Shown: positions 1 through 32,305 of the stretch, one piece after another
Layout: every line of letters starts with the position of its first letter
How positions within the stretch are numbered: position 1 is the stretch's first letter
Origin: a virus
Taxonomy: Duplodnaviria; Heunggongvirae; Uroviricota; Caudoviricetes
Direction: 5' to 3' (one strand)
Length of the DNA stretch: 32,305 nucleotides
Virus record (IMG/VR): IMGVR_UViG_2737471861_000014
Coordinates: 1 to 32,305 of that record
Notes under the pieces: generated by a model
The model's database searches: none
Told to the model about the DNA's origin: nothing
The model's input: only the letters and a program-made list of their open reading frames with translations
Made by a program: the position numbers and the translations under genes

Positions 1-141
1 ATATTACGTGGGTAGGATCACGCAGGGGTCGGCCCATTTGAGCTTCAGATAGGAACGTTTGAATTCCTTTCACAAAATACATCACATACTGAACGTGAAC
101 ATTCCCACTTTGATCTTAAGGCCAAAAAGTATGCAGGACTA

Positions 142-1860
142 ATGATTTTTAGGGATAGCTTGAGAGTATTACCTTATGGTCGAGTAGATAATGATTTCTT
201 CCAGATAGAAGAAAGACGTTCATGGAATGCAGGGCGATATTATTGGTCTAATAGAAGGATTTTTGGTTATATTGGAATTACTCAATCCAGTAATAAAGAG
301 CTGAAAGATAAGTCGGGGAGAGAGGGATTCATAAGAAACCAGGCTGCAAGAGAACTGAAAACTATTATATCTAATTTGTTAACTGAACTTGCTGATAGAT
401 TTTTTGGTTCACGTTCTGATGACCGTAAAGAGCTTTTAGAACAAGTTAAGCGTGAAAAAGAGTTAAGAAAATCTGCTCAACAACAAGCTCGAAAATCAAC
501 ACAAAAAAGTTTTTCAGAAGCTTTGAAGAATCAGACACCAGTTCTTGATGCTTCCTTGGAGGCTGTTAAAAGGCTGAAAACTAAGCTTGATAAAACTGAT
601 GGTTCGTTAGATTTAAACTATCTTAAAATTATAGACAGTGATCTTACAAACTTAGATGCGTTGCGCAGTGAAATTAAAACGCCTATCAAACCTCCAAAAC
701 TTGGAATGTATGAAGAGAAATATAGAGACTACAGAGATAAATTTAATGAGTTCTCTGCGTATATTCTACAAATGAAGTTAGCAATTAATAAACTTGATTC
801 TGAATTAAATAAACTTGAGCCTTCATTGGCAGCGAAAAATCACCTTGAAAAAAATCAAGGTATTATTAATTCTAAACTAACTAAGTTTAATAACACGATA
901 GAGGAGAAGATACATTCTCTTTTAAAAAAATGGGCCGATGAAATAAAGGTTGATCGAAGTGATTATTATGCTAAAACTATATCAGTTGTTGATTCAATAG
1001 ATAATGATTCACAAATTGAAAATGTGTTTAATTTGCTCGATAGTTTATATGTTGAGTCAGTTGATACCCTAACTTTCAAATATCAATCAATAATAAAAGG
1101 TCTCGATAGATTATTTGAAGGTATAAACTTAGATTCAGCATTCTCATTATCTGAAGAAGAACGCTCATATTTTGAAGAAAAAGCTAAAAGTTTAAACGCG
1201 CTTGCACAGTTAGGTATTAGTGTTGAGATAATATCTCATGAACTTGAAGAAATGGATTCTATGGTAACCAGAGGACTAAACTCTCTTCCTACTTCTGTAA
1301 AAGAACACCCTGGTTTTTCATTGGCGTTAAATGCTCACAGATCGCTTACTCAACAAATACGTTTCTTATCACCTTTGAAAATATCAGGTTATCAATCCAG
1401 GCAGAGAATAACTGGAAAAAATATCATGGATTATGTCCTGAAGTTCTTTGGGGAGCGTTTCGAACGGCAACGAATAACTATTGAATTTAGTGAAGAGTTT
1501 AAGCAAATCGCAATAACAGATATACCATCAAGGATCTATCCTGTTTTTACTAATATTATCAACAATGCAATGTATTGGGTCAGTCTGTCAAATAATAGGC
1601 TCATAAAGATTGGTTTTGTGAATTCTTTGGTTATCATAGCAAATTCTGGTCCGGCAATTGATACCGATGATATCCCGCGACTATTTGAACTATTTTATAG
1701 CAAAAGAGCAAATGGACATGGGGTAGGTCTGTATCTATGTCGAGAAAACCTTGCTGTTGCACATCATAAAATATGGTATTCAGAACCTGATGAAGGCGAT
1801 AACTATTTAATAAAAGATGGCGCTAATTTTGTGATCCAGTTCAATGGAGTGGAGTTCTAA
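142..1860 (+). CDS. Histidine-kinase-like protein: coiled-coil-rich N-terminal region, HisKA-like H-box and HATPase_c (GHKL) ATPase domain; no obvious transmembrane segment
   Basis: ORF of 572 aa. ATG at 142 is preceded by AGGA; all three plus-strand frames have stops within the first 50 nt, so the gene starts inside the window. Motifs read from the translation: H-box-like ISHELEEMD, N-box-like FTNIINNAMYW, G1-like IANSGPAIDTDD, G2-like GHGVGLYLCRE. The N-terminal ~350 aa are K/E/L-rich. Confidence 0.6.
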   Translation: MIFRDSLRVLPYGRVDNDFFQIEERRSWNAGRYYWSNRRIFGYIGITQSSNKELKDKSGREGFIRNQAARELKTIISNLLTELADRFFGSRSDDRKELLEQVKREKELRKSAQQQARKSTQKSFSEALKNQTPVLDASLEAVKRLKTKLDKTDGSLDLNYLKIIDSDLTNLDALRSEIKTPIKPPKLGMYEEKYRDYRDKFNEFSAYILQMKLAINKLDSELNKLEPSLAAKNHLEKNQGIINSKLTKFNNTIEEKIHSLLKKWADEIKVDRSDYYAKTISVVDSIDNDSQIENVFNLLDSLYVESVDTLTFKYQSIIKGLDRLFEGINLDSAFSLSEEERSYFEEKAKSLNALAQLGISVEIISHELEEMDSMVTRGLNSLPTSVKEHPGFSLALNAHRSLTQQIRFLSPLKISGYQSRQRITGKNIMDYVLKFFGERFERQRITIEFSEEFKQIAITDIPSRIYPVFTNIINNAMYWVSLSNNRLIKIGFVNSLVIIANSGPAIDTDDIPRLFELFYSKRANGHGVGLYLCRENLAVAHHKIWYSEPDEGDNYLIKDGANFVIQFNGVEF

Positions 1861-3610
1861 TATGACAGTGGCAAATTATAATTCTCTTGTCCAGAAAACT
1901 TTCTGCGAAAATGCAATTCGTTCCGTTGTCATGATTGATGACGATTTTCTGACGTATTCTGAATCAATCAGGGCGTTGAATAACGAAGTTGATTTAGACT
2001 ACAACAAAATTGACTCATCTAAACGAGCCGCTACTCTTGAGAGCTTTTTTCAATCTAAAAATATGATTTGTGATGTTGACAATGGTTCTGTTAATTTCGA
2101 TGTGGATCGGATTAGGAAATCAGATCTTATTATTGTAGATTATCATCTTGATAATAATGCACCTGATAAAACACTTAAACTATTACAAGATTTGAAAGAC
2201 TCCGATCATTTAAATATGATTGTAATATATACTAGAGAGAATTTAGAAACGGTTTGGATGCAGATATCATCGACTCTCAAAGGTGCTCTGGATATCAACA
2301 GCTTGATCATTGACTACGATAATGAAGATGTCCAAAGTTATTGGGAAGACGTTGTATTACCGAACTTAAATGATAATGGTAATAAAGCTCTCACAAGAGA
2401 TGAAACAATAGCCTATATTAAAGACAGTAAGCCTTGTAGAAGAATTAAAAGATTAATACATGATGATGCTGTGTTGGAGGATCAAAAGGATAAAAACTTC
2501 ATTGCAAAAATGATTGCAGAATATGCTGTGTCTAGAAATGCAATTATTTCTAGCAACACATCTGGCAATGTCATTCGGGGTGATGAAAGCGGAGTAAAAT
2601 GGATTCAATGTGGTAATATCTTTGTCTCCCTATTTCATAAGGTTCAAGATGATCATGAAAACGATGGAGATAGGATTTGGCAAACTCTCAATGATTCTCT
2701 CATTGAATGGAAACCATCTTATTATCAGTTAATAAAATCTGAAATTCAGAATGCAATCGAAGCTGAGGCTTTATCTTTTGTAAATCATTTGGCTAACGAT
2801 CATTACGGTCAAGCTGCGTGGTTAAATGAGATATTAAAATCAGACTCGCCTGATATTAGATGTAGAAATATTGACTTTGTATTTGGTAATTTATCAGAAG
2901 AGCTTTATCAAAGACTTAAAAATAATAATACGCTGGATGAATTTATCAAAAGTGTTTTTGATAGCTATTCAAATGAATACGCTAACAGCGGAGTTGCTGC
3001 ATTGCTCCAATATTGCTCTTCAAAAATGGATCTGCCATCAAATAATGATACTTATCACGAAATGTATCATGCTTTAAATATGAATTTGTCTTCAAAGAAT
3101 TTTGAAGATGGTCATATTTCTACTGGCACTATTTTCTTTGATACAGAGTCGAACAAATGGTATTTATGTGTATCTGCGGCATGTGATTTGGTTCCTACTC
3201 AGGGTAACGACCCTCACCATGTAAGATTAAGTCCGCACAGGCTCATTAAAGTTCTGGAGCTTTTTAACGCCAGTCAGAGTAAAGCATTGCCATTTGCTGA
3301 ACATTCGAAATATATATATGTAATGCATAAAAATCAAAGAAAATATCTCTCTATTTTCGAAGGGGATAAAACGCTTCCTGTTGTTGATTATATGGTGGTG
3401 TTGAATCATGGAACAACAGTTGATGGCGAAGAAAAAAATATTATTTCTGCCGTGTTTTTAAGTAATATGGATGGCAACGTGCAAAATGTTCCTGTCCGAC
3501 TCAAACTTAAATCTCAACTGAGAACTGGTTATGCAGAAAGATATCAGGCTATAGCGTCTCAGTATAGCTCAAGGATTGGTGTGGATTATGTATCAATGAT
3601 GCTACCATAA
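1844..3610 (+). CDS. Receiver (REC)-like domain protein with a ~440-aa C-terminal domain of unknown function
   Basis: ORF of 588 aa whose start overlaps the stop of the upstream gene by 17 nt, suggesting translational coupling. REC-like motifs: acidic pair in RSVVMIDDD, putative phospho-acceptor Asp in DLIIVDYHLD, Thr in MIVIYTRE, then a Lys. No HTH or other known output domain recognised in the C-terminal part. Confidence 0.5.
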   Translation: MEWSSNMTVANYNSLVQKTFCENAIRSVVMIDDDFLTYSESIRALNNEVDLDYNKIDSSKRAATLESFFQSKNMICDVDNGSVNFDVDRIRKSDLIIVDYHLDNNAPDKTLKLLQDLKDSDHLNMIVIYTRENLETVWMQISSTLKGALDINSLIIDYDNEDVQSYWEDVVLPNLNDNGNKALTRDETIAYIKDSKPCRRIKRLIHDDAVLEDQKDKNFIAKMIAEYAVSRNAIISSNTSGNVIRGDESGVKWIQCGNIFVSLFHKVQDDHENDGDRIWQTLNDSLIEWKPSYYQLIKSEIQNAIEAEALSFVNHLANDHYGQAAWLNEILKSDSPDIRCRNIDFVFGNLSEELYQRLKNNNTLDEFIKSVFDSYSNEYANSGVAALLQYCSSKMDLPSNNDTYHEMYHALNMNLSSKNFEDGHISTGTIFFDTESNKWYLCVSAACDLVPTQGNDPHHVRLSPHRLIKVLELFNASQSKALPFAEHSKYIYVMHKNQRKYLSIFEGDKTLPVVDYMVVLNHGTTVDGEEKNIISAVFLSNMDGNVQNVPVRLKLKSQLRTGYAERYQAIASQYSSRIGVDYVSMMLP

Positions 3611-3623
3611 TTATTATATTTTA

Positions 3624-3660
3624 GGCGTGGTGATTTTTTTTCGCCATGCCTATTTTATAT
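3624..3660 (+). terminator. Putative intrinsic terminator between convergent genes
   Basis: Hairpin GGCGTGGTGA / T-rich loop / TCGCCATGCC (with G-U wobbles) followed by TATTTTATAT, immediately after the stop at 3610. Confidence 0.45.
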
Positions 3661-3681
3661 TTATCATCACAATGATGTTGT

Positions 3682-4098
3682 TTATTTTTGTTTAAGTCTT
3701 CTAAGCTTCATGCATTCTAATGAGAATAATAATAGAGTTGTGCTGTATATAAAGCCAGAGTTAGTTAATAACTTTAAATTTAATGCTTCAGGATTTTCAC
3801 TGAGAAAGTGAAAGGCATAAACTAAGTATACAGCTAAAGTAGCCGTTCCAATTGTTGGTCCAATATCGCCTTGATCATGAGGTTCAAGGTTTACATTGAA
3901 CTTGAAGATTAGCCATTCAAATCCCCAAGTAAAAAAAACAACTAATATCATGGCTGCGAATAATTTCGCGATCTTATCTGCTGATGGATTCATCAGAACA
4001 GATTGTTTCTGAAAAAATTCACAAAGTGAGAGTCCGAAAAAAATAAAAAAAAGTGGTCTGGAACTAAATTTTTCAAAAACTTTGAATAGGGTTTCCAT
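3682..4098 (-). CDS. Small hydrophobic (multi-pass membrane) protein, hypothetical
   Basis: ORF of 138 aa with several hydrophobic stretches (LFFIFFGLSL, AAMILVVFFTWGFEWLIF, GTATLAVYLVYAFHFL). AT-rich; lies between the cassette and the integrase. Confidence 0.45.
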   Translation of the reverse strand: METLFKVFEKFSSRPLFFIFFGLSLCEFFQKQSVLMNPSADKIAKLFAAMILVVFFTWGFEWLIFKFNVNLEPHDQGDIGPTIGTATLAVYLVYAFHFLSENPEALNLKLLTNSGFIYSTTLLLFSLECMKLRRLKQK

Positions 4099-4136
4099 TT
4101 TCTTTACCTTCAGGATTATATTAGCTATTCTGATAC

Positions 4137-5408
4137 TTAGGCTACCAGAGCATTTGATCTTTGAGCTTGAACGTAATCACTCCACCATTGCATCAAACTC
4201 TGTCGCTCTATCAGATATTCTGCACGATTGTATGCTGCGATAATTTCATCTTTTTTCGAGTGGGCAAGCGCTGCCTCAAGAACTTCAGCTCTGAATTTAC
4301 CAGACTCCTCTGCCGCTGTTCGTGCAATAGAACGCATACCGTGAGCTACAAGCTCGCCTCCGAACCCCATTCGGATGATAGCTGCGTTGGCTGTTTGTTC
4401 ATGCATATGATTAAGAGGCGCTTTTATGCTGGGGAAAACCCATTCTCTATGCCCACTTATTGATTTCATTAATTCAAGGATGCGCAAAGCTTCTTTACTC
4501 AAAGGAACTTTGTGAAGCTTTTTCATTTTCATGAAATCAGCAGGAATGTTCCAAATGCTGTTGGTTGTATCAATATCAGACCACCTTGCGCGAACGGCTT
4601 CACCCGGACGAACCCATGTCAACAATTGCCATTCAATTAGCATACGTGTTTCCAACCGGATTGACGCATTCGTCAAAGATTCCATAAACCTTGGCAATTC
4701 GCTTGGGGGAAGGGCAGGCATATTTTGCTTTTTTGGTTTACTGAATCTTTGACCAAGGTTGTCAGCCGGGTTGAACTCAATAAGTTCTTCAGTAGCTGCC
4801 CACCGGAAGATTTCATTCAGACGTGAAATGATACGGCGTAGAGTTTCCAATACGCCTCGTTGCTCAATAGGATCAAGGTGTTGTTTTAAGAGCTTAGGTC
4901 GGATCTCATTGATAGGGACATTACCCAGACCGGGAAAGACATTTCTCTCTAAGCTGCGCCAGATGTCTGCTGCATGGTCTTGTGAGATACCTGATGTCTT
5001 TACCTTCTCATCTAACCATTTCCGCGCTACGGCTTGGAGAGTGTGCTCAGTAGCACTCTTTAATGCCTTCGCCTTATCGTTGTTATGGATTTGGGGATCA
5101 ACACCATTTGCCAGAAAGGAGAGATATTCATCACGTAAGGCTCTGGCTCTTGCAAGGGTAAGGTGAGGATATGTCCCAAGGCTCATTTTGGTTCTTTTCT
5201 TGCTCACTGGTACTGCATACCTGAAATACCAATTTTTCTTGCCTCCTTTCGCCAAAGGAGCGATTCGTAGAATCAGACCATCACCGTCAAACAAGTTGAT
5301 TTCTTTATCGGCTGGCTTGGTGCTTTTGATTTCAGTGTCAGTGAGCTTCTTAGCGATTTTTGCCATTTTGGGACCCTCGGTTTTTGGACCCTTCTTAGTG
5401 GGTCCCAT
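4137..5408 (-). CDS. int: Tyrosine recombinase, P4/CP4-57 (IntA-like) integrase family
   Basis: ORF of 423 aa. The N-terminal LTDTEIK..KP motif and overall sequence resemble P4-type integrases. The true start may be the internal Met (MAKIAKKLTDTEIK, about nt 5366). Adjacent to the ssrA 3'-end repeat. Confidence 0.9.
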   Translation of the reverse strand: MGPTKKGPKTEGPKMAKIAKKLTDTEIKSTKPADKEINLFDGDGLILRIAPLAKGGKKNWYFRYAVPVSKKRTKMSLGTYPHLTLARARALRDEYLSFLANGVDPQIHNNDKAKALKSATEHTLQAVARKWLDEKVKTSGISQDHAADIWRSLERNVFPGLGNVPINEIRPKLLKQHLDPIEQRGVLETLRRIISRLNEIFRWAATEELIEFNPADNLGQRFSKPKKQNMPALPPSELPRFMESLTNASIRLETRMLIEWQLLTWVRPGEAVRARWSDIDTTNSIWNIPADFMKMKKLHKVPLSKEALRILELMKSISGHREWVFPSIKAPLNHMHEQTANAAIIRMGFGGELVAHGMRSIARTAAEESGKFRAEVLEAALAHSKKDEIIAAYNRAEYLIERQSLMQWWSDYVQAQRSNALVA

Positions 5409-5531
5409 TCAGGGTGCCATAACTCGTAGTTCTCAGCAATTCTCACTGGACGACAATAGACGTAAAAAAGCCCGCAGAGCTTGTGCTGTGTGGGCTTAGT
5501 AGACTTCATTGAACTTCAAACAACTAAAAAG

Positions 5532-5576
5532 TGGTGGAGCTGGCGGGAGTTGAACCCGCGTCCGAAATTCCTACAT
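5532..5576 (-). repeat. ssrA: 45-bp fragment identical to the 3' end of tmRNA gene ssrA (T-arm, acceptor stem and CCA): attachment-site repeat
   Basis: Reverse complement reads ATGTAGGAATTTCGGACGCGGGTTCAACTCCCGCCAGCTCCACCA, matching the E. coli ssrA 3' terminus as I recall it. Flanking sequence on the 5' side (5577 onward) is AT-rich and unrelated to tmRNA, so this is not a complete gene. Confidence 0.8.
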
Positions 5577-5768
5577 ACCATTTTTATTATAGTAAAAACA
5601 GTAGATTATGTTTGAAAACAATGTGTTAGTGTTATTTTGTATTTGCTCGTCTTACGCGTTTTTAATGCTCTGCCGCCAAAGTGCCGCCATTACATCAAGC
5701 ATCTAGAATAAAATTAGTTAATAAATTATAATTAATATGCTAATTGTTCTTGCATTCATAAGTGGGAC

Positions 5769-7505
5769 GTGATGAAAGAAAAAAAATTCGTTAGTGAGCT
5801 TTTCCTTGAAAATGGGCAGTTTATTTTAGTCGGTTTGACAGGTCGAACTGGTTCTGGTTGCACAACAACAGCTAATATTCTTGAAAACGAAAAAACAGTC
5901 TTCCCTGATGTAAGTAAATTACAGGGGTTTTACAAGGGATTGGATGTCCATCGTTATAATATAGTTAAAAAATTCGCAGAAAATCACTGGGAAAATTTTT
6001 ACTCAATTAAGGTGAGTGACCTAATCTCAGCGTATCTTCTGATGTTAACAGTTGAGGAAGCTTCTGAATTCATTCTATCATCTAATAAATTTATCAGTAA
6101 AGAGCATTTAGATATTGTATTAACTTTTGGTGTATTCTCAGATAATCTCATTTTGACAAGATTTAAAAATGTAATTGAGAATTTGCTTGATCATAATAGT
6201 GAATTGAAGTTTGATGAAAAAACGATTAATAAATTTATATCAATTTTGAAGTTAGTTAGAAAATTTACTAAAGAATTCAAAGCTGAACTAAATGAGATAA
6301 ACTCAAATTTATATGTTTCAGCCTATCAGTTAGCAGGTAAGTCAATTAGACGTCGTGGGCGTATTGAAGTCGATTTTGAAGATAAAGAGTTTATGCCTAA
6401 ATCTGTTTTTCATTTGCCGGAAACTATTAATAGGGTTATTAAATTAATAAGAAAAAGCAAAAGAGATAACGCATTAATTGTCATAGATGCTATTAGAAAT
6501 CCATATGAGGCAAAATTTTTTAAGGATAGATATTCTGCATTTCATTTAATGTCAATAAATGCCCCAGATGAACATCGAACAAACTATTTGCGGAAACTAC
6601 ATAAGTTTTCAGAAAAGCAGATAGAGGAAATAGATTCTGTAGAGTCAGGTAAAGGTGATAACTCTTACAAACATCTCACCAATCCAAATGTAACTAAATG
6701 TATTGAACTATCAGATATACACATTTTTAACCCAAAAAATGAATTTGATAATGACAATATTTTAAAAGCACAATTAGCGTGGTACATCGCACTGATGAAG
6801 CATCCTGGTCTGATAACACCTACTGCAATGGAAAGGGTTATGCAAGTTGCGTATACGGTAAAATTAAACTCTGGCTGTATATCTAGACAGGTGGGAGCTG
6901 TAGTAACTGATGGTGATAATTCAATAAAATCAGTTGGTTGGAATGATGTTGCCAACGGTCAGATTCCTTGCTCTATGAGATCTCTAGATGGCCTAATGAA
7001 CGATTTTGATGAAAAAACGTACAGTCATTATGAGAGAAATAATAGTTCTTTCAGAATTAAAGCTAATGAGAAACTCTTAAATTTTAGGGCGATAGATAAA
7101 ACTGGTGATATTTATAGAGGCAGGAACTTATCTTATTGTTTTAAAGATATACATAATGATCTTGATAAAGAGAAAAAAGGTAATCAAGTTCATACACGTG
7201 CATTACATGCTGAGGAAAACGCATTTTTACAACTTGCAAAATATGGTGGTATTGGCGTTCTGGGGGGGAAGTTGTATACAACTGCCAGTCCCTGTGAGTT
7301 GTGTGCGAAAAAAGCTTATCAGTTAGGTATATCTGAAATTGTATTTATTGATCCCTACCCAGGTATAGCTCAAGACCATATTATTAATATAGGTAGTAAG
7401 CCACCAAAGTTAATACAATTTAGAGGCGCAATTGGGAAGTCATATCACCGACTTTATGAGCAAATTATCCCGATAAAAGATGAGTTAGAATATCTCCTTG
7501 AGTAG
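5769..7505 (+). CDS. P-loop kinase-like N-terminal domain fused to a zinc-dependent cytidine/dCMP-deaminase-fold C-terminal domain; dCTP-deaminase-type antiphage defence protein (candidate)
   Basis: ORF of 578 aa. Walker-A-like GLTGRTGSGCTT near the N-terminus. C-terminal deaminase zinc motifs HAEENA and SPCELCAKK. AT-rich; located between the att repeat and the prophage integrase. Start is GTG 5769 or ATG 5772. Confidence 0.65.
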   Translation: MMKEKKFVSELFLENGQFILVGLTGRTGSGCTTTANILENEKTVFPDVSKLQGFYKGLDVHRYNIVKKFAENHWENFYSIKVSDLISAYLLMLTVEEASEFILSSNKFISKEHLDIVLTFGVFSDNLILTRFKNVIENLLDHNSELKFDEKTINKFISILKLVRKFTKEFKAELNEINSNLYVSAYQLAGKSIRRRGRIEVDFEDKEFMPKSVFHLPETINRVIKLIRKSKRDNALIVIDAIRNPYEAKFFKDRYSAFHLMSINAPDEHRTNYLRKLHKFSEKQIEEIDSVESGKGDNSYKHLTNPNVTKCIELSDIHIFNPKNEFDNDNILKAQLAWYIALMKHPGLITPTAMERVMQVAYTVKLNSGCISRQVGAVVTDGDNSIKSVGWNDVANGQIPCSMRSLDGLMNDFDEKTYSHYERNNSSFRIKANEKLLNFRAIDKTGDIYRGRNLSYCFKDIHNDLDKEKKGNQVHTRALHAEENAFLQLAKYGGIGVLGGKLYTTASPCELCAKKAYQLGISEIVFIDPYPGIAQDHIINIGSKPPKLIQFRGAIGKSYHRLYEQIIPIKDELEYLLE

Positions 7506-7536
7506 AAATATTATACTCATCCTTCCTGAGGTAAGC

Positions 7537-7570
7537 TTCAAGATGATCAATAAATATTGATCATCTTGAA
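7537..7570. repeat. Perfect 16-bp inverted repeat with 2-nt spacer
   Basis: TTCAAGATGATCAATA-AA-TATTGATCATCTTGAA, 32 bp after the deaminase stop. No clear U-run follows on either strand, so it may be a protein-binding site rather than a terminator. Confidence 0.6.
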
Positions 7571-7885
7571 AGTTAATTGCAGAGTCAAACTAGTAGTCAG
7601 ACTGAAGCTTCGATAAAAAATGTTTTTGTTTTTTTCATTTTCTAATGACTGTTTTTTATTGGTTTCTTTTTAATGTTGCAATGCTATGCTTTTCTACTAT
7701 TTTTGAATGTGGCATCTTTGATGTTTTTATACAACAAAGATGAGGGCTTATAGGTTTTTTTGTGATGTAAAAATTATCTTATTCTATAAATAAAACCTAA
7801 ACTCAGTCTGAAGAGTTAAATGAGAATGGATAACCTGCTGAATATTATATTTGTAAATAGTTTGAGTTTGTTTTCATAAGTTACT

Positions 7886-8902
7886 CTATCTTAAGTTGCA
7901 TAAAGGGTTTTTAGTTACCGCATCTTCAAGGTGATCGGGCGAAAAGTGGGCGTAAATCATCGTCATTTTTATATCGGCATGGCCCAGAATATCGCGCAGC
8001 ACCAGTATGTTTCCGCCATTCATCATAAAATGGCTGGCGAATGTATGACGTAGCACGTGAGTGCATTGGCCCTCTGGCAGCTCGATGCCAGCTCGCTTTA
8101 CTGCTCGTTCAAAGGCTTTTCTGCACGGGGTGAATAGCTTCCCTCTGTTCTTGGGGAGTTCGTCATACAGATCTTGAGATATCGGCACGGTGCGGTTTTT
8201 CTTACCCTTCGTCTTGGTATAAGTGATGCGGTATTTAGATAACTGATGGCCCTGCAGGTTTTCAGCTTCACTCCAGCGTGCGCCGGTGGCCAGGCATATT
8301 TTTGCAATCAAAAGCAGACTGGGGTTTTGAGAATCAGCGCAGGCATCTAGCAGACGTTTAATTTCTTCCGAGGTCAGGAACGCCAGTTCCCCCTCAGCGA
8401 TTTTAAATGTTGGCAGCCCGGCGAGAGGATTTGGTGCTGACCAGTGGCCTAGTTTTTTCAATGTGCCGAAAACCGATGATAGGTTACGTTGCTCAAGATT
8501 CACCGTGCGTGGTTTTACTGGCGACATTAGTGTGCCGTCTTCGTTACGAACGTCACCTTTTAACCGTGCTTCGCGGTATTTCGTAAAGTCACCGGCTGTC
8601 AGTTCTGAGGCGATGGGGTCGCCTAGACCATTACAGATAATTCTAAGTTTCGCCATGAGGCGCTTGGGGTCTGCGAGTGTCTGACCATACAGGGAATACC
8701 AAAGCTCAATTAATTCTGATAGGCGTCGCCGATCATCCTTTTCACCCAACCACGGTTTTTTATTCACTTCTTCCATTGTGAAGCTTTCAAAAGCAATGGC
8801 TTCGCCTTTCGTAGCAAATTGCTTACGCACGCGCTTACCATTGCGTCCATTGGGATAGCACTCACACAACCATTTTCCGTTCGGCTGTTTTCTGATGGTC
8901 AT
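7886..8902 (-). CDS. int: Prophage integrase, P2/186 tyrosine recombinase family
   Basis: ORF of 338 aa, the same length class as P2/186 Int. The C-terminal region contains HVLRHTFASHF and LGHADIKMTMIYAH, typical of the catalytic R/H/Y region. Sits immediately downstream of the CI-like gene. Confidence 0.9.
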   Translation of the reverse strand: MTIRKQPNGKWLCECYPNGRNGKRVRKQFATKGEAIAFESFTMEEVNKKPWLGEKDDRRRLSELIELWYSLYGQTLADPKRLMAKLRIICNGLGDPIASELTAGDFTKYREARLKGDVRNEDGTLMSPVKPRTVNLEQRNLSSVFGTLKKLGHWSAPNPLAGLPTFKIAEGELAFLTSEEIKRLLDACADSQNPSLLLIAKICLATGARWSEAENLQGHQLSKYRITYTKTKGKKNRTVPISQDLYDELPKNRGKLFTPCRKAFERAVKRAGIELPEGQCTHVLRHTFASHFMMNGGNILVLRDILGHADIKMTMIYAHFSPDHLEDAVTKNPLCNLR

Positions 8903-8903
8903 A

Positions 8904-9536
8904 TCAAAGGCTCTTAATGATTTTCAGTGCGCGGCCTACTACCTCAATGTCATCTAGGCCACACTCAAACGATGAATCATCCTGATGCACTACTAATTTG
9001 TTTCCCGGAAGTCGAGTCAATTTAACAATGCTTTTTATCCCGTCAATATCGACTAACCACATACCATTTACTGGTGGTGTTTGGTTGCGATCTATTAAAT
9101 AAGAATCACCAGAAGTAGTCACCAGCAGTAGGTTGCTTGAGTCTGAGGGGAGTATGCTGCTATCAATGATTGCTTTTCCAGCATCGACCAATAAACCACC
9201 GTTGAGAGTCGCCTTGTCAATTTCAGGAGATACTAGTTCAGAAAGAGGTACAACCTTGCTGGAGTTCACGGAATTGATATTTTTTTTAGGTTCAATGTTT
9301 GGACCTGGCTCCCCCTGTCCGGTGGTTAGCCACAGTAAAGAAACTCCTGTTTCCAAGGCGCACTGAATCACCCACTCTGCAGGAAAACTATCTCTTAAGT
9401 ATCTGTTTGCCATGGTGCTTTTTGATGCGCCTAAGTGATCGCAAAGTTGCTGTCTGGACTTGAAATCATAGGCTGCCATTAGTCTATGGATAGCCTCTCT
9501 TCCCCCTGTATTCTCTCCAACCTTTACCTGTATCAT
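8904..9536 (-). CDS. cI: CI-type immunity repressor (186-like)
   Basis: ORF of 210 aa directly upstream of int and divergent from the apl/cII operon. N-terminal HTH-like region. Position and size fit the 186 CI family. Confidence 0.75.
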   Translation of the reverse strand: MIQVKVGENTGGREAIHRLMAAYDFKSRQQLCDHLGASKSTMANRYLRDSFPAEWVIQCALETGVSLLWLTTGQGEPGPNIEPKKNINSVNSSKVVPLSELVSPEIDKATLNGGLLVDAGKAIIDSSILPSDSSNLLLVTTSGDSYLIDRNQTPPVNGMWLVDIDGIKSIVKLTRLPGNKLVVHQDDSSFECGLDDIEVVGRALKIIKSL

Positions 9537-9553
9537 TTTTTAATCCTATTGAC

Positions 9554-9600
9554 GTATCAAATATTGGATCGTAGTATCTCGATGTATCAAATATTGAATC
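9554..9600. promoter_or_regulatory. Putative repressor operator pair in the lysis-lysogeny switch region
   Basis: Two 17-bp direct repeats, GTATCAAATATTGGATC (9554-9570) and GTATCAAATATTGAATC (9584-9600), each with internal near-dyad symmetry around AATATT, in the divergent intergenic region between the CI-like and Apl-like genes. Confidence 0.4.
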
Positions 9601-9655
9601 AAGTAAAACGAGATAAAACGACGTAAACCAAACCTTAATCGGGAGATACTGCACT

Positions 9656-9898
9656 ATGAGCACTGATATTTCAATTCGTGTACCAAAAGAGATGGCTACG
9701 CCTGCAGAGTTCGCGGAATGGGAAGGTATCTCCCGCGGCTCTGTGTATCAAAAAATTCATCATGGTCAGCTTGCTAAATACATGGTCAAGAAAGAAAAAA
9801 ACAAAGGCCGCGTAAGCCTGCGTTATTTAATGTACAAAACCGATCAGGTCCGTGAATCCCTCGGTCATTCCAACTTCCGCGTCATTGTTGGTAAGTAA
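9656..9898 (+). CDS. apl: Apl/Cox-like small regulator/excisionase (first gene of the lytic operon)
   Basis: ORF of 80 aa divergent from CI. Position is equivalent to 186 apl / P2 cox. Basic small protein. Confidence 0.55.
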   Translation: MSTDISIRVPKEMATPAEFAEWEGISRGSVYQKIHHGQLAKYMVKKEKNKGRVSLRYLMYKTDQVRESLGHSNFRVIVGK

Positions 9899-9930
9899 GT
9901 TCAATTATGAGAACTTTCTAAGGGGGTAGC

Positions 9931-10440
9931 ATGTTTGATTATAAGATTTCCAAACACCCGCATTTTGATGAAGCCTGTAGAGCTTTTGCACTTCGTCACA
10001 ATATGGCGAAGCTGGCAGAACGTTCAGGAATGAATGTCCAGACTCTGCGAAACAAACTCAACCCAGATCAACCGCATCAGCTCAATGCGCCAGATATCTG
10101 GCTACTTACCGATCTGACGGAAGATTCAACGCTGGTAGACGGTTTTCTGGCACAGATTCACTGCCTGCCATGTGTACCGATTAATGAGGTGGCAAAAGAG
10201 AAACTGCCACATTACGTCATGAGTGCAACCGCAGAGATCGGGCGTGTTGCTGCAGGTGCGGTATCTGGCGATGTAAAAACCAGTGCAGGTCGTCGTGATG
10301 CTATCAGCAGCATTAACTCTGTTACACGACTGATGGCGTTAGCTGCTGTTTCATTGCAGGCCCGTTTACAGGTTAATCCTGCGATGGCAAGTGCAGTTGA
10401 TACTGTAACCGGCCTCGGTGCTTCATTCGGTTTGCTGTGA
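9931..10440 (+). CDS. cII: CII-like transcriptional activator
   Basis: ORF of 169 aa (the same length as 186 CII) following the apl-like gene. N-terminal HTH-like segment (NVQTLRNKLNPDQ). Confidence 0.65.
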   Translation: MFDYKISKHPHFDEACRAFALRHNMAKLAERSGMNVQTLRNKLNPDQPHQLNAPDIWLLTDLTEDSTLVDGFLAQIHCLPCVPINEVAKEKLPHYVMSATAEIGRVAAGAVSGDVKTSAGRRDAISSINSVTRLMALAAVSLQARLQVNPAMASAVDTVTGLGASFGLL

Positions 10441-10447
10441 GGTGCTT

Positions 10448-10648
10448 ATGCTGACGAAAGAACCATCATTTGCATCGCTGCTGGTAAAACAAAGTCCGGC
10501 AATGCACTACGGTCACGGCTGGATCATGGGTGAGGATGGTAAACGCTGGCATCCGTGCCGTTCACAAGATGAATTGCTGGCAGAACTATCTACGAAAAAA
10601 CGGGGGAACAAATGGCTATTGAAGGCGCTGCGGCGACTGTTCCATTAA
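10448..10648 (+). CDS. Hypothetical small early protein (position of 186 fil)
   Basis: ATG at 10448 preceded by GAGGTG. The ORF track extends the frame upstream to 10418. Confidence 0.4.
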   Translation: MLTKEPSFASLLVKQSPAMHYGHGWIMGEDGKRWHPCRSQDELLAELSTKKRGNKWLLKALRRLFH

Positions 10649-10953
10649 GCCCCGGTGAACGCCTGAATGGACTTAATCACATAGCGGAATTAAGGGCGAA
10701 AGTTTTTGGCCTGAATATTGAGTCAGAGCTTGAGCGGTTTATTAAAGATATGCGTGATCCACGGGATATCAATAACGAACAAAATAAACGAGCACTGGCA
10801 GCCATATTCTTTATGGCAAAAATTCCGGCTGAACGTCATAGCATCAGCATCAATGAGCTGACCACTGACGAAAAGCGGGAGTTGATTAAAGCAATGAATC
10901 ATTTTCGTGCAGTGGTGAGCTTATTTCCCAGACGGCTAACCATGCCGAATTAA
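10612..10953 (+). CDS. Hypothetical early protein
   Basis: ORF of 113 aa with ATG preceded by a G-rich RBS-like stretch; prophage-like composition. Confidence 0.45.
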   Translation: MAIEGAAATVPLSPGERLNGLNHIAELRAKVFGLNIESELERFIKDMRDPRDINNEQNKRALAAIFFMAKIPAERHSISINELTTDEKRELIKAMNHFRAVVSLFPRRLTMPN

Positions 10954-11020
10954 CCAACTAATGAAATTAATGGCGTAAACCCGCCGAGCATCCCTTTATC
11001 TAAATTCAGGAGAATTGATT

Positions 11021-11254
11021 ATGCGTAATATTGAAATCCTCACGACTAAAACCGGACCGGATGATGCAGGGCTTAATATTTTACTGACAGAGGCTCGTCT
11101 GGAAGAACGCCGGGCAAGGGCTGAAGCAATGGCAGCTCGCCTTGATAGCCTGGCGTGTCATATCTCATCCCGTCAGCTAAACCACGTGGAAGCGGCAGAA
11201 CTGCTGCGTGTGACTGCTGAAGCAATCCAGAACGAAGCGCAGGAGATCCACTAA
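11021..11254 (+). CDS. Hypothetical early protein
   Basis: ATG at 11021 preceded by AGGAG with a 7-nt spacer. The track start at 11015 is a TTG. Confidence 0.45.
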   Translation: MRNIEILTTKTGPDDAGLNILLTEARLEERRARAEAMAARLDSLACHISSRQLNHVEAAELLRVTAEAIQNEAQEIH

Positions 11255-11481
11255 TGGCTGATGCAATGGATCTCGTACAGCAGCGCGTTGAAGAAGAACG
11301 CCAGCGCCATATCCGTGCTGCCCGTGCCAAAACACCGGGCGTGTCTCGCGTGCTTTGCATTGAGTGTGAAGCGCCAATTCCGCCAGCACGCCGCCGTGCC
11401 ATTCCGGGTGTGCAGCTTTGCATTACCTGCCAGGAAATTGCAGAGCTGAAAGGCAAACATTACAACGGAGGTGCTGTATGA
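11254..11481 (+). CDS. TraR/DksA-family C4 zinc-finger protein
   Basis: ORF of 75 aa with CIECEAPIP...LCITCQ (Cys-x2-Cys ... Cys-x2-Cys). Confidence 0.7.
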   Translation: MADAMDLVQQRVEEERQRHIRAARAKTPGVSRVLCIECEAPIPPARRRAIPGVQLCITCQEIAELKGKHYNGGAV

Positions 11482-12335
11482 GCACCATCCTGAAATGGGC
11501 GGGAAATAAAACCGCCATTATGTCCGAACTGAAAAAACACCTTCCTGCTGGCCCGCGACTGGTTGAACCTTTCGCGGGTTCCTGTGCTGTGATGATGGAG
11601 ACGGATTACCCCAGCTATCTTGTTGCGGATATTAATCCTGATTTAATCAACCTCTATAAAAAGGTTGCTGCTGATTGTGAGGCATTTATATCTCGTGCCA
11701 GAGCTTTATTTGAGGAAGCAAACAGGGAGGTGGCTTATTACAACATAAGGCAGGAGTTTAATTACTCCACTGAAATTACTGATTTCATGAAAGCGGTATA
11801 TTTTCTGTATCTCAATCGTCATGGTTACCGTGGGTTATGTCGCTATAACAAGAGCGGGTATTTCAACATTCCCTACGGTAATTATAAAAATCCGTATTTC
11901 CCTGAAAAAGAAATTCGCGCATTTGCAGAGAAAGCCCAGCGGGCAACGTTTATCTGCGCCAGCTTTGATGAAACGCTGGCGATGTTGAAGGCGGGGGATG
12001 TGGTGTATTGCGATCCGCCGTATGACGGCACGTTTTCCGGTTATCACACTGACGGCTTCACTGAAGATGACCAGTATCACCTGGCATCCGTTCTTGAACA
12101 TCGGTCATCAGAAGGACATCCGGTCATTGTTTCTAACAGTGACACATCCCTGATCCGTTCGCTGTATCGCAATTTTACTCACCACTACATCAAGGCAAAA
12201 CGCAGCATCGGCGTAGCAGCTGGTGAGAGTAAATCTGCAACAGAAATCATCGCTGTTTCTGGGGCGCGCTGCTGGGTGGGATTTGATCCTTCGCGTGGCG
12301 TGGATAGTTCTGCCGTGTACGGAGTGCGTGCATGA
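11478..12335 (+). CDS. dam: DNA N6-adenine methyltransferase (Dam-like, D12 class)
   Basis: N-terminus [11 protein letters not shown] and catalytic DPPY motif ([10 protein letters not shown]). ATG at 11478 with GGAGG RBS, overlapping the upstream stop. Confidence 0.85.
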
Positions 12336-14746
12336 GCCATGCTGATATGAACAACTGCAGCGGCTTTAACGAGGCCGCCGCAGCATTCTCATGGGACAGC
12401 CCGAAAAAGGCTATTAACCCTTATCTGGACCCGGCAGAAGTTGCGCCGGTTTCTGCGCTTTCAAACCTGATCACTCTGTACGCTGCCGATAACGAGCAGG
12501 AACAACTGCGCCGCGAGGCACTGAGTGATCAGGTCTGGGAGCGTTATTTCTTTAATGAATCCCGTGATCCTGTCCAGCGCGAAATGGAGCAGGATAAGCT
12601 CATTAGCCGGGCAAAGCTGGCGCATGAGCAGCAGCGTTTTAATCCGGATATGGTCATTCTGGCGGACGTCAACGCCCAGCCTTCCCATATCAGCAAGCCG
12701 CTGATGCAACGTATTGAATACTTCAGCAGCCTGGGCAGGCCAAAGGCTTATTCCCGCTATTTGCGTGAGACGATTAAGCCATGTCTGGAACGACTGGAGC
12801 ATGTACGCGAGAGTCAGCTATCCACTTCTTTTCGCTTTATGGCAAGCCATGAAGGGCTGGACGGCCTGCTGATCCTGCCTGAAATGAGTCAGGATCATGT
12901 GAAACGCCTGTCCACCCTGGTAGCTGCGCATATGAGCATGTGCCTTGATGCAGCTTGTGGCGATTTGTATGCCACCGATGACGTTAAGCCAGAAGAAATC
13001 CGCAAGACATGGGAAAAGGTGGCGGCGGAAACCCTGCGTCTGGATGTCATCCCACCTGCGTTTGAGCAACTCCGTCGGAAAAGAAACCGCCGTAAACCCG
13101 TGCCCTATGAACTCATACCGGGTTCGCTGGCGCGTATGTTGTGCGGCGACTGGTGGTATCGGAAATTATGGAAGATGCGTTGCGAATGGCGGGAAGAGCA
13201 GTTGCGCGCTGTTTGCCTGGTCAGCAAAAAAGCATCTCCTTATGTCAGCTATGAAGCCGTGATGCATAAACGTGAGCAGCGCCGTAAGTCGCTGGAGTTT
13301 TTCCGTTCTCATGAACTGGTGAACGAAGACGGCGACACGCTGGACATGGAGGATGTGGTAAACGCCAGCAGCAGCAACCCTGTGCATCGCCGCAATGAGA
13401 TGATGGCCTGTGTTAAAGGTCTGGAGCTTATCGCGGAAATGCGCGGTGACTGCGCCGTTTTCTACACTATCACCTGTCCGTCGCGTTTCCATTCCACGCT
13501 AAATAACGGCAGACCAAACCCGACCTGGACAAACGCGACGGTAAGACAAAGCAGCGATTATCTGGTCGGCATGTTTGCTGCATTTCGTAAGGCGATGCAC
13601 AAAGCCGGGTTGCGCTGGTATGGCGTGCGGGTGGCTGAGCCGCATCATGACGGCACAGTTCACTGGCACCTGTTGTGTTTCATGCGCAAAAAAGACCGCC
13701 GTGCCATCACTGCATTACTGCGTAAGTTTGCCACCCGTGAAGACCGCGAGGAGCTGGGCAATAACACTGGGCCGCGCTTTAAGTCTGAGTTGATTAACCC
13801 GCGCAAAGGAACGCCGACAAGCTACATCGCGAAATATATCAGTAAGAACATTGACGGTCGTGGTCTGGCTGGCGAGATCAGCAAGGAAACGGGTAAATCT
13901 CTGCGTGATAACGCTGAATACGTGAATGCCTGGGCGTCTCTGCATCGTGTTCAGCAATTCCGCTTCTTTGGTATTCCGGGGCGTCAGGCTTACCGTGAAC
14001 TTCGCTTGCTGGCTGGTCAGGCGGCAAGGCAACAGGGTGACAAAAAAGTAGGTGCGCCGGTACTGGATAACCCGCGTCTTGATGCCATTCTGGCTGCTGC
14101 TGATGCTGGTTGTTTTGCCACCTACATCATGAAGCAGGGCGGCGTACTGGTTCCCCGTAAATATCACCTCATCAGAACCGCTTATGAAATCAACGAAGAG
14201 CCGACCGCCTATGGCGATCACGGCATTCGTATTTATGGCATCTGGTCACCCATTGCAGAGGGCAAGATCTGCACTCATGCAGTGAAGTGGAAAATGGTTC
14301 GTAAAGCCGTTGACGTTCAGGAGGCGGCAGCCGACCAGGGCGCTTGCGCCCCTTGGACTCGTGGCAATAACTGTCCCCTTGCTGAAAATTTGAACCAACA
14401 AGGGAAAGACAAATCAGCTGATGGGGATACCAGAACGGATATCACCCGCATGGATGACAAGGAGTTGCACGATTACCTGCACAGTATGAGCAAAAAAGAG
14501 CGCCGGGAACTGGCAGCAAAATTACGCATGGTTAAACCGAAACGGCGTAAAGACTACAAACAGCGAATTACAGAGTATCAGCGTCAGCAGCTCGTCTATG
14601 AACTGAAGTCCAGAGGATTTGATGGCAGCGAGAAAGAGGTCAATTTGCTCCTTCGCGGCGGCAGTATTCCGTCAGGAGCAGGCCTGCGTATCTTCTATCG
14701 GCACCAGCGTTTGCAGGAAGATGATAAGTGGCGAAACCTGTATTAA
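12332..14746 (+). CDS. A: Replication initiation protein A (P2 gpA-family rolling-circle initiator)
   Basis: ORF of 804 aa with [13 protein letters not shown] and [12 protein letters not shown] motifs characteristic of the P2 A family. Positioned after the early genes. Confidence 0.85.
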
Positions 14747-14838
14747 TTACGCGGGTTAACAATTCGTGCTCTTAATAATACCAGTCATATCAGGCTGATG
14801 AGCGTAAAAAAACGTTTTACATCAGTAAGATTATTATA

Positions 14839-14858
14839 TACTGTAAATATAAACAGTG
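14839..14858. promoter_or_regulatory. LexA (SOS) box
   Basis: TACTGTAAATATAAACAGTG fits the CTGT-N8-ACAG consensus, about 40 bp upstream of the ATG at 14899. Confidence 0.6.
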
Positions 14859-14898
14859 GTTATGTATACAGTATTGCTTTGGTGTCATAGGAGGAAAG

Positions 14899-15087
14899 AT
14901 GCAGGACTATTTTTTGGAGTCTTTGAAGCTCCAGCGCATTGATTTTTTTCTTAAGCTTGTAGCGGCTAGTGAGTGTAGTGATGAAGAGAAGGGGCTGGCC
15001 CTGCAGTGGGTTTCTGAACTGACAGATGAACTCATGGCAAAAATCAGAACCCACGAATACAACCGCTCAATGGATGTCATCAGCTGA
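14899..15087 (+). CDS. Hypothetical small protein, first gene of a putative SOS-inducible operon
   Basis: ORF of 62 aa. ATG preceded by AGGAGG. Its stop overlaps the RBS of the next gene. Confidence 0.4.
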   Translation: MQDYFLESLKLQRIDFFLKLVAASECSDEEKGLALQWVSELTDELMAKIRTHEYNRSMDVIS

Positions 15088-15097
15088 GGTGACTTTT

Positions 15098-15331
15098 ATG
15101 CGCATTGAAATAATGATCGATAAAGAGCAGAAGATTAGCCAGTCTACCCTGAACGCCCTTGAATCCGAGCTTTACCGCAATCTGCGCCCCCTATATCCAA
15201 AAACGGTAATTCGCATCCGCAAAGGTAGCTCTAACGGTGTGGAACTGACCGGACTGCAACTGGACGAAGAAAGGAAGCAAGTGATGAAAATTATGCAGAA
15301 AGTGTGGGAAGACGACAGCTGGCTGCATTAA
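15098..15331 (+). CDS. dinI: DinI-family protein (Tum/DinI-like, SOS-associated)
   Basis: 77 aa from the ATG at 15098 (GAGGTGA RBS). MRIEI... N-terminus and C-terminal VWEDDSWL resemble E. coli DinI (MRIEV ... WESADDWF). Confidence 0.7.
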   Translation: MRIEIMIDKEQKISQSTLNALESELYRNLRPLYPKTVIRIRKGSSNGVELTGLQLDEERKQVMKIMQKVWEDDSWLH

Positions 15332-15467
15332 GAAACGTTGCTGGCGTCTGAACTTGCTTCTGGCGTCAGCAAGGTTGAACTACGAGCCCTTGCGAGGCGT
15401 TAGCTCTGTAGTGCATGTCTATGTCGCATGAGATCGCATGATCGTTTGAGGATCGTTTTTGCTAAGG

Positions 15468-15493
15468 CCCGCCAGAACTGGCGGGCTTTTGCG
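15468..15493 (+). terminator. Putative rho-independent terminator
   Basis: GCCCGCCAG-AA-CTGGCGGGC hairpin followed by TTTTGCG, downstream of the DinI-like gene. Confidence 0.5.
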
Positions 15494-15535
15494 TAGATCA
15501 TGCAGGTGCATGAAAACCACTACATAAAGCGGGCA

Positions 15536-15554
15536 GGCGTGGCGGGGATACGAG
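15536..15554. other. cos-like sequence (candidate cohesive-end site)
   Basis: GGCGTGGCGGGGATACGAG resembles the 19-nt cohesive ends of P2 (GGCGAGGCGGGGAAAGCAC) and 186 (GGCGTGGCGGGGAAAGCAT) as I recall them: the first 13 nt are identical to 186, then it diverges. Confidence 0.4.
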
Positions 15555-15644
15555 CGCGCGCTTGATGTCATATTTCACTACTAAGCATAATACGCCTCCA
15601 TTCTTGCAAAGGAACAATGATTTACTTATCTTGTCCATAGGATT

Positions 15645-16742
15645 TTGCCGAGAAAGATCAGGTTAAGGGGATGTATTGTGGCTGAGAACGGACCGATAGA
15701 AGAATTAGCAAAGATAGTATCATCGAAGATTTTTGAGCGCTTTAAATGGAGCATATCAGGGCCGTGTGATCAGGACTTTGGATGTATTGACGAAGAAAAT
15801 CATAAACCACTCGAAAAAAAGCAGGCTCATACACACCCTGTCGATGTGGTTTTTAGCTATAAAGACCCTTATTTAAATAAAACTATTTTATTGAATACTG
15901 ACCTAAAAAGTTACTCTAAGGGTTCTATTAATCCTGACATGATAGAAAAAGCGCTGACATCCCTAGGGTATACAATTTCCTGTGCTCAATATAGTCCGGA
16001 GTGGAGAGAGAAATATAATATATGCGTTGGGGATAGTGAGGTTAGAGGGTTATTGTTTGTTTATAATCATGATAACGATTTTGAGCATAACTTTTATGAT
16101 TTCTTCGATCCTCCCAAACCTGCAGGAAGAAAAAGAAAGCCGAAGGCAGTTAAATTAGATAATATAAAAGTGTCTGATGGGCAACAAATACATATAATTG
16201 AGCCTAAGTCGATTAGCTATATGTTATCTATAATCGCAGATATGAATGAATTAATCAGAGATAATCAATTCCCGAGAGATGAGTATGGTTTTTATTACCC
16301 TCAACTTACATATCATAAGGTAATTGTCACCGATGATTATTTACCTGCAACGATAGAGTCTTTGACTGCTCCATTTTTAATTATTAAACATGATGCAGTT
16401 TACTCGTATGATCGCGAGCTACAAAGAGAAGTTGAAGTTTATCCTGCAGGGTATGTTGTATATTATAATCGTCCGGGCTCCACAGATATGGAGTTTTATT
16501 ATCTCTTTGATCTTTTAACTAACTACCAGATTCTGAATGGAAAAAACAACATAAGAATACGTATCGCGACAAAAGATCGGAATGATTCAATAAGATCGCA
16601 TTTTAAACGGGCACTTCAGAAGTATGCTTTTGATTGGAATTATGATGATAGTGCAAAGGAAAAACTACTTTCTATGGATATTTATTTAGTTCCTACAGTT
16701 AAAGAGTTTTATAGTACTGAATCAACATCTTGGGATTATTGA
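15645..16742 (+). CDS. Hypothetical protein, gene 1 of an AT-rich three-gene cargo cassette
   Basis: ORF of 365 aa. Start is TTG 15645 or, more likely, GTG 15678 (AAGGGG RBS 7 nt upstream). Possible PD-(D/E)xK-like spacing (HPVDVVF ... NTDLK) near the N-terminus, a weak motif-level guess. No recognisable phage structural or replication homology. Confidence 0.55.
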   Translation: MPRKIRLRGCIVAENGPIEELAKIVSSKIFERFKWSISGPCDQDFGCIDEENHKPLEKKQAHTHPVDVVFSYKDPYLNKTILLNTDLKSYSKGSINPDMIEKALTSLGYTISCAQYSPEWREKYNICVGDSEVRGLLFVYNHDNDFEHNFYDFFDPPKPAGRKRKPKAVKLDNIKVSDGQQIHIIEPKSISYMLSIIADMNELIRDNQFPRDEYGFYYPQLTYHKVIVTDDYLPATIESLTAPFLIIKHDAVYSYDRELQREVEVYPAGYVVYYNRPGSTDMEFYYLFDLLTNYQILNGKNNIRIRIATKDRNDSIRSHFKRALQKYAFDWNYDDSAKEKLLSMDIYLVPTVKEFYSTESTSWDY

Positions 16743-16743
16743 T

Positions 16744-17868
16744 ATGAGCAATATTTATAGTGTGACGGATAAGGTTTTATGTGATGCTCTTAACCAGTCA
16801 CAAGTAACTCAAAATGAGATGAGAGAGCTTTATCTTTCAAGAGGTATAATTATTTCAAAAAACACCGATAGAAAATTATTAGCTAAAAACTTCTCAAAGT
16901 TCACTCATGATTACTATGATCATCAGAAAATTGCAGAGATATTAGGAAGTGAGCCTCGGAGGGAGCGTTCTACTTCAAGATTAGTATCTAATATGCCTGA
17001 AAAAACAATTTTATTAAAAGCGGCGGATTCGCTAAAAAAAGAGCTAACAGACCAAAAAGACCTCTGCCATATAGTTGCTGATAAAAGTGGCATGATAAAT
17101 ATTCATATAACTTATATGTCAACAAATTTTTCAAAAAGTGATTTCAAACAAGTCGTTAAAAAGCAAGCTGTCATAGAGGTAGAGCCAACAGAAGCTGGTT
17201 ATGTGATTCGCCGTCCAGATAATGAGCAAACTGAGGTTTATGAGAATCAGTTACTTGCTATCGTTGAAAGATTATCAAAGGAAAGAGCGATTGAGGAAGG
17301 AAAACCAATTTCGGACGCTACTCTCGATATCCAAGAAATAAGTCTAGAAAACATTGATTCCCCTCAGTCCAGAACTGATTTCTTTACGAAATTAATAAAT
17401 GGGCTTGAAGGTTATGAACTCGATGATGTAACAGATGCTTATGTTTATCACCCAAAACCAGAAGAGATTGAAGAGGAAGACGGCGAAACAGATTTAGGAG
17501 TACATGTTAGTAAGGCATCGTTGAAAGGGGAAGGGGTGCTCAAATCTGAAGAAATCAACTCACTTTATGAGCGTGGCTTTTATATATGTAAAATTAAATG
17601 GCGAGTTAAAGAGAAAGGTGCGGATCCAAATATTTTTGAGTTTGAAGCGCAATTTAACGACGCTCAAAATTTTAAGGGGTTTTCATATATAGCTAAAGGT
17701 ATTAAAAAATACAAAGGGGGTGGCGAGTATAATAAGTCAACAGTCCAGTTGAAAGATAGTCAGAAGTTATTTTTTAGTCGTATGATTGAAAAGGCAGCCC
17801 GTTCCATTATAATTGAACTAAATAAACAGGCTCAGGGGAAGAAAGATGGAAAGTCTGATCAGAGTTAA
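16744..17868 (+). CDS. Hypothetical protein, gene 2 of the three-gene cargo cassette
   Basis: ORF of 374 aa starting 1 nt after the gene 1 stop. Contains an acidic stretch (EEIEEEDGETD). No recognisable domain. Confidence 0.55.
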   Translation: MSNIYSVTDKVLCDALNQSQVTQNEMRELYLSRGIIISKNTDRKLLAKNFSKFTHDYYDHQKIAEILGSEPRRERSTSRLVSNMPEKTILLKAADSLKKELTDQKDLCHIVADKSGMINIHITYMSTNFSKSDFKQVVKKQAVIEVEPTEAGYVIRRPDNEQTEVYENQLLAIVERLSKERAIEEGKPISDATLDIQEISLENIDSPQSRTDFFTKLINGLEGYELDDVTDAYVYHPKPEEIEEEDGETDLGVHVSKASLKGEGVLKSEEINSLYERGFYICKIKWRVKEKGADPNIFEFEAQFNDAQNFKGFSYIAKGIKKYKGGGEYNKSTVQLKDSQKLFFSRMIEKAARSIIIELNKQAQGKKDGKSDQS

Positions 17869-18547
17869 ATGGAATAGATTGAAGTCTAATCTTACATTAA
17901 GTGAGATTGCTTTTTATATAAAGAGTAACAAATACTCTGAAGAACTTGGCTATGGTTATTCTGACTTTGAAGTTTCATCTGACGTACTATCAGCTACGTA
18001 TACTGAAGCTAAGTTGAATAAACAGACTTCAGTTGATCCTTTGGGTAACGAAAATGAACAAGAGTTCATTACTTATGAGTCAATTCAGTTCTCTATATCT
18101 AAACTCATAGGTAGGTTATATTTATTATCAGTTTACAATCCACCAAAATCAATAAAGGCTTTGACAGAGCGACTTAGTGCGGATTCAGGTTATAAAATAG
18201 GGTTTGGCATCGTTGATATTAAACTGTCTGAGTATTTGGATTCGCTGCATAAAAAATATGATTTGGAACTTGTTAGTATCAAGAAGGTTAAGGTTAGTAA
18301 TTTGATAGTTAATGATAACTCTAAGGCAACCGTAGAGGTTACATCTAAGAAAAATGCATTTGATGATGTGAAGGATATTATTGGGGATAAAGCATATTCT
18401 CTTGATAAGGTCAGGGCGGCAGGATATGTTCTAGGACATCGTTGTGAATTTGAGATATCGAAGAATGGTTCTGTCTGTGCTAACGAGGGTATGGTTAAAT
18501 ATTTAACTGAGACAATAGTTTCTCATATTCTTGAAAGGGAAATTTAA
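17846..18547 (+). CDS. Hypothetical protein, gene 3 of the three-gene cargo cassette
   Basis: ORF of 233 aa whose start overlaps the end of gene 2 by 23 nt, preceded by a GGGGAAGAAAG RBS. No recognisable domain. Confidence 0.55.
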   Translation: MESLIRVKWNRLKSNLTLSEIAFYIKSNKYSEELGYGYSDFEVSSDVLSATYTEAKLNKQTSVDPLGNENEQEFITYESIQFSISKLIGRLYLLSVYNPPKSIKALTERLSADSGYKIGFGIVDIKLSEYLDSLHKKYDLELVSIKKVKVSNLIVNDNSKATVEVTSKKNAFDDVKDIIGDKAYSLDKVRAAGYVLGHRCEFEISKNGSVCANEGMVKYLTETIVSHILEREI

Positions 18548-18552
18548 TAGTT

Positions 18553-18585
18553 GGCGGTATTCATACCGCCGCCTCTATTTTCTCT
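18553..18585 (+). terminator. Putative terminator between the cassette and the convergent portal gene
   Basis: GGCGGTAT-TC-ATACCGCC hairpin followed by GCCTCTATTTTCTCTG. Confidence 0.45.
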
Positions 18586-18590
18586 GAAAC

Positions 18591-19625
18591 TCAAAGAGTT
18601 AGTTCATATTTTTCAAAACGCATAATTTTCTCCCCTAACCATTCATTGAGCCCCTCGAGTTGTTTTTGTAGAGGCATCAGTTCGTTACGGACAAAGACGC
18701 AACTGGCCTTCTCCACATCCCCAAACCCGCCAACATTACTTGGCATAATCCCCATCATCTGTGGTGGCACGCGGTGCGCAGCCATCATGTCATCACGGCT
18801 CACGTTCTTGATATTCAGAAACTCATCCTTCGCTGCGACTTCTGACAACGGGATAATCTGAAGTCCGTCCTTTTTGCCGTTAGGCGAGTACATAAACAGA
18901 TTGCGGAAGTTGCCAGGGCCTTTGGCGCTTTTCATCGCGTTGCGGAGGTTGTTCACATCCTCCTGGTTCTGCGCGGCATCGGTCATATACATGATGAAGC
19001 CTGCATGGCTGCCGTTGATGTAATACTTACGGCGGAACAGCGTGGCGGACTCGTTGAGCAGGGCTGACGGAATGGCAGAAAGATAACCGGGCAGGCCGTA
19101 GATCTCCTGATTAATATCCGGTTCCATCAGATGAAAAATGCTGCCTTTCGTGAACTGATACGGCTGGGTTGTCATACCGTATTGCACAAACCAGTAGGTA
19201 TCCAGGTCTAATCCGCGTCGGGTGTATTTTGCCAGCGCAGGTTCAAGGGCGATCACTTCACCGAAGCGGTTCGTGCGTTTCTCCAGATAGGCATTGCCAA
19301 ATACCAGATAGTCCTGCACAAAACGCGAAAAAGCCTGCTGGCTGAGCAGAGGATGAGGGATATAGGTACTGGTCAGAATGTTACACTTTACTGCAATCGG
19401 GGAACTGTGATGCACGGCAGCGCGGAAGGTGCGCGCCAGTCCGTCAAAGCTGACGGGAGGCTCATACCAGCGGTCCATCTGTACGCATTCCACATAGTCC
19501 AGCAGTTCACGGCGGTCCAGAACAGGAACGGGATCGCCGAAGCTGAATGCTTCGGCTGTAGTTTGACTTTTAAGCTGGATCTGTTTCGTCGCCGCAGCTC
19601 GGTTCTTCTTACTCTTTCCCATCAA
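18591..19625 (-). CDS. Q: Portal protein (P2 gpQ family)
   Basis: ORF of 344 aa (P2 Q is the same length), adjacent and co-oriented with the terminase ATPase gene. Confidence 0.85.
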   Translation of the reverse strand: MMGKSKKNRAAATKQIQLKSQTTAEAFSFGDPVPVLDRRELLDYVECVQMDRWYEPPVSFDGLARTFRAAVHHSSPIAVKCNILTSTYIPHPLLSQQAFSRFVQDYLVFGNAYLEKRTNRFGEVIALEPALAKYTRRGLDLDTYWFVQYGMTTQPYQFTKGSIFHLMEPDINQEIYGLPGYLSAIPSALLNESATLFRRKYYINGSHAGFIMYMTDAAQNQEDVNNLRNAMKSAKGPGNFRNLFMYSPNGKKDGLQIIPLSEVAAKDEFLNIKNVSRDDMMAAHRVPPQMMGIMPSNVGGFGDVEKASCVFVRNELMPLQKQLEGLNEWLGEKIMRFEKYELTL

Positions 19626-21388
19626 AAAATCTCCACAATATTGCTGGTATTGGCGGATTCGCCCTGCAGCGGTTCGTTAAACAGTGCGTGCATCGTTGCC
19701 CATGCCAGATCGGCGTGGCTGGCTTCTTCGCTGCGGCTGGCTTCATAGGTCGGGCGGTTGCCACTGGCGGTGGTGGCGCGACGGATTGCCATAAAGGACT
19801 GCGCTATGTCGGTGTGTCCGGCGTCAAACTCCAGACGGCGGTGGCTGATAATGTCGTAGGCCTTGAGTACCAGAGCGTTTTTAACGTTGGGGTTGTAGAC
19901 AAACTCCCGGACGGCAGGAAAGAACGCTTTCACGTTCTCATAAACCCCGTGACCGACGCCTGTCGAGTCGATGCCGATATAGGTCACGTTGTACTGCTCG
20001 GTCAGTTTTTTGATTGCATCAGCCTGGGCGCGGAAGTCCATCCCGCGCCACTGGTGACGCTCTAGAATGCGAAACTTACCGCCTGGCACGGCTGGCGGTG
20101 CCACCACCACGCATCCGGCGCTGTCGCCGTTCTGCGTACCTTTTGCCGGGTCATAACCGATCCACACCTCGCGCCAGCCAAACGGGCGCAGGGCCAGTGC
20201 ATGAAAATCGGTCCAGACTTCCCAACTGTCCACCATGCACGCCTGCAGTTCGCTGAGCGGGAACACGGACGCGAGATCGTCCACGAACTCGCACATCAGC
20301 AGGTTCTGATATTCGTCCGGGCTGTACTCCATGCGTAGCTGGTCGAGGTCGAACAGGTTACAGCCGCCGCGCACCGCATCTTCCACGGTGACTATCTGGC
20401 GGTATTGCCCGTCTGCGCACAGCAGGCCGGGGGCCAGATTGTTGTGGGACAGGTCGATGTCCACCTTATCGGCTTTGTTGCGCCCACGGTTAAACAGCGC
20501 ACCGGACCAGAACGGATAAGCACTGTGTGTCAGGCTGGATGGTGTGGAAAAATAGGTTTGTCGCCATTTTTTGTGAATAGCCATACCGGAAGCCACTTTG
20601 CGCAGCTCCTGGAATTTCGGTATCCAGAAGTATTCATCCAGATACAGGTTGCCGTGGTAACTCTGGGCCGTGCGGGCATTGGTGCCGAGGAAGTAAAGCG
20701 TGGCCCCGTTGGGAAGCACCATCGGATCGCCTTTCAGCTCCGCCTCCACTTCTTTGGCGAAGTCGATGATGTACTGTTTAAAGACGTGGGCCTGTGCCTT
20801 ACTGGCGGAAAGGAAAATCTGGTTACGTCCGGTAAGCAGGGCGTCAATCAGGGCTTCACGGGCAAAGTAAAAGGTCGCGCCGATCTGGCGTGACTTCAGC
20901 AGGTTGCGGATGCGGTTGGTTTTTCCGGCTTCCCACCAGTGGCGCTGGTAGTTGAACATGGAGGAATGGAAAATTTCTTCCAGCTTCTCAATCTGTTCAT
21001 CGGTGAAAACGTTCTTTTCCGGCTGCCGGCGTGGGCCTTTGTTGCGGTTGGCGACGTTAGGGTTCAAGTCGGCTTCGTTGCCGCCATTGTTAAACTTGCC
21101 GATCCGCGCGTGGCGTTCCGACTGGCGCGCCAGCAGGTCAATCTCTTTGAAATCTTTCCCTTCTTTGTGCTCCTTCATAATGAGCTGGCAGTAGCGTGCG
21201 GCGGTGGTGAGCTGCATCTGATCCAGCGGCCCATAGTCACCCCACTTGTCGCGTTTTTTCCAGCTGTGAACGGTTGCAACTTTCTCGCCCAGCATTTCAG
21301 CAATGCGGGCTACGCGGTATCCCTGAAAGTACAGCAGCATGGCCTGCCGACGGGGATCGAGATCTGCGGGTGTCAGTGTGGTGTTCAT
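19622..21388 (-). CDS. P: Terminase large (ATPase) subunit (P2 gpP family)
   Basis: ORF of 588 aa overlapping the Q start by 4 nt. Size and position match P2 P. Confidence 0.85.
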   Translation of the reverse strand: MNTTLTPADLDPRRQAMLLYFQGYRVARIAEMLGEKVATVHSWKKRDKWGDYGPLDQMQLTTAARYCQLIMKEHKEGKDFKEIDLLARQSERHARIGKFNNGGNEADLNPNVANRNKGPRRQPEKNVFTDEQIEKLEEIFHSSMFNYQRHWWEAGKTNRIRNLLKSRQIGATFYFAREALIDALLTGRNQIFLSASKAQAHVFKQYIIDFAKEVEAELKGDPMVLPNGATLYFLGTNARTAQSYHGNLYLDEYFWIPKFQELRKVASGMAIHKKWRQTYFSTPSSLTHSAYPFWSGALFNRGRNKADKVDIDLSHNNLAPGLLCADGQYRQIVTVEDAVRGGCNLFDLDQLRMEYSPDEYQNLLMCEFVDDLASVFPLSELQACMVDSWEVWTDFHALALRPFGWREVWIGYDPAKGTQNGDSAGCVVVAPPAVPGGKFRILERHQWRGMDFRAQADAIKKLTEQYNVTYIGIDSTGVGHGVYENVKAFFPAVREFVYNPNVKNALVLKAYDIISHRRLEFDAGHTDIAQSFMAIRRATTASGNRPTYEASRSEEASHADLAWATMHALFNEPLQGESANTSNIVEIF

Positions 21389-21434
21389 GGCACAAACCTA
21401 CAGCCTTGAATGAAGGCTTTCCCCGCCTGCGGTT

Positions 21435-21452
21435 TGTGTGGTTGTCGGTACA
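21435..21452. promoter_or_regulatory. TGT-N12-ACA dyad: candidate late-promoter activator (Ogr/Delta-type) site
   Basis: TGTGTGGTTGTCGGTACA in the divergent P/O intergenic region, centred about 55 bp upstream of a plausible start site for the O operon. Confidence 0.5.
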
Positions 21453-21530
21453 AATACCGCGCATTGTTTCACTGCCCCCATCACCGCAACCATAAGGCTC
21501 CAGTAAGTTTTTTCTAACGGAGCACGGCTC

Positions 21531-22364
21531 ATGACAGTGAAAGCAAAGCGTTTTCGCATCGGGGTGGAAGGTGCCACCACCGACGGGCGCGAAATCCAGC
21601 GTGAATGGCTGGAACAGATGGCAGCCAGCTACAACCCGGCGGTGTATACCGCGCTGATTAACCTTGAGCACATCAAGTCTTATCTGCCGGACAGCACCTT
21701 TAACCGTTACGGCAAGGTGACGGCGCTGTTTGCTGAAGAAATCACGGAGGGTCCGCTGGCGGGCAAGATGGCACTGTATGCCGACGTTGAGCCAACGGAA
21801 TCACTGGTGGAACTGGTGAAAAAAGGCCAGAAATTATTCACCTCTATGGAAGTCAGCCCGAAGTTTGCTGATACGGGCAAAGCCTACCTGGTCGGCCTGG
21901 CTGCCACTGATGACCCTGCCAGTCTGGGCACTGAAATGCTGACATTCAGCGCCAGTGCAGCCCATAACCCGCTGGCAAACCGCAAGCAGAATCCCGCCAA
22001 TCTTTTTACCGCTGCAGAGGAAACGGTGATCGAACTGGAAGAAATCCAGGACGACAAACCGTCCCTGTTTGCCCGCGTCACGGCGCTGTTTACCAAAAAA
22101 GAGCAGTCCGATGACGCCCGGTTCTCTGATGTGCATAAGGCCGTGGAGCTGGTCGCCACTGAGCAGCAAAACCTGAGCGCACGCACCGAAAAATCCCTGT
22201 CTGAGCAGGAAGAACGCCTGTCTGAGCTGGAGACTGCCCTGCAGGCACAGCAGACCGCCTTTAACGAACTGGTGAATAAGCTGAGTCATGAAGACAGCCG
22301 CCAGGACTACCGCCAGCGTGCAACAGGCGGTAACGCCCCCGCTGACACTCTGACCAATTGCTGA
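21531..22364 (+). CDS. O: Capsid scaffolding protein (P2 gpO family)
   Basis: ORF of 277 aa, first gene rightward of the P/O divergent region, followed by the major capsid gene. Confidence 0.8.
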   Translation: MTVKAKRFRIGVEGATTDGREIQREWLEQMAASYNPAVYTALINLEHIKSYLPDSTFNRYGKVTALFAEEITEGPLAGKMALYADVEPTESLVELVKKGQKLFTSMEVSPKFADTGKAYLVGLAATDDPASLGTEMLTFSASAAHNPLANRKQNPANLFTAAEETVIELEEIQDDKPSLFARVTALFTKKEQSDDARFSDVHKAVELVATEQQNLSARTEKSLSEQEERLSELETALQAQQTAFNELVNKLSHEDSRQDYRQRATGGNAPADTLTNC

Positions 22365-22380
22365 TGGAGCACAAAACCTG

Positions 22381-23439
22381 ATGAAGAAGAATACCCGCTT
22401 TGCTTTTAACGCTTACCTGCAGCAGCTGGCGCGTCTGAACGGTGTGGCAGTTGAAGAACTGTCCAGCAAGTTCACTGTGGAGCCGTCTGTGCAGCAGACG
22501 CTGGAAGACCAGATCCAGCAGTCCGCCGCTTTCCTGACGCTGATTAATGTCACCCCAGTGACTGAGCAGTCCGGTCAGCTGCTGGGGCTGGGTGTTGGCA
22601 GCACCATTGCCGGAACCACTGACACCACCGCGAAAGAGCGTGAACCTGTCGATCCGACGCTGATGGTCGATGTGGAATATAAATGCGAGCAGACCAACTT
22701 TGACACGGTGCTGACCTACGCGAAGCTGGACCTGTGGGCGAAGTTTCAGGATTTCCAGGTGCGTATCCGTGACGCCATCGTGAAACGTCAGGCACTGGAC
22801 CGCATCATGATCGGCTTTAACGGCGTGAAGCGTGCGAAAAACTCCAACCGCAGCGAAAACCCGCTGCTGCAGGATGTTAACAAAGGCTGGTTGCAGAAAA
22901 TCCGTGAAGATGCACCGGATCACGTCATGGGCAGCACCACCACGGGCGGCGAAACCACTCCGGGTGCGGTGAAAGTCGGGAAAGGTGGCGAATATGCCAA
23001 CCTGGACGCTGTGGTGATGGATGCCGTCAATGAGCTTATCGACGTGGTTTACCAGGACGATGACGATCTGGTGGTGATTTGCGGTCGTGAACTGCTGTCT
23101 GACAAGTATTTCCCGCTGGTCAACAAAGAGCAGGAGAACAGTGAAAAACTGGCTGCAGATATGATCATCAGCCAGAAACGCATGGGTGGCCTGCAGGCCG
23201 TGCGTGCGCCGTTCTTCCCGCCGAATGCGCTGCTGATCACCCGTCTGGATAACCTGTCCATCTACTGGCAGGAAGACACCCGCCGCCGTTCAGTTATCGA
23301 CAACCCGAAACGTGACCGGATTGAAAACTTTGAATCCGTTAACGAAGCCTATGTGGTTGAGGACTACCGCTGCGCCGCACTGGTGGAAAACATCCAGATT
23401 GGCGATTTCAGCACCGCTGCAGCAGAAGCCGGAGCGTAA
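22381..23439 (+). CDS. N: Major capsid protein (P2 gpN family)
   Basis: ORF of 352 aa in the conserved O-N-M-L order. Confidence 0.85.
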   Translation: MKKNTRFAFNAYLQQLARLNGVAVEELSSKFTVEPSVQQTLEDQIQQSAAFLTLINVTPVTEQSGQLLGLGVGSTIAGTTDTTAKEREPVDPTLMVDVEYKCEQTNFDTVLTYAKLDLWAKFQDFQVRIRDAIVKRQALDRIMIGFNGVKRAKNSNRSENPLLQDVNKGWLQKIREDAPDHVMGSTTTGGETTPGAVKVGKGGEYANLDAVVMDAVNELIDVVYQDDDDLVVICGRELLSDKYFPLVNKEQENSEKLAADMIISQKRMGGLQAVRAPFFPPNALLITRLDNLSIYWQEDTRRRSVIDNPKRDRIENFESVNEAYVVEDYRCAALVENIQIGDFSTAAAEAGA

Positions 23440-23442
23440 TTC

Positions 23443-24093
23443 ATGAGCCTGAGTCCCGCACGGCAGCATCGCCTGCGCGTTCAGGCTGAACAGGCCGCTC
23501 GCGAGGGTGGCAGTGTTCGCCACGCGTCGGGCTATGACCTGATGCTGCTGCAACTGGCGGAAGACCGCCGCCGTCTCAAGGGCGTTCAGTCCACGGTCAA
23601 AAAAGCGGAAATCAAGGTGGAGCTGCTGCCGAAATATGCCGCCTGGGCGGAGGGCGTTATGGCTGCCGGAGGCGCTCAACAGGATGACGTGCTGATGTAC
23701 GTGATGCTGTGGCGCATTGATGCCGGAGATTATGCCGGGGCGCTGGAGATCGGGCGTCATGCCCTGCGTCATGGCTGGGTGATGCCGCTGGGTAACCGCA
23801 ACGTGCAGACCGTGCTGGCAGAGGAAATGGCAGACGCGGCGCAGAGCGCAATGCTTGCCGCCACCGGCTTTGATGCCGATCTGTTGCTGCAGACGCTGGA
23901 GCTGACAGACGGTCTGGATATGCCGGACCAGTCACGGGCGCGTCTGCATAAAGCGATTGGCGCTGTCCTGAGTGAAAGTAACCCGGCTTCCGCCCTTAAT
24001 CATCTCAACCATGCATTACAGCTCGATCCCCGCTGTGGCGTGAAAAAAGACAAACAGCAGCTGGAGCGCAGACTGCGCAATGACAGCCGCTGA
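23443..24093 (+). CDS. M: Terminase small/endonuclease subunit (P2 gpM family)
   Basis: ORF of 216 aa. The segment GAQQDDVLMYVMLWRIDAGDYAGALEIGRHAL resembles P2 M as I recall it. Confidence 0.75.
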   Translation: MSLSPARQHRLRVQAEQAAREGGSVRHASGYDLMLLQLAEDRRRLKGVQSTVKKAEIKVELLPKYAAWAEGVMAAGGAQQDDVLMYVMLWRIDAGDYAGALEIGRHALRHGWVMPLGNRNVQTVLAEEMADAAQSAMLAATGFDADLLLQTLELTDGLDMPDQSRARLHKAIGAVLSESNPASALNHLNHALQLDPRCGVKKDKQQLERRLRNDSR

Positions 24094-24188
24094 CAGAACG
24101 TGCCCCCGCGCACGGGCGGCACGGGGTGGCGAAAGGCACTACCACATCAAAACCCCGTCCACCGCCCTTTATTTCAGGAGAAAGCAGC

Positions 24189-24653
24189 ATGAAGTTTGTT
24201 GCGTCAGAACAGGCACCGGAACAGGCGGAAATCATCAGGAATACGCCGTTCTGGCCTGATGTGGACTTGTCGGAGTTTCGCAGTGTCATGCGCACTGACG
24301 GCACGGTGACGCAGCCGCGTTTAAAGCAGGTTGCGCTGTCGGCAATTTCGGAGGTCAACGCAGAGCTGTATGAGTTTCGCAGACGTCAGCAGATGCTGGG
24401 GTATGCGTCGCTGGCTGAGGTCCCGGCGGAACAGCTGGACGGCAAAAGTGAGCGCATTCAGCATTATTTCAACGCGGTTTACTGCTGGGCACGCGCCATG
24501 CTCAACGAACGTTACCAGGACTATGACGCCACGGCGTCCGGTGTGAAGCGGGGCGAGGAACTGGCGGAAGCAAGCGGTGATTTGTGGCGTGACGCCCGCT
24601 GGGCCATCAGCCGGGTGCAGGATGCGCCGCACTGCACAGTGGAGCTTATCTGA
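24189..24653 (+). CDS. L: Head completion/stabilisation protein (P2 gpL family)
   Basis: ATG at 24189 preceded by AGGAG. The track ORF extends upstream to 24126. Confidence 0.7.
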   Translation: MKFVASEQAPEQAEIIRNTPFWPDVDLSEFRSVMRTDGTVTQPRLKQVALSAISEVNAELYEFRRRQQMLGYASLAEVPAEQLDGKSERIQHYFNAVYCWARAMLNERYQDYDATASGVKRGEELAEASGDLWRDARWAISRVQDAPHCTVELI

Positions 24654-24856
24654 TGAAAGTGCGTGCGCATCAGTATGACACGGTGGACGCGCTTTGCTGG
24701 CGTCATTACGGGCGCACGCAGGGTGTCACGGAGCAGGTACTGAAGGCAAATCCGGGGCTTGCCGAATACGGCCCCTTTTTACCTCACGGGCTGCAGGTGG
24801 AGCTACCGGACATTCCGACCACCACCACCGTGCAGACCGTCCAGCTATGGGACTGA
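24653..24856 (+). CDS. X: Tail protein X (P2 gpX family)
   Basis: ORF of 67 aa, the same length as P2 X, between L and the lysis genes. Confidence 0.7.
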   Translation: MKVRAHQYDTVDALCWRHYGRTQGVTEQVLKANPGLAEYGPFLPHGLQVELPDIPTTTTVQTVQLWD

Positions 24857-24859
24857 ATT

Positions 24860-25075
24860 ATGACGCTTGAGCGAATCAGCGCCTTTATCACGTATTGCAT
24901 CGCCGTCGTGCTGGCCTGGCTGGGCGATTTGTCCATCAAGGATGCCTCAACGCTGGGCGGCCTGATGATTGGTGTGCTGATGCTGGCTATCAACTGGTAC
25001 TACAAACACAAAGCCTACCAGCTTCTGCTCAACGGGCAGATCTCGCGGGAGGACTATGAATCCATCAATCGTTAA
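24860..25075 (+). CDS. Holin (two hydrophobic segments; possibly a pinholin)
   Basis: ORF of 71 aa with two hydrophobic stretches and a charged C-terminus, immediately upstream of the endolysin. Confidence 0.6.
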   Translation: MTLERISAFITYCIAVVLAWLGDLSIKDASTLGGLMIGVLMLAINWYYKHKAYQLLLNGQISREDYESINR

Positions 25076-25568
25076 ACGCTGCCTTGTCGGGGCCGTGCTG
25101 GCTATTGCTGCCACGCTGCCGGGTTTTCAGCAGCTTCACACCTCCGTGGAAGGGCTGAAACTGATTGCCGATTACGAAGGTTGTCGTCTGCAGCCGTATC
25201 AGTGCAGCGCGGGTGTCTGGACCGACGGCATTGGTAATACGTCGGGCGTCATTCCCGGCAAAACCATTACGGAGCGACAGGCAGCAGAAGGGCTGATCTC
25301 CAACGTGCTGCGTGTGGAGCGGGCGCTGGAAAGGTGTGTGAAGCAACAGCCGCCGCAGAAGGTGTATGACGCTGCGGTGTCGTTTGCCTTCAACGTGGGA
25401 ACGGGCAATGCCTGCAGTTCCACACTGGTGAAATTACTCAATCAGCGGCGCTGGGCGGATGCGTGCCGACAGTTGCCGCGCTGGGTTTATGTGAAAGGTG
25501 TTTTTAATCAGGGGCTGGATAACCGCCGTGCGCGGGAGATGGCCTGGTGCTTACAGGGAGCAAACTGA
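25056..25568 (+). CDS. Endolysin, phage lysozyme family with N-terminal signal-anchor-release (SAR)-like hydrophobic segment
   Basis: ORF of 170 aa. Hydrophobic N-terminus (CLVGAVLAIAATLPG). Motifs GVWTDGIGNT and SFAFNVGTGN ... RW resemble phage P21-type lysozymes. Confidence 0.8.
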   Translation: MNPSIVKRCLVGAVLAIAATLPGFQQLHTSVEGLKLIADYEGCRLQPYQCSAGVWTDGIGNTSGVIPGKTITERQAAEGLISNVLRVERALERCVKQQPPQKVYDAAVSFAFNVGTGNACSSTLVKLLNQRRWADACRQLPRWVYVKGVFNQGLDNRRAREMAWCLQGAN

Positions 25569-25569
25569 A

Positions 25570-25947
25570 ATGAAAAAGAAAGTAATCAGCGGGCTGTTTC
25601 TGATGTTATGGATGGCGCTGTTGATCGCAGCAATGGTGTATCCGCAGGGGATTTTTCCGGTACTGGCAGCGTCCGGTGTCTGGGTAGCCTGTCTGCTGAC
25701 ATGGGCGGTAATTCCGGTAGCACTGGCTGCGTTAATTAAGAACGGCCCGCTCTGGCAGGAGTTGAGGGCATCTTTGCTAAAGACCATTACCCGAAAAGAA
25801 AACGTATTTATCAGCTGGGTGATGCGATTGCTGATTGTCGTAAGTTTCGCCTGGACGGGGTGGGCTATTACCCTGGTCTTTTATCTGCTGACCGTTATTG
25901 CCTTCTGGATGATCCGTAATCAGATTGCGCAACAGGTAGCAGCATGA
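25570..25947 (+). CDS. LysA-like membrane protein (lysis timing)
   Basis: ATG at 25570. Multiple hydrophobic helices. Position equivalent to P2 lysA. Confidence 0.5.
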   Translation: MKKKVISGLFLMLWMALLIAAMVYPQGIFPVLAASGVWVACLLTWAVIPVALAALIKNGPLWQELRASLLKTITRKENVFISWVMRLLIVVSFAWTGWAITLVFYLLTVIAFWMIRNQIAQQVAA

Positions 25948-26372
25948 ACCGGTTGCTGCTGGTTGTGCTGGCGTTATTACTGGCGGCGCTGGGCTGGCAG
26001 ACGTGGCGGCTGGCTGATGCCAGCCAGACCATCAGCACGCAGGCAGACGAGCTTCGGAGCAAAAGCCAGGCACTGGCAAAGAGCAACAGCCAGCTTATCA
26101 GCCTGTCCATTCTGACTGAAACCAATAACCGGGAGCAGGCGCGGCTCTATGCCGAAGCAGAACAGACCAGTGTACTGCTGAGACAACGACAACACCGGAT
26201 TGAGGAACTGAAACGTGAGAACGAGGATTTACGCCGCTGGGCTGATACTCCTTTGCCTGCTGACATTATCCGGCTGCGGGAACGCCCCACACTCACCGGA
26301 GGTGCAGCTTACCGTCAGTGGTTGTCCGCGAGTGACGCCGTGTCGGCTGGGACAGGCAGCGCCGCGCACTAA
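25944..26372 (+). CDS. Inner-membrane spanin (LysB/Rz-like)
   Basis: ORF of 142 aa with N-terminal TM segment (LLLVVLALLLAALGW) followed by a coiled-coil-like region. Confidence 0.7.
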   Translation: MNRLLLVVLALLLAALGWQTWRLADASQTISTQADELRSKSQALAKSNSQLISLSILTETNNREQARLYAEAEQTSVLLRQRQHRIEELKRENEDLRRWADTPLPADIIRLRERPTLTGGAAYRQWLSASDAVSAGTGSAAH

Positions 26373-26505
26373 CGGTGGCCTGAACGCGTTGCTGGATGAA
26401 ACGGAGGCCGCCTGGGCGGTCTGTGCAGACAAAGTGGACATGATTATTGCGTGTCAGGAGCGAAACAGTGAACAAACCACAATCCCTGCGCCACGCCCTC
26501 AATAA
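26215..26505 (+). CDS. Outer-membrane lipoprotein spanin (LysC/Rz1-like), start embedded in the LysB gene in another frame
   Basis: ORF of 96 aa with lipobox LTLSGC after a signal-peptide-like N-terminus. Overlaps the 3' part of the LysB gene. Confidence 0.7.
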   Translation: MRTRIYAAGLILLCLLTLSGCGNAPHSPEVQLTVSGCPRVTPCRLGQAAPRTNGGLNALLDETEAAWAVCADKVDMIIACQERNSEQTTIPAPRPQ

Positions 26506-26899
26506 AGCGGTGCCTTATGTCCGCAATAACCCGGACAAACTGCATCTGTTTGTGGATAACGGTTCGCTGGTTGCCACGGGGGCCAGCTCCATGTCATGGG
26601 AGTACCGCTATACCCTGAACGTGGTGATAGAGGATTTCAGCGGCGACCAGAATCTGCTGATGGCCCCGGTTTTACTGTGGCTTCGGGATAACCAGCCCGA
26701 TGCCATCAATAACCCGGCGTTACGGGAAAAGCTATTCACCTTTGAGGTGGATATTTTGCGCAACGATGTCTGTGATATCAGCCTTAACCTGCAATTGACG
26801 GAACGTGTGCTGGTCAGTACTGACGGCAGTGTGTCGAGCGTTGAAGCTGTAGCAGAACCCGATGAACCTGAAGAAATGTGGACGGTGAAACGTGGCTGA
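26468..26899 (+). CDS. R: Tail completion protein R (P2 gpR family)
   Basis: Likely GTG start at 26468 (AGGAG RBS), giving an N-terminus NKPQSLRHALNKAV that aligns with P2 R. The track ORF begins at 26447. Confidence 0.7.
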   Translation: MNKPQSLRHALNKAVPYVRNNPDKLHLFVDNGSLVATGASSMSWEYRYTLNVVIEDFSGDQNLLMAPVLLWLRDNQPDAINNPALREKLFTFEVDILRNDVCDISLNLQLTERVLVSTDGSVSSVEAVAEPDEPEEMWTVKRG

Positions 26900-27338
26900 A
26901 CTGCAGAAGGTGGACGACTGGCTGAGTGCCTTGCTGGCGAATCTGGAACCAGCCACGAGAAGCCGCATGATGCGCCAGCTGGCGCAGGAACTGCGCCGGA
27001 CACAGCAGCAGAATATCAGGATGCAGCGCAATCCAGATGGCAGCAGTTATGAACCGCGCAGGGTAACAGCACGCAGCAAAAAAGGCCGCATCAAACGTCA
27101 GATGTTTGCAAAGTTGCGCACCACAAAATACCTGAAAACTGCCGCCAGCGCCGACTCTGCCAGCGTACAGTTTGAAGGCAAGGTGCAGCGTATTGCCCGT
27201 GTTCACCATTACGGCCTGCGTGATCGCGTCAGTCGCAAAGGACCGGAGGTCCGTTACGCAGAGCGCCGCCTGCTGGGTGTAAATGATGATGTTGAGGCAA
27301 TGACCCGCGACATGATTCTGCAATGGCTGGCGGGGTGA
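26892..27338 (+). CDS. S: Tail completion/virion morphogenesis protein S (P2 gpS family)
   Basis: ORF of 148 aa overlapping the R stop, in the conserved R-S-V order. Confidence 0.7.
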   Translation: MAELQKVDDWLSALLANLEPATRSRMMRQLAQELRRTQQQNIRMQRNPDGSSYEPRRVTARSKKGRIKRQMFAKLRTTKYLKTAASADSASVQFEGKVQRIARVHHYGLRDRVSRKGPEVRYAERRLLGVNDDVEAMTRDMILQWLAG

Positions 27339-27342
27339 TCTT

Positions 27343-27360
27343 TGTATCAGCACTGATACA
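27343..27360. promoter_or_regulatory. Perfect TGT-N12-ACA dyad: candidate late activator site upstream of V
   Basis: TGTATCAGCACTGATACA lies within the 20-bp perfect palindrome TTGTATCAGCACTGATACAA, in the S-V intergenic region. Confidence 0.5.
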
Positions 27361-27406
27361 AGTTGCAGCACTGCCGCCTTTCTTCCCCTGATGGCAACCT
27401 TTCCCT

Positions 27407-27985
27407 ATGAACGCACAATTAACAGAAATCATGCGCCTTATCACCAACCTGATCCGCACAGGGGTAGTCACCGAAGTGGACAGGGAAAACTGGCTTTGCC
27501 GGGTGAAAACGGGCGAGCTTGAAACCAACTGGATCAGCTGGCTGACGCTGCGTGCCGGGAATGCCCGTACATGGTGGCGACCATCGGAAGGTGAGCAGGT
27601 GGTGCTGCTGAGTCTGGGCGGCAATCTGGAAACCGCCTTTGCGCTGCCCGCTGTCTATTCGAATCAGTTCGCACCACCGTCGACGTCGGCGGACGCCTGC
27701 GTGACAGAACATCCTGACGGTGGCTGGTTTGAATACGAACCCGCCACCGGGCGCTGGTATGTCAGGGGCATCAAATCAATGGTCATTGAGGCTGCTGACA
27801 ACATCACCATGAAAACCAGTGAGTTTGTACTGGAGGCTGACCGCACGCGCATTAACAGCGAAGTGGTGATCAATGGTGGCGTTACCCAGGGCGGCGGAGC
27901 GATGAGTTCTAACGGGATCGTGGTTGATGCGCATCAGCATACTGGCGTCCTGAAAGGCGGCGATACAACCGGAGGCCCGGTATGA
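27407..27985 (+). CDS. V: Baseplate spike/assembly protein V (P2 gpV family)
   Basis: ORF of 192 aa with a P2 V-like N-terminus (IRTGVVTEVD ... RTWWRPSEGEQV). Confidence 0.8.
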   Translation: MNAQLTEIMRLITNLIRTGVVTEVDRENWLCRVKTGELETNWISWLTLRAGNARTWWRPSEGEQVVLLSLGGNLETAFALPAVYSNQFAPPSTSADACVTEHPDGGWFEYEPATGRWYVRGIKSMVIEAADNITMKTSEFVLEADRTRINSEVVINGGVTQGGGAMSSNGIVVDAHQHTGVLKGGDTTGGPV

Positions 27986-28341
27986 CGCTTTATAGCGGGA
28001 TGAACAATACCAGCGGCAAAGTCATTACTGATATTGATCATCTGCGCCAGTCGGTGCGGGACATTCTGCTGACACCGCAGGGTAGCCGTATTGCCCGCCG
28101 GGAATATGGTTCCCTGCTGTCGGCACTGATAGATCAGCCACAAAATCCGGCATTACGCCTGCAGGTCATGTCGGCAGTGTATGTGGCGCTGAGTCGCTGG
28201 GAGCCACGGTTGACGCTGGATTCCATCACCATCAACAGCAATTTTGACGGTTCAATGGTGGTGGAGCTGACCGGGCGGCGGAATAACGGTGTGCCTGTGT
28301 CCCTTTCCGTATCAACAGGAGCAGAGAATGGCAGTGATTGA
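27982..28341 (+). CDS. W: Baseplate protein W (P2 gpW, gp25-like)
   Basis: ORF of 119 aa. GSRIARREYGSLLS ... QPQNPALRL matches P2 W as I recall it. Confidence 0.8.
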   Translation: MTLYSGMNNTSGKVITDIDHLRQSVRDILLTPQGSRIARREYGSLLSALIDQPQNPALRLQVMSAVYVALSRWEPRLTLDSITINSNFDGSMVVELTGRRNNGVPVSLSVSTGAENGSD

Positions 28342-29236
28342 CCTTTCGCAGTTGCCTGCACCGCAGATTGTGGATGTGCCGGACTTTGAGACGCTGCTTG
28401 CCGAACGCAAGGCAGAATTTGTGGCGCTTCATCCGAAAGATGAGCAGGAAGCAGTGATCCGCACGCTGGAACTGGAATCTGAACCCGCCACTAAATTGTT
28501 GCAGGAGAACGCTTACCGTGAGTTGCTTCTGCGCCAGCGTATTAACGAAGCCGCGCAGGCGGTGATGGTGGCTTACGCGATGGGCGGCGATCTTGACCAG
28601 CTCGCTGCCAACTACAACGTGACACGCCTGACGGTGACGCCTGCTGATAATGATGCTGTGCCGCCCGTTGCAGCTGTGATGGAAAGCGATGAAGCGTTGC
28701 GCCTGCGTGTGCCTGCAGCCTTTGAAGGGCTTTCTGTTGCGGGGCCAACTGCAGCTTATGAATTTCATGCCCGAAGCGCCGACGGTCGGGTGGCGGATGC
28801 CAGTGCAACCAGCCCGGCACCTGCAGAGGTGGTGCTGACTGTCCTTAGCCGCGAAGGCGATGGAACTGCAGAAAAAGACCTGCTGGACGTGGTGGAAAAA
28901 GCTCTGAACAGTGAGAACGTCCGCCCGGTGGCTGACCGTCTTACGGTTCGCAGCGCAGAAATCATCCCGTATCGCGTGGAAGCCACCATTTTTCTCTATC
29001 CGGGACCGGAAGCTGAGCCGGTAATGGCAGCGGCAAAAGCCAGTCTGCAGAAGTACATTGCCAGCCAGACGAGGCTTGGTCGGGATATTCGCCGTAGCGC
29101 CATCTTTGCTGCTCTGCATGTTGAGGGTGTTCAACGTGTGGAACTGGCTTCTCCGCTGGCGGATGTGGTCCTGAACAAAACACAGGCGGCATCATGTACG
29201 CAGTGGAGCGTAACCAACGGAGGAACGGATGAATAG
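28328..29236 (+). CDS. J: Baseplate protein J (P2 gpJ family)
   Basis: ATG at 28328 (AGGAG RBS). N-terminus MAVIDLSQLPAP and strong collinearity with P2 J (FEGLSVAG ... HVEGVQRVELA). Confidence 0.8.
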   Translation: MAVIDLSQLPAPQIVDVPDFETLLAERKAEFVALHPKDEQEAVIRTLELESEPATKLLQENAYRELLLRQRINEAAQAVMVAYAMGGDLDQLAANYNVTRLTVTPADNDAVPPVAAVMESDEALRLRVPAAFEGLSVAGPTAAYEFHARSADGRVADASATSPAPAEVVLTVLSREGDGTAEKDLLDVVEKALNSENVRPVADRLTVRSAEIIPYRVEATIFLYPGPEAEPVMAAAKASLQKYIASQTRLGRDIRRSAIFAALHVEGVQRVELASPLADVVLNKTQAASCTQWSVTNGGTDE

Positions 29237-29834
29237 TCTGCTGCCACCGGGTTCAACTTCACTGGAGCGCCGACTGGCGCAAACCTGTAGCGGGATTTCT
29301 GATTTGCAGGTGCCGCTGCGTGACTTGTGGAATCCGGCTACCTGTCCGGTCAGCTTCCTGCCTTATCTCGCCTGGGCGTTCTCTGTGGATCGCTGGGACG
29401 AGGGCTGGACAGAAAGCGTCAAACGCCAGGTAGTGAAGGATGCTTTTTATATTCATCAGCATAAAGGAACCACCAGTGCCGTGCGGCGGGTGGTGGAACC
29501 GTTCGGATTCCTGATCCGCATTATTGAGTGGTGGCAGACCGGAGAAACACCGGGCACGTTTCGCCTGGATATCGGCGTGCAGGACCAGGGCATCACTGAA
29601 GATACCTATCTGGAACTTGAGCGACTGATAAGCGATGCCAAACCATGTAGCCGCCACATGATCGGCATGTCCATCAATCTGCAGACCAGCGGCCCGCATT
29701 GGGTGGGAGCCGCCAGCTATCTTGGCGAAGAAATCACGATCTATCCGTATATCAACGAAACGATTATTTCCGGTGGCACCGCGCATGAAGGCGGGGCGGT
29801 CCATGTTATTGACACAATGAGAGTGAATCCATGA
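29229..29834 (+). CDS. I: Baseplate/tail-fibre attachment protein I (P2 gpI family)
   Basis: ORF of 201 aa. WNPATCP ... LPYLAWAFSVDRWDE matches P2 I. Confidence 0.75.
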   Translation: MNSLLPPGSTSLERRLAQTCSGISDLQVPLRDLWNPATCPVSFLPYLAWAFSVDRWDEGWTESVKRQVVKDAFYIHQHKGTTSAVRRVVEPFGFLIRIIEWWQTGETPGTFRLDIGVQDQGITEDTYLELERLISDAKPCSRHMIGMSINLQTSGPHWVGAASYLGEEITIYPYINETIISGGTAHEGGAVHVIDTMRVNP

Positions 29835-31360
29835 GCACAAAATTTTATACCCTGCTGACGGATATTGGCGCGGCGAAACTTGCCAGCGCCGCCGCGCTCG
29901 GTGTGCCGCTAAAAATTACCCATATGGCGGTGGGCGATGGCGGTGGAGTATTGCCAACGCCGGACGCAAAGCAGACGGCACTGGTAAATGAGAAACGCCG
30001 GGCTGCGCTGAATATGCTTTATATCGACCCGCAGAACAGCAGCCAGATTATTGCCGAACAGGTGATCCCTGAAAACGAGGGCGGTTGGTGGATACGTGAA
30101 GTGGGCTTGTTTGATGAGTCCGGGGCATTGATTGCCGTGGGCAACTGCCCGGAAAGCTATAAGCCGCAACTGGCTGAAGGTAGCGGGCGCACTCAGACCG
30201 TGCGCATGGTGCTGATTACCAGCAGTACGGACAATATCACCCTGAAAATCGACCCTGCTGTAGTGCTGGCAACCCGCAAGTATGTGGATGACAAGGCACT
30301 GGAGCTGAAGGTGTACGCGGATGATCAGATGGCAAAACATCTTGCCGCACCGGACCCGCATTCACAGTACGCGCCAAAAGCCAGCCCGACATTTACCGGA
30401 ACCCCCAAAGCGCCAACGCCAGCGGCGGGGAATAATACCACGCAGGTTGCGACCACTGCGTTTGTACAGGCGGCACTGACGGCCCTTATTAATGGTGCGC
30501 CAGCCACGCTGGACACGCTGAAAGAAATAGCCGCAGCCATTAACAATGATCCGAATTTCAGTACCACCATTAACAATGCGCTGGCACTAAAAGCACCGTT
30601 GTCGAGTCCGGCACTCACCGGAACGCCAACAGCCCCCACGGCGGCGCAGTCGGTCAACAATACACAGATTGCCACTACGGCTTTTGTGAAATCGGCGATT
30701 GCAGGAATGGTGGGTTCTGCACCTGCTGCACTGGATACACTGAACGAACTGGCGGCGGCACTGGGGAATGATCCGAACTTTGCCACGACAATGCTTAATG
30801 CGCTGGCAGGTAAACAACCGCTGGACAATACGCTTACCAATTTGAGTGGAAAGGATGTAGCTGGTCTTCTCACATACCTTGGTTTGGGAGAAGGCTCTGC
30901 ATTACCTGTTGGTGTGCCTGTTCCATGGCCTTCAGCCACACCGCCAACAGGCTGGCTGAAATGCAACGGTGCGGCATTTTCTGCTGAAGAATACCCGGAA
31001 CTGGCAAAGGCTTATCCAACAAATAAATTACCTGATTTACGCGGTGAGTTTATTCGTGGCTGGGATGACGGGCGCGGTATTGATGCAGGACGTGTTTTAT
31101 TGAGTATTCAGGCCGGAATGCTGGAAAAGCACCGTCATCCTGTTGTCGCCAACGATGGGTATGACTCAAAAGAGGAATGGGAACTGGCGACAATCTTCAG
31201 AAGAGCATATACGCAAGGCAGGGGGCTTGATGCTGCCGCTGCCGGAGGGAGTCTGATCCCATCACCGACACTTCATTCACGAGGGAGTATCGGTAATACT
31301 GGCGGGAATGAAACCCGTCCACGAAATATTGCATTTAACTATATCGTGAGGGCTGCATAA
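29831..31360 (+). CDS. H: Tail fibre protein H (P2 gpH-like N-terminus; collar-type C-terminal receptor-binding region)
   Basis: ORF of 509 aa. The N-terminal ~170 aa match P2 H. Two tandem tail-fibre repeats. The C-terminus (PWPS ... GWLKCNGAAFS ... LPDLRGEFIRGW) resembles Mu S / e14-type tail-collar domains rather than P2 H. Confidence 0.8.
   Translation: MSTKFYTLLTDIGAAKLASAAALGVPLKITHMAVGDGGGVLPTPDAKQTALVNEKRRAALNMLYIDPQNSSQIIAEQVIPENEGGWWIREVGLFDESGALIAVGNCPESYKPQLAEGSGRTQTVRMVLITSSTDNITLKIDPAVVLATRKYVDDKALELKVYADDQMAKHLAAPDPHSQYAPKASPTFTGTPKAPTPAAGNNTTQVATTAFVQAALTALINGAPATLDTLKEIAAAINNDPNFSTTINNALALKAPLSSPALTGTPTAPTAAQSVNNTQIATTAFVKSAIAGMVGSAPAALDTLNELAAALGNDPNFATTMLNALAGKQPLDNTLTNLSGKDVAGLLTYLGLGEGSALPVGVPVPWPSATPPTGWLKCNGAAFSAEEYPELAKAYPTNKLPDLRGEFIRGWDDGRGIDAGRVLLSIQAGMLEKHRHPVVANDGYDSKEEWELATIFRRAYTQGRGLDAAAAGGSLIPSPTLHSRGSIGNTGGNETRPRNIAFNYIVRAA
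30371..30814 (+). repeat. Tandem ~222-bp (74-aa) in-frame repeat within the tail fibre gene
   Basis: Two consecutive 74-aa units: APKASPTFTGTPKAP ... DPNFSTTINNALALK and APLSSPALTGTPTAP ... DPNFATTMLNALAGK. Confidence 0.6.
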
Positions 31361-31962
31361 TGGATAACGCCGTATTAAATAGCGAGCTTATTACCACGAA
31401 GGCGGGGAATATTACCGTCTATAACTATGATGGTGAGACGCGGGAATATATTTCTGCATCAACTGAATATCTTGCAGTGGGTGTCGGTATTCCAGCATAT
31501 TCCTGTTTAGACGCTCCTGGTACATCTAAGGCTGGTTATACAATTTGCCGTTCTGTGGATTTAAAATCATGGGAATATGTGTCAGACCATCGCGGTGAAA
31601 TCATCTATAACACCGAAACGGGAGATGCCAAAGAAATCACAGCACTAGGCGACTATCCCGAAAATACAACCACTATCGCCCCGTTAACGCCATACGATAA
31701 ATGGGATGGTGAAAAATGGGTGACAGATACTGAGGCACAACACGGTGCCGCAGTAGAAGCGGCAGAAGCACAGCGCCAGTCACTGATTGATGCAGCAATG
31801 GCTTCCATCAGTCTGATTCAACTGAAATTGCAGGCCGGACGTAAACTGACGCAGGCAGAAACAACCAGACTTAACGCTGTGCTGGATTACATTGACGCGG
31901 TGACGGTAACAGATACCAGCACCGCGCCGGATGTCATCTGGCCTGAACTGCCGGAGGCGTAG
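31360..31962 (+). CDS. G: Tail fibre assembly chaperone (P2 gpG-like)
   Basis: ORF of 200 aa immediately after H. C-terminus LDYIDAVTVTDTSTAPDVIWPELPEA is typical of Tfa proteins. Confidence 0.75.
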   Translation: MDNAVLNSELITTKAGNITVYNYDGETREYISASTEYLAVGVGIPAYSCLDAPGTSKAGYTICRSVDLKSWEYVSDHRGEIIYNTETGDAKEITALGDYPENTTTIAPLTPYDKWDGEKWVTDTEAQHGAAVEAAEAQRQSLIDAAMASISLIQLKLQAGRKLTQAETTRLNAVLDYIDAVTVTDTSTAPDVIWPELPEA

Positions 31963-32305
31963 GCCATTCAATATCTGGCGCACTGGAGGTATCAACCAGC
32001 TCCAGTGCATCCAGATAATCCAGCCACAAATTATATTGCGCCAGTTCCTCACCTTTCAGACGACCAATAGCGGCTTTACCGGGCCATTGCTTACTGTTCA
32101 TGTATTCGTTGGCCTGGTTAATTAGTAGCTGTCTTTCTGATTCAGTAATTTCAATAAGCTCTTCATGCGTGGGTGGAGGAATATCTGCCCACGCAGGCAG
32201 CCCATCATCTCCGGCAATACGGATTTTTCCTTGTGGCGGTTCAGCCATAAACTCACTGATAATATTTTGATTTACTTCCTTAGCGTCTGATAAATCCCAT
32301 CCCTC
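31934..32305 (-). CDS. Second tail fibre assembly protein (partial; 5' end lies beyond the window), convergent with G
   Basis: The minus-strand frame is open to the window edge. C-terminus LWLDYLDALELVDTSSAPDIEWPTPP parallels the G C-terminus. Its 3' end overlaps G by 29 bp. Confidence 0.6.
   Translation of the reverse strand, partial: EGWDLSDAKEVNQNIISEFMAEPPQGKIRIAGDDGLPAWADIPPPTHEELIEITESERQLLINQANEYMNSKQWPGKAAIGRLKGEELAQYNLWLDYLDALELVDTSSAPDIEWPTPPAVQAR

Follow-up and report, generated by a model that had tools for sequence, protein, structure and literature searches.

A 5'-truncated paraMORC/histidine-kinase gene and its receiver partner beside ssrA in E. coli are a likely remnant of a mobile three-gene module

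The window, the whole stretch of DNA that was analyzed, comprises 32,305 nucleotides of a Caudoviricetes record (IMGVR_UViG_2737471861_000014). Two adjacent genes occupy its left end, and an oppositely oriented small ORF, an integrase gene and a fragment of ssrA follow them (Table 1). The gene pair has a GC content of 0.33-0.35, while most of the prophage next to it lies at about 0.55-0.59. A sequence-only reading had described the pair as AT-rich cargo next to a P4-type integrase, and this description holds. The integrase carries the Pfam domains Arm-DNA-bind_3, Phage_int_M and Phage_integrase. In genomes without the extra prophage, a full ssrA and then smpB directly follow the element. The neighbourhood is rich in defence genes, with known defence systems among them, and the AT-rich DNA is horizontally acquired.

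Table 1. Features at the left end of the window, with positions counted from its first nucleotide.
Feature	Positions	Strand	Remarks
IS3 end (final 20 nt, right terminal repeat)	1..20	+	Deletion junction
5'-truncated paraMORC/histidine-kinase gene (gene 1)	22..1860	+	Codes for residues 376-988 of a 988-aa protein (alignment A2)
HEF_HK (DHp-like) domain	1207..1383	+	PF19191, 26.0 bits versus cut-off 24.1
HATPase_c catalytic domain	1525..1800	+	PF02518, E 2e-11
Receiver-effector gene (gene 2)	1862..3610	+	582 aa from conserved ATG; ORF list 1844-3610 (588 aa); PF19192, E 3.7e-31
Receiver (REC) fold with helical insertions, Response_reg_2	1916..2641	+	Residues numbered as in the 588-aa ORF
C-terminal module, helical and beta-rich subdomains	2699..3607	+	About 320 aa, residues 286-588
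Terminator-like hairpin	3622..3652	+	12-bp stem, then T run; between convergent genes
138-aa hydrophobic ORF	3682..4098	-	Downstream of the receiver gene
P4-family (CP4-57-type) tyrosine integrase of the ssrA-integrated element	4137..5408	-	NCBIfam PRK09692, 440 bits
ssrA (tmRNA) 3' fragment	5532..5601	-	Attachment-site copy bounding the element; partial match to Rfam tmRNA, E 1.4e-9

The ORF list gives gene 1 as 142-1860 (572 aa), starting at the first ATG past the junction, and the reading frame is open back to nt 16. The product is 99% identical to 988-aa proteins (P0003-P0013) that carry both a HATPase_c_3 and a HATPase_c domain. The window ORF starts at residue 376/417 of this full-length kinase, and the N-terminal HATPase_c_3 domain is absent. 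The DHp and catalytic core is preserved. The phospho-acceptor histidine is residue 366 of the 572-aa ORF (CAT at 1237-1239; H782 of the full-length protein), and it is invariant in alignment A2 together with the surrounding motif SHELEE. The boxes of the HATPase_c domain (N from nt 1552, an atypical G1, NSGP, from 1639, F from 1681 and G2 from 1714) are likewise invariant in A2. A complete DHp-CA core suffices for autophosphorylation in other kinases, and the remnant retains such a core. By sequence, generic kinase catalytic domains are the sole matches of the kinase in the PDB. No promoter-like site was found on the + strand upstream of nt 826.

These observations alter the earlier description of gene 1. 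Its H-box and ATP-binding domain are borne out, but the gene is not complete, being truncated at its 5' end by the IS3 junction. The absence of a membrane sensor holds only through loss of the true N-terminal module, which is a GHKL ATPase of the paraMORC type with a HATPase_c_3 domain, and what was taken for a coiled-coil-like N-terminal half lies centrally in the 988-aa protein.

Gene 2 had been read as overlapping gene 1. Of 202 homologues, 90% share the methionine at position 7 of its 588-aa ORF, which places the start at the ATG at 1862, one base after the TAA of gene 1 (1858-1860) and preceded by GGAG; the genes therefore abut. The AlphaFold2 model of the product has a pLDDT of 86.6. The receiver residues are an acidic pocket of D32 and D33 (nt 1937-1942), the acceptor D99 (2138-2140), T130 (2231-2233) and K266 (2639-2641). 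Among the 202 members D32, D94, D99, T130 and K266 are conserved in all, D33 in 92%. The invariance of these residues, of the H-box and of the N and G2 boxes indicates at the sequence level that the phosphotransfer chemistry of the family is under selection.

A receiver-like domain with an output that does not bind DNA is thus confirmed for gene 2, but the output domain is not the roughly 440 aa first proposed; the receiver runs to K266, leaving a module of about 320 aa. In this module P291, N412, G428 and C447 are invariant, and R577-x-G579-x-D581 is nearly so. The C-terminal part matches no Pfam, NCBIfam or PADLOC model, the family profile found no match in the PDB by sequence, and a Foldseek search of the PDB with the model gave no significant match. 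No HTH or other DNA-binding family was detected in 59 members. The sole structural lead is a weak MazF/CcdB-like match, with a sequence identity of 4-11%. The module differs from the MazF/Kid/CcdB fold by an extra helical subdomain of roughly 130 aa. To our knowledge, C447, N412, G428 and RxGxD do not correspond to the MazF catalytic set. Profile and structure searches, which the sequence-only reading had proposed, thus placed the kinase and the receiver in families and gave only this weak match for the C-terminal module. In a profile-free search of 1.84 billion representatives the module was nearly always found at the C-terminus of proteins of the same architecture, apart from short apparent fragments, and no informative domain swap was seen. 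The C-terminal module is specific to the HEF_HK/Response_reg_2 receiver family. A 453-aa "partial" form of gene 2 (P0128) looks like a contig-end fragment and was left out of the evidence for decay.

The intact relative of the locus is an ssrA-integrated element in other Enterobacterales (locus L002). Window positions 20-5575 are 99.0% identical to L002 positions 11127-16681, and the homology begins at window nt 20/21. Where E. coli genomes match the window exactly, an IS3 transposase CDS stops 11 nt ahead of window nt 1, and an alpha-amylase pseudogene, itself truncated, forms the other flank of the same IS3. No methylase gene lies to the left of the window kinase; IS3 occupies that side. Kinase codons 1-375, missing in the window, encode the whole N-terminal ATPase. 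These data show that an IS3-associated deletion in this E. coli lineage took away the methylase gene and kinase codons 1-375 along with the rest of the element.

The intact operon encodes, in order, a C5 DNA methylase, the 988-aa paraMORC-GHKL/histidine-kinase protein and the receiver protein. In loci L002-L008 the methylase and kinase genes overlap by 20 nt, and the kinase and receiver genes are separated by 1 nt; in L002 the triad occupies positions 8812-14717. Across 39 informative species loci, a full-length kinase lies directly upstream of the receiver gene in 38 and the C5 methylase is present in 37; the E. coli-type copy (L016) alone is truncated. The 988-aa orthologues with 99% identity have the HATPase_c_3 module, as do 38 of the 39 species loci. 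An HNH gene is found in 3 of 44 loci; the triad of E. coli SE15 has one downstream. An HTH/XRE regulator is seen in Acinetobacter loci only. The 138-aa ORF follows the receiver gene in L002-L008 but is missing from the loci of Acinetobacter and Acidobacteria, so that its association with the module is confined to Enterobacterales. It has no family match in Pfam, PADLOC or NCBIfam and matches only a PHROG built on the same locus. It is probably not a core component of the module.

The carriers of the triad are mobile. In Acinetobacter it is cargo adjoining Tn7-like transposition genes (tnsB-E), and in Acidobacteria it lies beside conjugation genes (type IV secretion, ArdC, ParB). Besides a relaxase, the intact elements L002 and L005 encode two additional tyrosine recombinases together with small unknown ORFs, and their Pfam listings include no family typical of P4, whose hallmarks are the alpha primase-helicase, sid, delta, psu and cos. 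The earlier assignment of the carrier to the P4-like satellites therefore does not stand, although its integrase is of the P4 family.

The family has been described before. Bellieny-Rabelo, Pretorius and Moleleki (2021, PMC8011034) reported HEF_HK/Response_reg_2 as a "two-component-system-like" pair linked to R-M and paraMORC ATPases; PF19191 and PF19192 were built on this family, with E. coli members as representatives, and an N-terminal HATPase_c_3 was present in 83% of the family. Their description is computational; it proposes regulation of R-M without experiments and does not address the C-terminal module of the receiver protein. The window pair shares with this family both Pfam domains above threshold, a soluble kinase and adjacent genes, and its Response_reg_2 gene has the conserved Asp/Asp/Asp/Thr/Lys receiver residues. 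Its intact orthologues also share the upstream C5 methylase and the HATPase_c_3 at the kinase N-terminus, both of which the window copy has lost. The module is an already described family, and the window copy is degraded. A match to a described family, which the sequence-only reading had named as evidence against its proposal of a distinct two-gene system, is thus found in part (PF19191/PF19192), and that proposal gives way to the remnant of a conserved three-gene module.

The closest validated system is Ambrosia of Pseudomonas aeruginosa (bioRxiv 10.1101/2025.09.30.679545), which consists of AbrR (XRE), AbrA (N6 methylase), AbrB (HATPase_c_3/HATPase_c kinase), AbrC (receiver) and AbrD (HNH). 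Its defence has been demonstrated experimentally and is lost in the receiver mutant D60A; one member of the AbrB gene family is annotated HEF_HK in Table S1 of that study. Like the triad, Ambrosia combines a methylase with a receiver protein and a soluble kinase of the paraMORC type. The full-length kinase orthologue aligns to AbrB residues 1-399, which were the part compared, with E 6e-11 in the GHKL part and 4e-6 in the RVxPYG region; the window ORF retains only the latter. Judged by this alignment, AbrB is a distant relative of the full-length kinase. The systems differ in that the Ambrosia methylase is N6 and that of the triad family C5. AbrC has 209 aa, with a reported wHTH and no large C-terminal module, whereas gene 2 codes for 582 aa, and no similarity between the two was found by BLASTP or hhalign. 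The HNH nuclease is a core component of Ambrosia and is infrequent here, and an XRE gene accompanies only some triad loci. No N6 adenine methylase, HNH nuclease or XRE regulator is present in the window. As a counterpoint, the authors of that study prefer an explanation by transcriptional control to one by a direct effector, and the Ambrosia methylase does not protect.

Resemblance to Detocs (DtcA, DtcB, DtcC; Rousset et al. 2023, bioRxiv 10.1101/2023.01.24.525353) had also been suggested. The logic is shared: a kinase phosphorylates a receiver domain fused to an effector that does not bind DNA, which Detocs uses for phage defence. The pair is nevertheless not Detocs, as that suggestion had itself allowed, and the Hpt protein it ascribed to Detocs is in fact a stand-alone receiver, DtcB. 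Neither a TPR sensor nor a stand-alone or third receiver gene accompanies the window pair, and PNP and the other effectors known from Detocs are absent. The triad family is coupled to a DNA methylase, unlike Detocs. The PADLOC comparison that had been called for returned no match of any kind (E<=0.01) for either protein; for both proteins and the full-length orthologue, PADLOC, NCBIfam and Pfam gave no defence-family match beyond the methylase. The paraMORC GHKL ATPases of R-M-type systems (Iyer, Abhiman and Aravind 2008, PMC2292703) share with the full-length orthologue the N-terminal GHKL ATPase with HATPase_c_3 and the conserved linkage to a cytosine methylase. paraMORC1-5 carry or accompany nucleases and helicases, and for none of them is a fusion with a histidine-kinase core described. 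MADS was considered as a methylation-associated system and set aside, the preprint text showing no such kinase or receiver components. The V. cholerae WonAB/VcSduA paper concerns a GHKL-Shedu fusion, which is unrelated.

The window junction occurs at at least 99% identity in 560 of 5,426 complete E. coli genomes (about 10%). Such identity among 560 copies points to one recent event inherited by descent, not to independent retention. A megablast search of the complete E. coli genomes found no high-identity copy of the missing 5' part (methylase and kinase N-terminus); a 70%-identical, separately acquired intact triad is present in 212 of them. GenBank AJ304858.2 annotates the same stretch as "remnant integrative element". 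Lacking the methylase, the sensor ATPase and a promoter of its own, the window copy has most likely been passed on by descent as an inert relic. Counting against a relic are the intact reading frames of both genes in the E. coli genomes examined, the complete DHp-CA core of the kinase remnant and the orientation of IS3, which could allow read-through transcription. Gene 2 differs from the Serratia-type copy by 11 synonymous changes and 1 non-synonymous change, a ratio that fits continued constraint, but most of this divergence may predate the truncation. In the dN/dS comparison of the window with L002 the counts (4 synonymous/4 non-synonymous and 11/1) are too few to decide selection.

We consider it likely that what remains here is the 3' part of a mobile three-gene module and that the intact system is an R-M-like, phosphorylation-gated defence. 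The intact module rides an integrative, relaxase-bearing element inserted in ssrA. Its kinase is a soluble protein of 988 aa in which an N-terminal paraMORC-type GHKL ATPase is joined to a C-terminal histidine-kinase core (HEF_HK DHp plus HATPase_c), and the Response_reg_2 domain would control the family-specific C-terminal module of the receiver protein. The methylase would mark self DNA, and the paraMORC ATPase clamp would sense the state of the DNA or infection. Sensing would turn on autophosphorylation of the H-box histidine, the phosphate would pass to D99 of the receiver, and the C-terminal module, the likely effector, would be released. A defence role of the intact triad is supported by analogy with its validated relative Ambrosia.

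Other explanations are less probable. The kinase and receiver of the intact family could form only a regulatory two-component system that activates transcription of linked R-M genes, the C-terminal module binding DNA or protein and having no effector activity. Regulation of this kind was proposed by Bellieny-Rabelo et al. (PMC8011034) and for Ambrosia, but we regard it as unlikely: none of the 59 family members has an HTH or DNA-binding family, most loci have no separate nuclease to regulate (HNH in 3/44), AbrC has no detectable similarity to gene 2, and the invariant Cys, Asn and Gly with RxGxD resemble an active or binding site more than a generic wHTH. That the pair is a housekeeping cytoplasmic regulator of the host has almost nothing in its favour. 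The kinase has weak, sub-threshold NCBIfam similarity to AtoS-, PhoR- and DcuS-type kinases, in the catalytic domain only and far below the family cut-offs. The pair has no DNA-binding output, a GC content of 0.34 and a place in integrative elements or by Tn7-like transposition or conjugation genes, usually with a methylase (37/39), and only about 10% of E. coli genomes have it. Its patchy distribution and mobile-element location effectively refute a housekeeping role.

The original proposal, that the two ORFs are a complete and self-sufficient phospho-signalling anti-phage system carried by a P4-like satellite, is now improbable. It is consistent with the intactness of both ORFs, with the preserved H-box, ATP-binding and receiver residues, with the persistence of the pair in about a tenth of complete E. 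coli genomes, with the 11/1 changes in gene 2 and with the known defence systems nearby. Against it, the kinase ORF begins at the IS3 junction, without 375 N-terminal residues and the operon promoter, whereas nearly all species loci have the full-length kinase (38/39) and the methylase (37/39). The near-identity of the 560 copies points to a single recent event and descent, and in the intact carrier a relaxase but no P4 hallmark gene was seen. Slightly less probable still is that E. coli has co-opted the kinase core, now without its sensor, together with the intact gene for the receiver-effector protein, as a functioning module that does not depend on the methylase. The kinase could, for instance, be constitutive or be fed by IS3 read-through, and the family-specific C-terminal domain would be a new kind of toxin gated by phosphorylation, its MazF/CcdB-like barrel bearing an invariant Cys. 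The IS3 lies in the same orientation as gene 1 and could supply read-through transcription.

Under the favoured reading, a degraded three-gene module, the 572-aa "ATP-binding protein" annotated in thousands of E. coli assemblies is the product of a truncated gene, and its annotation is corrected here. The PHROG families matching it (phrog_8137, 7659 and 6556) seem to have their origin in host DNA that was taken into phage records. The window pair should not be counted as a system in defence scans. The window itself matters little, since it holds a decayed copy of a module already covered by Pfam families, the 2021 comparative paper and a GenBank remnant label. The intact triad makes a better target: it occurs widely on mobile elements, the chemistry of its receiver does not vary, and its distant relative Ambrosia defends.

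Gene 1 encodes a HEF_HK domain (PF19191, scoring 26 bits where the cut-off is 24.1) as well as a HATPase_c domain (E 2e-11), and gene 2 a Response_reg_2 domain (PF19192, E 3.7e-31). Since Pfam finds all three, the sequence-only reading had interpreted the motifs of both genes correctly. The G1 box of the kinase core (nt 1639-1653) is N-S-G-P, the usual form being D-x-G-x-G, and its Asn is invariant in 18 of 18 aligned kinase homologues. The GC content of the gene 1/gene 2 stretch is 0.33-0.35, versus ~0.55-0.59 across most of the prophage to the right.

Features of the locus and the adjoining P2-like prophage, in window coordinates
Feature	Position (nt)	Strand	Source
Gene 1 (kinase ORF, 572 aa)	142-1860	+	ORF list
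Gene 2 (receiver ORF, 588 aa)	1844-3610	+	ORF list
Gene 2 cysteines C76, C442, C447	2069-2071, 3167-3169, 3182-3184		
Convergent 138-aa ORF	3682-4098	-	ORF list
Integrase gene, P4/CP4-57 family	4137-5408	-	ORF list and family assignment
ssrA 3' fragment	5532-5601		
P2-like prophage integrase	7886-8902		
P2-like prophage CI-like repressor ORF	8904-9536		
P2-like prophage replication protein GPA	12332-14746		
P2-like prophage DinI-like gene	15026-15331		
P2-like prophage portal	18591-19625		
P2-like prophage terminase	19622-21388		

Gene 1 is truncated. Its frame is open 5' of the ATG as far as nt 16, and nt 1-20 are IS3 sequence. The closest full-length kinases (988 aa) occur in Salmonella, Serratia and Klebsiella; they are 99% identical to the gene 1 product and possess an additional N-terminal HATPase_c_3 domain; in the alignment of kinase homologues their residue 376 corresponds to the first residue of the window product. 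Nucleotides 20-5575 are 99.0% identical to 11127-16681 of L002, a locus with the intact operon whose kinase gene begins at 10001. Where E. coli genomes are identical to the window, the IS3 transposase CDS ends 11 nt 5' of nt 1, and on its other side IS3 is flanked by a truncated alpha-amylase pseudogene beside glaH-lhgO-gabDTP. A deletion took the entire GHKL/paraMORC ATPase and all DNA upstream. The absent membrane sensor and coiled-coil N-terminal half noted earlier are both consequences of this deletion. No promoter-like site was found on the + strand upstream of nt 826.

In the intact Enterobacterales loci (L002-L008) the operon order is C5 DNA methylase, kinase, receiver protein. The methylase gene (402-417 aa) overlaps the kinase gene (988-994 aa) by 20 nt, and the receiver gene (581-582 aa) starts one base past the kinase stop. 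A survey with a receiver-protein profile, limited to one genome per species, gave 44 loci, 39 with enough flank to judge. A full-length kinase, matched by N-terminal, middle and C-terminal profiles, lies directly 5' of the receiver gene in 38 of these 39, and a C5 methylase is present in 37, its gene being split in one. An HNH gene occurs in 3 of the 44 loci, and the 138-aa ORF accompanies the triad in Enterobacterales only. The Acinetobacter triad adjoins Tn7-like transposition genes (tnsB-E), with an HTH controller gene, and in an Acidobacteria genome the triad has conjugation genes (type IV secretion, ArdC, ParB) as neighbours. The sole truncated, methylase-less locus of the survey (L016) is 100% identical to the window. 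It is a 5.6-kb contig labelled as a Bacteroidales metagenome-assembled genome (DAIPZW010000118.1), with a receiver gene 100% identical to, and a kinase truncation the same as, those of the E. coli relic; it is probably a mis-binned E. coli contig.

In Magnetospirillum sulfuroxidans (L047 3861-5075) the triad methylase gene is broken into a 190-aa and a 214-aa ORF with kinase and receiver intact, which may mean either a sequencing frameshift or one more copy in decay. An intact triad that was acquired separately, of only ~70% DNA identity, is present in 212 of 5,426 complete E. coli genomes, such as SE15 (L013, NC_013654.1 4539140-4556470), where the gene after it carries the annotation phosphorothioated-DNA-binding HNH restriction endonuclease, with ArdC and MobH relaxase genes nearby.

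The ATG at 1862, which has GGAG just upstream, is the conserved start of gene 2. Among 202 diverse family members, D32, D94, D99 (at the end of beta-3), T130 and K266 each show 100% conservation and D33 shows 92%, so phospho-acceptance is under strong selection. The last ~320 residues have no match in Pfam, NCBIfam or PADLOC. Modelled alone, the C-terminal 303 residues (pLDDT 85.6) are predicted to form a helical and a beta-rich subdomain; Foldseek returned no significant match to this model, and a resemblance to MazF/CcdB is a lead only. In a search of 1.84 billion representative proteins, nearly all full-length matches had this module at the C-terminus of ~550-770-aa proteins, and shorter matches look like fragments (305 clusters). 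In the 202 members, P291, N412, G428 and C447 of the module are invariant and R577-x-G579-x-D581 is near-invariant. C76, in the receiver domain, is 94% conserved, and C442 and C447, in the "CVSAAC-D" strand of the module, 90% and 100%.

The HEF_HK / Response_reg_2 pair was defined by Bellieny-Rabelo et al. 2021 (PMC8011034), who found the two genes linked in 91.6%, C5 methylases upstream and HATPase_c_3 in 83% of kinases. The window copy differs in lacking the methylase and HATPase_c_3, because of the deletion. The sequence-only observation is real, yet was misread in one decisive respect. A distinct two-gene phospho-signalling defence system is not upheld. The family had been described before, and the window copy is a remnant of low interest. 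The nearest relative with experimental validation is Ambrosia (bioRxiv 10.1101/2025.09.30.679545), in which the kinase AbrB (HATPase_c_3/HATPase_c) is accompanied by an N6 methylase, the 209-aa receiver AbrC, an HNH nuclease and an XRE regulator. The full-length kinase orthologue can be aligned with AbrB (E 6e-11 and 4e-6), whereas AbrC gives no alignment to gene 2, the methylase class differs (N6 versus C5) and the nuclease is not the same. The triad family is a sister architecture, not a member, of Ambrosia. Detocs is similar in logic only; the triad has no TPR kinase, buffer receiver or PNP. No PADLOC match of any kind (E<=0.01) was obtained for either protein, and paraMORC1-5 as originally described include no fusion to kinase cores.

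The proposed P4-like cargo slot is apt only insofar as the integrase belongs to the P4 family, because the intact carrier has a relaxase, with two further tyrosine recombinases, and no genes typical of a P4 satellite were seen among its Pfam matches. Genomes that lack the extra prophage have ssrA and smpB directly after the element. The left part of the triad's flank in L002 (1-3634) and L005 (1-3411) has two consecutive tyrosine recombinases and then a 543-624-aa protein without a Pfam domain, with a relaxase further along. The recombinase pair and this protein bear a tentative resemblance to the "Gamma-Mobile-Trio" elements. One E. coli match (H1) has a gene annotated gapS1 nearby.

The relic, with the same junction at >=99% identity, is present in 560 of the 5,426 complete E. 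coli genomes, and the missing 5' part was found at high identity in none of them. A single deletion event inherited by descent appears to explain the relic copies. In O111 strains the relic is further decayed; IS3 is gone and IS1203/IS629 cuts the integrase. In GenBank AJ304858.2 (CP-1639 integration site) the stretch already bears the annotation "remnant integrative element" and includes a "histidin kinase-like protein". Four PHROG families (phrog_8137, phrog_7659, phrog_30547 and phrog_6556) match the relic end to end, one profile having 572 positions, as does the truncated kinase ORF. Their apparent origin is host DNA rather than phage genes, likely because flanking host sequence was taken into the phage records CP-1639 (AJ304858.2) and phi467 (LN997803.1). 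Lacking methylase, sensor and its own promoter, the window copy is best read as an inert relic. Some doubt attaches to this reading because both ORFs are intact, gene 2 differs from that of L002 by 11 synonymous and 1 non-synonymous differences, and IS3 could provide read-through transcription.

Directly adjoining the tmRNA fragment, nt 5464-5541 (-) partially match the Salmonella island sRNA IsrM in Rfam (53 bits versus a gathering score of 376), probably reflecting sequence that ssrA islands share at their integrase-proximal end rather than an sRNA gene. A full-length anti-phage dCTP deaminase (5769-7505, +; PADLOC dCTPase E 1.3e-145; NCBIfam NF041025, 425 bits versus a cut-off of 400) lies in the interval that separates the ssrA attachment fragment from the integrase of a P2-like prophage in tandem at ssrA (7886-32305). 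The slot looks like a variable cargo position, because an unrelated hypothetical gene fills it in another E. coli strain (L001 17693-18724). Between the DinI-like and portal genes are three AT-rich genes (15645-18547, +) that have no Pfam domains and match PADLOC Hp1, Hp2 and Hp3 (E 7e-64, 2e-47 and 1.5e-8), presumably the three-hypothetical-protein ("3HP") candidate system of P2 hotspots.

Kinase and receiver could act purely by controlling transcription, an idea put forward in 2021 and also for Ambrosia. This explanation is weakened because no DNA-binding domain was found and most loci have no separate nuclease. We infer instead that the intact triad is a restriction-modification-like, phosphorylation-gated defence. 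The methylase would mark self DNA and the paraMORC ATPase would sense DNA state or infection. The kinase core would then autophosphorylate on the H-box His (H782, relic-ORF H366, nt 1237-1239), and the phosphate would move to D99 of the receiver. The C-terminal module of the receiver is the best candidate effector, because most triad loci hold no other candidate effector gene.

Follow-up and report, generated by a model that had tools for sequence, protein, structure and literature searches.

A 45-bp ssrA fragment beside a P4-type integrase is the predicted att core of a Fels-2/SopEPhi-like prophage

The window analysed here is the whole 32,305-bp contig JWZJ01000011.1 of the short-read draft assembly GCA_000819015.1, and repeats lie at both of its ends. 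The left end is just past an IS3 in relatives (C2, 503025). The right end falls in a tail-fibre-assembly/invertase cassette that is common to other prophages. A 200-aa tail-fibre-assembly protein is identical in unrelated Mu-like prophages, which likewise lie within ~7 kb of smpB. From left to right the window holds three genes followed by a P4-type integrase gene, a 45-nt piece of the tmRNA gene (ssrA), an AT-rich segment with a dCTP deaminase gene, and a P2/186-like prophage that begins with an integrase gene of its own (Table 1).

Table 1. Features along the 32,305-bp window, with the evidence for each
Feature	Position	Strand	Evidence or remark
Remainder of the putative remnant island: ATPase, receiver protein, hypothetical	1-4136		Pfam, E. 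coli matches; IS3 just left of position 1 in relatives
Histidine-kinase-like ATPase	142-1860	+	Pfam
Receiver-domain protein	1844-3610	+	Pfam
138-aa hypothetical	3682-4098	-	ORF list
P4-type (IntA/CP4-57-like) tyrosine integrase, 409 aa with the likely start	4137-5366	-	Pfam, NCBIfam, IntA alignment; longest ORF reaches 5408
Native ssrA downstream sequence, integrase-proximal arm of the P4-type island	5464-5531	-	Prophage-free genomes, K-12 spacer
Displaced 3'-terminal 45 nt of ssrA (tmRNA); predicted att core at the int-proximal prophage end	5532-5576	-	45/45 identity, SEN8 attP core, partial Rfam tmRNA match
Int-proximal attP arm	5577-5690		87% identical to the SEN8 attP arm directly adjoining SEN8 int
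Predicted cargo slot between attP arm and int	5691-7904	+	Lacking in SEN8; two other genes in C2
Predicted anti-phage dCTP deaminase	5772-7505 (GTG at 5769)	+	PADLOC, NCBIfam, Pfam
P2/186-type phage integrase, 338 aa	7886-8902	-	Pfam Int_N and Phage_integrase; SEN8 similarity
Rest of the P2/186-like prophage	8904-32305		ORF list, colinear annotated prophages, PADLOC
CI repressor	8904-9536	-	ORF list, colinearity
Replication protein A (end of early genes)	12332-14746		ORF list, colinearity
3HP defence cassette	15645-18547	+	PADLOC Hp1-3
Portal and terminase	18591-21388	-	ORF list, colinearity

An Arm-DNA-bind_3/DUF4102 N-terminus, central and catalytic domains, and the R..HxxR..Y residues were taken to define an integrase of the P4 type. 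The left-hand integrase has the Pfam domains Arm-DNA-bind_3, Phage_int_M and Phage_integrase, all three above their cut-offs, and it matches NCBIfam PRK09692 with a score of 440.6 against a cut-off of 434. It shares 48% amino acid identity over 408 aa with IntA of E. coli K-12, and the alignment shows the R..HxxR..Y residues within VRPGEA, HGMRSIA and AYNR. Both the domain set and the position of the gene, directly 3' of a tDNA target and in the same orientation, are those of the IntA/CP4-57-like class. The ATG at 5366 lines up with Met1 of K-12 IntA and corresponds to the 1230-nt RefSeq gene call in C2 and 503025, suggesting that it is the likely start rather than 5408.

The three genes to the left of this integrase include an overlapping pair on the plus strand. 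The first member encodes 572 aa with Pfam HEF_HK and HATPase_c domains. The second encodes 588 aa with an N-terminal Response_reg_2 receiver and ~400 C-terminal residues that lack annotation. Neither PADLOC nor NCBIfam gave a family match for the pair. By analogy, the two proteins are possibly an uncharacterised two-component conflict/defence module resembling Detocs. A P4-like phage satellite was also considered for this region and rejected; positions 1-4136 lack P4-satellite core genes and hold solely the ATPase, the receiver protein and the 138-aa hypothetical.

At least 80% of window 1-5600 is covered in 560 complete E. coli genomes, and the best matches listed among these genomes have 99.8-99.9% identity and run across the ssrA junction to 5600. 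In C2 and 503025 the four-gene block is bounded by an IS3 and lies beside a truncated pseudogene and the gab operon. To the left of the P4-type integrase, a further ssrA-derived repeat was sought with a 45-mer and a 19-mer (up to 3 mismatches), a variant resembling K-12 psaA, and blastn-short. No third copy was found in the window, C2, 503025 or a relative with a longer island, and no distal repeat of the P4-integrase island was found in relatives out to gabP and the gab operon or beyond. Because it has four genes, an IS3 end and no distal repeat, the left element is best read as a decayed, IS3-bounded remnant that has lost its distal att site. The P4-type integrase would then be part of this immobile remnant island and not of the prophage.

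Positions 5532-5576, read on the minus strand, were aligned with the 3' end of ssrA from E. coli C2 and K-12 and are identical at 45/45 nucleotides; the match to intact ssrA breaks off at nucleotide 46. The minus-strand reading is TGTAGGAATTTCGGACGCGGGTTCAACTCCCGCCAGCTCCACCA with one more matching base in front. Minus is also the strand of ssrA in colinear relatives, and the piece stands at one end of a prophage as a displaced 3' portion of the target gene, in the orientation of that gene. ARAGORN, and Rfam at gathering thresholds, detected no tmRNA or tRNA anywhere in the window because the fragment is too short. A permissive Rfam scan matched the tmRNA model with high posterior probability solely over its last ~45 positions. 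Allowing up to 3 mismatches, a 45-nt pattern that overlaps the fragment closely (5531-5575) occurs once in the window, with matches in 0/100 shuffles, and the 19-nt core (5532-5550) also occurs once, with matches in 1/100 shuffles.

On the side of the P4-type integrase, positions 5464-5531 have a 100% identical counterpart that directly adjoins the intact gene where the prophage is absent, and they are homologous to the ssrA-intA spacer of K-12. A terminator scan and folding placed an intrinsic terminator, with a stem-loop and a T-run, at ~5464-5497. Both ends of the Rfam model for IsrM, a Salmonella island sRNA (Rfam), match the last ~10 nt of ssrA and the terminator region (5464-5541, minus strand). 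The match scores 53 bits, where the gathering score is 376, and the 253-nt middle of the model is missing from the window. This pattern suggests that IsrM in Salmonella may lie where the 3' end of ssrA meets a P4-type island, in a junction homologous to this one.

The right-hand element has the gene order of a P2/186-like (Peduoviridae) phage. From 7886 it reads int, CI, apl/cox-like, cII and fil through to A, followed by a cargo cassette. Beyond this cargo, Q/P are divergent from O-N-M-L, and lysis, baseplate and tail-fibre genes follow. Capsid, lysis and tail genes lie downstream of the portal and terminase genes until the contig end interrupts the tail-fibre cassette; the portion from tail sheath to ogr is beyond the contig. 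In ORF sizes and order the prophage is colinear with annotated prophages of C2, VG888-46E9 and 01G17CRGN001, and it agrees with the Pfam labels given to the genes of this contig. Among complete E. coli genomes its best full-length match is 97%, and none of them holds an identical prophage. The int-cI region has 85% nucleotide identity with Salmonella phage SEN8 (Felsduovirus).

These observations largely bear out the preliminary description. It had identified 5532-5576 as the tmRNA 3' end with the remainder missing, as the 45/45 identity, the break at nucleotide 46 and the lack of a tmRNA in the window confirm. Next to it, an AT-rich flank with a deaminase gene and then a P2/186-like prophage had been recognised, and both are seen here in the GC content of 0.31-0.35, the dCTP deaminase, int with CI, and the P2 gene order. 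The ORF list also places both integrase ORFs (4137-5408 and 7886-8902) on the minus strand, as had been stated. The first of them is a real ORF of the P4 type, as claimed, but its start is probably too far upstream, judging from IntA Met1 and the RefSeq calls.

Matches to SEN8, SopEPhi and Yersinia phage MLG42 all begin at window position 5532, so these phage records carry the 45-bp ssrA core. The decisive result of the analysis is the alignment with attP of free phage SEN8. In this attP, the arm that flanks intact ssrA in the C2 lysogen is followed by the 45-bp core and then by the arm at 5577-5690, with int directly after. attP is thereby rebuilt from both junctions, and a tyrosine integrase (7886-8902) lies inside the element. 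The three-part structure is that expected of Campbell-type integration, and the 45 bp are predicted to be the att core of a Fels-2/SopEPhi-like prophage occupying 5577-32305. The core is repeated perfectly, and the sequence therefore shows neither where the crossover took place nor which copy is 'original'.

The int-proximal attP arm is AT-rich and contains a TGCCGCCA doublet at 5671-5678 and 5682-5689, with 11-bp spacing. The doublet is kept in SEN8, and the int-side arm of C2 has a one-mismatch variant. In C2 the arm on the ogr side, adjoining intact ssrA, contains a terminator and a similar TGCCGCCA doublet (C2 49361-49380). The doublets are taken to be candidate arm-type Int sites.

Compared with SEN8, 2.2 kb (5691-7904) are inserted between the attP arm and int. 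Over 5501-7500 the GC content of this flank is 0.31-0.35, against ~0.55 in the prophage. The insertion carries the dCTP deaminase gene, which is matched by the PADLOC dCTPase model (E=1.3e-145) and by the NCBIfam antiphage_deaminase equivalog NF041025 (425.5 bits against a cut-off of 400), and which contains the zinc-binding deaminase domain dCMP_cyt_deam_1 (Pfam). The protein falls in the anti-phage dCTP deaminase family, and a defence function is predicted. A 34-nt palindrome at 7537-7570, directly downstream of the stop codon and inside the slot, is probably the terminator of the gene. A minor defence hotspot has been described between att and int of P2-like phages (PMC13586616). Because the flanking arm (5577-5690) and int belong to the phage, and because the contents of the slot vary (none in SEN8, other genes in C2), the dCTP deaminase is interpreted as phage cargo in this att-int defence slot and not as a separate element.

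Other intervals of the prophage also carry cargo. Between A and the portal gene Q lie three AT-rich ORFs of 365, 374 and 233 aa, which PADLOC identifies as Hp1, Hp2 and Hp3 of the '3HP' system. This interval is the main defence hotspot of P2 (PMC9122126, PMC13586616). In relatives the interval from ogr to attP is variable too, with a reverse-transcriptase-domain gene in C2 (48404-49319) and a 160-aa hypothetical in VG888-46E9 (43381-43863). This interval, which is beyond the window, is possibly another small cargo slot, across attP from the att-int slot.

Complete E. coli genomes were compared at the ssrA locus. A synthetic prophage-free junction was made from window 5000-5576 and the remainder of ssrA. 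In the matches listed it is found in one piece at 100% identity over 1006 bp, and at least 80% of it is covered in 965 complete E. coli genomes, with the P4-type integrase against intact ssrA. The prophage-free genome 503025 reads gab, IS3, the four genes (kinase-like, receiver, hypothetical, P4-type int), intact ssrA, smpB. The occupied junction (5400-5760) is at least 80% covered in 60 complete E. coli genomes. Intact ssrA-smpB stands just past the ogr end in all three prophage-bearing relatives read (C2, VG888-46E9, 01G17CRGN001), and in C2 and VG888-46E9 it is ~35.5 kb from the 45-bp fragment.

VG888-46E9 has the same prophage with its deaminase gene (99.7% identity over 5532-9700) and no P4-type integrase beside it. 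Its 45-bp fragment adjoins the ypjA flank; in K-12 this flank comes after psaA. Since this prophage sits in a different flank, the prophage would be the mobile unit and the sequence left of 5532 its host context. K-12 itself has CP4-57 alone at ssrA. Taken together, the four states of the locus indicate that the prophage is the mobile unit and that the 45 bp are its core. The IS3-truncated remnant is found beside intact ssrA in prophage-free genomes and so, most simply, predates the insertion of the prophage.

In C2 and VG888-46E9, complete genomes colinear with the window, the intact target gene is present at the other end, which the window does not reach. Since the window is the whole contig, the half of the argument that concerns intact ssrA and the ogr side rests on these relatives. 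We infer that the intact ssrA of the source genome is on another contig of the draft.

We put the probability at roughly 0.93 that the locus is a Fels-2/SopEPhi-like P2/186-type prophage in ssrA, with an older P4-integrase remnant displaced to its int end. The order of events that we infer is as follows. Before the insertion, the DNA downstream of ssrA would have been the older island, with the IntA-like integrase and three genes, truncated by IS3 and deprived of its distal att. A Fels-2/SopEPhi-like phage (P2/186-type, Peduoviridae) would then have entered the ssrA 3' end by Campbell-type site-specific recombination. Its attP would have contained the last 45 bp of ssrA, and the phage integrase would have recombined attP with the matching 45 bp at the end of the gene. 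A complete ssrA would thus be regenerated at the ogr end, outside the contig, with a terminator now supplied by the phage. After the CCA of that intact ssrA, the expected arm is AATAAATCAAGGGGTTACGTGAAAGCGTAGCCC TTTTTT ... followed by sequence like TGGCGGCAAAATGGCGGCAG, and then ogr/D on the opposite strand. The other 45-bp copy, still attached to the terminator and downstream DNA that ssrA had before, would have been shifted ~35 kb to the int end, and would be 5532-5576. The older island was already downstream of ssrA in this scheme, so the P4-type integrase now abuts only 45 bp of the gene.

The preliminary description had proposed tandem elements at ssrA, each duplicating the att core. Two integrase-bearing elements do lie side by side, but the whole locus holds two copies of the core (intact ssrA and the 45-bp fragment). 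Both are explained by the P2-like prophage alone, so there has not been one duplication of the core per element. Repeats derived from ssrA had been expected at the element ends; relatives have intact ssrA at the ogr end of the prophage, but no repeat distal to the P4-integrase island was found in the relatives searched. A strict tandem array, in which both elements are complete and each has its own ssrA-derived repeat, is therefore hard to reconcile with the island, a block of four genes bounded by an IS3 that has a truncated pseudogene beside it. The 19-nt core (up to 3 mismatches) and blastn-short gave the single known copy in the window, and the relatives have no distal repeat out to gabP or beyond. 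Both integrase ORFs are nevertheless full length with complete domain sets, tandem arrays are common at tDNAs (PMC4383910), and CP4-57 of K-12, which has a related integrase, keeps its distal 14-nt ssrA repeat psaA. We consider such an array very improbable. Even less probable is that the deaminase segment (5577-7885) is a third, small integrative element separating the P4-type island from the P2-like prophage. The low GC content of the segment (0.31-0.35 against ~0.55) and the different genes of C2 at that position would suit a separate element, and the preliminary description had named the flank apart from the prophage. The comparison with SEN8 instead places the deaminase between attP arm and int: 5577-5690 is the phage attP arm, directly adjoining int in SEN8, so the segment is inside the phage. 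There is no att repeat between the deaminase and the P2-type int, the deaminase is with the prophage in VG888-46E9 too, where the flank is a different one, and an att-int defence slot is a described feature of P2-like phages (PMC13586616).

Two further explanations, each with next to no chance of being correct, would make the fragment a product of faulty assembly or of gene loss. The source is a short-read draft with repeats at both contig ends, so a chimeric contig, in which 5532-5576 really runs on into intact ssrA, is conceivable. However, the best complete-genome matches listed to 1-5600 cross the junction at 99.8-99.9% identity, the junction is exactly as SEN8 attP predicts, and at least 80% of 5400-5760 is covered in 60 complete genomes. 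An assembly artefact would have counted against the preliminary description, and the recurrence of the junction in those 60 E. coli genomes speaks against one. That just 45 nt of the gene are within the window could likewise mean that a deletion or a non-specific insertion had disrupted ssrA, so that the strain would lack tmRNA. Such an event does not account for a breakpoint that falls, to the nucleotide, where the phage attP core ends, and the relatives read with a P2-like prophage at the junction, or with the same prophage, all keep intact ssrA at the other end.

The P4-type integrase is full length and 100% conserved beside ssrA in many genomes, and its own distal att site is lost. The terminal ~15-20 nt of ssrA are present in both copies that flank the prophage, so this integrase could in principle evict or mobilise its neighbour, or capture elements. 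It is very unlikely that it still acts on these nucleotides; if it did, it would be an orphan integrase working in trans on the att sites of a neighbouring prophage.

With the insertion of a Fels-2/SopEPhi-like prophage as the preferred reading, an orphan 45-bp tmRNA fragment beside an integrase would be the int-side mark of an ssrA-targeting P2-like prophage and not a broken ssrA or an assembly error. The value of the result is mainly for annotation. It sets the prophage boundary at 5532/5577, and this boundary assigns the dCTP deaminase to a mobile phage genome, where it occupies the minor defence slot between att and int.

An order of intact tDNA, island, displaced 3' fragment and further island was reportedly described by Williams in 2003, and the Islander arrays share this order with the present locus. 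Under the strict Islander criterion each member of a tandem array carries an integrase and a tDNA fragment of its own. The prophage has both; the P4-integrase remnant has an integrase and lacks a distal ssrA fragment in the window and in the relatives. A tDNA and its displaced fragment mark the ends of islands, tandem arrays occur, and the tmRNA gene is the most enriched island target (PMC4383910). The tandem arrangement at ssrA is already known and common, and no new mechanism or family is implied.

CP4-57 of K-12 has, like the left element, a P4-type integrase that directly follows ssrA on the same strand, behind a homologous terminator. It differs in being ~22 kb long with the distal 14-nt psaA, whereas the element here has four genes, an IS3 end and no distal repeat. 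The core of CP4-57 is ~15 nt, shorter than the 45-bp phage core. P4-type integrase remnants also occur beside Stx prophages at ssrA, which is a listed insertion site of Stx phages (PMC8065619). The remnant next to phi467 (LN997803) is 100% identical and that of CP-1639 (AJ304858) is 92% identical; each lies at one end of its prophage record, and the CP-1639 record carries the annotation 'remnant integrative element'. In both cases, unlike here, the prophage alongside is of the lambdoid Stx type. At phi467 (LN997803 32650-34231), ~25 nt derived from ssrA, TGG(TGG)AGCTGGCGGGAGTTGAACCCG, lie by the integrase flank, against 45 nt here. This difference suggests that different elements use different core lengths at the ssrA 3' end, with that of phi467 apparently shorter.

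The closest known relatives are the phages of the Fels-2/SopEPhi/SEN8 group (Peduoviridae, Felsduovirus). Integration into ssrA is reported for SopEPhi and Fels-2 (PMC3448106). The group hosts are Salmonella and the host here is E. coli. SEN8 has no att-int cargo, in contrast to the 2.2-kb slot with a dCTP deaminase, and a 3HP cassette further distinguishes the A-Q slot of the present prophage from the group. Shared with the group are the 45-bp ssrA core, both attP arms, the int-cI-apl-cII-fil early region, and the P2 gene order throughout.

Follow-up and report, generated by a model that had tools for sequence, protein, structure and literature searches.

A probable anti-phage dCTP deaminase as moron cargo between attP and the integrase of a P2-family prophage

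Results

The locus and its prophage setting

The window, by which we mean the whole 32,305-nucleotide stretch of the caudoviricete virus record IMGVR_UViG_2737471861_000014 that was analysed, contains an open reading frame at 5769..7505 (+) that is bounded by a phage attP arm on one side and an integrase gene on the other (Table 1). Read from its GTG codon, the start given in the earlier note, the frame encodes 578 aa, but both the RefSeq annotation and the protein alignment with the dCTP deaminase of E. coli AW1.7 favour the ATG at 5772, which gives 577 aa, so that the frame itself stands and only its start moves, by a trivial 3 nt. The coding sequence is AT-rich, as had been remarked, with a GC content of 32.8% vs 48.8% in the early prophage region and 55.3% in the late genes.

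Table 1. Features of the deaminase locus (window coordinates; residue numbering from the ATG at 5772).
Feature	Position	Strand	Remarks
att core	5532..5576	-	45-nt copy of the ssrA (tmRNA) 3' end
Phage attP arm	5577..5698		kept in sister P2-family (pro)phages regardless of cargo
Gene-specific 5' spacer	5699..5771	+	~73 nt; travels only with this allele
Anti-phage dCTP deaminase CDS	5772..7505	+	577 aa plus stop; identical to RefSeq WP_032248869.1
N-terminal P-loop nucleotide-kinase-like domain (predicted fold; ~aa 1-345)	5772..6806	+	Walker A G21-T32, candidate Walker B LIVID 235-239, long helical insertion
C-terminal zinc-dependent dCMP/dCTP deaminase domain (~aa 346-577)	6807..7502	+	H479-A-E481, P507-C508-x-x-C511, second cysteine pair C369 and C400
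AT-rich 3' spacer	7506..7885		380 nt; co-travels with the gene
P2-family prophage integrase	7886..8902	-	always borders the cargo slot on its right; Pfam Int_N and Phage_integrase

In all 45 of its positions the att core agrees with the 3' terminus of the complete ssrA gene in NCTC9038, a genome in which that gene is found past ogr, at the other prophage end; the core also gave a sub-threshold Rfam tmRNA match (E 3.9e-10). It marks the distal boundary of the P2-family prophage and doubles as the proximal att of an integrase island to its left. About 115 nt of the adjoining attP arm recur with 77-88% identity beside ssrA or att in ~150 E. coli genomes without the deaminase gene, and the arm is also present in the packaged phages Cartapus, RE2010, SEN8, SopEPhi and Fels-2, being annotated as 'Part of prophage attP'. 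Because it is kept in sister (pro)phages whatever cargo follows, the arm has no specific tie to the deaminase gene. A 32-aa ORF at 5608-5706 falls within the attP arm, is annotated as a gene in no genome inspected, and was treated as non-coding.

On the other side, the integrase shares 93% identity with its counterpart in phage Cartapus and adjoins the deaminase gene in 20/20 genomes, while the slot between attP and the integrase carries other, unrelated cargo genes in sister phages. The att repeat and the prophage integrase named in the earlier note are thus both real. Of the two origins it had offered, a moron of the prophage or a mini-island of its own, only the first holds, as the gene is a moron between attP arm and integrase, inside an att-delimited Fels-2/Cartapus-like P2-family prophage integrated in ssrA. 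An uncharacterised two-gene island adjoins the prophage in the window.

Distribution of the gene

The allele was found in 20 of the 5,426 complete E. coli genomes, every time inside a prophage, and its coding sequence is at least 97.5% identical across these carriers, with the annotated genes in E47 and NCTC9038 showing 100% nucleotide identity to it. The identical protein WP_032248869.1 is already named "anti-phage dCTP deaminase" in RefSeq, a product name that the gene bears in 19 of the 20 carrier genomes. Other P2-family prophages have diverged alleles in this slot, and an annotated homologue is detectable at the DNA level in 38/5,426 genomes, the further contexts being an ICE, a tRNA-Phe island and a serine-recombinase element. 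The distribution of the family is therefore sporadic and on mobile elements, without a conserved housekeeping context. A search of deposited phage genomes returned no close homologue, with a best match of 27% identity, and the gene is so far known from prophages only. The E. coli H10407 genome, which encodes the experimentally tested homologue WP_096882215.1, has no DNA-level match to the deaminase gene; that homologue must be a distant family member.

Domain architecture and family assignment

All three motifs pointed out from the bare sequence were located, namely the P-loop GLTGRTGSGCTT (aa 21-32, nt 5832-5867), HAEENA (aa 479-484, nt 7206-7223) and SPCELCAKK (aa 506-514, nt 7287-7313). An alignment of 33 homologues with identities down to 59% shows no variation in the P-loop, HAE and PCxxC columns, nor in the individual residues H479, E481, C508, C511, C369 and C400. 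G29 and C30 sit within the P-loop motif, which is invariant in the family.

The comparison with profile models of dCTP deaminases that the earlier note had proposed gave a clear assignment. The NCBIfam equivalog NF041025 ("anti-phage dCTP deaminase") matched over profile positions 1-437 of 437 with 425.5 bits (E 2.3e-127), above its curated whole-protein cut-off of 400 bits, and the PADLOC dCTPase model PDLC02373 matched with 484.7 bits (E 1.3e-145). Pfam dCMP_cyt_deam_1 matched the protein as well (E 1.6e-14), and with E-values of this order the motifs are no chance occurrences. For the N-terminal half, nothing significant was returned by Pfam, by NCBIfam or by a family profile run against PDB sequences, and its kinase-like fold was found by fold comparison of the predicted structure only (mean pLDDT 76.8, with 81-94 in 10-residue blocks across residues 31-260), so that the domain is kinase-like as judged from the predicted fold. 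With this reading of the N-terminus, the protein shows the layout by which Tal et al. define the family, that is, more than 350 aa with an N-terminal kinase-like and a C-terminal cytidine/dCMP-type zinc deaminase domain. Together with the 72% identity to the AW1.7 enzyme described below, these matches bear out the proposal of a kinase/cytidine-deaminase fusion of the antiphage dCTP-deaminase type.

The outcome that the earlier note had regarded as speaking against its proposal, best homology to a housekeeping dCMP deaminase in a conserved chromosomal context, is not what we found. The housekeeping ComEB model (TIGR02571) scored 36.3 bits vs a cut-off of 219.45, and only over aa 476-530 of what is a two-domain protein on a mobile element. 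ComEB, T4 Cd, human DCTD and PBCV-1 bi-DCD have the C-terminal fold and the zinc-site chemistry in common with the protein; they lack the kinase-like N-terminal domain and are not mobile cargo.

Tested relatives in E. coli AW1.7 and U09

The closest relative characterised in depth is the AW1.7 dCTP deaminase WP_045268677.1 (576 aa vs 577 aa here), which aligns over its full length, without large gaps, at 72% identity and 85% positives. It shares the two domains, the P-loop, the HAE/PCxxC motifs and the extra cysteine pair. Mutating G29, C30, C370 or C401 of AW1.7 abolished defence and dCTP depletion (Tal et al.), and all four residues are kept here, as G29, C30, C369 and C400. By LC-MS, cells expressing the AW1.7 enzyme lost dCTP, dCDP and dCMP and gained dUMP in the first 5 min after infection with T7, and the mutations of escaping phages fell in T7 gene 5.7, which inhibits the host RNA polymerase (Tal et al.). 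The two loci differ in their setting, as the AW1.7 gene lies on an integrase island at tRNA-Phe, with an upstream region unrelated to that described here.

The U09 gene, in turn, was cloned 'with native promoter' and defended E. coli MG1655 against several phages in the study that established the family (Tal et al.). Like the window, the U09 construct has the ssrA att fragment, the attP arm and the 5' spacer; over window positions 5532-5768, 4 of the 237 aligned columns differ, and the construct groups with the allele of the window rather than with the ~97.5% group (4 vs 19 differences). Left of att, the two diverge into host flank in U09 and the integrase island in the window. Since the upstream region matches, and since that region precedes a coding sequence at least 97.5% identical in 20/20 genomes having it, we infer that the U09 coding sequence is probably the same as the one described here. 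Both the U09 and the AW1.7 genes protected MG1655 against diverse phages, the range of U09 being narrower and that of AW1.7 reportedly broader (Tal et al.). The LC-MS, mutagenesis and escape data all come from AW1.7, which is 72% identical, and the U09 data concern defence only. By analogy with these tested relatives, the present allele would likewise defend its host.

The relatives also bear on two other roles that a deaminase in a phage genome could have. One is that of a nucleotide-metabolism gene like the T4 dCMP deaminase 'cd', feeding dUMP into dTTP synthesis for replication of the prophage. The gene does lie in a phage genome, and the nearest solved relatives of its deaminase domain include the dCMP(/dCTP) deaminases of T4, cyanophage S-TIM5 and a chlorovirus. 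Those enzymes, however, are single-domain proteins (126-173 residues in the matched chains) and are ~30% identical over the C-terminal third only. The poor ComEB-type score, the lack of a close homologue in deposited phage genomes, the variable cargo of the slot, which unrelated genes occupy in sister phages, and the restriction of phages by both U09 and AW1.7 all argue against such a role, which we consider highly improbable. The other role is that of an APOBEC-like polynucleotide-editing deaminase that would mutate phage DNA or RNA, as could be suggested by weak Pfam matches to MafB19-deam, APOBEC_N and Bd3614-deam. All three are below their gathering thresholds, however, and the dCMP-deaminase model fits far better; the nearest folds are those of mononucleotide deaminases, and neither DNA-seq nor RNA-seq of infected cells expressing the AW1.7 enzyme contained an excess of C-to-T changes. 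An editing function thus appears extremely improbable, and nucleotide deamination of the dCTP-deaminase type is the reading that we retain.

Flanking spacers and the question of an RNA regulator

The gene-specific 5' spacer falls within the stretch of U09 that was cloned with its own promoter and presumably holds the deaminase promoter and ribosome-binding site. A consensus scan of 5400-8000 for promoters and terminators returned no more matches than shuffled sequences did, with no sigma-70 consensus upstream of the gene. The 3' spacer, present in the same 20 genomes only, evolves faster than the coding sequence (93% vs 97.5% conservation). It folds with a z-score of -3.28 relative to shuffles, a signal dominated by a perfect hairpin of ~15 bp at 7537-7570, which might plausibly act as the terminator of the deaminase transcript. 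In the G5-type and E1433-type alleles of the same slot this spacer is missing, and the gene abuts int.

These spacers are of interest in view of DcdV, encoded on VSP-1 of V. cholerae, which by description has the same architecture of a P-loop kinase and a dCMP-deaminase-type domain. DcdV needs both domains, acts on dCTP as well as dCMP as a deaminase and gives protection from phage (Hsueh et al., bioRxiv 10.1101/2021.03.31.437871), and the V. cholerae genes were placed in the same family by Tal et al. It is governed by a cis-encoded RNA, DifV (152-174 nt), which is co-transcribed from directly 5' of the gene on the same strand and inhibits the enzyme post-translationally; cognate upstream regions also neutralised the homologues of V. 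parahaemolyticus, P. mirabilis and E. coli H10407 (bioRxiv 10.1101/2021.03.31.437871). No equivalent of DifV was identified at the present locus. Folding of the 193-nt 5' spacer gave no signal (RNAfold z +1.45 vs shuffles), Rfam matches, at gathering threshold or E of at most 1, were confined to the tmRNA fragment, and the last 100 nt upstream of the gene have no similarity between E. coli clades. Fold, Rfam and clade comparison thus provided no evidence of a DifV-like regulator, with the qualification that the known DifVs share no sequence similarity.

On the DcdV-DifV precedent and the neutralising upstream regions, the locus could be conceived mainly as an addiction module of the toxin-antitoxin kind, in which a labile non-coding RNA inhibits the enzyme and stabilises the prophage and defence is a by-product; the 3' spacer, which accompanies the gene and has a more stable fold than its shuffled controls, would also fit. 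We regard this as quite unlikely, given that just the ~73 nt next to the gene are specific to it, the rest of the upstream sequence being attP arm common to phages with other cargo, and that this upstream sequence, besides its lack of fold and Rfam signal, is unrelated between clades. Furthermore, the AW1.7 construct defended with only 83 nt upstream of its ATG and no toxicity was reported, and the 3' spacer is lost from two sister alleles and changes faster than the coding sequence. A regulatory layer of this kind would, moreover, add to a defence function rather than replace it. There is, on the other hand, a small chance that the spacers accompanying the gene hold a so far unrecognised regulator of the enzyme, the best candidate being a DifV-type RNA from the 3' spacer, placed 3' instead of 5' of the gene. 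If true, such an RNA would explain how a dCTP-destroying enzyme is tolerated by the lysogen and by the P2-type phage during induction.

Discussion

The gene described here is very probably an anti-phage dCTP-deaminase (DcdV-type) moron in the attP-integrase slot, which would deplete dCTP upon infection. None of the observations speaks against this assignment. The family assignment, the folds of the predicted model, the conserved residues, the location in the prophage and the near-identity to the U09 upstream region were computed here; the defence phenotype, the depletion of dCTP, the need for both domains and the escape through T7 gene 5.7 are taken from the literature on close relatives and would apply to this allele by analogy.

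Here we propose that in the lysogen the protein may be made yet kept inactive, and that upon infection by a lytic phage its C-terminal zinc deaminase, with H479, E481, C508 and C511, would turn dCTP, and also dCDP and dCMP, into deoxyuridine nucleotides, so that the dCTP pool would collapse and replication of the phage DNA would stall. The N-terminal P-loop kinase-like domain would be needed for activity and may bind a nucleotide or have a switch-like regulatory role. The most likely trigger of activation is the shut-off or modification of host RNA polymerase imposed by the infecting phage, as suggested by the escape mutants only. The resident P2-type phage might be spared because it relies on host transcription instead of shutting it off.

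The family and its mechanism, and in effect this allele too, were published in 2021-2022, and the RefSeq annotation is already correct, so that the discovery value of the gene is small. P2-like prophages are likewise known to carry defence cargo in fixed slots (PMC9122126; bioRxiv 10.64898/2026.02.27.708500). Rousset et al. 2022 (PMC9122126) covers the gpA-portal slot, which in the window holds a 3HP system, and not the int-att slot; the attP-integrase slot is already listed as a minor P2 defence hotspot in a 2026 preprint (bioRxiv 10.64898/2026.02.27.708500). The dCTP deaminase is mentioned in neither of the two papers.

The value of the present locus is thus modest and lies in its being a clean and well-delimited case of a nucleotide-depletion gene in the attP-integrase slot of a P2-family prophage. 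As the prophage also carries 3HP as defence cargo, with the two-gene island next to it, the window shows in compact form how defence genes can stack up where elements integrate in ssrA. For finding new defence systems, the unknown genes that fill the same slot in sister phages are more promising than the deaminase gene.

Assignment to the antiphage dCTP deaminases

The open reading frame that the earlier note placed at 5769-7505 is indeed present on the plus strand, where a GTG at 5769 is directly followed by an ATG. We take the protein to be 577 aa long, because this ATG, at 5772, is both the RefSeq start (a 1,734-nt CDS in NCTC9038 and E47) and the point at which the alignment with the homologue of E. 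coli AW1.7 begins. In this numbering, the Walker-A-like motif GLTGRTGSGCTT lies at aa 21-32 and the zinc-deaminase signatures HAEENA and SPCELCAKK at aa 479-484 and 506-514, as had been read from the sequence, and the gene is AT-rich, with 32.8% GC in the CDS against 48.8% in the early prophage region and 55.3% in the late genes. A protein cluster, P0005, holds a 499-aa form (99% identical, 86% of the query covered) that represents 527 public member sequences; it follows that in many of the copies on deposit either a contig end cuts the gene short or a start further downstream has been annotated, in which case the P-loop would be missing.

The proposed kinship with dCTP-deaminase antiphage proteins is borne out by three independent libraries, namely Pfam (dCMP/cytidine deaminase zinc-binding domain, aa 354-526, E 1.6e-14), PADLOC (dCTPase model, aa 8-574, E 1.3e-145) and NCBIfam, whose equivalog NF041025 'anti-phage dCTP deaminase' is covered over the whole profile at 425.5 bits (curated cut-off 400), whereas the ComEB model of housekeeping dCMP deaminases reaches only 36 of the 219 bits that it requires. 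Thousands of full-length relatives were found among 5.8 billion proteins, in Enterobacterales, Vibrio, Aeromonas, Shewanella and Pseudomonas, many of them named 'anti-phage dCTP deaminase', and the identical protein already bears this name in RefSeq. Across 33 aligned homologues, the most distant at 59% identity, no variation is seen in the P-loop G21-C30, the Walker-B-like D239 (within LIVID 235-239), H479-A-E481 or P507-C508-x-x-C511, nor in another two cysteines, C369 and C400.

The label 'P-loop kinase' stands by fold and motif, but Pfam, NCBIfam and the family profile give no significant match to an N-terminal kinase domain. In the AlphaFold2 model, for which the family alignment served as input, pLDDT averages 76.8 and lies at 81-94 in the 10-residue blocks from residue 31 to 260; searching the PDB by sequence returned no full-length relative, only single-domain dCMP deaminases matching the C-terminus.

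Comparison with experimentally tested relatives

The CHARACTERISED proteins of Tal et al. (bioRxiv 10.1101/2021.04.26.441389) are two members of this family, from E. coli U09 and AW1.7, and both genes, cloned with their native promoters into MG1655, protected against diverse phages. During T7 infection the AW1.7 protein caused loss of dCTP, dCDP and dCMP and a rise of dUMP within minutes; defence and depletion were both abolished by G29A/C30A in the P-loop and by C370A/C401A in the deaminase domain, and T7 escapers were mutated in gene 5.7, whose product inhibits host RNA polymerase (bioRxiv 10.1101/2021.04.26.441389). Aligned over its entire length with the window protein, the AW1.7 protein (WP_045268677.1) shows 72% identity and 85% similarity, and none of the four mutated residues differs between the two.

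The U09 construct (Table S5 of that study) begins in host flank and then shares with the window the ssrA att fragment, the attP arm and the 5' spacer; its nt 164-399 differ from window 5532-5768 at 4 of 237 columns, compared with 19 differences from the second E. coli allele group. Since the CDS that follows this upstream sequence matches that of the window at 97.5% identity or more in 20 of the 20 complete genomes having the sequence, we regard the window gene as a U09-type allele, and thus as already tested for defence, the identity of the CDS being deduced from the upstream match. The family, the mechanism and, in effect, the allele are already published.

We hold the enzymatic and defence role of the window gene with high confidence. 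By homology, a lysogen would make the protein constitutively at a low level and inactive; on infection with a lytic phage the enzyme would be switched on, its zinc deaminase would convert deoxycytidine to deoxyuridine nucleotides, and host dUTPase would turn dUTP into dUMP, so that dCTP vanishes and phage DNA synthesis halts. Judging from the relatives, the kinase-like domain would be essential. We lean slightly towards phage interference with host RNA polymerase as the probable trigger of this allele. A P2-type phage presumably relies on host RNA polymerase and leaves it running, and could thus carry the weapon untriggered during its own induction.

Three alternatives were considered, each weakly supported. 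APOBEC-like editing is contradicted by the sequencing controls of Tal et al., in which AW1.7 showed neither DNA nor RNA editing upon infection (bioRxiv 10.1101/2021.04.26.441389), and we give it practically no weight. A metabolic role serving the phage itself, like that of T4 cd, is very improbable given that the protein has two domains, that the cargo slot is variable, that the ComEB model fails and that the relatives defend against phages. The third, an addiction function, concerns the flanking spacers and is treated with them.

Position within the prophage

The att repeat of the earlier note matches the ssrA 3' end at 45 of 45 positions (sub-threshold Rfam tmRNA match, E 3.9e-10). The opposite end of the NCTC9038 prophage is marked by ogr, with a full ssrA just past it; the att copy is therefore the distal boundary and the gene lies inside. 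The arm 3' of the att core (~120 nt) is found again, with 77-88% identity, in some 150 E. coli genomes lacking the gene and in the packaged P2-family phages Cartapus, RE2010, SEN8, SopEPhi and Fels-2, where it is annotated attP. Cartapus, whose integrase is 93% identical to that of the window, has the order ogr, small gene, attP, RES-domain gene, int, cI. The same slot holds two unannotated proteins in the E. coli C2 prophage, one in EcPNK004, and dCTP-deaminase alleles only ~72-74% identical in DNA in G5-type and E1433-type prophages.

The P2-type integrase beside the gene is the same in 20 of 20 genomes, whereas what lies left of the gene differs: a degraded integrase and IS in NCTC9038, a recombinase/ParB island in FDAARGOS_1250 and a P4-like satellite carrying a SIR2 gene in E47. 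In U09, judging by its construct aligned to the EcPNK004 locus and to L006, another comparison locus, this side is plain host flank. The constant integrase, the distal att boundary, the shared attP arm and the other cargo in sister slots thus decide between the two options left open before: the gene is not a mini-island of its own but a moron, variable cargo of the attP-int slot in a Fels-2/Cartapus-like member of Peduoviridae. Other E. coli homologues reside in a tRNA-Phe island (AW1.7), a serine-recombinase element (LR-29-1) and an ICE (LF82); no close homologue was found in deposited phage genomes.

Features of the window and of comparison loci
Feature	Position	Strand	Remark
Left ssrA-integrated island	142-5408		also in E. 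coli C2 (L004:565-5788)
Histidine-kinase-like ATPase	142-1860		HATPase_c + HEF_HK, 572 aa; AT-rich pair
Response_reg_2 (PF19192) protein	1844-3610		588 aa; AT-rich pair
ORF of left island	3682-4098	-	138 aa
P4-type integrase	4137-5408	-
IsrM match (Rfam)	5464-5541	-	end of left-hand integrase region and att core
att copy	5532-5576		45 nt
attP arm	5577-5698
Small ORF MFENNVLVLFCICSSYAFLMLCRQSAAITSSI	5608-5706	+	32 aa
Cargo module travelling with the allele	~5699-7885		~73-nt 5' spacer, CDS, 3' spacer
3' spacer	7506-7885		380 nt, AT-rich
Hairpin	7537-7570		perfect, ~15 bp
DinI-like gene	15026-15331		beside gpA-portal cargo
gpA-portal cargo	15645-18547	+	three AT-rich genes, 365, 374, 233 aa
C2 slot proteins	L004:6112-8487		397 aa + 375 aa
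EcPNK004 slot protein	L005:6115-7146		343 aa
Cartapus slot protein	L013:4165-5370		annotated RES-domain protein
Protein between ogr and attP/ssrA	L008:1517-1999 (NCTC9038); L013:3395-3877 (Cartapus)		160 aa; outside window
RefSeq 'ssrA tmRNA', EcPNK004	L005:5954-6130		177 nt; att fragment + attP arm, distal prophage end

Search for a DifV-like regulator

In V. cholerae, DifV, a 152-174-nt RNA encoded directly upstream and co-transcribed, keeps DcdV inactive; cognate upstream regions also neutralise homologues of three other species, including E. coli H10407, and the known DifVs share no sequence similarity (bioRxiv 10.1101/2021.03.31.437871). The H10407 homologue has no DNA-level similarity to the window gene, so that experiment is not directly transferable.

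The 5' spacer is mostly attP arm, shows no folding advantage over shuffled sequence (z +1.45) and has no Rfam match; its last 100 nt are unrelated among E. coli clades, and the functional AW1.7 construct of Tal et al. has only 83 nt upstream. The small ORF within the conserved arm, just 5' of the deaminase gene and on its strand, matches in position the 'small ORF / DifV' described for other homologues; none of the genomes inspected has a gene annotated there, and the ORF is probably non-coding. The 3' spacer, present in the same 20 genomes only, folds better than its shuffles (z -3.28), driven by a hairpin most simply read as a transcript terminator; it is less conserved than the CDS (93% against 97.5%) and missing from two sister alleles. 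Neither spacer gives positive evidence of a DifV-type partner, a result to be read with the divergence of known DifVs, which limits in silico searches and precludes demonstrating absence. A toxin-antitoxin-like prophage addiction with an undetected RNA partner thus seems improbable to us, and we retain the defence role.

Other cargo and neighbouring elements

Besides the deaminase, the same prophage carries, in its classical P2 gpA-portal hotspot, genes matching PADLOC Hp1, Hp2 and Hp3 (E 7e-64, 2e-47, 1.5e-8), presumably the '3HP' system described by Rousset et al.; if so, one prophage would hold two defence cargos. The sister prophages of E47 and NCTC9038 have other cargo there, a DUF4145 protein among it.

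Left of the att fragment lies a separate island whose ATPase, Response_reg_2 protein and 138-aa ORF have no PADLOC match, and which is possibly an uncharacterised conflict system. At its end, a sub-threshold Rfam match to the Salmonella sRNA IsrM scores 53 bits (E 3.9e-13; gathering score 376). The 'ssrA tmRNA' of EcPNK004 looks like a partial or mis-annotated copy, not a functional tmRNA gene. The 160-aa protein at the other prophage end, which matches a BRCT domain weakly and PADLOC PDC-S48 in part (E 1.7e-7), is annotated 'putative exonuclease' in Cartapus, and its position may be another small cargo slot by att.

What the present analysis adds to the published family is small, namely the placement of the gene in the attP-int cargo slot of a P2-family prophage that integrates in ssrA, and a search for a DifV-like element that found no evidence of one. 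The slot proteins of C2 and EcPNK004 have neither PADLOC nor significant Pfam matches; together with that of Cartapus they are candidate defence genes, and as such better leads for discovery than the deaminase itself.

Follow-up and report, generated by a model that had tools for sequence, protein, structure and literature searches.

Within the window (the whole stretch of 32,305 nucleotides that was analysed) a three-gene cassette was distinguished, whose homology identifies it as a divergent copy of the named anti-phage system 3HP (Rst_3HP), situated as cargo in the hotspot close to cos of a P2-like prophage. 3HP was originally described as "hp + hp + hp" on plasmid pFR109, from Escherichia coli E1114 (Rousset et al., 2022; PMC9122126). 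In the cassette, three neighbouring genes of the same orientation follow one another as Hp1-Hp2-Hp3, and their products match the PADLOC profiles Hp1 (E 7e-64; profile positions 4-304 of 333), Hp2 (E 2e-47; positions 4-343 of 359) and Hp3 (E 1.5e-8; positions 3-200 of 227). In BLASTP comparisons with the validated pFR109 proteins, the alignments were collinear and full length, with amino acid identities of only 39% (7e-69), 32% (7e-49) and 20% (9e-12), respectively, and iteration drew the validated Hp3 into the same HMM family (5.6e-52). The first-pass annotation had recognized no described defence family and had proposed an uncharacterized system; this proposal is overturned by the PADLOC matches and the full-length homology to validated 3HP, which tie the cassette confidently to a defence system that already has a name. 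3HP is carried in both standard detectors, DefenseFinder (Rst_3HP) and PADLOC, and the cassette should be labelled 3HP and not annotated as novel. A search of PHROGs retrieved families of unknown function only, and a Pfam search with the three proteins, in a set that apparently did not contain PF26115, gave no significant match. In the searchable literature, neither a domain assignment nor a mechanism was found for 3HP.

All three genes are located on the + strand: Hp1 (15678..16742; 354 aa), Hp2 (16744..17868; 374 aa) and Hp3 (17846..18547; 233 aa). The Hp1 stop codon and the Hp2 start codon are 1 nt apart (TGAtATG), while Hp2 and Hp3 overlap by 23 nt. The first-pass annotation had placed packed genes of 365, 374 and 233 aa at 15645-18547, and its reading frames, coordinates and packing were confirmed, apart from the start of the first gene. 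The GTG at position 15678 is more likely the true Hp1 start than the alternative TTG at 15645 (which would yield 365 aa), because a Shine-Dalgarno sequence (AAGGGGA) is located seven bases before it, the resulting length agrees with that of the Hp1 homologues (approximately 354 aa) and the family profiles start at this position. Chance ORFs can be excluded on comparative grounds, since the homologues of each gene number in the tens to hundreds and approximately 80 loci share the gene order. The G+C content of the cassette (0.34-0.36; 0.349, 0.356 and 0.336 for Hp1, Hp2 and Hp3, respectively) is, as previously claimed, far below that of the flanking prophage core (0.51-0.57; gpA 0.53, portal 0.51, terminase 0.57), and GC3 is 0.28-0.29 versus 0.58-0.70. 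The cassette also has its own terminator-like hairpin with a T tract (18552..18581, + strand), in the interval that separates Hp3 from the convergent portal gene; the scan revealed a GC-rich stem of 8 pairs (5 of them G-C) with a loop of 4 at 18552-18571, and then CCTCTATTTT. A possible sigma-70 promoter (TTGATG-18-CATAAT; 15562..15591, + strand) matches 9 of 12 consensus positions. Its position is the sole argument for it being the cassette promoter, and sigma-70-like sites found by the consensus scan are no more numerous in this region than in shuffled sequence.

The order of elements in the window is gpA (12332-14746), a DinI-like gene (15026-15331), a cos-like site (15517..15560, no strand assigned), the cassette and the portal gene (18591-19625, - strand), beyond which lies the terminase gene (19622-21388, - strand); this arrangement bears out the P2-like variable slot before the portal gene proposed in the first-pass annotation. 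We take 15517..15560, considered here as context only, to be cos, based on the P2/P4 cohesive end GGCGAGGCGGGGAAAGCAC. The site bounds the cargo slot on the left, and the cassette is therefore located between cos and the portal gene. The cos-like stretch is collinear with the cos regions of P2 and P4 (Rousset et al., 2022, Table S2), and its sequence (...AAGCGGGCAGGCGTGGCGGGGATACGAGCGCGCG) is nearly identical to the matching stretch of the validated pFR109 clone. The cargo found between gpA and gpQ, beside cos, varies among related prophages. In other E. coli P2-like prophages, the cassette is replaced in the same slot by (i) a HIRAN pair, (ii) an AAA ATPase with an S8 peptidase, (iii) DUF262 or (iv) another 3HP clade (loci L002, L007, L095 and L096), so that the swapping of cargo anticipated by the first-pass annotation was indeed found. 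This alternative cargo, together with the P2-like hotspot at cos described by Rousset et al. (2022; PMC9122126), supports the proposed role of the cassette in defence or exclusion. The slot flanks were present in approximately 1280 of 5426 complete E. coli genomes, and this exact cassette variant in 3.

Conservation of the three genes as a set extends across Proteobacteria, where they are located mostly in defence islands and less often in prophages; relatives were also found on plasmids. The Hp1-Hp2-Hp3 order, with abutting or overlapping genes, was observed in every locus with enough downstream sequence (approximately 80), including plasmid clades at 26% identity. This order, kept in all complete loci, suggests that the three genes constitute one functional unit. 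P2-like prophages host only 2 of the 80 species-level 3HP loci; the conservation is thus independent of prophage context, which the first-pass annotation had itself listed as an argument against its proposal. The neighbours of related loci include integrases, Gabija, PARIS AriA, AbiL, Septu PtuA, NERD and Mrr. A role in maintenance of the prophage or mobile element, as a partition or segregation system, a cos or packaging accessory, or an addiction module composed of a clamp and a nuclease, would fit the direct adjoining of cos, the plasmid copies, the functions of RdgC/CENP-type proteins in chromosome biology elsewhere, and the presence of non-defence cargo (partition systems and toxins) in the same hotspot (PMC9122126). 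We consider it highly improbable, as the homologous cassette cloned alone gave measurable protection against P1 (PMC9122126), most loci are located outside prophages beside known defence genes, and a DNA-level search of GenBank phage records revealed no match to the cassette.

Hp1, the predicted effector, is assigned by profile and alignment to the PD-(D/E)xK nucleases of the type represented by GAPS4a, one of the two components (GAPS4a and GAPS4b) of the GAPS4 system (Mahata et al., bioRxiv 10.1101/2023.03.28.534373; 10.1101/2025.09.07.674715). A possible PD-(D/E)xK-like spacing in this gene had been pointed out in the first-pass annotation, and the Hp1 family indeed carries the catalytic motif, H53-P54-x-D56 and D75-L76-K77, with D75 and K77 invariant and D56, H53, C36, H42 and C102 at least 90% conserved among 84 sequences. 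The domain PF26115 (PDDEXK_GAPS4) is on record for Hp1 homologues, including one that is 98% identical, and hhalign aligned Hp1 residues 12-234 with GAPS4a residues 14-229 over 202 columns, including a shared Cys/His pattern. Against the NCBIfam GapS4a model (NF047933), Hp1 scored 36.4 bits (E 3.3e-9), below the cut-off of 270, which a true GAPS4a exceeds (295 bits). With PF26115 on record for its homologues, Hp1 is ranked as a superfamily relative of GapS4a and not as a member of that family. A search of 1.84 billion proteins with the Hp1 profile yielded 500 clusters at E <= 0.001; all 150 matches listed were Hp1 orthologues, with no GAPS4a or fused GAPS4a-b among them. PDB searches with Hp1, Hp2 and Hp3, both as single sequences and as profiles, retrieved no solved relative.

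In Hp2, a four-helix domain at the N terminus precedes an RdgC/CENP-N-like body; the protein is predicted to encircle DNA and to serve as the platform on which Hp1 docks. Hp3 is a second protein of this type (RdgC/Iml3/CENP-L-like), devoid of the N-terminal helical domain and predicted to be the clamp partner of Hp2 or a regulator. The AlphaFold models of both proteins are confident, and both display a two-domain alpha+beta fold superposable on RdgC, their best structural match; an independent Foldseek ranking for Hp2 placed Chl4 and CENP-N first. These models indicate that Hp2 and Hp3 share the RdgC/CENP-N-L fold. Neither protein matched the Pfam RdgC family, and in hhalign comparisons based on shallow and deep alignments the similarity of Hp2 to Hp3 was no greater than that of shuffles. 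Hp3 is the fastest-evolving of the three, with only 3 positions at least 90% conserved, compared with approximately 30 in Hp2 and 70 in Hp1, and 11 homologues retrieved in a word-based search, compared with 140 and 236, respectively. Readings of the cassette as a restriction system were rejected: for Hp3 as a type II restriction enzyme (PADLOC REase_II, 0.001; ThaI, E 1.2) the D-x-K candidate is not conserved and the fold is RdgC-like, and a methyltransferase never accompanies the cassette in other loci.

In GAPS4, the complex acts as a DNase triggered by DNA breaks, with the equivalent Asp (D59/D49) being essential; GAPS4b was modelled as a ring dimer and GAPS4a was docked on its helical domain (Mahata et al., bioRxiv preprints). 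Proteins of the RdgC/CENP type assemble into rings or heterodimeric horseshoes that bind DNA. GAPS4 is a likely working analogue of 3HP, and with modest confidence we favour a model in which an RdgC-like Hp2-Hp3 clamp acts as the DNA sensor that licenses Hp1 as a nuclease, in the GAPS4 manner. Hp2 and Hp3 would form a ring- or horseshoe-shaped clamp, in the simplest case an Hp2-Hp3 heterodimer resembling Chl4-Iml3, that would bind DNA without sequence specificity, while Hp1 would be held by the conserved N-terminal helical domain of Hp2. Engagement of abnormal infection-derived DNA (free ends or breaks, by analogy to GAPS4) would then license cutting by Hp1, leading to destruction of the phage DNA and possibly also of the host DNA, in which case the outcome may be abortive infection. 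Complex formation, the DNA trigger, the target and the abortive outcome are thus the parts of the model that we infer; the family membership, the nuclease motif, the three-gene order and the two modelled folds are those established above.

The structural similarity to RdgC also admits a scheme with no break sensor, in which Hp2 and Hp3 coat or encircle incoming phage DNA and block RecA or phage recombinases, while Hp1 only trims or destroys the trapped DNA, resulting in direct, non-abortive exclusion. RdgC, the top structural match of both proteins, inhibits RecA functions through its binding to DNA. Phage P1 circularizes by recombining its terminal redundancy, a step that could be the one blocked. 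P1 was also the only one of eight phages against which the validated E1114 homologue gave protection (Rousset et al., 2022; PMC9122126). We judge this scheme rather unlikely, since the nuclease Hp1 is the best-conserved component and has intact catalytic residues, so that cleavage looks central and not accessory, and since GAPS4, the nearest sequence relative, acts as a break-triggered DNase.

The rapid evolution of Hp3 may be read as the mark of an infection sensor. The trigger would then be a phage protein and not DNA: Hp3 would recognize, or be targeted by, a phage factor, and the Hp1-Hp2 nuclease would be released or activated, as in PARIS, which responds to an anti-restriction protein. 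That GAPS4 functions without a third subunit implies that Hp3 adds something, and a specific trigger would be in keeping with the narrow range of phages stopped by validated 3HP. On the other hand, weak constraint alone could explain the fast evolution, neither a phage trigger nor an escape mutant is known, and the DNA-clamp fold that Hp3 is predicted to have in common with Hp2 suggests a structural role in DNA binding; we therefore hold a protein trigger to be quite unlikely.

Several observations count against the favoured model of a DNA-sensing clamp that licenses Hp1. Hp2 and Hp3 lack sequence similarity to each other and to Pfam RdgC; GAPS4 manages on two genes, which leaves the role of the third gene unexplained; and a generic sensor of DNA breaks would be expected to protect more broadly than against one of eight phages. 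Identity to validated 3HP is, in addition, only 20-39%, and defence by the present cassette is predicted.

A broader proposal, plausible but one that we would not call probable, is that both 3HP and GAPS4 fall within a single larger class of defence systems in which an RdgC-like clamp carries a PD-(D/E)xK nuclease. The 3HP clamp would in this case be an Hp2-Hp3 heterodimer, a bacterial counterpart of CENP-N/CENP-L, and Hp3 would tune the DNA state or phage factor that acts as the trigger. If true, this would be the first heteromeric RdgC-type clamp in immunity and would provide a mechanism for 3HP, an orphan since 2022. Through the assigned folds and the relationship to GAPS4, what had been "three hypothetical proteins" becomes a clamp and nuclease model testable by mutation; the same findings point to the RdgC fold (RdgC, RexA, CENP-L/N) as a DNA sensor that recurs in conflict systems. 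The novelty here is this model of a nuclease with two DNA-clamp-like partners; the system itself was already named.

Among the known systems, lambda RexA gave a much weaker structural match than RdgC, and its partner is the membrane protein RexB, while the cassette encodes a nuclease and no membrane protein; a RexAB-like reading was rejected because of the missing membrane partner. CENP-N/CENP-L (Chl4/Iml3 in yeast) are heterodimers of the eukaryotic kinetochore; they serve an unrelated function and include no nuclease, and sequence similarity to the cassette proteins is not detectable. RdgC of E. coli, a recombination-associated DNA-binding ring (PDB 2OWL), shares 11-13% identity with Hp2 and Hp3, but is a stand-alone homodimer without a nuclease partner, whereas the cassette encodes two paralogue-like proteins, with an extra N-terminal domain on Hp2.

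GAPS4 is closer. GAPS4a and Hp1 share the PDDEXK_GAPS4 domain, the catalytic Asp/Lys positions and the Cys/His pattern, although the motif is HGxD...SxK in GAPS4a and HPxD...DxK in Hp1. GAPS4b and Hp2 are of similar size, occupy the same place after the nuclease gene, and have in common an N-terminal motif and a weak collinear alignment. With a thin GAPS4b profile representing two clades only (the AlphaFold3 file of the GAPS4 preprint supplement, two plasmids and three viral contigs), hhalign scored Hp2 at 25.7 for the N-terminal block (14.9 +/- 2.3 for column shuffles) and at 23.2 globally (3.0 +/- 1.4), and block shuffles showed that most of the local score comes from one N-terminal block. 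Hp2 did not match the NCBIfam GapS4b model (NF047934; cut-off 300 bits) at E <= 1, while true GAPS4b proteins reach 331-341 bits. The cassette thus lies below both the GapS4a and the GapS4b cut-offs, and differs in gene make-up: GAPS4 has two genes (loci L090 and L091), whose products form an a2b2 complex, whereas 3HP has three, here and in all relatives. The closest counterpart is 3HP of pFR109, which has all three genes in identical order, full-length homology and the same slot between cos/DinI and the portal gene, the cassette proteins being slightly longer (354, 374 and 233 aa, compared with 333, 359 and 227 aa in the validated system).

The AT-rich cassette consists of three plus-strand ORFs, gene 1 (15645-16742), gene 2 (16744-17868) and gene 3 (17846-18547), encoding the proteins Hp1, Hp2 and Hp3, respectively. 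Their GC content is 0.34-0.36 (GC3 0.28-0.29), compared with 0.53 for gpA, 0.51 for the portal gene and 0.57 for the terminase gene of the flanking DNA (GC3 0.58-0.70). A single nucleotide separates the gene 1 stop codon from the gene 2 ATG, a stretch of 23 nt is shared by genes 2 and 3, and a terminator-like hairpin (18552-18571; a GC-rich 8-bp stem followed by a T tract) occupies part of the 43 bp between Hp3 and the stop codon of the convergent portal gene (18591-19625). The other P2-like prophage genes include those for an integrase (7886-8902), CI (8904-9536), gpA (12332-14746), a DinI-like protein (15026-15331, plus strand) and the terminase (19622-21388). The coordinates, low GC content, tight packing, hairpin and P2-like setting of the cassette are thus as described in the first-pass annotation. 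Its gene 1 ORF also stands, with a different start: GTG 15678, preceded by AAGGGGA, is the likelier initiation codon, since the resulting 354-aa product fits the length of homologues and the starts of the family profiles. The 101-aa DinI-like ORF is probably too long, because the RefSeq start lies later (77 aa); its annotated start is overlapped by a 62-aa ORF (14899-15087, plus strand) assigned to phrog_698, of unknown function.

The cassette is almost certainly 3HP, the "hp+hp+hp" defence system. The PADLOC models Hp1, Hp2 and Hp3, part of the system named Rst_3HP by DefenseFinder, match the three proteins (7e-64, 2e-47 and 1.5e-8, respectively), with nearly the whole profile covered each time. 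The cloned sequence of the validated system, plasmid pFR109 from Escherichia coli E1114, and its three proteins are given in Table S2A of Rousset et al. (2022; PMC9122126), and BLASTP alignments with them are full-length and collinear (39% identity, E 7e-69 for Hp1; 32%, 7e-49 for Hp2; 20%, 9e-12 for Hp3). A cos-like stretch upstream of the cassette (15517-15560) is also present in the pFR109 clone, where the cargo is likewise placed between this site and the portal gene; therefore both have one layout: DinI, cos, cassette, portal. These matches overturn the earlier proposal of an undescribed system: 3HP being already known, the cassette is, as judged from sequence, a divergent member of a named and experimentally validated defence system.

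The gpA-gpQ region of P2-like phages is a hotspot in which 1,650 arrangements of genes occur (Rousset et al., 2022; PMC9122126). Of 5426 complete E. coli genomes, 3 have the exact cassette and about 1280 its flanks. The slot had been proposed to hold exchangeable cargo, and related E. coli prophages do carry different genes there: (i) another 3HP clade (L002), (ii) a hypothetical protein and a HIRAN protein (L007), (iii) an AAA ATPase and an S8 peptidase (L095) and (iv) a DUF262 protein (L096). A 99.8%-identical copy in the prophage of E. coli ET734 (L001 16246-18467) has Hp1 and Hp2 each broken into two ORFs, probably through assembly error rather than decay, because many further genes of that record are flagged as frameshifted.

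Among 1.84 billion proteins, the Hp1 family comprises 500 clusters (50% identity) at E <= 0.001. With each species represented by a single genome, a pattern scan revealed a relative of Hp1 in 157 genomes, and 80 loci were retained. The operon is conserved: Hp2 and a third ORF of about 225 aa lie directly downstream of Hp1 in every locus with sufficient downstream DNA, and all 79 third ORFs (79/79) fall with the validated Hp3 into one HMM family in a single iteration. P2-type portal, terminase and gpA genes are nearby in only 2 of the 80 loci. Integrases make up 16 of 141 immediate neighbours, which also include Gabija, AriA, AbiL, PtuA, NERD and Mrr, while single examples adjoin AbiEii, a NACHT protein and a KAP NTPase. 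The trio is retained in plasmid clades at 26-29% identity. A maintenance role other than defence is an unlikely rival explanation, against which these defence neighbours count. The 3HP trio is a mobile, long-established unit of defence islands, acquired by P2-like phages.

A 578-aa protein (5769-7505, plus strand), which has the P-loop GLTGRTGSGCTT and, in its C-terminal part, the zinc motif of cytidine/dCMP deaminases, matches PADLOC dCTPase (dCTP deaminase defence; 1.3e-145) and Pfam dCMP_cyt_deam_1; its gene, just outside the prophage integrase, is by these matches a second defence gene, of a known kind. Two overlapping AT-rich genes (142-1860 and 1844-3610, plus strand) encode a 572-aa protein with HATPase_c at its C-terminal end and a 588-aa protein whose N-terminal domain is Response_reg_2 (PF19192), neither matching PADLOC. 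This pair may be an undescribed conflict system, because it adjoins a P4-type integrase gene (4137-5408, minus strand) and the dCTP deaminase gene. Left of the prophage integrase, the window (1-8000) carries an integrase-bearing island, unlike the near-identical ET734 prophage, which has a ypjA autotransporter and an HNH protein there (L001 1-8500); the prophage neighbourhood is therefore itself variable.

In Hp1, a PD-(D/E)xK-like spacing noticed earlier proved to be a conserved motif. In two alignments (102 sequences, and 84 from the loci) H53-P54-x-D56 and D75-L76-K77 are conserved, with D75 and K77 invariant, as are C36, H42 and C102. PF26115 (PDDEXK_GAPS4; precomputed Pfam) is assigned to every Hp1 homologue listed, including one 98% identical; our Pfam scan of Hp1 gave no match, the version scanned seeming older than PF26115. 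NCBIfam GapS4a matches Hp1 at 3e-9 (36 bits), far under the family cut-off of 270. Over 202 columns, alignment with GAPS4a (sequence from the AlphaFold3 file of the GAPS4 preprint supplement) pairs its C37/H43/H56/C109 with Hp1 C36/H42/H53/C102 and its catalytic D59 with D56. Because of the motif conservation, PF26115 and this alignment, Hp1 is predicted to be a PD-(D/E)xK nuclease of GAPS4a type, outside the GapS4a family proper. The Cys/His pattern around the catalytic HPxD (C36, H42, H51/H53 and C102; 15783-15985), common to GAPS4a, may be a structural metal site. GAPS4 is a non-selective, abortive DNase triggered by DNA breaks, and mutation of the catalytic Asp abolishes its defence (Mahata et al., bioRxiv 10.1101/2023.03.28.534373, 10.1101/2025.09.07.674715).

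Hp2 is probably, though unproven, a homologue of the partner protein GAPS4b (379 aa; from the preprint supplement file, identity checked with NCBIfam GapS4b, 341 bits), although it does not match that NCBIfam model. Their profile-profile alignment is collinear (locally Hp2 7-270 to GAPS4b 9-282). The local score is 25.7 (column shuffles 14.9 +/- 2.3, block shuffles about 22, reversed 15.2, unrelated 15.2-18.3) and the global score 23.2 (3.0 +/- 1.4, at most 20.1, 3.7 and at most 5.2, respectively). Since most of the local score survives block shuffles, the firm similarity is confined to the N-terminal block (I/V)TxxELRxLxxxRG.

Hp1, Hp2 and Hp3 have no sequence relatives among solved structures. 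The AlphaFold2 models of Hp2 (pLDDT 88.6, pTM 0.79; 96 sequences deep) and Hp3 (88.3, 0.78; 12 sequences) are confident, and in them both proteins have an RdgC-like fold, Hp3 as the fold alone and Hp2 with a four-helix domain added at its N-terminal end (residues 7-67); no sequence similarity between the two is detectable. Foldseek with Hp2 placed Chl4 and CENP-N at the top (E about 5e-4, probability about 1), with low global TM scores and RdgC absent from the list. Many of the best-conserved Hp2 residues (D9, K10, D14, A15, L16, R33, L46, A47, H55, D59) lie in the N-terminal domain. In the GAPS4 authors' model, GAPS4a docks on the helical globular domain of a ring of two GAPS4b (GAPS4 preprints), and by analogy the homology would fit the N-terminal domain of Hp2 as the docking site of Hp1. 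The predicted fold would also suit a less likely rival explanation, an RdgC-style block to recombination on incoming DNA, against which the conserved catalytic motif of Hp1 counts.

From Hp1 through Hp2 to Hp3, conservation drops steeply: pairwise identity has a median of 0.30, 0.26 and 0.20, and the positions conserved to at least 90% number about 70, about 30 and 3, respectively. Hp3, judged from the third ORFs of the 3HP loci L008-L087, is the fastest-evolving, which suggests weak constraint or an arms race; as a less likely rival explanation, a phage protein could be the trigger, read by Hp3. The best supported model, held with moderate confidence and inferred as to complex, trigger, target and outcome, has four steps: (i) Hp2 and Hp3 would form an RdgC-like clamp on DNA, (ii) Hp2 would carry Hp1, (iii) an infection-specific DNA state, e.g., ends or breaks, would license the nuclease, and (iv) phage DNA, perhaps also host DNA, would be degraded.

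No mechanism or domain assignment for 3HP was found in the searchable literature. GAPS4 differs from the three-gene 3HP in having two genes at each of its two plasmid loci (308 and 386 aa, and 308 and 385 aa), and what is added here is a mechanistic hypothesis in which 3HP is tied to GAPS4 as well as to the RdgC fold.

Follow-up and report, generated by a model that had tools for sequence, protein, structure and literature searches.

Close to the right end of a stretch of Escherichia coli prophage DNA, two tail-fibre assembly genes run toward each other and overlap, which raises the question of whether the adjoining fibre gene, H, ends in a segment of DNA that can be inverted. The stretch analyzed here (the window, 32,305 bp) is the whole of one draft contig, JWZJ01000011.1 (E. 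coli, GCA_000819015.1), so that no DNA is available to the right of it. The host element is an apparently complete P2-like prophage of E. coli (Peduoviridae, with 186-type immunity). P2-type head, lysis, and replication genes precede the tail module, and a GPA replication protein, an integrase, and a CI repressor are present. A Pfam table for positions 23831 to 32305 (L009) gives the tail genes in the order V-W-J-I-H-G with matching families. The features at the end of this module are collected in Table 1.

Table 1. Features of the putative invertible tail-fibre locus at the right end of the window
Feature	Position	Strand	Remarks
H, constant part	29831..30878	+	Outside the invertible segment; codons 1-349 and first base of codon 350
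Left 26-bp crossover site (pix/gix-like)	30867..30892	+	TTCTCACATACC-TT-GGTTTGGGAGAA; inside the H ORF
H, variable 3' part	30881..31360	+	StfE-type tip with Collar domain, currently joined; first gene piece inside the segment
G, assembly chaperone of the current tip (TfaE-type)	31360..31962	+	200 aa; Caudo_TAP PF02413, E 1.1e-31
tfa', alternative chaperone (TfaP-like), antiparallel	31934..32305	-	Caudo_TAP PF02413, E 1.3e-28; truncated where the window ends
Overlap between G and tfa'	31934..31962	.	29 bp

According to the ORF listing, H (29831-31360, plus strand) is an uninterrupted frame encoding 509 aa, and its two parts have different relatives. Amino acids 1 to 350 make up the constant part, which carries the N-terminal Phage_tail_fib family (PF12571, E = 6e-65), while amino acids 355 to 509 form a replaceable tip with a Collar match (PF07484, E = 1e-15). 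H genes of P2-like prophages match the constant part throughout, and e14-type cassettes cease to match at its 3' end. The variable part, in turn, is 99.4 to 99.7% identical to an orphan "phage tail protein" that adjoins an invertase gene in the prophage of strain MINF_1D and in the e14 element of TUM1880. Such a division of a fibre gene, with the constant 5' part outside a segment and the variable 3' part inside it, is characteristic of invertase switches.

The point at which the two parts of H meet has the features of an invertase crossover site. The initial annotation had suggested looking for a crossover repeat within H, and one is indeed present at 30867-30892: it is 26 bp long, has imperfect dyad symmetry around a 2-bp core, lies inside the fibre ORF, and fits the 26-bp invertase sites tabulated in PMC4134206. 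The core dinucleotide TT (30879-30880) falls in codon Leu350, and the site is translated as ..LLTYLGLGE... Comparison with the K-12 locus shows that it contains the exact inverted repeat of the e14 P segment, TTGGTTTGGGAGAAGG, at which that segment has been found by experiment to invert (PMC12529663); the inner half and core are identical to this mapped repeat. Homology to the cassettes of other, unrelated elements starts exactly at the site (30867-30880). The site occurs once in the window, where none is expected by chance, and searches of the window with left-type and right-type sequences, allowing up to three mismatches, returned no second copy. A shufflon, with multiple segments and an Rci tyrosine recombinase, was therefore rejected, given this single copy and relatives in which two sites accompany a serine recombinase. 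An 18-nt inverted repeat at about 31881-31898 and 32007-32024 was also dismissed as a recombination site, as both chaperones encode LDY(I/L)DA there on opposite strands. This repeat, which flanks the chaperone overlap, is found in relatives as well.

Downstream of the tip, two convergent PF02413 chaperone genes are found, one per tip. G is 86% identical to TfaE of K-12, and tfa' shares 54% identity with K-12 TfaP, the C termini being nearly the same. A 104-aa ORF at 31934-32248 was considered as a complete minus-strand gene and rejected, since the frame runs on to the window end: the 372 bp of the 3' part of tfa' that are present comprise 124 codons without a stop. As the gene measures 441 to 444 bp (147 aa) in relatives, its 5' end is expected about 72 bp beyond the window; in one relative (L005), the N terminus of the protein is MNEYVYSARHNAFFPVDMIDKYKS. 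The ORF coordinates and the two Pfam matches bear out the initial annotation, which had described a second Tfa-like gene running antiparallel to G with a 29-bp overlap of the C-terminal ends. It had also likened the layout to those of the Mu G and P1 C segments, an interpretation that is supported here, with the e14 P segment sharing the same arrangement. An overlap of 29 bp recurs in K-12 e14 (tfaP at 3133-3546 and tfaE at 3518-4120 in L006 coordinates) and in every relative inspected, indicating a conserved layout rather than chance. The draft contig probably stops in tfa' because chaperone and cassette DNA of this kind is repeated.

Eight full-length relatives were inspected, including MINF_1D, the e14 elements of TUM1880 and K-12 (L006), GPEC389 (L007), GB089, phage L001, L005, and L008. 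From the crossover site to the contig end, the window is 99.4 to 99.7% identical to invertible cassettes of complete E. coli genomes, the TUM1880 e14 variant reaching 99.4% over the entire stretch of cassette that the window contains. No exact copy of the window's sequence turned up among 5426 complete E. coli genomes. The H protein of L008 (GCA_014140385.1) is the same as that of the window, and its locus shows the complete order H-G-tfa'-Sv'-invertase-FI together with the pair of sites; in P2-like prophages, the sheath gene FI comes after the invertase. Beyond the position at which the window ends, the eight relatives have an alternative gp53-like tip, an inverted partner site, and a recombinase gene, the partner site and invertase lying approximately 0.6 to 1.3 kb past that position. 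These are the elements that the initial annotation had placed beyond the window, and its view holds in all eight, save that the search pattern used found no partner site in GPEC389. The partner site reads TTCTCCCAAACC-AA-CGTTTAWGAAAA, so that the plus-strand core AA becomes TT when inverted, and agreement in the inner half and core is exact in seven of the eight; the sequence expected from the relatives is TTCTCCCAAACCAACGTTTAWGAAAA. Automated calls of "partial" or orphan tail-fibre genes and of an extra antiparallel chaperone are explained by such a cassette.

The invertase gene is full length in six of the eight relatives (184 to 188 aa). The 188-aa protein starts with MLIGYVRVS, contains Resolvase and HTH_7 domains, and has its catalytic serine at position 9. 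That of L005 is 86% identical to K-12 PinE and matches the Mu Gin structure 3UJ3 over 184 residues (E = 3e-92). Switches of this family have a Fis-bound recombinational enhancer within the 5' part of the invertase gene. A crude scan of the relatives' invertase genes showed conserved Fis-like 15-mers centered near +29, +101/104, and +138; at this coarse level, no two Fis sites with a spacing of 48 bp were seen in the 5' region.

If the segment inverts, both orientations should be found, as the initial annotation had recognized, and among complete genomes they are. Of 5426 complete E. coli genomes, 439 have the junction of the H constant part with the Collar tip that is seen in the window, versus 74 with a junction to the gp53-like tip. 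The P2-like prophage of MINF_1D carries a cassette 99.7% identical to that of the window in the opposite orientation, and its H is intact (473 aa), with the gp53-like tip at the end. Furthermore, when the segments of L008 and L005 were inverted in silico, the 509-aa H remained open, now with a length of 465 or 473 aa and a gp53-like tip. For E. coli prophages, P2-like ones among them, sequencing and PCR have demonstrated that such segments invert (PMC4272514, PMC4134206).

The same data bear on two other accounts of the locus. The last ~1.4 kb could belong to the cassette of another prophage, such as e14, misjoined to H through a shared repeat: the segment differs little from e14-type P segments, a genome can contain as many as 11 such sequences, and the contig ends within a repeated chaperone gene. 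However, the identical junction in 439 complete genomes, the order H-G-tfa' in closed genomes and in L008 with its identical H, and the unbroken 509-aa frame across the junction make an assembly artefact very improbable, and we largely reject it. Even less credible is a plain convergent pair, in which two chaperones serve two coexpressed fibres without DNA rearrangement. While some phages do have more than one Tfa gene and the contig displays a single orientation, the strand encoding tfa' lacks a fibre gene of its own, offering in relatives only a promoterless tip exon, and neither the crossover site inside H nor the flipped cassette of MINF_1D is accommodated.

We therefore favor, with a probability of roughly 80%, the reading that positions 30867-32305 are the left ~1.44 kb of a Pin/Gin-type invertible tail-fibre cassette of ~1.85 to 1.9 kb, situated between the H constant part and FI of a P2-like prophage. 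Its right half, comprising the rest of tfa', a gp53-like tip exon on the minus strand, an inverted partner site, and a 188-aa serine invertase, is predicted by sequence comparison with the eight relatives.

A less intact state of this locus has to be weighed at the same point, as the right half lies beyond the contig end. The cassette might be fixed or dependent on help in trans, having lost its own invertase, its right site, or both, with tfa' either a fossil or flipped by a Pin-type invertase of another prophage. NCTC11023 offers a precedent: in an otherwise similar P2-like locus, the same H-tfa-tfa'(-)-Sv'(-) layout abuts the sheath gene directly, with no invertase gene. More broadly, 695 genomes have the invertase-FI junction, and about 300 of the ~1005 genomes that match the FI 5' region are without it. 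The invertase gene of phage L001 is shortened (495 bp, 164 aa) and H of GB089 is frameshifted (433 aa as found), showing that cassette decay does occur, and prophage Phi4 of EC958 still inverts with a truncated invertase, presumably in trans (PMC4134206). Nevertheless, a recombinase gene is kept by all eight relatives, among them the two nearest (99.4 to 99.7% identity) and L008, seven retain the exact partner site, and in the window itself the left site is intact and tfa' is open over all 124 codons present. A remnant thus appears rather unlikely, and a complete cassette is the reading that we favor.

By analogy with Gin, Hin, and Pin, an invertase dimer would bind each crossover site, and the two sites would then synapse. 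Cleavage of all four strands would take place at the identical core dinucleotides and leave 2-nt staggers; one half would then turn by 180 degrees, and rejoining of the strands would leave the segment flipped. The flip is predicted to join the H constant part in frame to the other tip and to move the other chaperone downstream in the late operon, and invertases of other resident prophages could act in trans. Lysogen populations would release phage with two receptor specificities. Should the prophage be inducible, particles of both specificities would bear on host-range prediction and on phage or tailocin engineering.

The 99.4% identity to an e14 variant, together with homology that ends exactly at the fibre-side crossover site, might also suggest that an e14-type module of invertase plus segment was imported very recently into the P2-like prophage, a scenario based on sequence similarity that we consider decidedly unlikely. 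If it were true, resident PinE, PinQ, and PinR might flip the cassette in trans, and the chimeric fibre that the prophage makes after flipping might block receptors and so protect against phages, analogous to what is reported for e14 StfE2.

Viewed against known systems, the cassette is real but ordinary and already described, its mechanism, site, and organization all being known. The e14 P segment of E. coli K-12 and its invertase PinE were reportedly characterized by Plasterk and van de Putte in 1985. The locus described here shares with e14 the inner half-site and core TTGGTTTGGGAGAAGG and the order tip, chaperone, chaperone', tip', invertase. It differs in that the constant part is a P2 H fibre (PF12571), whereas that of e14 is an Stf N terminus, in that the host is an apparently complete P2-like prophage, where the cassette lies between H and FI, and in that the alternative tip in relatives is of the gp53-like type.

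Also similar are the invertible tail-fibre loci in P2-like and other prophages of EPEC E2348/69 and ST131 strain EC958, both orientations of which coexist in cultures (PMC4272514, PMC4134206). Element and prophage are both of the type described here, with segments of ~1.8 to 2.2 kb, 26-bp sites, and Collar tips. Compared by description, the 5' site of EC958 Phi2, TCCTCAATTACCTTGGTTTAGGAGAA, differs in detail from that of the window, and one of the EPEC loci has three repeats and four variants.

The Mu G segment with Gin follows the same logic and the order Sc, Sv-U, U'-Sv', gin. It is 3 kb long (PMC3575834, from which, together with PMC4134206 and PMC12529663, the family features are also taken), in contrast to ~1.85 to 1.9 kb in the relatives, and there is no relationship in the constant part of the fibre or in the phage backbone. 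In the P1 C segment, the serine invertase Cin likewise flips alternative fibre C termini and chaperones. The P1 C segment exceeds the present one in size, and its inverted repeats are long. According to Sandmeier 1994, as quoted in PMC4134206, it falls within the same consensus set of crossover sites. Finally, phage P2 itself shares the late tail operon order and the N-terminal family of H; it has no invertible cassette, and the slot upstream of FI is occupied by fun(Z).

In the ORF listing, the window's final 2.5 kb holds three genes: the tail-fibre gene H, the chaperone gene G of the current fibre tip and an antiparallel second Tfa-family gene, tfa' (table). The N-terminal domain of H is the P2-type fibre domain of Pfam. 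The convergent Tfa-like pair with a 29-bp overlap described in the initial annotation is borne out; both proteins belong to PF02413. The tfa' gene is incomplete, its frame staying open for all 124 codons to the last window base; since its homologues in relatives measure 441-444 bp, ~72 bp of its 5' end are absent. An imperfect inverted repeat around the overlap, present in all relatives, arises because both chaperones encode a conserved LDY(I/L)DA motif on opposite strands. Within the constant shaft of H, the translation has two tandem repeats (..TGTPKAPTPAAGNNTTQVATTAFV.. / ..TGTPTAPTAAQSVNNTQIATTAFV..), a typical fibre-shaft repeat architecture.

Features of the window
Feature	Position	Strand	Remarks
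HATPase_c + HEF_HK protein / Response_reg_2 protein gene pair	142-3610	+	
Second tyrosine integrase	4137-5408	-	
578-aa protein	5769-7505	+	PADLOC dCTP-deaminase defence model, E 1e-145
Prophage integrase	7886-8902		start of P2-like prophage
Three consecutive ORFs	15645-18547	+	365, 374, 233 aa; PADLOC Hp1/Hp2/Hp3 (PDLC03004-6), E 7e-64, 2e-47, 1.5e-8
H, tail-fibre protein	29831-31360	+	509 aa; PF12571 N-terminal domain, E 6e-65; Collar domain near C-terminus
Tandem shaft repeats in H	30380-30830		~75 aa each; H aa ~185-335
Left crossover site	30867-30892		inside H
G, tail-fibre assembly chaperone family	31360-31962	+	200 aa; PF02413, E 1e-31
Imperfect inverted repeat	~31881-31898 / ~32007-32024		18 nt
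G/tfa' common stretch	31934-31962		
tfa'	ends 31934, runs to 32305	-	PF02413, E 1e-28

The crossover repeat sought inside H is present as TTCTCACATACC-TT-GGTTTGGGAGAA, a single copy in the window that is not expected by chance. Its inner half and core contain the 16-bp repeat TTGGTTTGGGAGAAGG, which experiments have identified as the repeat where inversion of the e14 P segment takes place (PMC12529663; the K-12 locus was also examined). The site likewise agrees with the 26-bp invertase crossover sites tabulated for E. coli prophages and with the Sandmeier consensus as quoted in the same paper (PMC4134206). Matches of 99.0-99.8% identity in complete E. coli genomes all start at ~30867-30880 and extend to the window end. 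Since the TT core falls within codon Leu350 of the motif LLTYLGLGE, the constant part of H (H-const) comprises aa 1-350 and the exchangeable tip aa 355-509; between them, GLGE (aa 351-354) comes from the shared inner half-site.

Eight full-length relatives were inspected, six of them P2-like elements (a phage of O157:H43, L001, and prophages of MINF_1D, L002; GB089, L004; MB20, L005; GPEC389, L007; and GCA_014140385.1, L008) and two of them e14 copies (TUM1880, L003; K-12, L006). An exact-protein lookup of the window's H gave two places, the draft contig JWZJ01000011.1 and L008, whose H protein is thus identical. Past the position of the window end, relatives carry the remainder of tfa', a tip exon on the minus strand with a gp53-like C-terminal domain (PF21882), an inverted second site (in seven of the eight; the GPEC389 partner was not located) and a recombinase gene, followed in P2-like elements by the sheath gene FI. 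Thus the partner repeat and invertase predicted to lie rightward are seen in relatives. The + strand sequence of the right-hand site is TTCTCCCAAACC-AA-CGTTTA(A/T)GAAAA; once inverted, it shares its inner half and core TT with the left site and differs from it in the outer half, which is the anatomy expected for the serine-invertase family. The recombinases have Resolvase and HTH_7 domains, and all start MLIGYVRVS, in which Ser9 is the catalytic residue (compare PMC3575834). That of MB20 matches the Mu Gin crystal-structure sequence across 184 residues (E 3e-92) and is 86% identical to K-12 PinE. For the Fis-bound enhancer of this family, a coarse scan of the relatives' invertase genes picked up conserved Fis-like 15-mers centred near +29, +101/104 and +138, with no two of them spaced 48 bp.

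Inversion in silico at the core dinucleotides leaves H open: the 509-aa Collar-tip protein becomes a gp53-like-tip protein of 465 aa (L008) or 473 aa (L005). A natural flipped state exists in MINF_1D, whose cassette is 99.7% identical to that of the window in the opposite orientation; it has an intact 473-aa H with a gp53-like tip, and the Collar tip and G-type chaperone adjoin the invertase. Among 5426 complete E. coli genomes, junction-spanning queries found H-const::Collar in 439 and H-const::gp53-like in 74. Misassembly is very improbable, as the H-const::Collar junction and gene order recur in many closed genomes. Published work shows both orientations coexisting within cultures, on the one hand for e14 and on the other for P2-like prophages of EPEC E2348/69 (PMC4272514) and, by long reads, in three EC958 prophages (PMC4134206).

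The last 8,475 bases of JWZJ01000011.1 (assembly GCA_000819015.1, 32,305 bp) are identical to window 23831-32305; the window is therefore an entire draft contig, with no DNA rightward of it. The contig ends inside tfa', away from the crossover site. Chaperone and cassette sequences occupy up to 11 places per complete E. coli genome, and because they recur in several prophages per genome, the stop probably reflects such repeated DNA rather than mixed orientations. The right half of the cassette thus falls outside the window, and a locked or trans-dependent remnant in this genome has to be weighed. The invertase-FI junction occurs in 695 complete genomes, yet ~300 match the FI part only. In NCTC11023 (L011 1887-4629), an H-tfa-tfa'-tip' layout abuts FI without an invertase, L001 has a shortened invertase gene (8800-9294) and GB089 a frameshifted H (L004 6532-7833). 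These three loci represent decayed forms of this switch, and with the FI-only genomes they lend the remnant reading some weight, unlikely as we consider it. Invertases of other prophages could plausibly act in trans, by analogy with the e14 segment, which PinQ inverts (PMC12529663), and with EC958 Phi4, which inverts although its invertase is truncated (PMC4134206).

The left 5.7 kb of the window consists of E. coli chromosomal or island DNA (99.5% identity). The second integrase and the adjoining 578-aa protein (4137-7505) make up a small island of their own immediately upstream of the prophage; ssrA is annotated nearby in related genomes, but the window itself yielded no tRNA or tmRNA gene. 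The HATPase_c/Response_reg_2 pair, with no PADLOC match, could form a two-gene system for conflict or signalling within the same island. The prophage carries a CI repressor of the 186 type and the replication gene gpA, and its head, lysis and tail genes follow the order of P2. Three ORFs lacking Pfam matches fill the P2 cargo slot between gpA and the portal gene and are a candidate prophage-borne defence cassette.

The evidence supports the invertible host-range segment first proposed from the Mu G / P1 C layout, here a Pin/Gin-type tail-fibre inversion cassette in a P2-like prophage with only its left half in the window. The split fibre gene, left crossover site, current tip with its chaperone and opposed second chaperone are seen directly; the second tip, right site and invertase are predicted from relatives. 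By established Gin/Hin/Pin biochemistry, an invertase dimer would bind each site and the sites would synapse; both strands of the identical cores would then be cut with a 2-nt stagger, through a phosphoserine linkage, before 180-degree subunit rotation and religation. The late operon would then read either H-const::Collar-tip with G or H-const::gp53-like-tip with Tfa', giving two adsorption specificities.

Cassettes of this kind are already known. The DNA common to the P2-like MINF_1D locus and TUM1880 e14 comprises the 5' part of the invertase gene and the entire invertible segment, with similarity ending exactly at the fibre-side crossover site. The unit moving between unrelated phages is therefore invertase plus segment, which joins different fibre shafts at the crossover site, in agreement with an established view (Sandmeier 1994, as cited by PMC4134206) rather than a new one. 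Canonical P2, in contrast, is without the cassette, and fun(Z) fills the slot before FI.
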